From: Selaginella moellendorffii
Lineage: Eukaryota > Plantae > Lycopodiophyta
NCBI RefSeq assembly: GCF_000143415.4
Contig: NW_003314275.1
Coordinates: 124,001-188,000 of the forward strand
Direction of reading: 5' to 3'
Length of the DNA stretch: 64,000 bases
Positions 1 through 64,000 of this stretch are shown here, piece after piece. Numbering within the stretch: the stretch's first letter is position 1; each line of letters starts with the position of its first letter. Position numbers and translations under genes: made by a program. The notes below the pieces were generated by a model, which saw nothing but the letters and a program-made list of their open reading frames with translations, was not told the DNA's origin and did not search any database.

Positions 1-1064
1 TTAAGGTTTCTCTAACTTCCTTTTGTTTTTGCAACGCCATGCCATAAAACAACGTTCCAGGTGGAAGTGTACGATTTGGCAGTGGCAAAACGAGACGATC
101 TACACAAAGCACTCTGTGGTTTCCTTGAAAAGAAATGAATACATTTACAAAGTTGCAAAACATTGTCTGAGTAGTTATGTCAAAAAACACCAACCTCGGG
201 CTCGTCACTTCCAAAGACTTCCAAGCCGATCCCCTCTGGCGTGAGCACGAGCAGCTTCGTGTCCTCTGTCCATGGCCGAGGAATTTCTTCCACTCCAGTC
301 GCTGCTGCCTGAGTGTTTTCATCCAGCCTTTTGTCCAGTCTTGCCTCTAGCTCGTCCAGTCGTGCCTCTCGTCCATCTGAGGTAGAACTCTCTTCTTCGT
401 CCCTGGCCTTCGGGACTCGAGCTCGTGCCTGAGCATAACGTCCTCTGCTTTGAAGTTGCAGTGTCACGGGAAGTCTCGGTCTCCTTGGTGTGCTGGTGGT
501 TGTATCTCTCCACAAAACTCACAAACATTTCCTGGGTCGACACGGGAGACGCAAAATGCGAGACTCTTTTCGAAGTCCCCTACCTTGTCTCTGCACAAGA
601 GATAAACCGTCGGGAGATCGCTGTTGAGACGCATCAGTGTAGATAGCCAGCCATCCAAGGTGGCAAGAGATTCATGTGGACGCTGAAATGAGCGGACACA
701 AGACTTGCATATATTTACAAGAAAATGAAAAAGTGGTAGTTAGGGGAAACAGAGTATGTCGTTTAACTAGAAAACTAACATGGTATCGGAGCAAACGATG
801 ATCTCATGGGCAAAACAAGACCACGCAGCGAGCAGCAAGGCTACACGACTCTAGATCGCATGACTGCTTGACTGGAGCAGAAGAAGAAGAAGGGAAAAAT
901 CCGTGCTGTAGAAAAATTCATTTAAGATCACGGCTGGAGCGTGCTGGAAATTGTAGAAGAAATGACCACATCTTTCTCTGGGACAACTGTCCTCGAGTTG
1001 TCTAGGGGACAGAGCTGAAGTTAGCAGCAAGCAGGCAGGTCAGAAATGATAAGCAATCTCCACC

Positions 1065-2860
1065 ATGGGGATTGGCTTGGGAAAATTGCACCACCACCAC
1101 CTGGATATCACAAAGACCGCAGAAGAGAACTGGACAGCCTTGAAGAATGTATTCAGGAACCAAGCCAACGCAGAGATTTCAAAGGCTGAGTTAAAGTCTA
1201 AGCTTTTTGCCTTAGCTTTTTTAGGAAGGCTGAAGTCGGTGCTCTCCCAGCTGTCAAGTCTAGGTGAAGCAGTCACTGAGAATGATAAGCAAGCAGTTCT
1301 TCTCAATGCTTTGGTTTGCCCAGAATTCAAATCATTGAATACTATGCTCAAGAACTCAACGAAAACCTTCATTGAAATGCAAGCAACTCTTATCAATGAA
1401 GAAGAATCAGCCGAAGACCAGACACCCGCAGATACAACCACGACCACAGCTTTGTTTGTCAACTCAAAGCAAACAAAGAATTCTCCAGGTAAAGGAGGCA
1501 GTGCTAGCAGTTTCAAGGCTGGTGCAAGCAGTTTCAGGGCTAGCAATGTTGGAGACAGCAACTCACGCGAGCGTAAAGGTATATTGTAAGTGGGTTGAAC
1601 ACTACGCCAGAGAATGCTGAGACAGGTTAGCAGGGCGTCCTCAAGGATTGGGGAGAAAGAACACTAAGACTGGCTATACAAACCAGTCAAGAGCTCTCAT
1701 GGTAAGAGCTATTCCAGAACCTGTGTTTGTTCTGCAGCAGGATCAAGACGTAATGTGGCTGGACACAGCAGCAAATATGCACATGACAGGCAGGCGAGAA
1801 GCTTTCCTGAATCTCAGGAAAATTTCTACAGGCAGACAGGTTGGTTTAGGAGACAAGAGTCTTCTTTCAGTTGTAGCAGTGGGCACAGTTCAAGTAAAGC
1901 TGGCCTCAGGAGAGCTACGACATAGCAGGAACATGTATTTTGTTCCAGGCTTGGCGTATCATCTTTTCTCAATCGGTGCAGCTTCTGACAACGGTTTCTA
2001 TCTTATTTTTAACGCATTATGCCAGATGAGAAGACAGATCAAGCAGTGGCTTATGGACAATGATATTCTGGACTTTATAAACTCAACGCCGCCATGGTTG
2101 TTCCAGATAAGCAGCCAGATCGAGTGCTCTCAACTCGAGCAAGTAATCTCTAGTTGTGGCATGAGCGTCTAGGCCATGTGCATGAAGGCGCCCTCAAAGC
2201 AGTGTCCAGAGATCAAGCACATGCATAGAAATTCGTGTTTACAGGTATGCTTGAATTTTGTGAGGCTTGTGTGCTAGGAAAACAAGCACGCACATCATTT
2301 CCAAAGTTTTCAGAATCCAAGAGTAGTCAGCCTCTTGAGCAGTGGAATGAGGTATTTTTTGACATTCATTGATGACTACTCATGCTACACAGTCATGAGA
2401 CTTTTGGCCAAGAAATCTGAAGTTCTTGATCACTTTAAAGTTTACAAGGCTTCTGCTGAAAATCTTCTTGGCAAGCAGCTCAAGACTTTACATAGTGACA
2501 GAGGCCAAGCATCTCACTCGCACCTTCACCGTCACTGTCACCACGGAGCTCGTTGCCATCATCACCCTCACCGTCACCGTCAGCATCATCGTCTCAAGTC
2601 ACAAAATTTTATGAAGCTGTGCAATGAGAGTGGTATCTAGCAGCAGTTTACAGCTCTAGATAGTTCTGCTCAAAATGGAATTGTTGAAAGAATGAACTGG
2701 ACTCTTATGGAGAGTGCACATAGCATGCTTATTCACGTAGAAATGCCACTATTGTTTTGGATTGAGGTGATTAATATAGCCACATATATTTGCAATCAGA
2801 GTACCTACCTAGCCTCTTGCAAATATTCTTTATTGTCTTTAGATTGGGAAGCAAGTTAGC
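1065..2860 (+). pseudogene. Copia gag-protease-integrase, with multiple stops and frameshifts
   Basis: ORFs 1065-1589 (gag/UBN2-like), 1648-2172 (protease) and 2335-2640 plus a stop-interrupted continuation (integrase core). Confidence 0.85.
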
Positions 2861-2864
2861 TTGA

Positions 2865-3447
2865 TGTAAGTAACCAAAGGGAACAACTCAAAAGACGATT
2901 CATGGGGTTTAAATATAAAGGGAAATGGCCCATAAACAAGAGTGCACCCCTTTTTCTAATCAGTTAAGAGCCTTGGGATACTTGGGGTTAAGTGTCCTTA
3001 GGTTTGAATAGTACTAGGTTAGGTGGGAAGTCTAAATTTAGGAGTTTACATTTGGTATCAAAGGGGTCTTAGGTCTGACTTTGTTGATTGGCTAGGGGAA
3101 TCACACCACATGTTAATTGACATCTAGCTGGTCCAATTTGCTCCAGCTGGGCTTGACTCAAGGGGTAAGGTGTCAAAAGAGCAGGGCTCTCGGGAGAGCT
3201 GTGGCCTTTAGCTTTTATTCACGAGAGCATGAACTTGCAGGGAAGTATGGTGAATTATAAGCAACCAAAGGGAACAACTCGAGACACGATCTATGGGGTT
3301 TAAATATAAAGGGAAAGGGCCTATGAACAAAAGTGCACCTCCTTTTCCAATCGGTTAAAGGTTTTGGGATACTTGGGGTTAAGCGTCCTTAAGTTTGAAT
3401 AGTACTAGGTTGGGTGACTTCCCAAGGTCTAAATTTAGGAGCTTACA
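2865..3447 (+). mobile_element. Cassandra TRIM (LTRs carry a 5S rRNA-derived segment)
   Basis: LTRs 2865-3050 and 3256-3447 (TGTAAG..TTACA); PBS TGGTATCA at 3053; purine tract before LTR2; TSD CTTGA at 2860-2864 and 3448-3452. LTR2 3378-3429 GTTAAGCGTCCTT...AGTACTAGGTTGGGTGAC matches the plant 5S A-box/IE/C-box region. Confidence 0.92.
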
Positions 3448-4149
3448 CTTGAGACATCTACGAGTTTTCAGTCCCTATGTATAAAATTATTAATGTCTAT
3501 ACCAAATATAGTAATAAATATATAACATTTCCCTTATAATTTGATGATTGAAAAGAAGTATTCACAATATTTAGAATAAAATTATGGAGCACTTACTTAT
3601 GATATCCTTGATCTTAACCTCCCTTCGAAACAAACTAAATCATTATTCAATCAAGTTCATTATTCAATCAAGTTAAAGAGAATCTTGAAAGAGAGTGAGC
3701 TAAAAGTATATTGTAGATCTCAACAAAGAGGAGATAAAAAATCCTAATATAATTTTGATGGTCATCTAAAATATATGAATCTATATGCTATTCCTCTTTA
3801 GCAACATCGGCATATAAAAAATGCCTCTATTTTAACTGAGAGTAATGGAACACAAAACAACTGGAGTGATTCCCCACAAAAAGAAAAAAAACTAAATTTA
3901 CAACCTTTACCCTTTAATAGTGATTCAGGTTCCTTGATGAACCAAACATTTGTTTTGTTTATATTAGTTGCAAAATTGAGCATTTCCTATTAAATTGCAA
4001 TGAGCATAATGACAATTGCAAAAATAAAAATAACCACTATATTGAGCAATACACAAAAATAATTAAGCTCAATCAAATAAATAGGCAAGAATTGTTTTTT
4101 TCCTCTATACGCTAAAAAACAAAGCCAAAGATTAGTACTAAAATAATGA

Positions 4150-4583
4150 TGTCAAAAAGCTTGGTACATTTTATGAGTAGATAAATTTTTTTCTTAAAAC
4201 ATTGTCTATGGAAATAAACCCAAGAAAAAGCTATGATGAATTGCAAAACCTTCATCAAAGAAAGTCTGAGATAATTGAGGAATATACAATTCGATTCAAC
4301 AAGCATTATAATCATTGTAAAGACTTAAATGTTAGACAAAATACACCTACGCCTATACATATAATGCCTTAAAAAAATTTATTGTGAACATGCGATAAAG
4401 AGAGCTTATGCAGATTTCGATGACTTGAAAAAAGCCATGATTGCCTACCAAGATCTCATAAAACAATACTATATGATAAATATAGTGAAGTCAAACGAAA
4501 AGACAACTCCTATTGACAAGGAAACTATGTATCTAAGAAGCCTTAAATTACAAATGAATCTCAAACAAGGGATTTAGTATACT
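4150..4583 (+). pseudogene. Highly degenerate retrotransposon gag remnant (continues after the nest at ~13108-13210)
   Basis: ELQNLHQRKSEIIEEYTIRFNKHY at ~4238-4310; frameshifted CQICKKxGHSTKEC zinc knuckle at ~13160-13202; a second knuckle-like CMYCGDTNHF near 13987. Confidence 0.5.
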
Positions 4584-5209
4584 TGTTAAGCACCAAATTA
4601 AGATAATAGGATAAAGAAAGGGCCTTGCAATCAAATGATCACCTCTTTATCTAGTTGGCTTAGAGTGTAAGGGATAGGATCCTAACATTGTTATCATAGC
4701 CCAATTTGATTCTCGTGGCTGACGAGTGGGATAGGAATATTTTGAAGGAATATTTAATATGGTGGATCTAAAGGGAGAACCAAGGTTTGGTAGACCCTAA
4801 GAAAAGGACTATGATGACTGGAGGGTGGCTTAAGTATGATTATAGATGATTATTCCCTGATGAGGGGGGGATTGTTAGGCACTAAGTTAAGATAATAGGA
4901 TAAAGAAAGGGCCATACATATAAGTGATGTAGCGCATTTTATCTCTCTCCCCTTAAGCCAACTGAAAAAGGGGCAATTGTGTGAGACACAAAATCCCTAG
5001 GCCCCAAAGTGGAGCTGAAAGGGTGCCACATGGTAGTGGCCGAAGCGAAAGCCAAACGAGCGTAACACATTTGGACTAAAAGCTCTGACTTGAAAAGGTT
5101 GAGAGTGGGAGTGGAACTCCCAAAGAAATGCTTGAGGAATAAGCACGAAGCGAGCAATAAGCGAGGCTCCAAAAAGGGACCCAAAAGGACCAACACATGA
5201 CACGTGAAA

Positions 5210-5522
5210 GTGTCCGAGATGGACCCGAGTTGGGGTCCGAAGTTGAGTCCGAAGTGGAGTCCGAGACGGAGTCCGAGGTGGACCCAAGATGGAGTCCGAG
5301 ATGGAGTCCGAGATGGACCCGAGATGGAGTCCGAGATGGACCTAAGATGGAGTCTGAGATGGACCCGAGATGGAGTCTGAGATGGAGTCTGAGATGGAGT
5401 CCGAAATGGACCCGAGATGGAGTCTGAGATGGACCCGAGATGGAGTCCGAGATGGAGTCCGAAGTCGAGACCGAGACCGGGACCGAGACCGAGACCAAGA
5501 TCGGGACCGAGACCAAGATCGG

Positions 5523-5553
<31 letters not shown>

Positions 5554-5637
5554 GCCGAGTTCGAGTCCGAGTCTGAGTCCGAGTCCGAGTCCGAGTCTGA
5601 GTCCGAGTCCGAGTCCGAGTTCGAGTTCGAGTCTGAG
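5210..5637. repeat. LTR-internal minisatellite: GAGATGGAGTCC/GAGATGGACCC 11-12-mers, then (GAGACC)n and (GAGTCC)n
   Basis: Directly visible. The same array, with variable copy number, occurs at ~10918-11372, 20085-20465, 33705-34262, 34772-34885 and, reversed, at 58330-58740. Confidence 0.95.
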
Positions 5638-8600
5638 AGGGTGAAAGCCCAAAGCGTTCGTCTCCCAGACCCTGGGGGGTTTGGTGAGCTCCAAAAGTAT
5701 AGTAGGGGGAGGACTGCAGTGGAGCCAGTTTGGCCAGGAAAGGCCAGTTTGGCCCAGGAAGGCCGGACCCAGTGTTGGGTGATGAGCTGCCCACTGGGAA
5801 GTCCAAGACTAGAGTGAACACGGACCGACAAGCGGGGTAACTTGGTGAAGTGTTCAAGAGCCGGCTCTAGTTCCCCCGGGAGATCGACTGGCCGATGCTC
5901 CCAGTCCAAGTGTGGGTGGCACTACCTACTTGGATATCTGGTGTGGCTCAACGGAACCTCGCTCTAAGCCCATGGCTAGAGCACCCAAGGGCAGGAGGCA
6001 AGGAGAGTACCCACGAGGCCCGCGTAGGGCCACGGTGTTCCGAAATGTTGCCCCAAAGTCCTAGACTGTGGAAAGGACGAGGAGTAGCCCTCTGGTGTGG
6101 TGACCAAAGACACAGTCACCTAGTGAGGAAGTCCCAAAGGACAGTTGGACTAAGTGGTCGGGCCTGTGGGCCTTGATCCAGTGGCAGTGTTGGCAAACAC
6201 GGCCACGGACAGAAAAGGACTTGGTGGGGACTGGAAAAGAGATATTGGGGAAGGCTATTCCCCATCTCTATGAGCATCCTAAGGATGCTAAGGAGTGGAT
6301 CTGGGATGATCACTCGTGGATGAATGGCCCAGTCTTTGAGTGACGGGACTGGGATGCAAGTGGTGTCAGACCATCAGTGTGACCAAGGTGAATGGGCATG
6401 GCCTTAGTGTAATGGGCTGATATGTTGAGGGTACCTTAGGGTGTCGGTCATGGGATCGGACACATGGAGCACTTGGACCAAGTGCAAATGTGGAGTGGCA
6501 TGGATGCCATTCTCGGGGCTAGCAAGCCCCAAGCCCTAACTGGGACTTATGGAGGTTGTGAATGAGACTCCTCCAAGTGGTCAGAGGTGCGGTTAAGTGA
6601 TTAGAGTAAAATGGAAAAATTAGTCGCTTACAACTTGGTATCGGAGCTATTCCTTAGTCCGACTTTTATTGGTGCTCAACTATATCACCACTAGTGTTGG
6701 CAACGGAAGGTCCGAGGAGTGGGCCTATCCTTGAGGAGTAGCAGGTCGGGAAGACAAGGCTCTCCATTACAGTTCATGTGTGAACTTGTAGATAAGGTGG
6801 TGGATAGAAAAGGGCCAATAATGGAACGACTTTGGGATCTTGGGAACAGTGCAAGGTTTTCCTCATTGAGTTGAGGAGGTGATCCATATAAGTGTTTGAC
6901 TCAACAAACTGGCTAATGTAGTTGTGGAAAACAACTATAGTTTGGATCACGGGGAAGATAGAGACTCCAAAAACAATAAAGGAGTCACAAGTTTATCCTC
7001 ATATAGTTGAGGCTAGTGCTCATGAAAGTGAGACCGGAATGGATAACCGTGAGAGGTCAAGTATGGATGAGGACACAAGTCCTTGAAGTGGTAGCTAATG
7101 TTACCTTTTATAAATGCTGGAACAAACCCAAGGAGTTGGAGGTGTGCTCAAAGGATGAGTCAGCATTCTTATCATATGGACGGGTAGTCCTAAGGGGCAA
7201 AGGTAGCCCACAGAGAACAAATCAAGTGTCGGAGTAACACTTGCAAAGATGGTTCTTGTGAGTAAGACATGAATACAAGGAGTTGTATTCCAGTAAGCTA
7301 CCACCTCAAAAGTAGGACCTCATGGGTCATCGGATTAGCAAAGTCCAAAAAGTTGAATGACTCCAATAGAGTCAAGGAATAATCCAAAGGGGTTTATGGA
7401 AGCATTTGGACAGAGGTGTGTGGTGCCTCACGAAGGATGGGGAGGATCTTAAGATCCAAGTATGAGAACAGTAGGTATCTCATTGATGGCAGAAGGTGCC
7501 ATGCTAAGTCGTGGGAAAGAGTTTCCCGGAAGAAAACAACTTTGACACAAAGTTGTGCATGAACTCTATAGTGTAGTGCTAATGGATAATTGGCATAAGA
7601 GACAACCATATTGGTCTTGGCAAAAATACCTGGACACAAGTAAGAAGTGTCATAAAGGTAGGCTCGTGGAGCCAATGGTATGGAGACACCGAAGGTGCCA
7701 AGGCGTGCTGCCTTGAGATCAAGTTGGCGGGTTCACGAGAACCCCTTCCAAAGGAATCCCAATGGAAATGGGAATAGCATAGCTTAAGCTAGAAGGCATG
7801 CGGTTAGAGTATGGTGACCCAGATAATGATGGAGGTGTGGAAGTACCAACAATGAGTTGTAGGACTTGACAACTATGAGGCAACTAAGCAAAAGGTGCAA
7901 AATAATTCGTTAAACTGGTAGGAGGCAACTACCTAAGACTTCTTATTGGGATAAGGAAGTTAGATATACCCTTATGGGGGGTAAATTGCTTATGTTGCGA
8001 TATAGTAAGTCAATGTCGAAAGGGGAATGCTCATTGTCAGAAAGGCCATCATTGGAACACCCAAACACTCTAGAACACCAGAAAGTGGTATTTGGTATCA
8101 TGAGGGCAATGGATAATGCCCAAGGGACAAAATCCTTAGTGAATGATGAATAGGAGGTGCTATCCAAATGTCCAAGGTTGCGGTGACGGGAGAAGTCCGT
8201 CTACCCAAATCGGACAAAATCCAAAGACGGAATTTTGGCGGGGCTAGTGATGGGCATATGAAGGCCCATAAGTAGCAATAGTAATCCTAGTATGGGGGAT
8301 TACAAGGTGAGCAAACCCGGATTGAGGAACCACTCCCTAGGCAGTCGAGTAGGTTCATCCTTATGAATACTTGCCAAGGCATGGTAGAAAGTGCAAAGCT
8401 ATCTTCCTAGTCTGGAGGAGAATAACCGAAGGAAATGTATGAGGCCAAAAAGCAAGTAATATAAGGATAGAACCGAACTATTGGAATTGACAGGCATGAC
8501 CAAGGGTGGTTATGCAACTTGGGAGTGGAGAATCAAGTGGGTGCTCAAGCATGTTGTTACTAGCGGCCGGGCTACCATGGAGAGTCTAAAGCATGGGATT

Positions 8601-9125
8601 GTCCATGTTAGACTATATGGTAATTGGAAAGCTTGTGAAAGGAGAGACCCTAGCAAGCTAACGAATAGAGTTCCTTGAACGTTCCCCTAGGTAGATAAGT
8701 ACCTAGTCAGCCAAATGTAAATGGTTTATAGAACGTGCGAAATCAGAGTGGCACAGCAGAAGCGTGGTCTTGAAGCTTGCTATGAGGCGAGGCTAACAAG
8801 ATTAGGGAAGTAGTTCCTGAGTGTTCAAAGAAAGGGCTTTGAACGAAAGTCGATGGTTAAGGACTTTCACGCTTATGCATGAACCATGTTATGGTGGCCG
8901 GATGACTTGCTAAGTGAGATTGGCAAGTCGGGGGGAACGAATACCCTAGTTGAAGGAACCAACTTCAAAGGGGTGGCCCATGGGGCCGAGCATGGAGGAG
9001 TCCATGCATGATCATAGGCTTGTCAAGTGAGAGGACTTGGCAGTGCGGAGGAACTAGGTTCCTAAACTGTGATCTGTAGCACGCTTTAAATATAAGTTGG
9101 TGCACCGGTGTGGGGAGTCACGCCA

Positions 9126-9219
9126 GGCATCCAGTGTGATGCCATCCGTAGATGCATATACGGAGGTTGGGTTCGAGTCCCGACCCTCTAGTGCTTGGGT
9201 TCAAGTCCCAAATCACTAG
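9126..9219 (+). other. Cluster of four consecutive hairpins in the LARD internal domain, including two tRNA T-arm-like stem-loops
   Basis: GGCATC-n6-GATGCC; TCCGTA-n8-TACGGA; GAGGTTGGG-TTCGAGT-CCCGACCCTC; CTAGTGCTTGGG-TTCAAGT-CCCAAATCACTAG. Confidence 0.6.
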
Positions 9220-12200
9220 GGTGTGGTGATGGTTTGGAATATGAGGACACTCATATTTCGGTGGTCATGGACTCTCAGTGGGGAGACTGGTTTGGGCACA
9301 CCGCCAAGCGAGGGATGCCTCGGAGTCGTGATGCATGGTTAGATTGCTTAGAGTGAAAGATCGGCATATCTAACTTGAACACTTTGGTGCAAAGGGAACC
9401 AAGGACGTGGTGAATGAGATGGGGACACCTAGTCTCAGTTGCTATGGATCCTTGGCTGGAAGGGCTGGCTTGGGAGCACCGCCAAGTGTGGGGGATGCCC
9501 TCGGGGTCATAGTCAACAACATGGAGGGGTCTAGAAGACCTAGTTCCTATGGGTAGACCTATTAAGGGGTCAAGATGAGATCACCAGGTGATCTTGTGGC
9601 TAAACAAGGACAAGGTCTTTGTTTGGGTTAAGGAATATGATTCCTAGTTCAAAGTGTTGATTTGAACTATTGATAATGGTGTGGCTTGGTCAAGGTGACC
9701 AAGTGGGAAGAACACCTAAGGGAAATGAGCTATGTCAATGCTGTGGCATAGTAAGTCTGAGGAAGGTAGTCTCTATAAGAGATCCAAGAAAGGATCTCAA
9801 AAGTTGGGCCGTGGATAGAGCCCATAGCAGAAAATGTTAAAGAGACGTACTAGGGGTGAACACCCTCTGGACTTGGCAAAGAAAAGTGTTTGCTATGGAA
9901 CTGAAAGGAAACCTCAAAAATGGAGGTAGCAATCATATGTTGCTGGGTGTAACAATCAAGGATAGGAGTAAAAGATTAGTGGCTAAGAAAAGAGCCATGG
10001 GAATCCTAGGAAAGAATCCAAATGGCAAAGTTAGGCCGAGAACACTAATGTGTTGGGTGCTAACGGATTGTGGGAAAGGCAAAGTTTCCCTAAGGGTGGA
10101 TTCCCAACTGCTCCGATTTGGTGAAGTGGATGCTCAAAAGGGGGGAGCGGTAAGGGAGCCAAATAATAGGGCCGTGGGCAGCCCTAGCACCAATTATGAT
10201 AACTGAAAATTAGTGTCAAAGGTGGCACGATATCGGAGAGAGGATGATGGTATCCTCAAGTAAAGAACTTCATAGGAAAGGGAAGTGGAGTTGCACCATG
10301 TGCAACATAAGGTGTCGAAGACACCTAGGAAATTGACTCTAAGAAGTCAAAATTAAAAGTTCTAAAGTGCAAGGTTATGTCAATGAAATCTGAGACTACT
10401 CGAGAATGAGTAGTGGAATTGAGTTAGAGAAGGAGTCTTTAACGGGTTTAGCGAGAACTAAACCAATAAAAAGGAGCAAACTACCCCAAGTGGTCGAATG
10501 AGTCTCTATATTGGAGAGACTATGCTCCTTAGAGGATGGACAAGGCATGGTGCGCCTTTGGTGTCAAACCATAGACAAATATTGGCTGGGTGCCAAGGAT
10601 GGAATTGGTAACACATGTGGGTGTTACTTTATAAGAGGGTTTACTGTTCGATGAGGACACCAAACTTCGTTTATGGGTGGTGGAGTTGTGAGACACAAAA
10701 TCCCTAGGCCCCAAAGTGGAGCTGAAAGGGTGCCACATGGTAGTGGCCGAAGCGAAAGCCAAACGAGCGTAACACGTTTGGACTAAAAGCTCTGACTTGA
10801 AAAGGTCAAGAGTGGGAGTGGAACTCCCAAAGAAGTGCTTGAGGAACGAGCACGAAGCGAGCAATAAGCGAGGCTCCAAAAATGGACCCAAAAGGACCAA
10901 CACATGACACGTGGAAGTGTCCGAGATGGACCCAAGTTGGGGTCTGAAGTTGAGTCCGAAGTGGAGTCCAAGACGGAGTCTGAGGTGGACCCAAGATGGA
11001 GTCCAAGATGGAGTCTGAGATGGACCCAAGATGGACCCGAGATGGACCCAAGATGGAGTCCGAGATGGACCCGAGATGGAGTTCGAGATGGACTTGAGGT
11101 GGAGTCCGAGATGGACCCGAGATGGAGTCCGAGATGGAGTTCGAGATGGAGTCCGAGATGGAGTTCGAGATGGAGTCCGAGATGGACCCGAGATGGAGTC
11201 CGAAGTCGAGACCAAGACTGGGACCGAGACCGGGACCGAGACCGAGACCAAGATCGGGACAGAGACCGAGACCGAGACCGAGACCGAGGCCGAGGCCGAG
11301 TCCGAGTCCGAGTCCGAGTCTGAGTCCGAGTCCGAGTCCGAGTCCGAGTCCGAGTCCGAGTTCGAGTCTGAGAGGGTGAAAGCCCAAAGCGTTCGTCTCC
11401 CAAACCCTGGGGGGTTTGGTGAGCTCCAAAAGTATAGTAGGGGGAGGACTACAGTAGAGCCAGTTTGGCCAGGAAAGGCTAGTTTGGCCCAGGAAGGCCG
11501 GACCCAGTGTTGGGTGATGAGCTGCCCATTGGGAAGTCCAAGACTAGAGTGAACACGGACCGACAAGCGGGGTAGCTTGGTGAAGTGTTCAAGAGTCGGC
11601 TTTAGTTCCCCCGGAAGATCGACTGGCTGATGCTCCCAGTCTAAGTGTGGGTGGCACTACCTACTTGGATATCTGGTGTGGCTCAACGGAACCTCGCTCT
11701 AAGCCCATGGCTAGAGCACCCAAGGGCAGGAGGCGAGGAGAGTACCCACGAGGCCTAGAACACCGTGGCCCGGTGTTCCGAAATGTTGCCCCAAAGTCCC
11801 AGACTGTGGAAAGGAAGAGGAGTAGCCCTCTGGTGTGGTGACCAAGGACACAGTCACCCAGTGAGGAAGTCCCAGAAGACAGTTGGACTGAGTGGTCGGG
11901 CCTATGGGCCTTGATCCAGTGGCAGTGTTGGCGAACACGGCCACGGACAGAAAGGGACTTGGTGGGGACTGGAAAAGAGATATTGGGGAAGGCTATTCCC
12001 CATGTCTATGAGTATCCTAAGGATGCTAAGGAGTGGATCTGGGATGATCACTCGTGGATGAATGGCCTAGTCTTTGAGTGACGGGACTGGGATGCAAGTG
12101 GTGTCAGACCATCGGTGTGACCAAGGTGAATGGGCATGGCCTTAGCGTAACGAGCTGATATGTCGGGGGTACCTTGGGGTGTCGGTCATAAGATCGGACA

Positions 12201-15200
12201 CGTAGAGCACTTGGACCAAGTGCAAATGTGGAGTGGCATGGATGCCATTCTCGGGGCTAGCAAGCCCCAAGCCCTAACTAGGACTTATGGAGGTTGTGAA
12301 TGAGACTCCTCCAAGTGGTCGGAGGTGCGGTTAAGTGACTAGAGTAAAATGAAAAAATTAGTCGCTTACAAATTGCTTAATGAAAAAGCCCTTAATAGCT
12401 ATTGCTTGATGAAAGAGCCCTTAATAGCTATTTTATCCTCATTTATCCCCCAAGGTTCCAAGGATCCACAGTAACAGTATATTCAAATCTCATTCCATAA
12501 TCACATGCGCTACACTCACCCCCTCTTTAGAGATGTTAATGTCCTCATTGACTATTGACTAACAACCCCTACTAAGCCAAGGGAAACCAACACCTCCATT
12601 TCTGCACTCAATCTACCAATCCTTCCATTGTGTAAATTAATTATTCCATGTGAGGCAACTAATCATCCATTTATACTGCAGTCCCACGGTGGATACCTTT
12701 GTCTAGGATACTCTTCAAGAGGTGGATACCTTTGTCTAAGATACTCCTCAAGAGGAAGGACATACGTATAGATACCCAATACATATGATTTTCAAATTTA
12801 GGGGTAGAACTATACCTTACTCAAGGGTATATTATATTTTAAATAGCCACTAATCAATGGGAATCGAACTCGTGCCATTTGCTCCGATACCAACTGTAGC
12901 GCATCTTATCTCTCTCTCCTTAAGCCAACTAGAAAAGGGGCAATTGCTTGATGAGATAACTCTTAATAGCTATTTTATCCCCATTTATCCCCCAAGGTTC
13001 TAAAAATCCACGGTGACAGTATATCCAAATCCCATCCTATGCGCTACAAGTGATCACCCCTTTAGCCAGTTGGCTTAGGGTGTAAGAGATAGGATCTTAA
13101 CAATATTATAAGCAAAAATGAAAGCCATAGCAAGGAAGAATGCAAACTTTAGCTGATCAAGTGTCAAATTTGTAAAAAAAGGGGCATTCAACTAAGGAGT
13201 GTAGAACATTGTTTAAATAACTAAGAGGCTAACAAGTAGTCTGAATTGATAAAACAATAATAGTTATTATAAGAGGAACGATTAAAATAATAATCAAGCA
13301 CCAAACATGAATCCCCACGCACTGAAAGGTAAGATGACCATTAGGATTATCCACCTAAGAGTAATTTTCAAGATTATCCACCTAGCTATAAGGAAAATAA
13401 ACTCATAAACTATAATCGGCCTAAAGAATATGATCAGCCTAAATGCTACAATAGATGGGCATTCAGGATTAGTATGGATCTATACTCGGAGTAATTTTTT
13501 GAAACATAATATTATGAGTTTTTTAGGATTTTGTATTAGAAGTGTTTAACATAAATTATTTTTTCTCCATTGTTTTGTCTTTTCTTCTCTATTGTTTTTA
13601 TCTTTATCTCAGTAGTTTATTTCCTTTCCTCTCAATGACAAACTCCTAACAATAAGTTGCAATAATTATGCCAAAGCTTCAAATCTACATCTGCCTATGC
13701 ATTTGAGTTTTAGATGATTGCTATTAATATTTCATGGGATGATATAGTTTTTAAGGAACAATTTTGGCTTGGCCTCCATAATAATAAAGATTTCACATAG
13801 ATCTAATATCACTCATGATTGCTATTAATCTTGCAAAAATGTCGACTAAAGCATTATTTTCCATTAATGGCCTTAGTCTTTAAGCAACCAACACATGAAT
13901 ATGGCACAATTCTAATGAAGATTGGAGCCATACATCAACGATATTTTTCAAATACTAAATGACAATGTTAGATTAAGAATTATTTTTGCATGTATTGTGG
14001 AGATACAAACCACTTCTAGGAAATACCATTTTTGTTAAAGTAGGTCTCATTTAGTATTTTAATCACTTTTCTAAATTTTATACTTATATTAGATTAATCA
14101 TGTTTAATTAGATATTTAATTAATATTAATCTAGAAAATGTTTCTTTAAATAAAGTATACACTACTAGTAATATCATAAATTAAATGTTTTTACAATGTT
14201 GTAACTTCAAATTTTGATTGTATGTTGCCCAAGAGTAGTCATTAATATAAACATGATGAGCATAATACATTCTACCATCACCATCCAAAATACTCTTTAT
14301 ATCAATTTAAGCTTTCTCTCAAACAAATTTTTAGGATATATGATACAAATGATGAAAAGAATGATGGTTTCTAAGAGATTTGGGAAAATTAGAAGAAAAT
14401 AATAAGAAGGTAAATATACCTTGAACTCAAATGTTACTGAGACAAAACTGAGTAAAAACCAAAGATAAACTCTCCAATATGAGCAAAGTTGTTGATGTGA
14501 GGCAAGATGCCCCAAATGATGAACCTTATTAGAATAGATGTATAAGGTTTGAGAGCATTAGACCAAAGAGAGCCTCCTAACACTTTAACAGAGATATAGT
14601 CCTAGATGAATGTGTATAGAAGGCTACTCCCAGAACTAGATAAATATCAACTTACCATGCTTAGATATATGTTGATGACGAGATGGTAAATGTTTGTGAG
14701 CAAGTGAAACATAATTGCATATAACCACATACAAGAGATTAGCCATGATCCATAATGCACTTTTTACCATTGTTATAAAGTCTAATGCCCCATATTCTTT
14801 CAATCTATAAATAAAATTATTTTTGTTAAAGTGATACTCACAAATTAATTTAAGACTCTCAAAGTAATAATAAAATCCACCTCAAATCACATATCCATCT
14901 CCATTAGGCACAGCATCTACTGATTTGGTTCTTGGACACATGACCAAGCTCCTCCGCTACTGCTGCTACTGCCACTTCCGGAAGATCTTGCCTCTCAATC
15001 CAAAACCCTCAAATGGTCGCACCCCACGGCCCTGCTTGTGGCACATGAGGCTCCATGGAACTATCCATGGAACTCATCAACGCTGCAGAAATAACTCCAA
15101 AATCGTCACCAGTGATTGTTGGGCATCCAGACAAGATGCCCACCACCAAGGAGGAGGCTGAGGCCAAGTTTGAGGCTTACAGACTCTAAGATTCTCAAAC

Positions 15201-15599
15201 TGTCTTGCTCTATATGGCGTACCATTTGCACATACAAACTCACTAAGTAGGCAGCTACTTCAATTTCTATACAGTATAGTATAGAGACTTCTTGACTTGA
15301 TGTAATACACACTGATCAATAGCCCTTGGAACTCTTTTTTAGTGATCACTCTTTCAACAAATGAAGTTATAGTAGAATATGGCATGGAAAGCACTATAGC
15401 AATTGCTTTCTCCACCATTTGAATGTATTGCGAAGCTAAAGGGGTGTAAAGGCAACATGGTTGGATGCAACCATAGCTTCTTGGAGGAAACGCATGGCAG
15501 TAAGTGAAACCAGCCAGCTCCTCTGGCTTTGGAAACACTGGCAAGGCTTGTTTACCTTGCTCAGAGATGTCCACCCCACTCCACTTGCCACTGCTCTAG

Positions 15600-16110
15600 T
15601 CGTAGGCCTTGAGCCTGCCATCCCAGAAAAAAAAAACTCACTGGCAAGGCCTCCCGTGGGAGGCATGTCTCTCGCTACCCACGCCATCACCTCCCAAGTG
15701 TTGGTGCTCGAGTAGAAGGTGTGAAGGTGGTGGCGGCCACGGACCCAGAACCGGCACGCACTTGCAACCTTGTCTGGCTGTGTTGGTATGAAAAGTCCTG
15801 CTCAGTGTCATCCTCGAGCACCGGCATGGCGGGGAGGATGCGCTGCAGTCCAGTGACTGGGTTGCACAAGGTGGGCATCGCTGCAAAGGGCAAGGAGTGC
15901 GTGGGCCCTTGCTGGCCTGGTACCCAAGATGAGGAGCTGGTTGCCGTGGTGTCCAACACGCTCCTCCCTCGTCACTACACCCCCTTGGGCCTCATCTGCA
16001 GCCTCCGCAATGACTGGTGCTTCCGCGCGACTGTGGGCAAGTCACGCGCCCTTGTCTTTGTCTTGGTGCTCCTCTCCTTCCTCTCCTTCCTCTCCCTCCT
16101 CGGCCTCCCG
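15600..16110 (-). pseudogene. F-box/kelch-type protein fragment
   Basis: LCNPVTGLQRILPAMP (F-box-associated motif); kelch-like FYSSTNTWEVMA and WDGRLKAY; stops and frameshifts; GC-rich. Confidence 0.55.
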
Positions 16111-16219
16111 CACCTCACCTCGCAATTCCCTCTCAATAGCTCTGCGCTCCATTGACCTAATTTTCCTGACATCATTGATAGGTTTTTAGACATGGTTTTT
16201 CTAACAAAAACCATGGTCA

Positions 16220-16444
16220 CCTGTGAATGTCCTCGTGGCTGAAAATCAGTTCATACTGATCGACCTTAAGTTTGCATATCGGGTAGACATAGAGCACTTG
16301 TACAGTGACAAGAAGGAAGCAGCTGCATCTGATTGTCACAAGCTGCTTCCCTGCCTGCTGGAGTTGTCGTTGGGTTTGTGCCTCAAGGTTCAGGTGATTG
16401 TAGAAATGCTGGGGAAGTGTTGGGCCTGTTTGCAAACCACATAG
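16220..16444 (+). pseudogene. Possible protein-kinase-like C-lobe fragment
   Basis: PVNVLVAENQFILIDLKFA resembles kinase subdomains VIb-VII (NVLV...LID); no N-lobe is present. Confidence 0.3.
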
Positions 16445-17025
16445 TCTGGATCACGTACTCAGGGACAGACAAGGTTCTTCTTGCCGGCAGCTGATGGTTG
16501 CTTTCCTCTGCTGAGAATCTAAAGTTTATGTTGTCAGAATAGACACAAGAGTGTTTTGGAGGTCTGTGGTGGTCCATGTGGCAGAGGTACTCGCTCAGAT
16601 CCCTTGCAGGTGACTGGCGTGCCTAGAGTGCCGCCCATTGTCCAATGCGACGAAGCATTACCCGAAGTTCAAAGAGCATAGTGGCACCCCAAGATTATAC
16701 CTGCTATACAGGCCTGAGCCAAGCCAAGTGCTACAACCATCGTGACAAAGGTTGGGATATAGAAGTGCACATCCCTCCAATGTTTCACTCTCTTGTTTGC
16801 TAGGCCGGGCCGAATTGCTCTCACTCCGCACGGTGAGGAATGGAATCCATTTTACTCTTGTGTGAAAAGTACATAGTTTTTAAATTTACACTAAGTTTTT
16901 CAAACCCCTCAAGTAGTCCCGAATCAATTTCGACATGAAGACCTCGATGAAGCCCCATTTACTCTGCACCGTCTTTGTTGCGGATGACATCCCTGGCTTC
17001 ATATGCCGCTAACGGTGGTTGTAGG

Positions 17026-17460
17026 CTCCACCCTGGAGAAGAGCAACAAGATCCCCAGCAGTCCCACTGGAAAAGGTGGGAGAATTCTCACCAGTGAGCC
17101 CCCCAAGAGAAGCCCCAGCACAAGCTTGCCACCGCCACCCACTCGTGGCTCCGAAACGATACTGCCCAGCCAGTCCTCCAGCGCCATGGCAAACCGGGAG
17201 AGCTCCAAACCAGCAGCCCACCAAGTTCATGAGCCCCACGCTCACCGAGACTTTGGTCGGAGTCACGGCGTCCTTCTTGGCCGGGAAGAGATCGCTCGAC
17301 GGCTTGCAAACCACCACCACCGAGTTGAGGATGGTGAGAGGGAGCTGCGGGATGGCGGCTCTCACAAACCCCGTCTTCCAGTCGTGGGAAGAGATTCGAG
17401 CGATCCGTGGCGTGGCCGGGCCAAACTGGAGCTCCTTGAAAATGCCAAAGAGTACCCTCT
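17026..17460 (-). pseudogene. Molybdate transporter (MOT1/MOT2, SULTR5 family) internal fragment
   Basis: DWKTGFVRAAIPQLPLTILNSVVVVCK..DLFP..VSVSVGLMNLVGCWFGALPVCHGAGGLAGQYRFG, then a frameshift to KLVLGLLLGGSLVRILPPFPVGLLGILLLF; truncated at both ends. Confidence 0.9.
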
Positions 17461-17503
17461 TTAATCACGAGGACACAGAATCTACACTCACACTAGTTTC
17501 AAA

Positions 17504-17614
17504 CAAGTGTTTGGAGCCAAAGCTCAGTGTGAAAAAGAGTAAGTAAAACTTCATAATTTGTTCTGTCCACAATCAATCTGAGAATTTTTCTGGACTGCAG
17601 AGGCAAAGCGGTGA
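17504..17614 (+). pseudogene. Orphan 3'-end fragment of a paralog of the NTPase-nuclease genes (exon end, intron 17539-17600, last mini-exon)
   Basis: CAAGTGTTTGGAGCCAAAGCTCAGTGTGAAAAAGA|GTAAGTAAA is nearly identical to 41141-41185 and 48126-48169; acceptor TGCAG at 17600. Confidence 0.8.
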
Positions 17615-20370
17615 CTGCACCAGCTCAATTCTTTGCCTACATTGTAGCTTTTGGTCACTTTGCACTTTTGACTGTTCTAGAGCGAGAGAGGACGTCCTTA
17701 TGTGTGTGGCCAGAAGAGAGATGCTACAGTCTGAAAAAGCTGGTTCTTATGTACAGTTTGAAAAGTTGGTCCCCACGAGTCCATTGAGGTTATCCTGGAG
17801 CTTGCACACGAATAGTTCAAATGGACGAGAGGAGAGAAGTATAATATGCACATAGTTTATATTTAACTTTTAACTATTCTCTAATTGTATTAATAAGCCA
17901 GATCTTCAATGTGCTTTTGTTTTTCGCAACTATACAGCTAAAAACCTGTGTGTGGCAAATTCAAGATGACATGCAATTAAAGCTATGATGCAATGGAATG
18001 ATTATCTTGGTTCAAAAAGAATTCCCAAGTTTAAAAGACATTAGGACCACATAGTACTCAAAGTTTTGATAGTGTTGTGTGAATCTGATGTGGAGTGATT
18101 GTTAAATTCTCTCCCTTTTGTGGTTAAGCACGAGAGACTGCTTCAATATTATTGTTCAAGGGCATAGGAGAGCTGGGAGGAAGGCGGCTGCTCTTGAGTT
18201 TCAAGGCGGGAGTTGGGGACTCACTAGCCTTCTTGTCTCAATTAGGCTGCTTTGAAGAGATCTGGCGATGGAATCAATTGCAGACCTGCTGGTTCGGCTT
18301 TTCATGGTTTGCAGACTACAGTCTTTCTAGATCTGCTCAAGTTTGTGTGCCTTTTTATCATGGAGGTACTGCCCATCGCCACAGCTCGAATCTGCCTTTG
18401 CCCTCACCTATCCTCTCCACTTCTTTCTTGAGCCAATCTCCATTCAGATTTTTCGGCAGCGGCCGCGCAGTGGATGGGTGAAAATTTCGTTTCTTTCGAC
18501 CTCACCTGGAAAGTAGAGGCCCTCTGCAAGCATCTATAATCTTTCGTCCCGATTTAGCCTTTGTGTGCTTGCCGCAATTACCATCTTTTTTTAGGCGGCA
18601 TCTGCAGCAGGGGAGCCTTTTATAGTTTATGTGCTTTTTGCGACCTTATTCGTGAGGATATGCTGCTGTGACATCAGGCTTCATGTGTATACTCTGCTCA
18701 CTCACACCAACGGCTTTCGGGAGGTTCTTCATACTTTTGCTTCAATTCGGCGACCGCATGTTGCGAGTGGCTATTCTTCGCGAGTGTGCAGGCTGGGTAT
18801 TTCGCGCTATAGCATTTCGCGCTGACCATTCTATATTGCCTTATTTGGTCAATTTCGACACCTGGTGTAGAAGTTATGTCACGGACCCTGCCGAGCTGCG
18901 TACTGTGCACGGTCTCCTGGATATCTTCTGGGTCGAGCAACGTTTTTGAAAATTTCGACATGTTTTGGTTTCTGCAGATCTGTGTCTTGCATATGTGACC
19001 ATTTTTGTACGCTTCTGCCGTTGGATGCAGCTGCTGCTATCAAGTTTGTTTGGGTGGCACCTGCAGTCTTCACGGGCTCAGCATTATCTTCTGATTGGTG
19101 CAGCGAATTGGACTGTTTCTGCTTTCAACCTGTAGCAGACAGCCTGGGCTTTGATGTGATACTGTGACATTTCGGATTTCAAGCTCGTGTTTTTTTTGGT
19201 GAACAGGTACTTAACATGCAACATGGTTTTCACTTCGTTATTGCAATCTGCTTGTTGCTATCATTGGAGGAGGAAAACAGGTGAGCTTCAGCCATCTGTT
19301 GGTAGTGGCTTTAGGCTACTTCTTCATGTCTTCTTCCATTTTGACGTGCGTATATGGTATGGTGGTCAGTCAGAGGCGGTATGTGGATTTGCATGAAGGA
19401 CTGGAAGAATCTGTTTGTAGTGCAATGATTTGGAGGCTGCTTCATCAACAGATCAGTTTAATAGCCAAAAACAATATTCCTAAGACTTGCTTTGTGTACA
19501 CTATTTGGTTTATACAAGTTTTTGGTGATGTCATTTGGTTTGAACAATGCTCCAGCAACTTTCCAGCGGATTATGGACAAGGTTCTTTATGATATGCCAG
19601 AGGTGACTACTGACTTCATTGATGATGTCTTGATTCACTTGGAGGGGACATGAGAGGAGCATATTCGTGATGTGTGTAAAGTGTTGGATTGGCTACGGGA
19701 TGGTGGTTTAAAGCTGAAGTGGTCGAAATGCGTGTTTGGGTCCAAAGACACAACTTATCTTGGGTACCGTATTTCTCGTGAAGGTTCGCAAGTTGATCTT
19801 GACAAACTTGTGGCTATTTTAAAGCTCCCTACTCCAAAGTGTGTGAATGATGTTGTGAGACATAAATCCTTAAGCCCCAAAGTGGAGCCGAAAGGGTGCC
19901 ATATGGTAGTGGCCGAAGCAAAAGCCAAACAAGTGTAACACGTTTGGACTAAAAGGCTTCAACTTGAAAGGTTGAGAGCGGGAGTGGAACTCCCAACGGA
20001 GTGCTCAAGGAACGAGCATGAAGCGAGCAATAAATGAGGCTCCAAAAAGGGACCCAAAAGGACCAACACATGACACATGGAAGTGTCCGAGATGGACCCG
20101 AGATGGAGTCCGAGGTGGACCCGAGATGGACCCAAGATGGATCCGAGATTGAGTCCGAGGTGGACCCGAGATGGACCCGAGATGGATCCGAGATTGAGTT
20201 CGAGACGGACCCGAGATGGAGTCCTAGATGGACTGAGACGGAGTCCGAGATGGAGTCTGAGATGGAGTCCGAGGTGGACCAAGACGGAGTCCGAGATGGA
20301 GTCCGAGATGGACCCGAGATGGAATTCGAGAAGGACCCGAGATGGAGTCCGAGGTTGAGACCGAGACCGG

Positions 20371-20402
<32 letters not shown>

Positions 20403-23400
20403 TTGGGACCGAGACTGAGGCCGAGGCCGAGTCCGAGTCCGAGTCCGAGTCTGAGTTCGAGTCTTAGAGGGTGAAAGCCCAAAGTGTTCGTCTCCCAGAC
20501 CCTGGGGGGTTTGGTGAGCTCCAAAAGTATAGTAGGGGGAGGACTGCAATGGAGCCAGTTTGGCCAGGAAAGGCCAGTTTGGCCTAGAAAGGCTGTACCT
20601 AGTGTTGGGTGATGAGCTGCCCACTGGGAAGTCCAAGACTAGAGTGAACACAGACCGACAAGCGGGGTAGCTTGGTGAAGTGTTCAAGAGCCGGCTCTAG
20701 TTCCCCCGGGAGATCTACTGGTCGATGCTCCCAGTTCAAGTGTGGGTGGCACTACCTACTTGGATACCAGGCGTGGCTCAATGGAACCTCGCTCTAAACC
20801 CATGGCTAGAGCACCCAAAGGCAGAAGGCGGGGAGAGTATCCACGAGGCTTGCATAAGGCCACGGTGTTCTGAAATGTTGTCCTGAAGGCCCAGACTGTG
20901 GAAAGGAAGAGGAGTAGTGTTCTGGTGTGGTAACCAAGGACACAGTCACATAGTGAGGAAGTCCTAGAGGACAATGAGACTTAGTGGTCAGGCTTGTGGG
21001 CCTTAATCCAGTGGCAGTGTTGGCGAACACGGCCATGGACAGAAAGGGACTTGGTGGGGACCGGAAAGGGGATATTGGGGAAGGTTATTCCCTATGTCTA
21101 GGGGCATCCTAAGGTTGCTAAGGAGTGGATCTAGGATGATCACTCATGGACGAATGGCCCAGTCTTTGAGAGACGGGACTATGATACAGGTGGTGTCAGA
21201 CCACCGATGTGACTAAGGTGAATGGGCATGGGCTTAGCGTAACGGGCTGATATGATGATGGTACCTTGGGGTGTCAGTCATGGGATCGGACACGTGGAGC
21301 ACTTGGACCAAGTGCAAAGGTTGAATGGTGGGGATGCCATTCTCGGGGCTAGCAAGCCCAAGTCCAAAATAGGACTTATGGAGGTTATGAGTGAGACTCC
21401 TCTAAGTGGTTAGAGGTGTGGTTAAGTGACTAAAGTAGAATGGAAAATTTAGTCGCTTACAACTTGGTATTAGAGTTGTTCCTTAGTCTGACTTTTATTG
21501 GTGCTGAAGTATATCACCACTAGTGTTGGCATTGGAAGGTCCTAGGAGTGGGCTTGTCCTTGAGGAGTAGCAAGTCGGGAAGACATGGCTCTCCACTACA
21601 ATTCACGTGTGAACTTGTAGGCAAGGTGGTGGATAGAAAAGGGCCAATGATGGAACGACTTTGGGATCTTGGGAACAGTGTAAAGCTTTCCTCATTGAGT
21701 GAGGATGTGATCCAAATGAGCATTTGATGCAACAAACAAGCTAACATAGTTGTGGTAAACAACTATAGTTGGGATTACGGGAAAGATGCAAACTCCAAAA
21801 CAATAAAGGAGTTATAAGATTACCCTTATATAGTTGAGGCTGGTGCTCATAACTTTGAGACCGGAATTGATGACCATGGGAGGTCGAATACAGAAGAGGA
21901 CACAAGTCTTCAAAATGGTAGCTGGGGCTACCTCTAATAAATGCTGGAACAACCCAAGGAGTTGGGGGTGTACTCGGAAGATGAGTTGGTATTCTCATCA
22001 CATGGATAAGTGGTCCTAAGGGGCAAAAGGTTGCCCCAAAAGAACAAATCAAGTGTTGGAGTAACACTTGCAAAGATGGTCCTTGTGAGTAGGACCTGAA
22101 TACAAGAAGTTGTATTCTAGTGAGCTAATAGCTCAAAGGTAGGACCTCACGGGTCATCGGATGATAAAGTCCAAAAAGCTGGATGACTCAAATAAGAGTC
22201 AAGGAATAATCCTAAGGGATTGGTTGAAACATTTGGACTGAAGTGTATGGTGCCCCATGAGGTATGGGGAGGATGATAAGATCCAAGTATGAGAACAGTA
22301 GATATCTCATTGATGGCAGAATGTGCCATACTAAAATTGTGGGAAAGATGTTCCAAGAAGAAAGCAACTTTGGCCCAGAGTTGGGTGCAAACACTATGGT
22401 GCAGTGCTAACGAATAGTTAGTATGAGGAACAACCATATTGGCCTTGGCAAAGACCTAGACATTAATAAGTAGTGTCATAAGGATAGGCTCGTGGGGCCA
22501 ATGGTGTGGAGACACTAAATGTGCCAAGGTGTGATACCTTGAGGTTATGTTGGTGGGTTCATAAGAACCTCTTGCCAAAGGGAATCCCAACGGAAATGGA
22601 AATGGCATAGCCTAAAGCTAGAAGGCATGTGGTAGAGTGTGGTGACGAAAACAATGATGGAAGTGTGGAAGCACCAGCAATAAGTTATAGGACTTGACAA
22701 CTATGAGGCAACTAAGCAAGAGGGCAGTTAATTGGTTAAACGGGTAAAAGGTAGCTACCCAAGACTTCTTAATGGCATAAAGAAGTAAAATATACCCTTA
22801 TCAAGGATAAGTTGTTTATGTTGCGATATAATGAGTCAATGTCATAAAAGGAAATGCTCATTGTCAAGGAGGCCATCATTGGGACACCCAAACACTCTAG
22901 AACACTAGAAAGTGGTGTTTGGTGTCATGAGGGCAATGGATAATGCCTAAGGGATAAAGTCCCTAACAAATGATGGATAGAAGGTACTATCCAAATGTCC
23001 AAGGTTGCGGTGACGGGAGAAGTCTATCTACCCAAATCGAACAAAAGCTAAAGATGGAATTTTGGCGGGGCTAGTGATGGGCATATGAAGGCCCATAAGT
23101 AGCAACAGTAATCCTAGTATGGGGGATTACAAGGTGAACAAACCCGAATTGAGGAACCACTCCCTAGGTGGTTGAGTAAGTTCATCCTTATGAATACTTG
23201 CCAAGGCATGGTAGAAAGTGCAAAGCTATCTTCCTAGTCTGGAGGAGAATAACAAAAGGAAATGTATGAGGCCAAAAGGCATGTAGTATGGGGATAGAAC
23301 CGAACCATAGGAATTGATAGGCATGACCAAGGGTGGTTATGCAAGTATGGAGTGGAGTGTTACTAGCGACCGGGATGCCATGGAGAGTCTAAAGCATGGG

Positions 23401-24111
23401 ATTGTCCATGTTGGACTATATGGTAATTGGAAAACTTGCGAAAGGAGAGGCCTTAGCAAGCCAAAGAATAGAGTTCCTTGAACGTTCCCCTAGGTAGATA
23501 AGTACTTAGTCAGCCAAGTGTAAATGGTTCATAGGACGCACGAAATCAGAGTGGCGCAGCAGAAGCGTGGTCTTGAAGCTTGCCATGAGGCGAGGCTATC
23601 AAGATTGGGGAAGTAGTTCCCGAGTGTTCAAAAAGAGGGCTTTGAACAAAAGCTGATGGTTAGGGACTTTCACGCTTATGCATGAACTATGTTATGGTGG
23701 CCGAATGACTTGCTAAGTGAGATTGGCAAGTCGGGGGGAACGAATACCCTAGTTGAAGGAGCCAACTTCAAAGGGGTGGCCCAGGGGGCCGAGCATGGAG
23801 GAGTCCATGCATGATCACAAAACATGTCAAGTGAGAGGACTTGGCAGTGCAGAGGAACTAGGTTCCTAAGCTGTGATCTGTAGCGCACTTTAAATATAAA
23901 TTGGTGCACCAGCGTGGGGAGTCACGCCAGGCATCCGGTGTGATGCTGTTCGTAGATGCATATACAGAGGTTGGGTTTGAGTCCCAACCCTCTAGTGCTT
24001 GGGTTCGATGCAACATGTATGTACATTTCTCCAAGTCCCTTAGGGACTGATACAAAAAACAAGAATCCCTTAGCACTATTCACTCAACTATGCTGTCCTG
24101 CAATTCTCTAC

Positions 24112-27100
24112 CTAATAGTGACTGCTGCCCTCCAATCGTGGCTGCTGTGGTTGTCGCCTCCACAGTGCATCCAGTGCCAGATCACCACGTCGAGCCTCCT
24201 TTGTTACCGTGTCCGAAGGTCTCCATTTCCACTTGACCTCCCCCTCGTGTTCAATTCCGTAGCACGGAGTCCATAGTCGTCGCCAAGCTGTGAGCGCCTC
24301 CCTGTTTTTCCCATGCTCCTGGAGCAGCGTATCCCTCAAGCGGATAGCAGCCAGTGTGAGCCTCCACCAATTCGCCATGATCACTGAAATCCGAGCACAT
24401 TGCCCTTCGAAGTGGTTGCGGTTTCGAGCCTCCCAGAGTGCCTGTACCCCGGAAGCCCGCCATACCTCCCATCTCGCCCGTCCAAGGGCCTCCCACACTA
24501 TGGTCCCAACTTCCACTCCTACCACATCCCACCTAACTCGGGTGCCCCATCCTGAGCGTCCCCAACACCCGATCTTCCGCCAAGTTGCTCCTGTGCATGG
24601 TCCCCTTGCCTCTGGAAACCATTGGGTGACATCCCCTTCTCGAATTTCAAAGTCCTACTTGTCCCCTAGTTCCCTCGTTGCTTTTGCTATCTGCCGCCAC
24701 GTCTCCTTAGCCACGTCACGATCCCAGAGGAGGTGTGTGACCGTCTGCAGTTCCCCGCATTCTGAACACCTGCGAGCATTCTCCGCTTGAAACCGCTGGC
24801 CTACTGGCAGCCCATGCGTCGCCACGAGCCAAGAGGTTACCTTTGATTTTTCCTGGATCGGTAGTTTCCAGAATGCCAAGGTGTTGTCAATCACCTGGTA
24901 TGCCTCCACTCCTAGCGCGATCCACTTTTGCCATAGTTGTGGGATTTCTTCTCTCTCAAATTCCCTGTTCACCATCAAACCATTCCGTGCATCTTTGACC
25001 TCGTAAGTGAAGAAGCCGTTCGCCCTACGTCTCCACACTGCTGGGTCCCAATCCAGGTCTTCTATTAACTCTTTCCTCCACCATACTAGCCGTCCATCTC
25101 CTTCTAGCCAACAAGGTGACTCTACCACCTCTGTCCGAGTTGCTGTCTGTCTCAGAACCTGGATTCGTCCTTTCACTTCATCATCCGTGACCTATGGTAT
25201 CTATTGGGGTCCTCCCGCCTTGAGGAGTGTGTCACCTCTCAGTACACGAAAAGGCCTGCCGAGGTTTTGGTCTGGGTCTGTCACGAACCACACCTCAATC
25301 TCCCCCACATTCCACGTTGGGGTTGGCATCGTGAACACCCGAGTCCATTTCCCAAGTGGTACCTGCTCGCCATCCAACGTCTCCTCCCTTTGAATTGCCA
25401 CAAAGTCCCCAGCGTGTAACCTTCTTGCTGGCCATTTATCTACTGTCCATGCCTCTGTCACTGCCCGCAGTAGCCTCAGTAAATCCCATTGCACATCCCG
25501 CCACTTCCCTGGCCCGAAAACTTGGAAGCGCCGGGATGATTTCTGTGGATCCGGATCTACCACTCCAACTAGTTGCTTGACTGTCCTGAAGCCTCCTTGG
25601 TGTACCCGCCTCCATATGGTGTAGTGGTTCTCTCGGCCTAGTGTTCTGTCTCTTGCCTTGAACAACTCATTGAAAAACAGCGGCTGATTCAGCCAATCCT
25701 CTGCCCTGTTCGGGATGACCTGCGTCACTGGAAATGACTTCCAGAGCCAATGAAGACCCTGAACCAACTGGCCTCCCCTTACCACCTGTGTTTGTCCTTC
25801 TGTGAACATCCAACGGGGGTCCTCGTCCCAAACTCTTGCGAATCCATGCTTCGGCCTGATGGCTAGCATGCTCTTCCTGAAAAGAAGCTTCCAAGCTTGA
25901 GCCCCCGGTTGAAGGCCCATTAGTATGACTTTGTACCTCATCACCTTGCTGATGTCACTTGGGTCGATTATCCCCAAGCCGCCTAAAACTCGTGGTCTCG
26001 CCGTCGACTGCCATGCCACCTTGGCCATCGTCTGGCCACTGACCAGCGCTCCCTTCCACACATACATGTGCACCATGGACCTTATGCGTTTGATTGTTGT
26101 CTCTAGAACTGGCCATACTGAGAGGTGGTACCACGTACACGGCAGCACGATGCTTTTCGCCACCACCACCCTTGCCGGCAGTCCCAGTTTCCGTGGCGCC
26201 CATTTCTGAATCGCTGTTCTGGTCCTCCGCAGCAGCACTGAGTCCTGCGTAGAAGCTTTGAACTCACCTCCTACCTGAATTCCCAGGTAGCATGTGTCCT
26301 CCCCTGGTGATAACCACTAAAAGTCGATGTCTCGTCCCCACGCCTCGATGTCAGATTTCCCCCAGTTGATTCCTATCGACTTGTTCCAGTTGATGGCCGC
26401 TCCTGCTGCTGTGTTGAAGGCCTCTAGCCTGGCCCTTGCAGTGTCCAGGTTAGCCTTGGTACCTAGCAGAAAGAGTGCTGTGTCGTCCGCAAATGCGCTG
26501 TCGAGCAGGTCCCTTCCCACTGTTTGAGTTCCAGGGAGTTGCTGTCTTTCCTTGGGTAACTCCACGCCCCTGATTCCTTCACCTTCCGCCAGGAACGCCC
26601 CTAGAGCCTCCGTGACCATGAGGAAGGTACGGAGCCAACAGGCAGCCTTGTCACACCGATCTCCCTAGTCGAAACCACGGACCTGTTTCTCCATTGATGA
26701 CCACCCTGCTTGATGCTCCCCGGTACAGGAGAGTGATGAGTGTTACCATGGGCACTGGGATTCCTATCCATCTCATACAGTCCTCCAGGAAGTCCCAGTC
26801 CACCCGGTTGTATGCCTTCCCGAAATCCAGTAGCCACCACATTCTGCCTCGAGGATTTTGCCCATCTTTGGGCCAGGAGATAGGTCCAGATATTCTCCGC
26901 AATCTGTCTCCCTAATACGAAGCCTGTCTGTTGTTCTCGAATAATGATGGGCATCACCGGTTGCAATTTGAGCGCCATCGCCTTGGCGTAGATTTTGTAT
27001 GCTGTAGATTTTGTACGCATCGTTATTGGTCTCCAGTTGCGCAGTTCTTGAAGGTCCCCTCTCTTTGGAAGTAGTGCGATCTGGCCCTCCAGTATCTCCG

Positions 27101-28628
27101 CCGGGAGCTGCCCTGCTTGCTGCGCCTTTGTCCAGGCCTCCATCATCAGCGGGCCAATCACCTCCCAGTTTCTCTGAAAGAATCTCGGGGGCAGTCCATC
27201 TATCCCGGGCATTTTGTCGTCGCTCAGTCTGTCCAAGGCCTTGCGGAGATCTTCCACGGTGAGGTCTGCCGTGAGCTGTTCGTTCCATTCCTGCGAGACT
27301 CTGTGCAGCAGCGTCTTCAACACCTTCTTCGCTGCCCGGGCTCTGACTGTAGTCTTCGGTTGTGCTGTGTACAACCGTTCGTAGAACCTTTGTGCCAGTT
27401 CTTGCATGCCTTGCTGGTCCTCTACCAACTTTCCATCTTCTGCCTTGAGGCCCAGAATGGGTGGTGAGTCTGAGATTGGGCGGATGCCTCTGTAGAAGGC
27501 CTTGTTCAGCAGCCGCTCGTTTACCGCCCATGAGTCCTCTTGAGTACGCACTCCGGAGCTCCAAGCCGCGAATTCCCTCTCCTGTAGTTCTGCTTCCCTC
27601 TGATCCAGGGCCTCCTGCCACCTTCCTGCGTCCTTGGCCGTTAGCACCATCCTCTAAGCTGTTGCCACCTTCTTCCTTGCTAGGCGCAGCTCCTTCATTA
27701 CTTCACCCTTTATTGCCTGCTGTCTCTCTCTCAGCTGGTCCGAGCAGTCTTGCAGCATTGTGGTGAGCACTAGTTCACTTCCCTCCAGAATCCGACTAAC
27801 TTGTGCCGCTGCCTGTGCATCTGCCAAGGTGTGGATTGAGATGGCTCGCTGCACTGCTTTACCTTTGTCTTTCTGGAGCTCGATTTTACACCGGACTGGG
27901 TCGTGGTCCGAAAAAGAGGGGAAGCATGGCCACGTCTTGAGACTCCCGCCATCTTTTCTCACTCTAGGGGAAGCGTATATCCTGTCCAGTCGTGACTGAC
28001 AACTTGTTGACTCCCGACGGGTGTAGGGGTGTGCATGGGGGGTGAATCCTTCCTCGTGTTGCAGGTCCACGAGGTCCAGCTGTTCTGCCAGTGCCAGCCA
28101 TTGTAGTTGTTCCCGGCCCTGGATGGTCTCTTGGCCTCCTCTCCTGTCCTCTGTGTTTTCCACCATCTTGAAATCCCCTAGCACCAGCCAATGCTCTGCC
28201 CGGCCCCTTGTTTTCACTCGAAGTTCTTCCCAGAAAAGGGTCCGAGCCCGTCTGTTGGTTGGGGCGTAGACATTTAGGATCCCCACTCGTCCAAAGTGCA
28301 GGCTGAGCACCAGGAGCTGCGCTCTCCCCGGCACCAACACTTCATGATCCCTTGCTTGTGCTGACCATCTAGTGGAGACCACGATGGTTGTGCCCCCCCC
28401 TGGCCTGGACCGAGCTGCTACCGCTGCATTCCACCAAGTTTTCCCTCTCATGCCGAAGTTGTAGTCTGGTTCAGCGTCCATCTTATGTTCCTAGATGCAT
28501 AGAAAGTCTATCCCACCTTCCAGTCCCAACTCCCTTATATGCGACTTGAGTTGGATTCTTTTGTGGAGCCTATTGTCCGTGGAACTGAGGCCTCGGCAGT
28601 TCCACATCAAGCACGTTAGGGCCGTCAT
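24112..28628 (-). pseudogene. LINE ORF2: APE endonuclease - reverse transcriptase - C-terminal zinc motif; several stops and frameshifts
   Basis: WNCRGL, NVYAP, LVLGDF, SRLDRIY, SDHDPV (EN); NWRPIT, QQTGFV, LDFGKAYNRVDW, FADDT (RT); CSECGELQTVTHLLW. Confidence 0.92.
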
Positions 28629-28726
28629 GGTGCGACATACTTCCAGGAGAACCTGTTGGTGCTTGGCTGCGCCCTCCACTCTGTGGAGATGGTCCACACT
28701 GCTGTTGGCTTCCCTCCGTGTCTGGC

Positions 28727-31640
28727 TCAAGAGAAACCCCGTACCGTGTAATTCACGAATCCTGTCCACTCTGTTATCGCTCGCTCCATCCGAGTCTGGT
28801 AGTCTCCGAGAGCTACTATCTCTGGGAAAGTCCCATTTCCACGCTGGACCAGCCAATCTCCTGCCTCTGACGTTGCCAGCTCTCTCTTCGGGGGAATCCA
28901 TCGGATCGCCAAACTCACTGTTTTGGGGAGTACTGTCTGGAAGCCTTCCACGCTGGTTTCCACTGAGGGACCTTCAAAAAGCCTGCTCTTGGAGCCCGAA
29001 CCTGCTACAGGTGGGGTCATCGGGAACCTGATGTGTAGGGCACTAGCTGGTTCACGTTGTAATAGCATCTTTTCTTCCTCCTCCGGAAGCTCGAATGGCC
29101 GTTCCGGGGCCAGTTTCTCCGTCCTCGCTGTACATGCTGTCTCCTGGTGGCCCAGCTTCTGACAGATCCTGCATCTTCTTCCTGTGACTTCTGTTTGGAC
29201 CCTGATGTATTGTCCCAATACAGCCAACTCCGTTGGGGTCTCTGCTGGAGAGTCTACAAAGACTTTTAGCCTGATCGGGCCTAGCACTCCGCCAGCTTCC
29301 ACAGTATCCAGCCCTGAAGCAATATTCCCAATACTGCTTTCCACCAACTCTTTCACCGCGTCCTGTGATCTCATTTCCATCGGGACATCCCAGAGTGCAA
29401 TATTGAGAGGAAAGCTCCCTCCTTTCAGACGTGCTTGTTCTTCTGCAGTGAACCTTGGGACCCAGGGGTGGAAAGACACAACCCATTGGCTATCAATCAC
29501 TCCATATAGCTCCTTTGCTCGCCTTCTTGCCTCCTCATCCTCAAACACGACTGTGTAGCACCCTTTACCATGCGGGACTAGCTTCTGGACTGTGATCCCT
29601 TTCTCCAGCGATGCGTTGAGCCAGTCGATGGCTAGGCGTCCTGTTGGGAAACTACCTCGGAAGACCGCGATAGTTGCTTTTAGTTTTAGCTCTGCTTCCT
29701 TAGCCACCACTACTTGCTGCAAGTGGTCCTGTAGCTGCACTGCTTTAGTCATGCTATTATGCATTACCCTCCCACTATTGGGGACCTGCACGTTTGTCTT
29801 CATCTCTAAGCCGTCTCCACTTCCATGCGTACCCTCTTTGCTGTTCTGTCCTGCATCAACATCCTGGTCCTTGGATCCCTCAGGGTCCTTGGACTGGTCC
29901 TCTCTCCCACCGTTTCCTCCATCCCTTTCTGCTTGAGCTTTGGGGCACTCAGCTTCCTCTCTTTCAGATAGGTCTCCTGTTTTCTTTTCGATCGCCTTGC
30001 CACCCTTCCTGGAGACTTGCTTCTTCTCGTGAACTGGTGAATCCTCTTGTTATAGGAATTCTTCCACTGCTTCTGTCCACTCTATCCTCTCTTGCTCCTT
30101 GCTCCACGCTTTCAACTTTCTCCTAGCCACCTTGCGTTCCTTTTTCTTTTCTGTTTTGTTCTTCTTGCACTCATTCTGGGCCTCTTCTCTCATTTGTTGC
30201 ATTTCCCTCTCCTGGTCCTCGAGCAGCTCTGTAAGAGGCTTATCTAAGTCTCTAGGCTTCTGCTGCTCCCCTTGGGTGTCTTTCCCTTGTCCGCTTCAGG
30301 TGGCCATCCTTTCTTCCAGGTTTAGCAGTTTTGCCTTGTCCAGATTCTTCCTGCTCTCCATCTCATCCGCGACTAGGTGGAAAGCCTCCCTGTATGCTGG
30401 GCTGAGTACTAGGTCCTCCCCGAGTACATTTGTCTCTTGGTGCCAGATTTCTGCCATGAGAATATCCTGGTGTAGGATGAGATCTTCTGTGGAGCTCCTA
30501 CTAAGCTTCAGCTTGAAGTCCCTCGGACACCAACGCAGCTCTCCTGCATCGGACAAGCATGGCATGCACTCCTGTACGTCGACTGTCCTCGTATGAGACT
30601 TGATCTTTGGTTGAGATCCCACCGATTTAGCAGGAGACTGCATCTCCGGCTCCTTCAGTCTGTTTGTGAGGTCTGAGAGGCATCTGTGCGCAAACTTGTG
30701 GCTGAGTGAGACCACAATGCTCTTGTCTCTGATATTCGCTCGATCCAGTGGCAGGGTGTTGTCCCCTAGGACATTCTCTCCCTTCCTGCTCGTTCAGGCT
30801 CCTCTGCGTTTCAAGGTCGTCCCTTGTCTCCCATCTCGGGGTGTGTGATGTTGGAGAGGGCTCTCGTTCCACTCTAGGCTTAGTGGTGGGGGACACCGTA
30901 CTCCCCTGATTGTCCTCTTTTCCTGTTTCTACTCTTGCTCGGCTTGTCTTGCCTCGCTCGCGAGTGACTCTCCCTTGCTTACGTGGTGTTGTTGTCCGGG
31001 AACCTTCGCCACCTTTCATCTCCCGGTTTGGTGTTGCCATTTCTCTTGCTTCTAGGGCTCTCAAGTGACTCCTCAGAGTTGCATTTCCCAGCAGCTGGTG
31101 CTGTTCCACTGGTTCCTTGTCCACTGGAATTCCGAGGCTTAGCCCCGCACTCTGCTCTAGTATGCCCAACCTTATGGGACTTCTCACATCCTCCTCCTTT
31201 GCCCATACCTTCTTTGCCAGCCTCCCTAGGCTCCTTGTCCACCTGGGGCTCACCCTTCCCTCGACTGTGTCCTTCTGTGTTTCCGCCCAAAGAGTGTCTT
31301 TAGTGGACTGCAAGTCCTCCCTGGCTCGGCTCGAGCTTGAGCCTTTGTCTACTCCAACTTGGTTAACCTTGCATCTGTCCATTGATCAAACTGAGCTGGC
31401 TGGGGCGCCTCCGACCACTGCTCGAGACTCCCTCATCTTGGGCGTGCTGGCCACTACCATTCCCTTGAGGAGCTTGAGATTTTCTTCTGCCCGGGCCATC
31501 GTCTCCTTAGTTCCTCTCTGTATTTCTTCTATGAGATCCTCTATCTTTTTCACCTTCTGCTTCTCACTGTCCAACCCCTGGGACTGCTCCGTCTATGGGA
31601 CTCCTCTGTTGGATGCGTTGCTGCTGGGATCCAAGTTCAT
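28727..31640 (-). pseudogene. LINE ORF1: unusually long (~950 codons), with a charged/coiled-coil N-terminus, an RRM/DUF4283-like region and a CCHC knuckle
   Basis: Pieces 31640-30627 and 30715-28727 joined by one frameshift, with in-frame stops; CRICQKLGHQETAC; FHPWVPRF motif. Confidence 0.7.
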
Positions 31641-34600
31641 CTTACCAAGCCCTGTGTTGTCGTGGCAGCCGAGGGGTTGCTGCTTCGTGCCCATTGGGGT
31701 CTTGTGGCTTGCTGATTGTCCTTTGATCAGTCCACCTTGGGGTAGGCGAATGCTGAGGCCTCTCCCTCTTGTCCCTCATCCCAGCATGATGGGCTGCCCT
31801 CGAGCTCTTCCTCTGCTCGGTGATTTGTTTAGGTCCATCCTGGGCACAAGAAAATGAGACAACACAGAGATCAGAATAGAGAGCTTCTTCCCTGAGTCTC
31901 GCGGCAGATGCCCCCGCTGACGGTAGCAAGTGTGGGGAGATTGGGCTAAAACGCCAATCATTTTTTTTAGGTCCCTAGTGCTTGGGTTGGAGTCCCAATT
32001 CACTAGGGCGCGGTGATGGTTTGGAATATGAGGACACTCATTTTTCGGTGGTCATGGACTCTTAGTAAAGAGATTAGCTTGGGCACACCACCAAGCGGGG
32101 GATGCCCCAGAGTCGTGATGCACAGTTAAATTGCTTAGAGTGAAAGCTCGGCATATCTAACTTGAATACTTTGGTGCAAAAGACACCAAGGACGTGGTGA
32201 ATGAAATGGGGACACCCAGTCTCAGTTGCTATGGATCCTTGGCCGGAAGGGCTGGCTTGGGCGCACTGCCAAGTGTGGGGGATTCCCCCGAGGTCATAGT
32301 CAACAATTTAAAAGGGTCTGGAAGACCTAGTTCCTATTTGTAGACTTGTTAAGGGGTCAAGATGAGATCACCAGGTGATCTTGTGGCTAAACAAAGACAA
32401 GGTCTTTGTTTGGGTTAAGGATTATAATTCCCAGTTCAAAGTGTTGATTTGAACTATTGATAATGGTGTGACTTGGTCAAGGTGACCAAGTGAGAAGGAT
32501 ATCTAAAGGGAAATCAATTGTGCCAATACGATGGTATAGTAAGTCCAAGAAAGTAGTCTCGGGGAGAGACCCATGGAAGGGTCGCAAAGTTGGGCCGTGG
32601 ACGAAGCCCGTAGTAGAAATTGCTAAAGATACCTACTAAGGGTGAGCACCCACTGGACTTAGCAAAGTAAAGCCTTTGCCATGGAACCAAAAAGATATCT
32701 CGAGAATGAAGGTAGTGATCCTATGTTGTTCAGTGCAACAATCAATGGATAAAAGCAAAAGACTAGTGGCCAAGTGTGGGCCATGGAGTTCATTGAAAGG
32801 AATCCAAATGGCAAAGTTAGGCATGAAACACTAATATGTTGGATGCTAACGGATTGTGAGAAAGGAAGTGTGCTTCCAAGGATGGATTCCTAAATGCTCC
32901 AAGTTGGCAAAGGTGAAAGCTCCAAGGGAGGGAACGGCGAAGTAGCCAAAGGATAGGGCCGTGGATAGCTCTAGCACAACTTACAATGGCTGGAACTTAG
33001 TGCCAAAAGTGGCATAAAATAGAAAGGAGGATGATGGCACCCTCAAGTGGGGAGCTTCCTAGGATGGGAAGTGAAATTGCACAATATGTGCAATGAAAGG
33101 TGTCAAAGATACCAAAGAAATTGATTTCGAGAAGTCAAAATTAAAAGTTCTAAGATGAATTGGTTATGTCAATAGAAGTTGAGACTACTCGAGAATGAGT
33201 AGTGGAATTGAGTTAGAGAAAGTGTCTCTAATAGGTTTAACGAGAACTGAACCAATAAAAGGGGGCAAACCACCCCAGGTGGCCGAATGAGTCTCTATGT
33301 TGGAGAGACTATGCCCTTAGAGGATGGACAAGGCATGGCGAGCCTTCAAGGTCAAACCATAGACAAATATTGGTTGGGTGCCAAGGATAGAAATGGCAAT
33401 ACCTGTGGGTGTTACTTTATAAAAGGGTTTAGGGTTTGATGAGGACATCGAACTTCATCTATGGGTGGTGGAGTTGTGAGACATAAATCCCTAAGCCCCA
33501 AAGTGGAGCCGAAAGGGTGCCACATGGTAGTGGCTGAAACAAAAGCCAAACGAGCGTAACACATTTGGACTAAAAGGCTCCGACTTGAAAGGTTGAGAGT
33601 GGGAGTGGAAGTCCCAACGGAGTGCTCAAGGAACGAGCATGAAGCGAGCAATAAGCGAGGCTCCAAAAAGGGACCCAAAAGGACCAATACATGACACGTG
33701 GAAGTGTCCGAGATGGAGTCCAAGATGGACCCGAGATGGAGTCCGAGATGGAGTCCGAGATGGACCCGAAATGGAGTCCGAGATGGACCTAAAATGGAGT
33801 CTGAGGTGGACCCGAGATGGACCCAAGATGGATCCGAGATGGATCCGAGATTGAGTCCAAGGTGGACCCGAGATGGACCCAAGATGGATCCGAGATTGAG
33901 TCTGAGACGGACCCGAGATGGAGTCCGAGATCGACCGAGACGGAGTCCGAGATGGAGTCTGAGATGGAGTCCGAGATGGAGTCCGAGGTGGACCGAGACA
34001 GAGTCTGAGATGGAGTCCGAGATGGAGTCCGAGGTGGACCAAGACGAAGTCCGAGATGGAGTCCGAGATGGACCCGAGATGGAATATGAGAAGGACCCAA
34101 GATGGAGTCCAAGGTCGAGACCGAGACCGGGACCGAGACCGAGACCGAGACCGAGACTAAGACCGAGATTAGGACCGAGACTAAGGCCGAGGCTGAGTCT
34201 GAGTCCGAGTCCGAGTCCGAGTTTGAGTCCAAGTCTGAGTTTGAGTCTGAGTTCGAGTTTGAGAGGGTGAAAGCCCAAAGCGTTCGTCTCCCAGACCTTG
34301 GGGGGTTTGGTGAGCTCCAAAAGTATAGTAGAGGGAGGACTCCAGTGGAGCCAGTTTGGCCAGGAAAGGCCAGTTTGGCCTAGAAAGGCTGTACCCAGTG
34401 TTGGGTGATGAGCTGCCCACTGGGAAGTCCAAGACTAGAGTGAACACAGACCGACAAGTGGGGTAGCTTGGTGAAGTGTTCAAAAGCCGGCTCTAGTTCC
34501 CCCGGGAGATCGACTGGCTGATGCTCCCAGTCCAAGTGTGGGTGACACTACCTACTTAGATACCAGGCGTGGCTCAACAGAACCTCGCTCTAAGCCCATG

Positions 34601-34773
34601 GCTAGAGCACCCAAAGGCAGAAGGCGAGGAGAGTACCCACAAGGCTTGCGTAAGGCCACGGTGTTCCGAAATGTTGTCCCGAAAGCCCAGACTGTGGAAA
34701 GGAAGAGGAGTAATCCTTTGGTGTAATGACCAAGGATACAATCATGTGGTGAGGAAGTCCTAGAGGACAGTGG

Positions 34774-34809
<36 letters not shown>

Positions 34810-37800
34810 AACCGAGACCGAGATTGGGACCGAGACTGAGGCCGAGGCCGAGTCCGAGTCCGAGTCCGAATCTGAGTTCGAGTCTTAGAGGGTGAAAGCC
34901 CAAAGTGTTCGTCTCCCAGACCCTGGGGGGTTTGGTGAGCTCCAAAAGTATAGTAGGGAGAGGACTGCAGTGGAGCCAGTTTGGCCAGGAAAGGCCAGTT
35001 TGGCCTAAAAAGGCTGTACCCAGTGTTGGGTGATGACCTGCCCACTGGGAAGTCCAAGACTAGAGTGAACACAGACCGACAAGCGGGGTAGCTTGGTGAA
35101 GTGTTCAAGAGCCGGCTCTAGTTCCCCCGGGAGATCGACTGGCCGATGCTCCCAGTCCAAGTGTGGGTGGCACTACCTACTTGGATACCAGGCGTGGCTC
35201 AACGGAACCTCGCTCTAAACCCATGGCTAGAGCACCCAAAGGCAAAAGGCGGGGAGAGTACCCACGAGGCTTGCATAAGGCCATGGTGTTCTGAAATGTT
35301 GTCCTGAAGGCCCAGACTGTGGAAAGGAAGAGGAGTAGTGTTCTGGTGTGGTGACCAAGGACACAGTCACATAGTGAGGAAGTCCTAGAGGACAATGAGA
35401 CTTAGTGGTCAGGCTCGTGGGCCTTGATCCAGTGGCAGTGTTGGCGAACACGGCCCAGGACAGAAAGGGACTTGGTGGGGACCAAAAAGGCAATATTGGG
35501 GAAGGCTATTCCCTATGTCTAGGGGCATCCTAAGGTTGCTAAGGAGTGGATCTAGGATGATCACTCATGGACGAATAGCCCAGTCTTTGAGAGATGGGAC
35601 TGTGATGTAGGTGGTGTCAGACCACCGATGTGACCAAGGTGAATGGGTATGGCCTTAGTGTAACGGGCTGATATGACGGTGGTACCTTGGGGTGTCAGTC
35701 ATGGGATCGGACACGTGGAGCACTTGGACCAAGTGCAAAGGTTGAATGGCGGGGATGCCATTCTCGGGGTTAGCAAGCCCAAGTCCAAAATAGGACTTAT
35801 GGAGGTTGTGAGTGAGACTCCTTCAAGTTGTCAGAAGTGTGGTTAAGTGACTAAAGTAGAATGGAAAATTTAGTCGCTTACAGATGTGCAATGCTTCCTG
35901 GGCAAGGTGTAGTATCTCAGTCGTTTTGTGGATCATCTTTCTAATCGCACTACACTATTGTGAGTGTTGCTGAAGTTATCAACATCATTTTTCATCTGGT
36001 CTTCAGATTGTGAGTGGGCGTTTGTGGATCTCTCTAAACCAATACTTCATTATTGAAGTGGAAGAACCTGGTTGGTCATACTGTTTGGTGGGCTTTGAAG
36101 CTTCAAATATATGATTTTGATGTTATTCATCACCCAGGGAGTTTTATAGCTGATGCTGATGCCCTTTCTCAAGCTCTTCTTCCTTCTCCACTCTCTTCTC
36201 ATGTTTCTGACGAGCCTATTGTTCCAGCATCTGTGGGTTTTCTAAACGAGGATTCTGTGCTGTCAGTGGTTGTTGTACTTGATATTTAGTGTTCACAAGG
36301 CGTAGAGCAAGATCTACTTTCTCTTGATGAGGTTCGTGAGGCTTAAAAGATTGAGCTGTGGATTTGAAGACTTCGAGATATGTTTGAGAATCTTACATCA
36401 CTTGCTGATGACTTGCCCTTCCGGCATTTACATTTTCAATATCGCCTTGAAAATAGCCTTCTTTATTTTGTGGGGATAGATCTTGATGATTATTTACGGT
36501 TGGTGGTGCCTTTTGTCTTTATCTCATGGTTTCTCCATGCTTACCATGATTCTCCTGTTTTAGGTGGGCATATGGGACATCGTTGTGTGACCGAGAAGCT
36601 GCGCAAGTCTTTCTATTGGCCGGAGATGCAACGTGATATTATTCGGTATGTGTGTAGCTGCATTTGGTGCCAAGCTCGTAATACTCCCCCTCGTGTTGCG
36701 GAAGGACGGTTGGAATCAATTGCAATTTCCTATCCATTTGAGTTGGTGGCGTTTGATCTTATAGGACCTTTTCCATAGTCAACTGCTAGTAATGAGTATG
36801 TTATTATTGCTTTTGACTACTTAACTCATTGGGTGGAAGTTGGTGCTTTTGCTAGCGCCTTTGCAACTGCTGTTGAATACTTCCTCCTCAATATAGTGGT
36901 GTTCTAACATTCTTGTCCAGAGCGGATTCTTTCAGATAATGGTTCCGCATTTATGGCTAAGGCATTTCATGTTTTGACGTCTTGGTTGGGGATATGCCAC
37001 ACTTTCACGAGTGCTTATCATCCACAATCAAACAGTCTGGTGGAACAGCTCGTTCGGACATTCAAAAGGATAATTGCGAAGTATGTGAACTTTCAGCATT
37101 CAAATTGGGATGGTTATTTGCCGTCTCTTCGGTATGCCTATGTCACAGAGGTGCAAAGTTCTGTTGGTGCTGCACCATATAAATTCCTATATGGTCATGA
37201 TCCAATATTACCAACAAAGCTGGGTTTACCTTCGCAATTGCCACGAGCTCCCAATGCTAGGTCGTGGGATCAATATTTGACGAGCATTCTTCCACTTGTC
37301 TGAGTAGAGTCTACCGAACACTTAGGCCGCATACAAGTGGGGCAACAACGGTGGTACAACTCATATCATCGTCCACCTATAGAGTACAAAATGGATGATT
37401 TGGTGTTAGTCCATTTTCTCCATCTTATGGTACGTGGTTTATTTAAAGGGCTCATTGCGGAAAGGACCATATCGGGTGTTGCGACAAGTTGGACCACAAA
37501 TTTATGAAGTTTGGCATGATGTCCAACAGGCCGATCCGCCGAAGATTGTGCATGTGCAGCGGTTGAAATGCTTCATACAAAGGGATCAGGAGCAATTAAT
37601 ACCACCTACAGATCCACCGATGCCTCCTCCTAACATTCCTCTAGATCCCGGCTTGTCTACAAAAGAACTCTGACGGCCTTTCATTATTCCGAGAGGAGGG
37701 GATGATGTGAGGGCCAAGTGTATGGCTATGATGCTGTATACTAATATTAACATAGTAGGATTTTGGTAGCCGTCGGATTGGTTTCAATCCGGACCACTCA

Positions 37801-37880
37801 CTCCTATATATAAATTAGGTTTTTGGGCTAACTGATTTGCACATTTTCTATATTCCCTTTCCATATTTTAAGCACTCACA

Positions 37881-40800
37881 ATGTATCTAAATAAATTAGC
37901 TTTTATGATACTTTGGATTTCCATAATAATAATAATAAGCAAAATTTCATTCTTTCTATAGAGCCACAACATTTATGTAATTTTTATTTAAAATATGTTT
38001 TTCATTTATTATTAAGTTTCTATACATATTTCTATATACATATTTATATAGAACTTTAACCCCATAATCTTTATAAGTATAAGCTCTATTATTTTATTAG
38101 CTTTCACATAATAATCTATTCATCCGACGGCTGTCGTTGGTTGAACGGTGACGATTGTTTCAAAAGACCTAATGTTAGGGTTTTTACGGCAGCGAGAGGT
38201 CTTTGTAGCTATGGACGCCTCTTCATCTAGAAAGCGTGGGCGAGAGCCGGGTGAAGAGGGAGAGCAGGAGGAGAAAAAGCGACTTAAAAGAGGTGAGCTT
38301 GCTCGTGTGAAACGTCGTCTGGGGGGAGCAGTTGCAGAAATTGCAGACCTTGAATACCAATTGTTTGAAGCCGGGGAGGATGCTGAACTAAACAAACTAA
38401 AGCAGCAGCTAGCCTCAGAGGAAGTGCGGTTGAGTCAACTCCGGGAGGATAAGTTGAAACTGGAACGCGAGCTCTCTGAAATCCTCCAGCCACCACCTGA
38501 ATCCTTGAAAAGAGTGGAGGGTATTGCCGAATCAGCATTTGCGCAGGAGTACCAAAGAGTTGGGGAATTAGACAACGTGGAGTCGTTGCGTGAGAAGCTG
38601 GAAGAAACAGGAGACATGTGGAAGACGGAGAAGAACATGATAGCACCTGTTGTCACGTTAGTTCAGTCGAGTGGCTGGGGAAAGTCGAGGATTACCTGCG
38701 AGCTTGCGAATTTAGGTGTGTTCGTCATCTACTGCTCATTCGCTTCATCTGACACCGCGTACCCTCCAAGGTCTGCCTTTGCGGACTTCTTCTACACAAA
38801 CGCCGTCAAATTGCTCAGCTCTGGTCCTACGCTTTTGTCGCAGAGCAGGTTCATGCTCTTCTGCATTGACTACTTTGTGTCATGCATCGAGGCTCTTCTG
38901 CAGCTGACTTCCGGGGAGGACCCCATGGATGCCAAGAGGTTCTTGAACGATCTCATGGTTGGGGAGAACTTTTGGGGACTGGTACAGGCGAAGATGGAGA
39001 TAGGAAGCGAAGCCCGGGAGGAGTTTGCGAAGCGCCTTGACGTCGGCCTGAAACAGAAGCCTGGCGAGAACACCAATATCTGGGGCATCTGGGAAAGTAA
39101 GGTGTTTAAGAAGTACAACACGCTTGAAGGTCTACTGTCGAATGTTCCAGCTCCTGCCAAAGGAAAACTGAAGGTCCTGTTTGTCATGGACGAAGCCCGA
39201 TGGTTTGCTTGGCATGCTGATCCGACAACTGTTGCTGCATTTGTTCCTGCAAGGAGAGCTTCCAGGGTGTTGCCTGAAAATGGGAGTGTGTCGGTGATGT
39301 TCACCGACACAAACGGGAGGCTAAACAATTTTGTGCCGGCCAATAAGGCAGATAGTAGCGATCGAGTGGCTGCGGCGGGAAAGCTAGTTGCACATCCAGC
39401 GTACTGCTTTTTCTTCGCACACTTGCCATCGGACGAACAAACAGGTGGCCTTCGGCTTGCTGAAGTTGAAGATCTGGGTCGTCTTTGCGGCTATGGTCGG
39501 CCACTGTGGCAAGCATTGGTGAAGGCTTCCGGAAGTGCAGGTGACGTGCTGCTTTTGGCTGTAGATAAGCTCCTGGGTGGCACTGGTTCGTTCAACAAGT
39601 TTTTGTTTGAAAGAGGTCTATCAGCTGAGGCTTGTCTGGCTACACTGGGCTGCAGAGTATGCATCGACATCAATCCGCATGCCACAATTATCACTGATAT
39701 GGTTGCAAGTCACCTACTTAGCGTGATGTCCATTTCTGATGACCAGACTCTTGTTTGGACGCATTGGGCTACGGAGCCACTGGTTGCAGCGGCTGCAGCA
39801 CAGGTTTTGCGTGCACAAGGGAAGATTGGGAGGACAGGGTGGGAGGAGTGCTTGGAGGCACTTGTAACTGGGATGAAGCGTGGATGGGTTGATCGAGGTT
39901 ATAGGGGCGAGTTGGTTGCACGGGTGCTGCTACTACTTGCAGTGGATAGTCCAGGCAGAAGTTCATGGAAGTGCTTTACTTTTGACGAGCTTTGCCATGG
40001 CTTAAGTGGGAAGTCGCTGTCCGATCTTATTGGAGAAGATGAGCAGAATTCAGCATCTCCGGCCCCCAAGGCTCCAGGTGGTGGAGAAGAAGCGCAGGTG
40101 GAAGTAAACATGCCGCCACCTCCGGCCTCGGCTTTGAAAGTAAACAAAAAATTTCCGGCGTCCCTGTCCAAAGCTCCAGGAGAAAAAGCGCAGGTCAAAG
40201 TAAACACGCCGCCACCTGAGGTGAAGTCGCCATCTCCAACGCTGACGGCCTCGAAAGCTCCAGGTGGAAGTACGCACAATGCTGAAGGGGAAGGGGAAAC
40301 AAAACAAGCAGGTGGCTCTATAGATGGAAGTGGTAAAGAAGAAATCCACAGAAACATGGGTGAAGCCAAGTTTTTTTGCCTGCTATTCAGGAAAACCGAC
40401 TTCCGACTGCAGGACCTCACCGCAAAAGATTTGCTTGAATTTGGAAAGGCTGGCGTGGGAATCATTTGCCGTGAAAATGAATGGGGCATAGACATCGTCA
40501 TCGTTGGGTTCTTTGGTGACACGTTTAGCCTGGAGACGATGACACTCATTTTGGTGCAGGTGAAACACACAGAGAAGCTTGATGTTGATTTAGCATGTGC
40601 TAAATGCTCTCCGGAGTTTTCTCAGATGTTGAGTAGCAGTGCAGGGCCTCAAGGTTGGACTGGGTTGAAGGTGCCATACGCCAGTCTGGTTTTGAATGTG
40701 GCCCATGTGCCTTCCAGCAGTGTTCGTTACAGAACTAGGAAACTTGTCACAGAAGCATTGCTGAAGAAGACACCTGCAAATCAGTCCATGGCAATGGCTC

Positions 40801-42222
40801 TCCATGACGCTCATCCAGAATGCAAAGGCCTTCAGGAATGGACAAAAGGCTATGATGGGGATAGATCACAGCCGGTATTCAAGTCATGGGAACAGTATTT
40901 TGCTTCAGATGATCGTCTCCAACACATTGTGGTCATTCAAGGTACGTTTGTGCTGTTTCCTTTTCAATCACTTGATGTTCTCTTTTGCACTCCAGGTTTG
41001 GATGCATTCTCATCCAAGGACAAAGTGAAAGACCTGGTCGACATCTCTCTGGATTCTACTGCAGACATGAGGAAACTAGAACGAGTTCAGACGAAGTATG
41101 CACATAGAATGTTCGGATGGGTTAAGAACACGGAAATGCGCAAGTGTTTGGCGCCAAAGCTCAGTGTGAAAAAGAGTAAGTAAAACTGAGAATTTTTTTG
41201 AGAAATAATCTGAAATTCCTTCTCCATTGCAGAGGTGCAGATGGAATTATCTTAGGTGGTGAGATTTAAGGACTAGAATCAAGAGCAAGTGCCAATATTT
41301 TAATTATTAAAACTGAATGATTCCTTTTCTATTTTTTTTGCATGTGGTAATGTTGTATTATTCAGGTTTCTGATGGTTTATGTTATAATAGTTAAACAAA
41401 TAATGATAATTGATTAAAAAATTTACAAATTTAATTATAAAATGTTAATTATATTTTAAAATGTGCATCAAAAGTTTTAGGCAAAGCTTTGGTTGAAAGT
41501 ATAGAATATCATTCCAACACTTAGATGTGAAATAGCAAAGGTAACAAACTCACATTCTTAAAGAAAATTGGGTTTAAGAGTTAACTTTTGACATTGCTAG
41601 TAATAAAAGCTATAAGGATATTGAAGTTAATACAAATACAAATAAATGTTATATAGAATGAGCTATATGCTATGATGTGGTTGCCACTAAAGTATCATCA
41701 AGTTTATCATTTTGTCCAATTAGAGTTGCTATTAGTAATATATTATGGATTTAGTTTATGTATTATTGTATTTTAACTGTAACACTACCGAAATATAATT
41801 ATTAAACAATAAGAAAAACTTTGGTGACTATTATAAATTATAACTACAAAAGAAATTTTGAAAAAACTTCAGGATAAGCCATATTCTCTGCTGCTGCTCA
41901 CAAATTTCTCCTCTCTACACTTCATGTTAATTTTTGTTTTTGTCAGGTGTACAAAAAAACCCATTTTCGTTAAAGTGAGACCATTTTGAGTCTCACTTAG
42001 TATATTAATCATTTTCTTAATTTTTATTAATTATATTATCTAAAAACACATATACTTAGATAATTAATTAGGCTTAATTAAAGGAATATTCCAGTTTGAT
42101 TCAAATTATACAGCAAATAATTATTATAAAATAAGAGTTTTTTACAAACAAAACCCACTCATGTGCAAAAAAGTAAATATACCAAAGATATATTTATTAA
42201 AAATGTGAGTATATTACTATAT
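37881..42222 (+). repeat. Segmental duplication unit 1 (upstream spacer + NTPase-nuclease gene + AT-rich 3' flank); partner at 44886-49738
   Basis: Colinear similarity from ATGTAT.TAAATAAATTAGC to ACCAAAGATAT.TTTATTAAAA. Confidence 0.9.
38211..41255 (+). CDS. Crinkler-like NTPase + PD-(D/E)xK nuclease protein (CR-NTPase/CR-REase architecture) with N-terminal NLS and coiled coil, copy 1; predicted introns 40942-40995 and 41176-41232
   Basis: ~3 kb open frame; RKR..KKRLKR; Walker A QSSGWGKS; Walker B VLFVMDE; GRPLW; RGELVARVLLLLA; nuclease-like GIDIVIV...LILVQVK; GT-AG mini-introns conserved between copies. Confidence 0.8.
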
Positions 42223-42348
42223 TGGAATTTTGGTAGTTGTCAGATTGGTTTCAATCCGGACCACTCACTCTTATATACAAACTAGGGTTTTTGGGTTAAT
42301 TAATATGCACATTTTCTGTATTCCCTTTCTATATTATAAGCACTCACA
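42223..42348 (+). mobile_element. Partial LTR of the same Gypsy family as 37706-37880
   Basis: TTTTGGTAG..GATTGGTTTCAATCCGGACCACTCACTC...AAGCACTCACA is shared; the 5' part is missing. Confidence 0.8.
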
Positions 42349-42451
42349 GGAGGTTATATAATTTATAGTTTTGTTGATGGATATGAAACCTTTTTTTTTT
42401 AAATGAAGCTAATAATCAATAATATCTTCAAAAATTACTTAATACCTAATG

Positions 42452-42554
<103 letters not shown>

Positions 42555-42699
42555 AAAAAGATAAAAGCAATAAAAGATATATTAACTTAATAAAAAAATA
42601 AAACTCAGTTGTTTTTAGATATATTAATGTATCTAAATAAATTAGCTTCTATGATACTTTGGACTTCCACAATAATAATAATAATAATAATAATAAGGG

Positions 42700-43660
42700 G
42701 CCCTCCAAGGGAAGCTCGAAGGTAGCTTTGTTAACATCTTTATTGACATGGGTGCTTTGGATAATTTTGTGGCTGCAGACATAGTCTGGCAAATTGGAAT
42801 AATGATGCAGCAGATGGGTGAACCAAGGACTATAGAGTTTGTTCAAAGTAGCCAAAGCACCGATGAGGTACTTCGATAAGTAAGAGTCAAAGTAAGGACA
42901 TGGAAAGTAGACATGGATTTCACTATGTTGGACATGGCGGGATTTGACGTAATCTTTGGAATGGATTGGTTCAATCAATTTGTAATAGCCTTGTATGGAC
43001 AAAGTAGGAACCTTGTGGTATTGGTGAATGCCCGAGGAGAACGATCAATGTGGAGGCCCAGGATCTAAAGGTAGGGAAATATAAGGCTAAAGACTCTTAT
43101 TTAAACCTGGTGTTCACGAGAGGACAACTCACTAAAGGAACCAAGGCAACATTTTTGTGTTTACTTTCGGTGAGGAGTGACAAAAAGACAGGAAAAGAAG
43201 AAGTACCTTTAGTGATCTAGCGGGTGTTGGACCAATTCCAAGATACCATGCCGAAGGAGCTACCTGCAAGGTTACCCCCCGCACAACCAATAGAACATAA
43301 GATTGAGCTAGTCGAGGGTGCTAAGGCGGTGGTTCATCCCTCTTATTGTTTAAATGAAAAGGAACTCGAGGAACTCAAGCACCAACTAAAAGAGTTGGTG
43401 GACAAAGGGTATGTTAGGTTAAGCAAGTCACCGTATAGGGCACCAGTGTTATTTGTGAAAAAGAAAGGTGGATCTACGCGTATATGCATAGACTACCGGT
43501 TGCTTAACAAATATACAAAGAAGAATAAGTACCCTTTGCCAAGGATTGAAAACCTATTTGATAGGTCAAGAAAGGCAAAATACTTCTCGAGGATTGACTT
43601 AAGGTTAGGATATTACCAGATTAGGGTAGCAAAGGAAGATGTCGAGAAAACAACTTATAC
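42700..43660 (+). pseudogene. Ty3/Gypsy protease-RT fragment (second family)
   Basis: FIDMGALDNFV protease; GFDVIFGMDWF; [46 protein letters not shown]. Confidence 0.88.
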
Positions 43661-43663
43661 CTT

Positions 43664-44530
43664 GTACCTTGTGGCTGATAATTTTTCCATGCCTACCATA
43701 ATTCTCCTGTTCTAGGCGGGCATATGGGACATCATCGTGTGACCGAGAAGCTACACAGGTCTTTCTATTGGCTGGAGATGCGACATGATGTCATTCGATG
43801 AAGGACGGTTGGAGTCAATTGCAGTTTTTTGTCCGTTTGAGTTGGTAGCATTTGATCTTATGGGACTTTTTTCATGATTGATTGTTGGCAATGAATATGT
43901 TATTATTGCTTCTGACTATTTGACTCGTTGGGTGGATGTTGGTGCTCTTGCTAGTGCCTCTGCAACTACTATTAGATACTTCCTCCTCAATCGAGTGATG
44001 TTTCAGCATTTTTGTCCGGAGCGAATTCTTTCGGATAATGGTCCCATATTTATAACTAAGGCATTTCATGTTTTGACGTCTCAGTTGGGGATATGCCACA
44101 CTTTCACAATCAAACGGTTTGGTGGAATGGTTTGTTCAGACATTCAAAGGAATGATCGCAAAGTACGTGAACTTTTAGCATTTGGATTGGGATGGTTATT
44201 TGCCATCTCTTTGGTATGCATATGTCACAGGGGTGTAGAGTTTTGTTGGTGCTTCACCATATAAACTTTTATATGGTCATGATCCAATATTACCAATGGA
44301 GTTGGGTTTACCTTCACAATTGCCATGAGCTGCCAATGCTAGGTCGTGGGATTAATATTTGATGAGCATTCTTCCATTTGTCTGAGTAGAGTCTACTGAA
44401 CATTTAGGTTGTGTACAAGTGGGATAACTATGCTACAACTCCCATTATCGTCCACATGCAAAGTACAAAGTGTAGTTTGTTTTCCCCATCTTACAATACG
44501 TGGTTTATCTAAGGGAATCCTTGCTTAGTG
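43664..44530 (+). pseudogene. Gypsy integrase fragment, paralogous to 36500-37460
   Basis: NEYVIIASDYLTRWV, PERILSDNGP; colinear with the upstream integrase, with deletions. Confidence 0.85.
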
Positions 44531-44537
44531 GAAATAA

Positions 44538-44634
<97 letters not shown>

Positions 44635-44812
44635 GTATGTATGTATGTATATATATATATGTATGTATGTATATATATATATGTATATATGTATATATAT
44701 ATATGTATATATGTATATCTATATATGTATATATGTATATGTATATATGTATATATATATATATATGTATATATGTATATATATATATATGTATATATGT
44801 GTGTGTATGTGT
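44538..44812. repeat. Imperfect (TA)n/(TATG)n microsatellite
   Basis: Directly visible; followed by the same flank as the 42454 microsatellite. Confidence 0.98.
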
Positions 44813-45202
44813 TAAAAAAAGATAAATGCAATAGAAGATATATTAAGTTAATAAAAAAATAAAACTCAGTTTTTTAGATATATTAATGTATATAAATAAA
44901 TTAGCTTCTATGATAGTTTGGACTTCCACAATAATAATAATAAGCAAAATTTCATTCTATCTATATAGTCACAACATTTATGTAATTTTTATTTAAATAT
45001 TTTTTTCATTCATTATTAAGTTTCTATACATATTTTTATATACATATTTATATAGAACTTTAACTCCATAATCTTTATAAGTATTAGCTTTCACCTAATA
45101 ATCTATTGATCCGACGGCTGTCGTTGGTTGAACGGTGACGATTGTTTCAAAAGACCTCATGTTAGGGTTTTTGAGAGGTCTTTGTAGGGTTAAGTTCAAG
45201 CT

Positions 45203-48200
45203 ATGGACGCCTCTTCATCTACAAAGCGTGGGCGAGAGCCGGGTGAAGAGGGAGAGCAGGAGGAGAAAAAGCGACTTAAAAGAGGTGAGATTGCTCTTAT
45301 GAACTGGCGTCTGCAGGGGGCACTTGCGGGAATTGCAGACCTTGAATGCAAATTGTGGGAAGCCGGGGAGGATGCCGAACTAAACGAACTAAAGGAGCAG
45401 ATAGCCTCAGAGAAAGTGCGGGCGAGGGGACTCGAGGTGGATAAGTTGAAACTGGAACGCGAGCTCTCTGAAATCCTCAAGCCGCCACGTCAATCCTTGA
45501 AAAGAGTGGAGGGTATTGCCGAATCAGCATTTGCGCAGGAGTACCAAAGAGTTGGGGGATTAGACAACGTGGAGTCATTGCGTGAGAAGCTGGAAGAAAC
45601 AGGAGACATGTGGAAGACGGAGAAGAACATGATAGCACCTGTTGTCACGTTAGTTCAGTCGAGTGGCTGGGGAAAGTCGAGGATTACCTGCGAGCTTGCG
45701 AATTTAGGTGTGTTCGTCATCTACTGCTCATTCGCTTCATCTGGCACCGCGTACCCTCCAAGGTCTGCCTTTGCGGACTTCTTCTACACAAACGCCGTCA
45801 AATTGCTCAGCTCGGGTCCTACGCTTTTGTCGCAGAGCAGGTTCATGCTCTTCTGCATTGACTACTTTGTGTCATGCATCGAGGCTCTTCTGCAGCTGAC
45901 TTCCGGGGAGGACCCCATGGATGCCAAGAGGTTCTTGAACGATCTCATGGTTGGGGAGAACTTTTGGGGACTGGTACAGGCGAAGATGGAGATAGGAAGC
46001 GAAGCCCGGGAGGAGTTTGCGAAGCGCCTTGACGTCGGCCTGAAACAGAAGCCTGGCGAGAACACCAATATCTGGGGCATCTGGGAAAGTAAGGTGTTTA
46101 AGAAGTACAACACGCTTGAAGGTCTACTGTCGAATGTTCCAGCTCCTGCCAAAGGAAAACTGAAGGTCCTGTTTGTCATGGACGAAGCCCGATGGTTTGC
46201 TTGGCATGATGATCCGACAACTGTTGCTGCATTTGTTCCTGCAAGGAGAGCTTCCAGGGTGTTGCCTGAAAATGGGAGTGTGTCGGAGATGTTCACCGAC
46301 ACAAACGGGAGGCTAAACAATTTTGTGCCGGCCAATAAGGCAGATAGTAGCGATCGAGTGGCTGCGGCGGGAAAGCTAGTTGCACATCCAGCGTACTGCT
46401 TTTTCTTCGCACACTTGCCATCGGACGAACAAACAGGTGGCCTTCGGCTTGCTCAAGTTCAAGATCTGGGTCGTCTTTGCGGCTATGGTCGGCCACTGTG
46501 GCAAGCATTGGTGAAGGCTTCCAGAAGTGCAGGTGACGTGCTGCTTTTGGCTGTAGATAAGCTCCTGGGTGGCACTGGTTCGTTCAACGAGTTTTTGTTT
46601 GAAAGAGGACGTCTATCAGATGAGGCTTGTCTGGCTACACTGGGCTGCAGAGTATGCATCGACATCAATCCGCATGCCACAATTATCACTGATATGGTTG
46701 CAAGTCACCTACTTAGCGTGATGTCCATTTCTGATGACCAGACTCTTGTTTGGACGCATTGGGCTACGGAGCCACTGGTTGCAGCGGCTGCAGCACAGGT
46801 CTTGCGTGCACAAGGGAAGATGGGGAGGACAGGGTGGGAGGAGTGCTTGGAGGCACTTGTAACTGGGATGAAGCGTGGATGGGTTGATCGAGGTTACAGG
46901 GGCGAGTTGGTTGCACGGGTGCTGCTACTACTTGCAGTGGATAATCCAGGCAGAAGTTCATGGAAGTGCTTTACTTTTGACGAGCTTTGCCATGGCTTAA
47001 GTGGGAAGTCGCTGTCCGATCTTATTGGAGAAGATGAGCAGAATTCAGCATCTCCGGCCCCCAAGGCTCCAGGTGGTGGAGAAGAAGCGCAGGTGGAAGT
47101 AAACATGCCGCCACCTCCGGCCTCAGCTTTGAAAGTAAACAAAAAATTTTCGGCGTCCCTGTCCAAAGCTCCAGGAGAAAAAGCGCAGGTCAAAGTAAAC
47201 ACGCCGCCACCTGAGGTGAAGTCGCCATCTCCAACGCTGACAGCCTCGAAAGCTCCAGGTGGAAGTACGCACAATGCTGAAGGGGAAGGGGAAACAAAAC
47301 AAGCAGGTGGCTCTATAGATGGAAGTGGTAAAGAAGAAATCCACAGAAACATGGGTGAAGCCAAGTTTTTTTGCTTGCTATTCAGGAAAACCGACTTCCG
47401 ACTGCAGGACCTCACCGCAAAAGATTTGCTTGAATTTGGAAAGGCTGGCGTGGGAATCATTTGCCGTGAAAATGAATGGGGCATAGACATCGTCATCGTT
47501 GGGTTCTTTGGTGACACGTTTAGCCTGGAGACGATGACACTCATTTTGGTGCAGGTGAAACACACAGAGAAACTTGATGTTGATTTAGCATGTGCTAAAT
47601 GCTCTCTGGAGTTTTCTCAAATGTTGAGTAGCAGTGCAGGGCCTCAAGGTTGGACTGGGTTGAAGGTGCCATACGCCAGTCTGGTTTTGAATGTGGCCCA
47701 TGTGCCTTCCAGCAGTGTTCGTTACAGAACTAGGAAACTTGTCACAGAAGCATTGCTGAAGAAGACACCTGCAAATCAGTCCATGACAATGGCTCTCCAT
47801 GACGCTCATCCGGAATGCAAAGGCCTTCAGGGATGGACAGAAGGCTATGATGGGGATAGATCACACCCGGTCTTCAAGTCATGGGAACGGTATTTTGCTT
47901 CAGATGATCGTCTCCAACACATTGTGGTCATTCAAGGTAATTTCATTTTCAATCAGTTGATGTTCTCTTTTGCTCTCCAGGTTTGGATGCATTCTCATCC
48001 AAGGACGAAGTGAAAGACCTGGTCGACATCTCTCTGGATTCTACTGCAGACATGAGGAAACTAGAACAAGTTCAGAAGACGCATGCACATAGAATGTTCG
48101 GATGGGTTAAGAACACGGGAATGCGCAAGTGTTTGGAGCCAAAGCTCAGCGTGAAAAAGAGTAAGTAAAGCTGAGAATTTTTTGAGAAATAATCTGAAAT

Positions 48201-48239
48201 TCTTTCTCCATTGCAGAGGTGCAGATGGAATTATCTTAG
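45203..48239 (+). CDS. Crinkler-like NTPase + PD-(D/E)xK nuclease protein, copy 2; predicted introns 47937-47980 and 48161-48216
   Basis: Near-identical to copy 1 outside the N-terminus; the apparent frameshift at ~47940 is removed by splicing CAAG|GTAA..CCAG|GTTTGG; ends ..VKKKVQMELS*. Confidence 0.75.
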
Positions 48240-48480
48240 GTGGTGAGATTTAAGGACTTTGTAGATTCTAGAATCAAGAGCAAGTGCCAATATTTTAATT
48301 AATTTTTTTGCATGTGGTATGGTGTATTATCCAGGTTTCTGACGGTTTATGTTATAATGGTAAAACAAATAATGATAATTGATTAAAACTTTTACAATTT
48401 TAATTATAAAATTTTAATTATATTTTGAAATGTGCATTAAAATTTTTAGGCAAAGCTTTGATTGAAAGTATAGAATATCA

Positions 48481-49091
<611 letters not shown>

Positions 49092-49759
49092 GATGTAAAA
49101 TAGTAAAGGTATTAGTAATATCCTTATAAGTTTCATTACTAGCAATGTCGAAAATTAACTCTTAACCTCAATTTTCTTTAAGAATGAGAGTATATAAAGG
49201 AGTGATAGTGTGGTGATGTGGTTGCCACTAAAGTATCATCAAGTTTATCATTGCACCAATTAGAGTTGTTATTAGTAATATATTATGGATTTAGTTTATG
49301 TAATATTGTATTTTAATTGTAACACTAATGAAATATAATTATTAAACAATAAAAAAAACTATAGTGACTATTATGAATTACAACTACAAAAGAAAATTTG
49401 AAAAAACTTTAGGATAAGCCATATTCTCAGCTACTGCTCACAAATTTCTCCTCAGTACACTTCATGTTAGTTTTTGTTTTTGTGAGCATACAAAAAAGTC
49501 CATTTCTGTTTTGGAGGTCTCACTTAGTATATTAATCATTTTCTTAATTATATTATCTAAAAAACATATACTTAGCTAATTAATTAGGATTAATTAAAGG
49601 AATATTCAAGCTTGATTCCCATTATACAGCAAATAATTAATATAAACTAAGAGTTTTTTACAAACAAAACCCACTCATGTGCAAAAAAGTAGATATACCA
49701 AAGATATGTTTATTAAAATGCAAGTACATTAGTATATTTTCACCTCTTATGTCAAAATT

Positions 49760-52700
49760 TCTAGCTAATAAAACCATGTTTCTTAATAGTACATATCATC
49801 ATGTAAGTGGTAGAATTTATTGATATATGGAAAAAAATCTTTGGATACATCTGATAGAGTAACATCTTTGACTCGATTTCATATGATGTTTTTTCTATTA
49901 TAGCATCCACAAAAGTGACTTTCTGTGCATCAGTATACACCAATAAAGTTCAAATTGAAAGCCACAGTCATGTAAAAATGGTAAGTTCGTTTAGTTTTGT
50001 AGAAAACAATCCTTGCCAAAAATTCAATCAGTTTCATATCTTGTGATCAAAGAGGTTTTGATAAGTAATAAAATTGCCAATCCTTTGCCTCCAACTTCTT
50101 CTCAAAAAACTCATACATGTAAAATCATTAGAACATTGGATAATCCTCAATATGATCACTCACATAAGAACTATATCAGAGAAGACATTTGTTACGCTTT
50201 ATAAGTTTCTTGAGTGTGTCTGCTAGAGTACATAATTCACCAGTATCTAGTTTGTTGGGGTCAAATGAACAAGGATGCAAACATCCAAACTGTCTTAAAC
50301 AGTAACATTTATCTGGTGTGTCGTTTAGAATGAAAACTTCAAACTCACTGATGTCTGGATGAAGTTTCATTGAGGTGAAGCAGGTAGAGTGCTCGATGTT
50401 GAGTACAGTCTGTCAAGAAGTGTCAGTGAAGCTGGTTGCTACAAGATCTCCATTTCTTCCATCTTGAGCTTGAAATTTTTGAAAGATTTCTCTAGTATAA
50501 TTTGACCAAGCTCATTGCAAATGTCTTCATCATGCATTTTATATCGAAATATGTTTGTTAGCACACCAAGCCTCCCCAAAGCATATTCAAGGTTAATATC
50601 TCAAGAGCTTGTCCAAAGAGCCAATGTCATATTATACTAATCTGACAAATTGTGCATACACAATAGAAACTTTTGTTGCACTTGGCTGGAGTAATAACTT
50701 TTCTTTGTCCTTGTCCCTGAAGCTAATGTAACACTTAACTGTGAGGAGGCTATATATCTTAAATAGAGAAAGATATTTTCATGGACAATATTAGCCTGTG
50801 ACCTCACGCTAAGGGCAAGGACAAAAATGTTTACCTCGAATTTGGTTGATTCACTTTGTCTGTGCTTTTTCTTGGCAAGTTTCCTGAGTCTCTCCTGGTG
50901 ACTATGTACAAGCTTGTCATTGAGGCTACTCTTGTGCTGATTCTTTGCCTTCGTGTTCGCAAGATTGGATATCTCAATGATGGTATCTTGTGGTGTTAAT
51001 CCCTTCATGATTTAGAAGTATCGCATTGAGAATTTTGCCTACATGTCCTTCATGTATATCAAGTCAGAAAAGATCTCTTGCATTGCTTTTGTTGAGTACT
51101 GCCTAGACATGATGATGAATTTGATTGTTGGATTTTTTGTTGTTTCCTTGCCTATCCTTTCAATAAATATCCAACCATCCTCATCCATAGTGATTAGGAT
51201 TGCATCACCTAGATCCACTCCCTACACTATTGCTTGCAACCTTGCTCCAAAGTTCACATCTAACCCTCTTCTGTGGTGGTTCATCATCTTCTTCTTCTTT
51301 ACATGATGAGGAAGGACTCTTATCTTTAATTTCATCACTACTCTTGTCACTTTTTGTCTCGCTATTATCCTCTTCATTATCATTATGTTGTACCTTATCT
51401 TTTTCTTCGATGTTATCATCTCTTTTGTCATCATCGTCCTCACTCTCTTGATCATTGGAAGTTGATGTTAATGACGCTTAAGGTATATTTATCATCAACA
51501 ACCTAATTTAAGTCCATCATTTGGATTGTAGTTGGAGAGGTCATGGAATGGATGCTTTGATTCTTCTGTTTCTCTCTGATCAAAAAGTCTCTCAGTTAGA
51601 ATCCTATTGCTGACTGTCCATAACAACAATGCCCTTGACAAGGTTAGATTGTCCTTGAGGATTCCATAAGTAGTGAAGGTTGTATGGATTCCTTTCTCTG
51701 CAAGATATATTGTAGTTGATAGAATAAACTCTGAGTCTTGAATGATATTCCTAACACTAGATCATCATCTTGTATCTCCAACATCCACTTCTGTGGTAGT
51801 GTGGAGTTGCAGCCTCTTTTCACTCTGACAGACTCATGTTTTAGATTGCTAGGCCTAGAAACATGAAAGAACTTATTAGAATTACTTAAAATATTTTTGA
51901 AATGGGAGAGAATGGATCCTAGTGTGAGGCCTCATGCTAAGTGAAAGGGGTAGTAATTCTATATGAGGTTAATAGCATTAAGGCTCATGAATGGATGGGG
52001 TGTATGAAAGGGGTAGTGGAGGTAATTCTATAGGAGGTTATTAGCATAAGGCCTCACACTTAAGAATGGATGGGCTGTGTTTGCCGATTCCTTGATAATA
52101 ATCTTACTTGCCCATTCGTCCTATGGATAGACGTTTGAGCAAGATTACTGTCAATAAACTAGACAAACTAAAATCCTTTTAGCACTTTAGAATGAGGCCT
52201 CACGCTAATCCTTAAGCATGAGCCCAGTCACAGTGTGTTGATGGAGGTTACTAGCACGAGGCCTCACACTTAGGATTGCTTGTGATATTTTTCCCAGTTT
52301 CTTGGTGACAATCTTATTCACTTGTGCAATAACACATGCATGCAAAGGAGATTGCTGTCGAGAAACTAAACTAGAGGAGGTGAGTGGGCATTTTTTCTTG
52401 GTGTGAGGCCTCACACTAAGGTTTTTGTGTGTGGTTGGACACCATCCATTTGCAGATTGGATTAAGGTATTATGGAGGGATGAAGTCATTTTCTTGGCAT
52501 AAGCCCTCATGCTATTCATTTATATGCATTTGTTTCTTACTACTTTAGGTGTCTAACTCGCCAATTCATCTTTGGGGTAAATGTTCAAACAAGATTGCTC
52601 CCCAAACACTTGCAAGACTAGGGAAATAGTGGAAGGTTGTATGTTTAGATGTTTGCTTAGCATGAGACCTCATGCTAAGTTTTTTACATGAGGTCGGACA

Positions 52701-53378
52701 CCATACTTTTGTGGGTGGGCTTTAGGTGTGCTGAGGCAATGCAGGCTTTTCTTGGCATGAGGCCTCACGCTAAAGGCTTCACTGAAAGACTTAGTGCAAG
52801 GCCTTAAATTAAAACATTGATGTGAGGCCTAATGCTAAGGAAATTTTTTGTTTTATGCTTTTGTTCTTAGTTTCAGGAAAGGTAACTGGTGGCCTCATGC
52901 TAGATTTTTTCTGGCTATCGTTTTAGTAAAGGTGACTGGCTTTAGCACAAGGCCTCACACTTAGACTATTTCATGGCAATAGGGAAGGTGACTGGCTTTA
53001 GCACGAGGCCTCATGCTTAGATTTTTCCATGGCTATTGGTTTCAGGAGAAGTGACTGGCTTTGGTGTGAGGCCACACGCTTACATGTCCAAGATAATGGC
53101 CTTAGCGTGAAGTTGCATGTTAAATTTTGGCTTGGCACAGAGCCTCATGTTATTAAATTAACGTGAGGCCTCATGCTAAGCCTTTCAATCTGGGCTGGAA
53201 AAGTCCCATGCCAAGCTTGGCTTTGCATGTGAAATGGAAGTTGTGGTGAGGGTTAGGGTTCCTTAGAGAGGGAGAGGGAGAGGAGAGGGGAGGAGGAGAG
53301 GGAGAGGGAGAGGGAGAGGGAGAGGGAGAGGAGAAAAAACTCACAATTTTTTGCTCATGTTACCTCGTTTGCTCCCAT
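49760..53378 (-). pseudogene. Decayed multi-exon gene with a possible ParB/Srx-like domain and an acidic tract
   Basis: ACAATGG start and 15-nt exon 53378-53364 with donor GAG|GTAAC; acceptor TTTCTAG at ~51855; stop-interrupted frame KFIIMSRQYSTKAMQEI...IMKGLTPQDTIIEISNLAN..KSSLNDKL (51125-50900), read as a degenerate GxH ParB-like motif. The family call is pattern recognition only. Confidence 0.35.
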
Positions 53379-54400
53379 TGTTGAAACCCTAAAAAATGAT
53401 AGACATGTGTAGGAATATTCTTCATGTGCTAAAAACACTTGAAAATTCTTAATGCGATATCATACGCTAAAGCGTTGAATATGCCAGATGAAAATATTTT
53501 TAGTTTTATAATATAATATGCTTTTTAGATGTAAAACTTTTACACAATAGTTTTTAGTTGTTATAAAATTTTTATTCTTTATTTTATCTCAGAAAACATT
53601 GTTGTAGTTTCCTCTTATGTCTTTTATAAATAGCAAGTTTACTCTTTTTTCTCTAGTTTATCCATTTTATCTCTTTTTCTTCCATTTGTCAGAAAAATAT
53701 ATCTTTTGAATTTTGCTCCTTATACCACATTATTTGTCTTTTCTAATTTGTCATAAAAGTATAACTTTTGGAGTTCCCTCTTTATACTAGATTATTTCAC
53801 TTATCAATATTGTACAACTTTTGAATTTCCCTCCTTGTACCACATTATTTGTTTATTCTCACTTGTCAGTATAGTATAACTTTTGAATTTTCCTCTTTGG
53901 GCCACATTAATTATTTTATTTTTGTTGTCAAAGTTGTACAACTTTTGAATTTCACTCACTTTGGCTCATTTAGGTTTTTCCATTGTCTAGGGCAGGAGTT
54001 TAACAGTGCATATTTTATGAGTTTGCACATTCATTTTCGTTATTAGAACTAAATGGACATTGGGCTTTAATTTAGGTTTTTTGAAAGCTTTCTAGTTTGA
54101 CTTGAATATGACATTTTAGCCATGTCAACATTATTTTGCAATGGTAAGCCTTAATTAAATACCTTTGCTTTTTACTTCTTGGTGTGTAGCCCCGTGCTTA
54201 GCTTGGGTTATTCTTTAGAATCCTTTTTTTCATGTTTACTTGATATTTTTTTTGTTTAGTGTGTGGCCTCACACCAAACTCTTTTTGGAGTTGTTTGATA
54301 AAACAATTTTTTCTTAGCATGTGGCCTCACCCCAAGCCCATTTCTTTTACAATTGTTATGGTAAAATTTTTTTTGCATAGTGAGTGATCTTGTGCTAAGT
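51920..54400. repeat. Dispersed array (~20 copies) of a 22-bp palindrome, consensus TTAGCRTGAGGCCTCAYGCTAA
   Basis: Examples at 51920, 52401, 52656 (CTTAGCATGAGACCTCATGCTAAG), 52754, 52998, 53158, 54257 and 54313; partly in ~55-65 bp higher-order units at 52870-53080. Confidence 0.9.
53265..53334. repeat. (GAGAGG)n polypurine tract
   Basis: Directly visible. Confidence 0.9.
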
Positions 54401-54826
54401 TTTTTTTAAAGTTAATCTGTGGAAACATTTTTTTACTATCTCCACCCCCCTCTCACCCTTTTTTTTACTAACAAAATTGTATTACCTATAGATAATAAAC
54501 TCATAATATTAGTAATTATGAAATTTGACAGATTGACATTGTAACTATCTTTGACACTAACATTGTCTCTATCATTGACACTATCACTATCACTATCTCT
54601 GACACTGACACTGTCACTATCACTATCATTTTCACATTGACATGTGACATATTTTTCTCATTGCAAGTGGATGCATTCAATTGTCTTTTAATGTATCATC
54701 AATAAATAGATTTTTCATACCACTCCTCAATTTACACATTGCATATATTGTGCCATGCATACCTAGGAAGACTTCTAGAAAACTAAATATATATTGCATA
54801 TAATTTTTTAAAACATCATAAATTAC

Positions 54827-55300
54827 CTCCTAGAAACAACTGATAGAGAAGGACAAAAACCTCTAAGACAACATTTGAATAATTCATATTCTTCAATTGC
54901 AAACACCAATCTACCAAAGTCACATGCTGCCTTGACCATCGAACCACTATCTGTTGTGCAATTGATGACAACACCCCTAGTTGGGCAATAAAGCTCAAGT
55001 AGGATATGCATTGCCGATGGAGATCGGAACCAATACCCAGATAATGTGTTGTAGATGTCATCATCTATGAGATTTGGTATGATGTCAGTAAAGATATTAT
55101 ACCCTGGCATAACCTGTGCAGCACACTCGCTATCACAAAAACCTCACTTTCTCTTCTGTAGAACACTTGGTAGGTCCATATCATAGCCTGAATAATAAGA
55201 CTTTAGAGACAACCAAAACTGAAGATGATTTCTTACCTTCTCTGGCATGCCTAAGACACCTTTGGTCTCGACCCCAACACTATCCATGATGCACCTGGAA
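54827..55300 (-). pseudogene. Beta-class N4-cytosine/N6-adenine DNA methyltransferase-like gene (C-terminal SAM-binding part), copy A; intron 55188-55236
   Basis: FRSPSAMHILLELYCPTRGVVINCTTDSGSMVKAACDFGRLVFAIE matches motifs X-I-II of N6_N4_Mtase (LIELY..PGDVVLDPFAGSGST..AA...GR..IGIE); 1-bp frameshift near 55142. Confidence 0.6.
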
Positions 55301-55522
55301 GAGGTTCCTCTTGAAGTTGACTTGAGTTGCATACCTCATAAGGCAGGACATCCAATGGGGGTCATTTGGGAAAATGAAGGCAACTTGACCGGTTGTATGA
55401 AGAAGAATTGCTGCCAAAAGGAATGCATCCTTTGGGGATGGTTTAAAGTTGAGTTGAGTTCATGAGTTGAGCCCAATTTAACACAAGTTAACTCAAGTCA
55501 ATATAGTCAATAAGAAGTATTA

Positions 55523-56118
55523 TATAAGCAACCAAAGGGAACGACTTGAGAGACGATCCATAAGGGTTCAAATATAGAGGGAAAGGGCCCATGAATAAGA
55601 GTGCACCCTTTTTTCCAAACGGTTAAGGGTTTTGGGATAGTTGGAGTTAAACGTCCTTGGGTTTGAATAGTACTGGGTTGGGTGACCTCTCGGGAAGTCC
55701 AAACTCAGGAGCTTACATTTGGTATCAGAGCGGTCTTGGGTCCGACTCTGTTGGTTGGCTAAGGGAATCACACCACATATTGATTGACATCTAGGAGGTC
55801 TAGTTTGCTCCCAGCTGGGCTCGACTCGAGGGGTAGGGTGTCAAAAGAGCGAGGCTCTTGGGAGAGCTGTGGCTCTCAGTTTCCGTTCACGAGGGCGTGA
55901 ACTTGTAGGGAAGCGTGGTAGATTGTAAGCAACCAAAGGGAACAATTTGAGAGACGATCTATAAGGGTTCAAATATAAAGGGAAAGGGCCCATGAATAAG
56001 AGTGCACCCCCTTTTCCAAACGGTTAAGGGTTTTAGGATAGTTGGAGTTAAGCGTCCTTGGGTTTGAATAGTATTGAGCTGGGTGACCTCCCGGGAAGTC
56101 CAAACTCAAGAGCTTACA
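55523..56118 (+). mobile_element. Cassandra TRIM, copy 2
   Basis: LTRs 55523-55717 and 55924-56118; PBS TGGTATCAGAGC 55720-55731; TSD TATTA; 5S-like AGTTAAGCGTCCTTGGG...GGGTGACCTCCCGGGAAGTCC at 56046-56101 and 55645-55700. Confidence 0.94.
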
Positions 56119-56390
56119 TATTACAAAGGAAATCTAAATTGAACAAATGAAGGTTTTAGCAAACTTTAAAATATTAAAATACGTAAATATCTGAGTTAAA
56201 AGTTTCTATAAGATTGAAATGTTTAAAAAAGACAAAGTTCATGAGAACCTATCTTTTATAAAACTATATTATTTTATTATGACAACTGTTACAACTGTCA
56301 TATTTGATTTGACTACTTAATATTTTGAATACTTTTACAACTGTAGATACTATTCCTTCATTCAAAAGATTTTTTAGGGTTCTTGAGAAG

Positions 56391-56639
56391 ATGGGAAGCA
56401 AGGAAAATACAAGATCTGTGAGTAAAAGTTGTAGTGCAAAGGAATGTGAGAATGCTAATTTTGTTTCACTACCACAATCTCCATATTACACTCCTGGTCC
56501 TTATAACCCATCTGGGAATGTGAAGACCACTATCACAATTGATAAAAATGCTCTTGCTACTTCTGAAACAATAGTCCAAAGCAAGAGAAATAAAGAAATG
56601 AATAGCACGGCAGAAAGCACCGAGAAATCTACTCCATAA
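56391..56639 (+). CDS. Small S/T/E/K-rich orphan ORF or first exon, paralog of 60917-61174
   Basis: Shares ENxxxxSLPxSPYYTPG, TSETxxQSK and STAEST with the minus-strand ORF; TAGGGT motif just upstream of the ATG in both. Confidence 0.45.
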   Translation: MGSKENTRSVSKSCSAKECENANFVSLPQSPYYTPGPYNPSGNVKTTITIDKNALATSETIVQSKRNKEMNSTAESTEKSTP

Positions 56640-57275
56640 AACTTTTTATGACATTTGTAATTTACATATTAATTCATATTAAAAAATTGCCTACCTAAAT
56701 CACAATCCTCTCATATGATAAGACCAAGGTATATTTTGTAGTGAATCCTCATTAAAAGTTTTTGGGAATTGTTTGTAAATAATATTAAAAGAAATTGAAA
56801 TTTTTCGAAAGACTCAAAAGTAATATCACAATTTTATCTACATTTCCAAGACTAAAAAGCAATCTCACATGAGAGAATGGTAGCGTGCCAACATGCTCTG
56901 CCACTATAATGTGGTCTATATTTCCTTGTAGTCTATTTCCTTAGACATTTGGCATGTGTAGAAAAGAATATCTGTAACAAAGTAGGATTCATCATAATGA
57001 TAGAGCATGTGTATACACGATAATCTAAAATTCTAGAAGCTCTTATGTTTACAAGAAAGCTATGATTATGAAGCCCCATTTCCAAGACTGACATTTAAAG
57101 AATCTGAATATTGTCAATGTCATAATAAATACACCTCATTCCCAAGACTAAAATTTAGTATATAAACTATCTAGAAAAGTTGTAGTTATCGTAGGTTTTT
57201 TGTTCACCTTGAGCTCCTTAGAAGTTTGTATTGAAATGGCTTAAAGGAGAGTCATTGCTACTCGTACTTGGCCCC

Positions 57276-58972
57276 TGTAAGAGACTAAATTTTTCCATTT
57301 TACCTTAGTCACTTAACCACACCTCCGACCACTTGGAGGAGTCTCATTCACAACCTCCATAAGTCCCAGTTAGGACTTGAGGCATGCTAGCCCCAAGAAT
57401 GGCCTCCAAGCCACTCAACCTTTGCACTTGGTCCAAATGCTCCACGTGTCCGATCCCATGACCAACACCCCAAGGTACCCCCGACATATCGGCCCATTAC
57501 GCTAAGGCCATGCCCATTCACCTTGGTCACACCAGTGGTCTAACGCCACCTGCACCATAGTCCCGTCTCTCAAAAACTGGGCCATCCGTCCATGAGTGAT
57601 CATCCTAGATCTACTCTTTAGCATCCTTAGGATGCCCACAGGCATGGGGAATAACCTTCCCCGACAACCCTTTTACAGTCTCCACCAAGTCCCTTTTTGT
57701 CCATGGCCATGTTCACCAACATTGCCATTAGATCAAGGCCCGCAGGCCCGACCTCTAAGTCCCACTATCCTTTGGGACTTCCTCACCATGTGACCATATC
57801 CTCGGTCACTGCACTAGAGGACAACTCCTCTTCCCTTTCATCGTTTGGGCCTTTGGAACAACATTTCGGAACACCGTGGCTTTACGCAAGCCGCATGGGT
57901 ACTCTCCCTGCCTTTCGCCTTTAGGTGCTCTAGCCATGGGCTTAGAGCAAGGTTCTGTTGAGCCACACCAGGTATCCAAGTAGGTAGTGCCACCCACACT
58001 TGGACTGGGAGCATCGGCCAGTCGATCTCCCGGGGGAACTAGAGCCGGCTCTTGAATACTTCACCAAGCTACCTCGCTTGTCGGTCCGTATTCACTCTAG
58101 TCTTGGACTTCCCAGTGGTTAGCTCATCACCCAACACTGGGTATGGCCTTCCTGGGCCCAATTGGCCTTTCCTGGGCCAAACTGGCCTTCCCTGGCCAAA
58201 CTGGCTCCACTGGGCTCCAACCCCCACACTCTCCCTACTATACTTTTGGAACCCCCCGCAGCCCCCACCCCCCCCCCCTTGGGGGACGATCGCTTTGGGC
58301 TTTCACCCAATTGCCTGTATTAGTATTTGGACTCAAATTCAGACTCGAACTCGGACTCGGACACGGTCTCGGTCCCGGTTTCGGACTCGGACTCGGTCTC
58401 GGTCTCGGTCTTGGTCTCGGTCTCGGTCTTGGTCTTGGTCTCGGTCCCGGTTCCATCTCGGACTCCATCTCGGGTCCATCTCAGGTCCATCTCGGACTCC
58501 ATCTCGGACTCCATCTCGGGTCCATCTCGGGTCCACCTCGGGTCCATCTCGGGTCCATCTCAGGTCCACCTCGGACTCCATCTCGGACTCCATCTCGGAC
58601 TCCATCTCAGGTCCATCTCGGACTCCATCTCGGGTCCATCTCAGGTCCATCTCGGACTCCATCTCGGACTCCATCTCGGGTCCATCTCGGACTCCATTTC
58701 GGACTCCACTTCGGACCCCAACTCAGGTCTATCTCAGACACTTCCACGTGTCATGTGTTGGTCCTTTTTGGGTCCCTTTTTGGAGCCTCGCTTATTGCTT
58801 GCTTCGTGCTTGTTCCTCGAGCACTTCGTTGGGAGTTCCACTCCCACTCTCGACCTTTTCAAGTCAAAGCTTTTAGTCCAAACGTGTTACGCTCGTTTGG
58901 CTTTCGCTTCGGCCACTACCACGTGGCGCCCTTTCGGCTCCACTTTGGGGCCTAGGGATTTTGTGTCTCACA
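57276..58972 (-). mobile_element. Solo LTR of the LARD family
   Basis: Reverse complement of the 4980-6632 LTR; TSD GCCCC at 57271-57275 and 58973-58977. Confidence 0.95.
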
Positions 58973-59780
58973 GCCCCCTAGCATTTCATATCAATCTCCA
59001 CCTCCATCCCTAAGTTCTACCAACATTCCACCTTCACCTCCACATAACAATCTTTTTTCTGCTGAGGGCTCTAGTGAAGCTGAACTAGAGCTCCCTATAT
59101 GTGAAATTCCGAATCTTACTACTAGAGAGGGATTGCCTCCAGCGCTTCAAGAGCAATGCCACATGTTTTTGCAAGATCTTGCTTTTGACATGGCAGGACT
59201 ACTTGAAAGCACAGAACGCTATTACATTCGGTGTCCAATATACTACTTTTTCTTGGACAAGACAAATGGCTCTATAGGTTTACAAACTTTTCTTGAGCAC
59301 TATAGGAATTGCCCAACGGCGGATCTGGAAAATGTGCACGTGTGGATGTACAATAGATAGAAAAAGTATTACATACAATTGTTTACAAAATGTTGAAGGA
59401 GGAGATGGCAACACACAAGTGCTACAAAGTGATGGTGACAGGTGAGAATGATAATTTGCAATTATGATATCTGACACTAACACTGACATCTGACAATTTT
59501 ACTGATATCTGACACTTTCACTGACATCTAACATATAATAAGCTTTCTATTTTATGTAAGGATGCAATTAACTTTCTTTTGCCTCATCATCAACATAATG
59601 ATTTATTTTATACTTCCTCATATATTGGTATTGTGGGGAAGATTCATCTTGCATATGTTGAGTTATGGCTTCTGCATAGTCAGGGAGACTTCCAAAGCCT
59701 CCAATTCTAGAAACTCCAGGTGATTGTGATCTATAAAATAGAATTAAACATATATTGAAATTTTAATAAACATAATTTAC

Positions 59781-60255
59781 CTCCTTGAGGTTGGAGGCAA
59801 CTCACGAAATCCTCTAAGCCAGCGTTTGAAGAAATGGTGTTTTTCAATAGCAAACACTGATTTACCAGAGTCACGTGCTACCTCCACCATAGAATCACTA
59901 CCTGCTATGCAATCAATCACAACACCATCTGGTGGGCAATAGAGCTCAAGCAAGACTTGCATTGCTGATAGAGTTCGAAATCAGTACCCTGGAAACGTGT
60001 TGCGGATCTGCTCATCCACAAGGTTGGGTATGATGTTAGTGGAACTGTCATACCCAGGCAAAACATGTGCTGCACGTTCGCTATCACGAAACCCATCATA
60101 TGTGTTTTTGCAAAAGGCATGATAGGTCCACATCATAACCTGGAAAATAAAAATGTTTAGAAATTAGATAAAAATATAAAATACATACTCATCTTTTCAG
60201 GCTTCCCTTGGACACCCCTCGTATCAACGTCAATAGGATCCAGGATGCACCCAAA
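59781..60255 (-). pseudogene. Beta-class N4C/N6A DNA methyltransferase-like gene, copy B; intron 60140-60192 (donor mutated to AT)
   Basis: FRTLSAMQVLLELYCPPDGVVIDCIAGSDSMVEVARDSGKSVFAIEK; same exon borders as copy A; in-frame TGA at 59981-59983. Confidence 0.65.
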
Positions 60256-60916
60256 AAAGCTCTATTTCGTTAAAGTGGGATTTATTCAGTAAAATGGGAC
60301 TAGGTACAAATTTTCAAGTATTTGAAAATGACGTGAAATTATATGTTTTTTGTCCAGGGGCTAGACATATCTGGGGCATGGTGACTAGCGCGGTGACCTT
60401 ATGTCCAGACTGAGTCCATCTAGTTGTATAATAAATCTCATTGTCAAGGTGAACAAGCCGAATTTGAAGCTAAAGAAGAGCGATGGCATGCGCGCACACA
60501 CTATTTGTTTGTTCATTGAGCGTGTGGTGAGCTTTCCAAGATGAACATCATTCCTATTAGCCAGACATATAACTTAATGGTGAGAACATTTAGATATTAT
60601 TCAATGTTATCTTTTTCTAACGAATCTAATTGTGAAGGTGTAGCAAGAGGCATTGCTAGTCTGGAGAAGTCATTTAACTCATTTGACCCTTAGTGTATTT
60701 TCATGAAACTAAATAACATTCATATTATTAAGGAATTTCTCTAGTACCTTTTTTTTACGACATAGAGGCTTGCATTTCTTTCAAAGGTGATTTAGTAAAA
60801 GGCCTGAGGGCACATGCCATTCTATTTCTCAGACCGGTATTAAGATATACTAGTGCAAAGGGAAAAAGGTATTTGGTGATCAAGTAAATAGCATGAGGGC
60901 ACACGCCATTATAAGC

Positions 60917-61174
60917 CTAAGCGCTAGTGGACACCTCCTTTTTGGTACTCTCAGCGGTACTATCATCCTTCTCCGGGTCAGTTGTTTTGCTTTGGATTGT
61001 TGTCTCTGACGTTACTGGGGCGTTCTCGATAGTTGTTAATGTTGCCGTTTGTTCAGAAAAATGATCACCTGGAGTATAGTACGGGGAGTTTGGAAGACTT
61101 ATATATTCTACATTTTCACCTATCTCCTTCTCCGTCTCCTTTTCTGCCTCACTTACAGATTTTGTGCTTGCCAT
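60917..61174 (-). CDS. Small S/T/E/K-rich orphan ORF, paralog of 56391-56639
   Basis: MASTKSVSE...ENVEYISLPNSPYYTPG...TSETTIQSK...STAEST. Confidence 0.45.
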   Translation of the reverse strand: MASTKSVSEAEKETEKEIGENVEYISLPNSPYYTPGDHFSEQTATLTTIENAPVTSETTIQSKTTDPEKDDSTAESTKKEVSTSA

Positions 61175-61389
61175 GAGAACGCTCTTCACCCTAAAATATG
61201 GAGTTCGTTGTGTTATAAAAGGAAACCAACACACACGCTGCAAGGGAATGATGGTACATAAAGCACGTAAGCCCACAATATGGGTTTATGTGCCATTAAT
61301 ATGGGCCACACGCCATATTATTAGATTTATGCACGTGTGATTGGTAAATGCATATGTCACATCATCTTTGTTTTACCTCACACACTATA

Positions 61390-64000
61390 TCAAGCCTCCT
61401 CTGATTCAGATTCGGATTGTTCACCTTGAAATAAAATACATTAGAAACTTTGTAAAGGAATATTAATGAATCTCACCTTGAACCCGAGTTATGAATGCTC
61501 TTGCTGCATCTCTTGCATGGTCTGGCAAGGTGATGGTGGCACTCTGCTTCCGCATCCAACCATGCACAACATTATCCACCGATATGCTCATGCTGGGATC
61601 CCTTGGATTCAGCACCCATCTCTTTTCTAGGCAATCCTTCGTATATCCGGAACTTGGCTTGAACCACTCCACAGTTACATTGAAGGAGTTAGTTTCCGCG
61701 TCCTCCTCTGCATCAGTGATGCAGCGCCCCACCCATATCATTTGTTTTTTATTACTGGGTCTGACAAGCACGACCATTCCTTTGCAGACCTGTACTGGAT
61801 TGAATGCTGAATCCGGCTTCTTGTTCCTCGGCCCACAATAGTGATCCTCAACATCGTTATCTGTCACTGCATTTCCAGAGGACATTGTTCCGCTACTATC
61901 TGGTGCTCTGGGTTCTGGCCAAAAGGACTCTTCCAATTCTTCATATACAACCGGCCCATTTTGGATAGCAGATATAATCTTCTCCCAGTATTCGAGCAAA
62001 GGCTTGCACCTCTGAAAATAGGATTCTCCACCAAACACCAACCCCCTCTTCCAGAAGGCAATATGCTGTCTAATCCCGGCCACTATACTTTCCTGGTCTT
62101 TGAGTCCATCCGGGTGCATCGGCCGTGGGGAACCCTAAGGAATCATAGGTTCCCCAGTTATGGGATCTCTCTTGAAGAGTTCAATGCCGTCCACTGGCAG
62201 CCACACTGTGTCCCATTCTCTCATCTTGTACCTCATCACTGGAGCATCGTCACGCATGCTGAAATGAAACTGAAGAGGCTTGGAGTGGCCAATTAGCGTT
62301 TCGGATCCGTCCCTGATGTAGCCTCTTACAAACCCCTTAAAGTCTGGAACCTCTGTCAGAAGTGCAGCTTCAACAGTGCCTTTGATGCAATTTTGGAATT
62401 CATCGTAGAGTTGTGGGAGGGTGAGGACATTGGATCGCCGGAGGGACTCTGCCAGGTGACTGAACATGGCATCGACGTCTTCATGAGTGTGCCCAACCAT
62501 GAGAAAGCCAAGTGTAACCGTTTCAAATATGCCTTTGGCAACAAGCATCGCCAAGTACGCGAAGACGTACATGTTTTTGTTCTCACTGCCAGCATTGTCT
62601 GTTTGGAGCAGAAGATGGGGTGGAAGGCCACATCGGCCGCAAGAACTTCCTTGAGATTCTGCTTCGTTTGGATGAGGCTGTGCATTCACCGGGCGACCAG
62701 CCTCGTCGGAATGGCATGAGGCCTCACGTGATAACCCTACAATCTGACGGCCAACATATTCACTGGGATGGCATGGGGCCCCACGCGATACTGGAAGCCT
62801 TTGCTCCTCCTCCAGCTGAACCCTGTATGGGGTTCGATCGACAAGGGCCTTATGCAAGGGTTGGCCGTTCAGCTCAGTCTGCGCACTTTGCAGAGACCTT
62901 AAGTGTTTTGCTAGGGACGCAATCATCATGTTTGCACCCCCGCCACCCCATAGAGGTACAAAGAAGTTCCCATAGTTCTGGGCACCATGCCCATGAGCGA
63001 TTATGCCAAACAGAGACACAGGCAGCTGCATGGATGAAGAGATTGCCTTGGGGGCAGGATTGAGTCGAGGTAAGCACGTCTTTTTCTGGTCCATTTTGTC
63101 GTGGATGATGCAGAGGTAAGAGTCAGGTCTCTCCATGGAGAGAATCCTGTTATGATAATATGCAGTCCTGCAGCTTCTCTGCTCGATGTTGTGGTCGAGC
63201 CGCCTTCTAACCAACGTCTCTCGCTCTTGAGCGCTGCAAGAATTCTTCGACAAAGCCATTTTGATAGCAGTGCACTCGTCACACTTTGAAAAGCTGGAGT
63301 ACTTTCCTATACTCACATCCTTGAACCTGTTGCTCCACAATCTACTAAATCTAGATTGGCTCAGCTTCCTGTAGCCATTACTCTGGAGTTCCCGATTCAC
63401 ATCTTCCAATATGGCCCCCTTGGTATACATGGAAGGGAGAACTCGTTGGGTGTCTCGTGTTCCATCTTCCAAGAGGCGGGTTTTATGTGGTTGCTGCTCG
63501 CTACATGTCTCGACAAACCTCTTGAAGATTGCCTCTCCATATACAACATGACCCCTGGTTTTGTGCGTACCGTCGTTCCCATGGACTGCCTGTTGAACCC
63601 TTTGTTCCTCGAACTCAATTTTGATTCTGTAGAATGTGGTTCGAGGGACTCCATAAATGATTCTCCATGCCTTCATGCAGACCAAACCCCTCTGGAAGAC
63701 CATGCCCCCCACCTGATGTTCTGAAGCATCAACAGATGACCGTAATGCCTCATACACAAAATTGCAAGCTGCCTTCCAGGACAATGTCTTGTATCTTGCT
63801 CTCTCCTCTTCAATAGCATCCCAATTAGCATGTTGACAGCACCTCCTCTTGCAACAAGCAACTGTCGAGACCATTCGAACCTCCATCGCCATTTTCTGCC
63901 TTTTCGGTTCGTTGCTCAGATCCCTTTGGCTGCGCTTTAGGAAGGTGTACTTTCTTTTCCCATGAAGAGATGTTCTGTCATCAGTTGTACTGGTGTTTGA
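61390..64000 (-). pseudogene. DDE-type DNA transposase (Sola/DUF7869-like) with a C-terminal beta-barrel-like domain; one premature stop; 5' end may lie beyond the window
   Basis: CCKRRC, FSKCDEC, IIHDKMDQKKT, LQTDNAGSENKN, FLMVGHTHEDVDAMFS. ORFs 62135-63892 and 61463-62119 are in one frame, separated by TAG at 62135-62137. The frame is open to 64000. A predicted 52-nt intron 61425-61476 gives the end ..QGEQSESESEEA*. Confidence 0.75.

What the first reader, a model, noticed from the sequence alone, without database searches (positions are those of the whole stretch)
38290..38505. Hypervariable N-terminal coiled coil between otherwise near-identical paralogs
By manual comparison, about 24 of the first ~97 residues differ between the copies (partner region 45283-45497), against roughly 26 differences in the remaining ~880. 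In the variable block I see only about three synonymous changes, and the heptad pattern is kept. This points to diversifying selection, or to swapping of a specificity or recognition header on a conserved NTPase-nuclease chassis, as in immune receptors or toxin-antidote systems.
Basis: partly seen in the sequence, partly recalled or inferred. Interest (0 to 1): 0.75.

Follow-up and report, generated by a model that had tools for sequence, protein, structure and literature searches.

The report
Hypervariable hairpin on twin NTPase-nuclease genes
Two neighbouring spikemoss (Selaginella) genes for a large ATPase-plus-nuclease-like protein are about 99% identical, except for a 70-codon tip of an N-terminal helical hairpin that differs at a third of its residues, a pattern seen in recognition modules but not yet shown to be adaptive here.

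Summary
The window is Selaginella moellendorffii nuclear DNA. The two copies are the tandem genes SELMODRAFT_410963 (A, ATG 38211) and 410964 (B, ATG 45203).

- **Divergence:** Codons 27-98 carry 23 replacement and 4 silent codon differences. Codons 99-910 carry 18 and 12.
- **Nucleotide distance:** The patch is at 0.176, the body at 0.010 and the proximal flanks at about 0.05.
- **Gene conversion:** The contrast comes largely from homogenisation on both sides of the patch. Patch dS (0.094) matches the distal flank (0.096).
- **Selection:** Patch dN/dS is 2.1 by Nei-Gojobori and 2.6-3.3 by maximum likelihood. The 95% interval is about 1-9, and p against 1 is 0.057-0.014.
- **Transversions:** They are 2.6-7 times denser in the patch than in any flank.
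- **Structure:** The patch is the distal part of a predicted antiparallel two-helix hairpin. Core a/d positions are conserved and surface positions vary across 18 paralogues.
- **Recombination:** Header segments are shuffled among A, B and two genes on another scaffold.
- **Chassis:** It has an AAA+/STAND-like P-loop NTPase and a probable PD-(D/E)xK nuclease, with no Pfam match.

The parts
38211..40941 (+). Gene A (SELMODRAFT_410963) exon 1, residues 1-910 plus the first base of a split codon
   Evidence: ORF and translation. The header and all compared body positions are identical to P0001 apart from a 22-aa piece spliced out of the database model.
38232..38288 (+). Bipartite NLS-like motif (KR, 12 residues, KKRLK; residues 8-26), conserved in the family
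   Evidence: Alignments A1 and A2. The NLS reading is an inference from the classical consensus.
38259..38486 (+). Predicted antiparallel two-helix hairpin: helix 17-53, tip loop EAGED 54-58, helix 59-92
   Evidence: AF2 model with block pLDDT 78-91 over residues 21-90. VIA-align matches residues 10-94 to solved helical hairpins at Z 10-11 and rmsd 1-2.5 A.
38298..38501 (+). Hypervariable patch of copy A (codons 30-97), the distal part of the hairpin plus the PPP turn
   Evidence: 84.7% identity to copy B by BLASTN over 38290-38505. 33 nucleotide differences (14 transitions, 19 transversions) over 38295-38504. NG86 dN 0.197 and dS 0.094 over codons 27-98.
38508..40070 (+). AAA+/STAND-like P-loop NTPase region with helical modules (residues 100-620). 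Walker A GWGKS is at 38673-38687 and Walker B VLFVMDE at 39174-39194.
   Evidence: Motifs are conserved in 74 homologues. Fold matches: Avs3 Z 9.1, ORC5 Z 8.9, RdrA, p97. Foldseek matches: CC-NLR resistosomes, PABY2304, ORC/Cdc6.
40077..40328 (+). Pro/Ala/Lys-rich linker, predicted disordered (residues 623-706)
   Evidence: pLDDT below 50. Indel-rich in the family.
40329..40940 (+). C-terminal PD-(D/E)xK-like domain. D761 is at 40491-40493 and Q783-V-K785 at 40557-40565.
   Evidence: D761 is invariant and QVK(N) is the consensus in the wider family. The domain model has pLDDT 88, with D at the start of strand 2 and QVK at the end of strand 3. Only weak fold hits (Z up to 3.6), many of them restriction-type nucleases.
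40560..40625 (+). 66-nt in-frame GT..AG segment (residues 784-805) that most database gene models splice out. It holds the K of QVK.
   Evidence: Sequence. The segment is conserved at protein level in the fern homologue P0028 and retained in models P0002 and P0009.
40942..40995 (+). Intron 1 of A (54 nt, GT..AG)
   Evidence: A/B alignment. The B counterpart is 44 nt, and the reading frame is restored only by splicing.
40996..41175 (+). Exon 2 of A
   Evidence: Matches the C-termini of the database models.
41233..41255 (+). Exon 3 of A (KVQMELS, stop). An alternative acceptor near 41367 is used by model P0001.
   Evidence: Sequence compared with the model C-termini.
45203..47936 (+). Gene B (SELMODRAFT_410964 = P0021) exon 1
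45290..45493 (+). Hypervariable patch of copy B (codons 30-97)
47981..48160 (+). Exon 2 of B, after the 44-nt intron 47937-47980
48217..48239 (+). Exon 3 of B, placed by offset from A
   Evidence: Alignment offset. Inference.
37880..41517 (+). Homogenised tract of unit A, partner 44885-48486. 94.9% identity overall and about 99% outside the patch and the ends.
   Evidence: BLASTN and sliding identity.
36531..37400 (+). Ty3/gypsy-type retrotransposon relic at the 5' end of the duplicated unit, partner 43683-44470
   Evidence: Pfam Integrase_H2C2, rve and RVT_1. 15% divergent with 111 transitions to 10 transversions.

Best explanation
A and B are tandem duplicates, about 7 kb apart, of a lycophyte and fern gene family with no Pfam match.

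The protein has these parts, in order:
- an NLS-like basic motif;
- an antiparallel two-helix hairpin;
- an AAA+/STAND-like P-loop NTPase;
- a disordered linker;
- a probable PD-(D/E)xK nuclease domain;
- a helical tail.

Shown:
- Gene conversion keeps the promoter-proximal region, the first 29 codons and the whole chassis nearly identical between the copies.
- The distal part of the hairpin (codons 30-97) has escaped that homogenisation. Its silent-site divergence matches the oldest collinear flank.
- On top of that, the patch has accumulated amino-acid replacements at about 2-3 times the silent rate.
- Those replacements sit mostly at solvent-facing heptad positions. The hydrophobic core is kept.
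- Short header segments are recombined among paralogues and between scaffolds.

Inferred:
- The hairpin tip is a specificity surface, for partner or ligand recognition or for selective self-association.
- That surface controls NTPase-dependent activation of the nuclease in the nucleus.
- Selection favours different tips on neighbouring copies and removes convertants that make them alike.
For: - Localisation: the patch is at 81-89% identity, with 92-98% on its 5' side and 98-100% on its 3' side.
- JC distances: patch 0.176, body 0.0098, proximal flanks 0.051 and 0.056, distal downstream flank 0.096.
- Codon counts in the patch: nd 28.5 over 164.8 sites and sd 4.5 over 51.2 sites, giving dN 0.197, dS 0.094 and omega 2.1. 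The body has dN 0.0097 and dS 0.0216.
- N:S in the patch against the body gives p=0.02. Patch dS against body dS gives p=0.036.
- ML codon model: omega 2.63, LRT against 1 p=0.057. With kappa fixed at the body value of 3.57, omega is 3.3 and p=0.014.
- Profile likelihood rejects omega<=0.75 (2dlnL 6.4).
- Surface heptad codons alone give omega 3.5-4.5.
- Transversion density is 0.090 per site in the patch against 0.013-0.035 in the flanks (Fisher p from 0.0045 to 2e-7).
- Hairpin model.
- Family entropy is lower at core than at surface positions, p=0.02. Indels occur only at the tip loop.
- Eight copy-A residues in helix 2 are singletons among the 17 family sequences that include the header.
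- Partitions among A, B, P0022 and P0008 are incompatible and occur in runs (p=0.015).
- Nearest neighbours by header and by core disagree for many members.
- NTPase motifs and fold.
- The D...QVK motif is conserved in 74 homologues.
Against: - Only one DNA pair was available. With kappa free, omega=1 is not rejected at 5%, and the 95% interval is about 1-9.
- The patch was picked because it looked divergent, which biases omega upward.
- Six patch codons carry two changes each. Multi-nucleotide events inflate such tests.
- Patch dS rests on about 4.5 events.
- Three putative allelic pairs (P0003/P0010, P0006/P0012, P0002/P0007) have headers no more diverged than their cores. So the header is not fast on every branch.
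- The nuclease fold is not confirmed structurally (Z up to 3.6).
- No functional or expression data exist, and no sensor or partner is known.
Confidence: 0.5

Rival explanations
1. Neutral remnant. The patch is simply the one piece of coding sequence that recent conversion tracts missed. It evolves under relaxed constraint (omega about 1) and has no adaptive role. The contrast with the body is produced by homogenisation of everything else.
For: - Patch dS (0.094) equals the distal flank distance (0.096) and is 4.4 times the body dS.
- omega=1 is not rejected with kappa free (p=0.057).
- Some allelic pairs have identical headers.
- High mismatch density can itself block heteroduplex extension (general knowledge).
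Against: - The omega point estimate is 2.1-3.3, and omega<=0.75 is rejected.
- Patch transversion density exceeds that of every non-coding flank.
- a/d core positions and helix continuity are conserved in the 17 family sequences that include the header, with no stops or frameshifts. This argues for a maintained structure rather than decay.
- The patch is bracketed by converted DNA on both sides.
Confidence: 0.3
2. Imported mosaic. The divergence was not made in place. One or both headers were pasted in by short-tract conversion from other, older paralogues, so the patch reflects ancient paralogue divergence. This is the 'header swapping' half of the reader's idea, without the need for omega above 1.
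For: - P0022 is A-like at residues 28-49 and B-like at 50-83.
- P0008 is identical to B at residues 39-73 but A-like or consensus-like at 75-97.
- The partition runs test gives p=0.015.
- Header and core nearest neighbours disagree.
Against: - Eight A-specific residues (Q50, F52, K62, Q65, L67, E71, L74, R78) and several B-specific ones (N34, W35, K93, R96) occur in no other family sequence that includes the header.
- No third copy or header fragment exists in the window.
- An imported tract should carry silent differences in proportion, but codons 50-79 show 15 replacement changes against 1 silent change.
Confidence: 0.15
3. Artefact. The two copies or the patch result from mis-assembly of the two haplotypes of the heterozygous sequenced plant, or from sequencing error.
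For: The public S. moellendorffii assembly is known to hold both haplotypes (general knowledge). Related genes lie on a second scaffold.
Against: - The copies are collinear 7-kb units in one contig, with distinct flanks, different intron lengths and different intergenic repeats.
- Both match separate database proteins exactly in the header.
- The differences are in-frame point changes.
Confidence: 0.03

Closest known systems
CR (Crinkler/RHS-type) effector C-terminal module, P-loop NTPase + HTH + REase (Zhang et al. 2016, as summarised in PMC5289972)
   Same: - The described order is the same: a P-loop NTPase followed by a restriction-endonuclease-type domain.
- Nuclear targeting is shared.
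- CR proteins are reported in land plants and free-living eukaryotes (PMC12957317).
- One ESM-Atlas neighbour cluster carries PF20147 in 19% of its members (score 0.89, a lead only).
   Different: - There is no Crinkler/Ubl header. PF20147 is absent from A, B and 63 wider homologues.
- In CRNs the header is the conserved part and the C-termini vary. Here the chassis is conserved and the header varies.
- The N-terminus has no secretion-signal-like stretch.
- Homology to a bona fide CRN sequence was not tested.
Plant CC-NLR immune receptors (ZAR1, Sr35, NRC resistosomes)
   Same: - Both have an N-terminal helical or coiled-coil element followed by a STAND-type NTPase.
- These are the top Foldseek hits (E 2.5e-3 to 6e-3, prob 0.93-0.98).
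- Both form tandem arrays in which gene conversion is combined with a localised hypervariable segment.
   Different: - There is no NB-ARC Pfam match and no LRR.
- TM-scores are only about 0.2.
- The hypervariable part is the N-terminal hairpin rather than a C-terminal repeat sensor.
- The presumed effector is a nuclease-like domain, not a membrane-inserting CC.
Bacterial STAND NTPase-nuclease defence proteins (Avs3) and related ATPase-nuclease systems (RdrA, BrxC; Lamassu, Hachiman and McrC nucleases)
   Same: - The NTPase region aligns to Avs3 at Z 9.1 over 259 residues.
- The weak C-terminal hits are enriched in defence-type PD-(D/E)xK nucleases.
- The logic of an NTPase switch coupled to a nuclease is shared.
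   Different: - No PADLOC or NCBIfam model matches.
- The domain order differs and there is no TPR sensor.
- This is a eukaryotic nuclear gene with introns.

Membership tests
Crinkler (CRN / CR) effectors | N-terminal Crinkler/Ubl header (Pfam PF20147, LxLFLAK-type) | tested here: not met
   No Pfam hit in A or B or in 63 wider-family members. The N-terminus is an NLS-like motif plus a helical hairpin.
Crinkler (CRN / CR) effectors | C-terminal P-loop NTPase followed by a REase-superfamily domain | tested here: inconclusive
   Walker A and B motifs are conserved and the fold is AAA+/STAND-like. The D...QVK motif and the strand topology fit a REase, but fold matches reach only Z 3.6.
Crinkler (CRN / CR) effectors | Detectable sequence homology to a bona fide CRN C-terminus | not tested
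   No named CRN appeared in any search. No reference CRN sequence was available through the tools.
STAND / AAA+ P-loop NTPases (NLR-like) | Walker A GxxGK[ST]-type loop and Walker B hhhhDE | tested here: met
   GWGKS at residues 155-159 and VLFVMDE at 322-328. G157 and K158 are at least 90% conserved and D327 and E328 are invariant in 74 homologues.
STAND / AAA+ P-loop NTPases (NLR-like) | Fold similarity to solved STAND, ORC or Cdc6 ATPases | tested here: inconclusive
   Avs3 Z 9.1 (259 aligned, rmsd 5.0). ORC5 Z 8.9 (165 aligned, rmsd 4.1). Foldseek E 2.5e-3 to 1e-2 for CC-NLRs, PABY2304 and ORC. These values are consistent with the fold but lie in the tool's 'middling' range.
STAND / AAA+ P-loop NTPases (NLR-like) | C-terminal repeat sensor (LRR, TPR or WD40) and an NB-ARC or NACHT signature | tested here: not met
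   No Pfam match of any kind. The C-terminal part is a disordered linker plus a compact alpha/beta domain.
PD-(D/E)xK (restriction-endonuclease-like) nucleases | Acidic residue at the start of core strand 2 and (D/E/Q)xK in strand 3 | tested here: met
   D761 precedes strand 762-767, and Q783-V-K785 ends strand 777-785. D is invariant and QVK(N) is the consensus.
PD-(D/E)xK (restriction-endonuclease-like) nucleases | Structural match to a solved member | tested here: inconclusive
   The best Z is 3.6. Roughly 17 of the 41 weak hits are REase-fold proteins, including Lamassu LmuACB, McrBC, HamA, MspJI, Bse634I, BsmI, EcoT38I, NucS and a Cas4-family protein. The top Foldseek hits are YopJ-type enzymes at E about 1e-2.
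Antiparallel coiled-coil hairpin | Two long helices with a heptad hydrophobic pattern joined by a short loop | tested here: met
   Helices 17-53 and 59-92. Z 10-11 and rmsd 1-2.5 A to solved hairpins, a generic fold. The a/d positions are conserved.

The most novel reading that the evidence does not exclude
Lycophytes and ferns may carry an undescribed class of nuclear NTPase-nuclease conflict or immune proteins. In these, recognition specificity would be written in the hypervariable tip of an N-terminal alpha-hairpin instead of in LRR, TPR or WD repeats. Concerted evolution would keep the killing chassis uniform while selection keeps the tips of neighbouring copies different. An in-frame 66-nt GT..AG segment that removes the catalytic lysine might give a nuclease-dead regulatory isoform.
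Probability: 0.2. Interest if true: 0.8.

Novelty: new variant of a known kind. Interest (0 to 1): 0.55.

Why it matters
- **If the hairpin tip is a specificity determinant:** these genes would be a compact, repeat-free model of how a recognition surface is diversified on a conserved NTPase-nuclease engine. They would also point to an immune or selfish-gene system in seed-free plants outside the NLR paradigm.
- **A method point:** the locus is a clean natural example of concerted evolution and local escape acting within one exon. A 'hypervariable' block can owe most of its contrast to homogenisation of its surroundings, so dS must be compared with the flanks before selection is invoked.

Tried and rejected
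- **Frameshifted pseudogene for copy B:** rejected. The 10-nt length difference lies inside a GT..AG intron.
- **A donor copy in the window:** none. BLASTN and TBLASTN find only A and B.
- **DGR-like adenine-directed mutagenesis:** rejected. The patch substitution spectrum is not adenine-specific.
- **The upstream flank as a neutral clock:** rejected. It is a retrotransposon relic with 111 transitions to 10 transversions, so it is hypermutable. Transversions and the downstream flank were used instead.
- **Family scans:** Pfam, NCBIfam and PADLOC gave no matches.
- **PDB sequence searches:** profiles A1 and A3 gave nothing significant.
- **Profile word search with A3:** it returned the same Selaginella set plus one basidiomycete protein and no named family.
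- **Zhang et al. 2016:** the paper is not held. Its content is cited only through PMC5289972.
- **Exons:** they were not joined. All searches and folds used exon 1 (residues 1-910) or part of it by reference. Exon 2 was analysed separately.
- **Literature on these loci:** no paper in the library mentions them.
Full report
**Identity of the locus**

The window is nuclear DNA of the lycophyte Selaginella moellendorffii. A word search with exon 1 of the first copy returned only SELMODRAFT proteins plus one metagenomic sequence. Copy A (ATG 38211) is SELMODRAFT_410963 (P0001). Copy B (ATG 45203) is SELMODRAFT_410964 (P0021).

The genes lie 7 kb apart on the + strand, in collinear duplicated units. 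Each unit has three parts:
- a Ty3/gypsy relic;
- the gene;
- a downstream segment.

The apparent premature end of copy B is not a defect. A GT..AG intron is 54 nt in A, where it reads through in frame, and 44 nt in B. A second short intron and a small last exon follow. Both genes are intact.

All protein searches and folds used exon 1 (residues 1-910) or a part of it by reference. Exon 2 was analysed on its own.

**The observation**

| Region | Replacement codons | Silent codons |
|---|---|---|
| Codons 27-98 | 23 | 4 |
| Codons 99-910 | 18, plus a one-codon indel | 12 |
| Exon 2 | 7 | 1 |

Identity in 150-nt windows:
- 92-98% over 37861-38297, which covers the promoter-proximal DNA, the 5'UTR and the first 29 codons;
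- 81-89% over 38298-38505;
- 98-100% up to about 40850.

Jukes-Cantor distances:

| Segment | Distance |
|---|---|
| Patch | 0.176 |
| Body | 0.0098 |
| Proximal flanks and 3' coding end | about 0.05 |
| Distal downstream flank | 0.096 |
| Upstream retrotransposon relic | 0.171 |

The relic's differences are 111 transitions to 10 transversions. It is therefore hypermutable and unusable as a clock.

**Gene conversion versus selection**

Silent-site divergence in the patch is 0.094. That is 4.4 times the body value of 0.0216 (p=0.036), and it equals the distal downstream flank. So most of the contrast arises because the rest of the unit has been homogenised. The homogenisation happened at least twice: the proximal parts stand at about 5% and the body at about 1%. 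It acted on both sides of the patch.

That is not the whole story:
- Patch dN is 0.197, giving omega 2.1 by Nei-Gojobori.
- A pairwise Goldman-Yang model gives omega 2.63, with LRT against 1 at p=0.057.
- With kappa fixed at the body estimate, omega is 3.3 and p=0.014.
- The profile likelihood puts the 95% interval at roughly 1 to 9 and rejects omega<=0.75.
- The replacement-to-silent ratio differs between patch and body (p=0.02).
- Transversions are 0.090 per site in the patch against 0.013-0.035 in every non-coding flank (p from 0.0045 to 2e-7). A merely unconverted neutral remnant would not show that.

Caveats:
- Only one sequence pair was available.
- The region was chosen after the fact because it looked divergent.
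- Only about 4.5 silent events underlie patch dS.
- Six patch codons carry two changes each.

**Structure of the header**

AlphaFold2 on a 74-sequence alignment gave pLDDT 82 and pTM 0.80. It predicts helices 17-53 and 59-92 joined by the loop EAGED.

An all-against-representatives structural search matched residues 10-94 to solved antiparallel hairpins. Examples are the ESCRT-III hairpin, SMC arms, prefoldin and Rop-like proteins. The matches have Z 10-11 and rmsd 1-2.5 A. The fold is generic and implies no function.

The A/B differences fall at residues 30-52 and 62-79, plus 93-97. In an antiparallel hairpin the first two stretches face each other, in the half nearest the tip. The base of the hairpin (17-29 and 84-92) is conserved.

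The four a/d-position changes are L/I, V/M, L/I and L/A. The surface changes are mostly radical and alter charge.

Across the 17 family sequences that include the header:
- Entropy is 0.40 at a/d positions against 0.75 at b,c,e,f,g positions (p=0.02).
- L37, I44, L47, L63, L77 and L84 are invariant.
- Indels occur only at the tip loop.

Residues 8-26 fit a classical bipartite NLS and are conserved. That reading is an inference.

**Family pattern and recombination**

Family-wide, residues 27-50 are the hypervariable part. Helix 2 is conserved except in this gene cluster. Copy A has eight singleton residues there, and B shares four derived residues with P0022.

Header protein distances sit on a plateau of 0.25-0.40 whatever the core distance (0.03-0.12). 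The median header-to-core ratio is 3.9.

Header and core give different nearest neighbours for many members. P0003 and P0010 have identical headers but 6.5% different cores. A and P0022 have 1% different cores but 21% different headers.

Among A, B, P0022 and P0008, the last two lying on another scaffold, the informative sites split three ways:
- sites 30, 41, 43 and 49 group A with P0022;
- sites 75, 76, 79 and 97 group B with P0022;
- the three-residue tip insertion groups A, B and P0008.

These partitions occur in runs (p=0.015). So recombination or short-tract conversion operates inside the header. The chassis evolves in concert while header types persist as paralogue-specific tags.

Three putative allelic pairs have headers no more diverged than their cores. 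The header is therefore not fast on every branch. Change is episodic or driven by exchange.

**What the protein is**

Pfam, NCBIfam, PADLOC and PDB sequence searches are all blank.

A full HMMER scan of 1.84 billion representatives found 973 relatives at E<=1e-3, mainly over residues 100-610 and the C-terminal domain. Those identified include:
- other Selaginella subfamilies;
- a tandem cluster in the fern Adiantum nelumboides;
- a basidiomycete protein;
- unnamed metagenomic eukaryotic contigs.

ESM-Atlas neighbours are fungal hypothetical proteins.

The 74-sequence alignment conserves several motifs: VQSSGxGKSR, LFxFDEA, GRPLW, RGELVAR and GxD...QVKN.

The NTPase region resembles Avs3 (Z 9.1), ORC5 (Z 8.9), RdrA and p97. 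By Foldseek it resembles CC-NLR resistosomes, PABY2304 and ORC/Cdc6.

The C-terminal domain folds confidently (pLDDT 88). D761 sits at the start of strand 2 and Q783-V-K785 at the end of strand 3. Its structural matches are weak (Z up to 3.6), although many are restriction-type nucleases. The NTPase is well supported. The nuclease is probable but unconfirmed.

**Comparison with known systems**

The domain order recalls the NTPase + HTH + REase module of Crinkler-type effectors, which has been reported in land plants too (PMC5289972; PMC12957317). However, the Crinkler header is absent from A, B and 63 homologues. Homology to a real CRN was not tested. The polarity of variation is also the reverse of CRNs.

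The resemblance to CC-NLRs and to bacterial STAND-nuclease defence proteins is architectural only.

More distant Selaginella subfamilies carry quite different N-terminal pieces before the same conserved core. That fits a modular, replaceable header.

No paper in the library mentions these loci.

**Limits**

The DNA of the other paralogues, and hence family-wide codon and breakpoint tests, were out of reach.

**Verdict**

This is a real, sharply bounded hypervariable hairpin tip on a concertedly evolving NTPase-nuclease-like chassis. Gene conversion explains most of the contrast. Diversifying selection and segment shuffling are likely but not proven. The function as a specificity surface is an inference.

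Noticed in passing
window 36531-37400 and 43683-44470: A Ty3/gypsy relic (Integrase_H2C2, rve, RVT_1) forms part of the duplicated unit. The two copies differ by 111 transitions and only 10 transversions, with changes in both directions. This looks like deamination of methylated cytosines in silenced repeats.
   Followed up: partly
window 40560-40625 (and 47555-47620 in copy B): A 66-nt in-frame GT..AG segment is spliced out in most database gene models of the family. It encodes residues 784-805, including the K of the conserved QVK motif, and it is conserved in a fern homologue. It is either a mis-annotated intron or an exitron giving a nuclease-dead isoform.
   Followed up: partly
window 40775-41175 versus 47770-48160: The C-terminal tail (residues 855-970) is a second, weaker variable region between A and B. 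It has 12 replacement and 3 silent changes (dN 0.045, dS 0.043), against dN 0.0075 and dS 0.019 in the core.
   Followed up: partly
window about 4980-6640, 10690-12380, 19850-21470, 33470-35890: Another repeated unit of more than 1.5 kb is present four to five times at 77-97% identity, with internal 12-nt and 23-nt tandem repeats. Larger 91%-identical blocks lie at 6528-8854 versus 21357-23657. It is probably a second tandem gene or transposon family.
   Followed up: no
window 42379-42600 and 44479-44880: Low-complexity arrays with 8-14-nt periodicity lie between the two gene copies and immediately upstream of copy B. They coincide with the break in collinearity between the duplicated units.
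   Followed up: no
P0028, P0172, P0173, P0174 (Adiantum nelumboides, one 425-kb contig): A fern has a tandem cluster of homologues at 38% identity to the Selaginella protein. Two of them are 99% identical to each other. Four of their ten differences, plus a 2-residue indel, lie at residues 61-83, upstream of the NTPase core.
   Followed up: partly
P0178 (SELMODRAFT_422858): A member of a distant Selaginella subfamily is annotated with an F-box and beta-propeller-like N-terminal extension fused to the NTPase-nuclease chassis. This may be a real fusion or a merged gene model.
   Followed up: no
P0025 (SELMODRAFT_422090), hairpin tip: This paralogue has a 5-residue duplication (EEAGE) exactly at the tip loop. 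A, B and P0008 have a 3-residue LN(K/E) insertion next to it. Length changes in the header are confined to the tip.
   Followed up: partly
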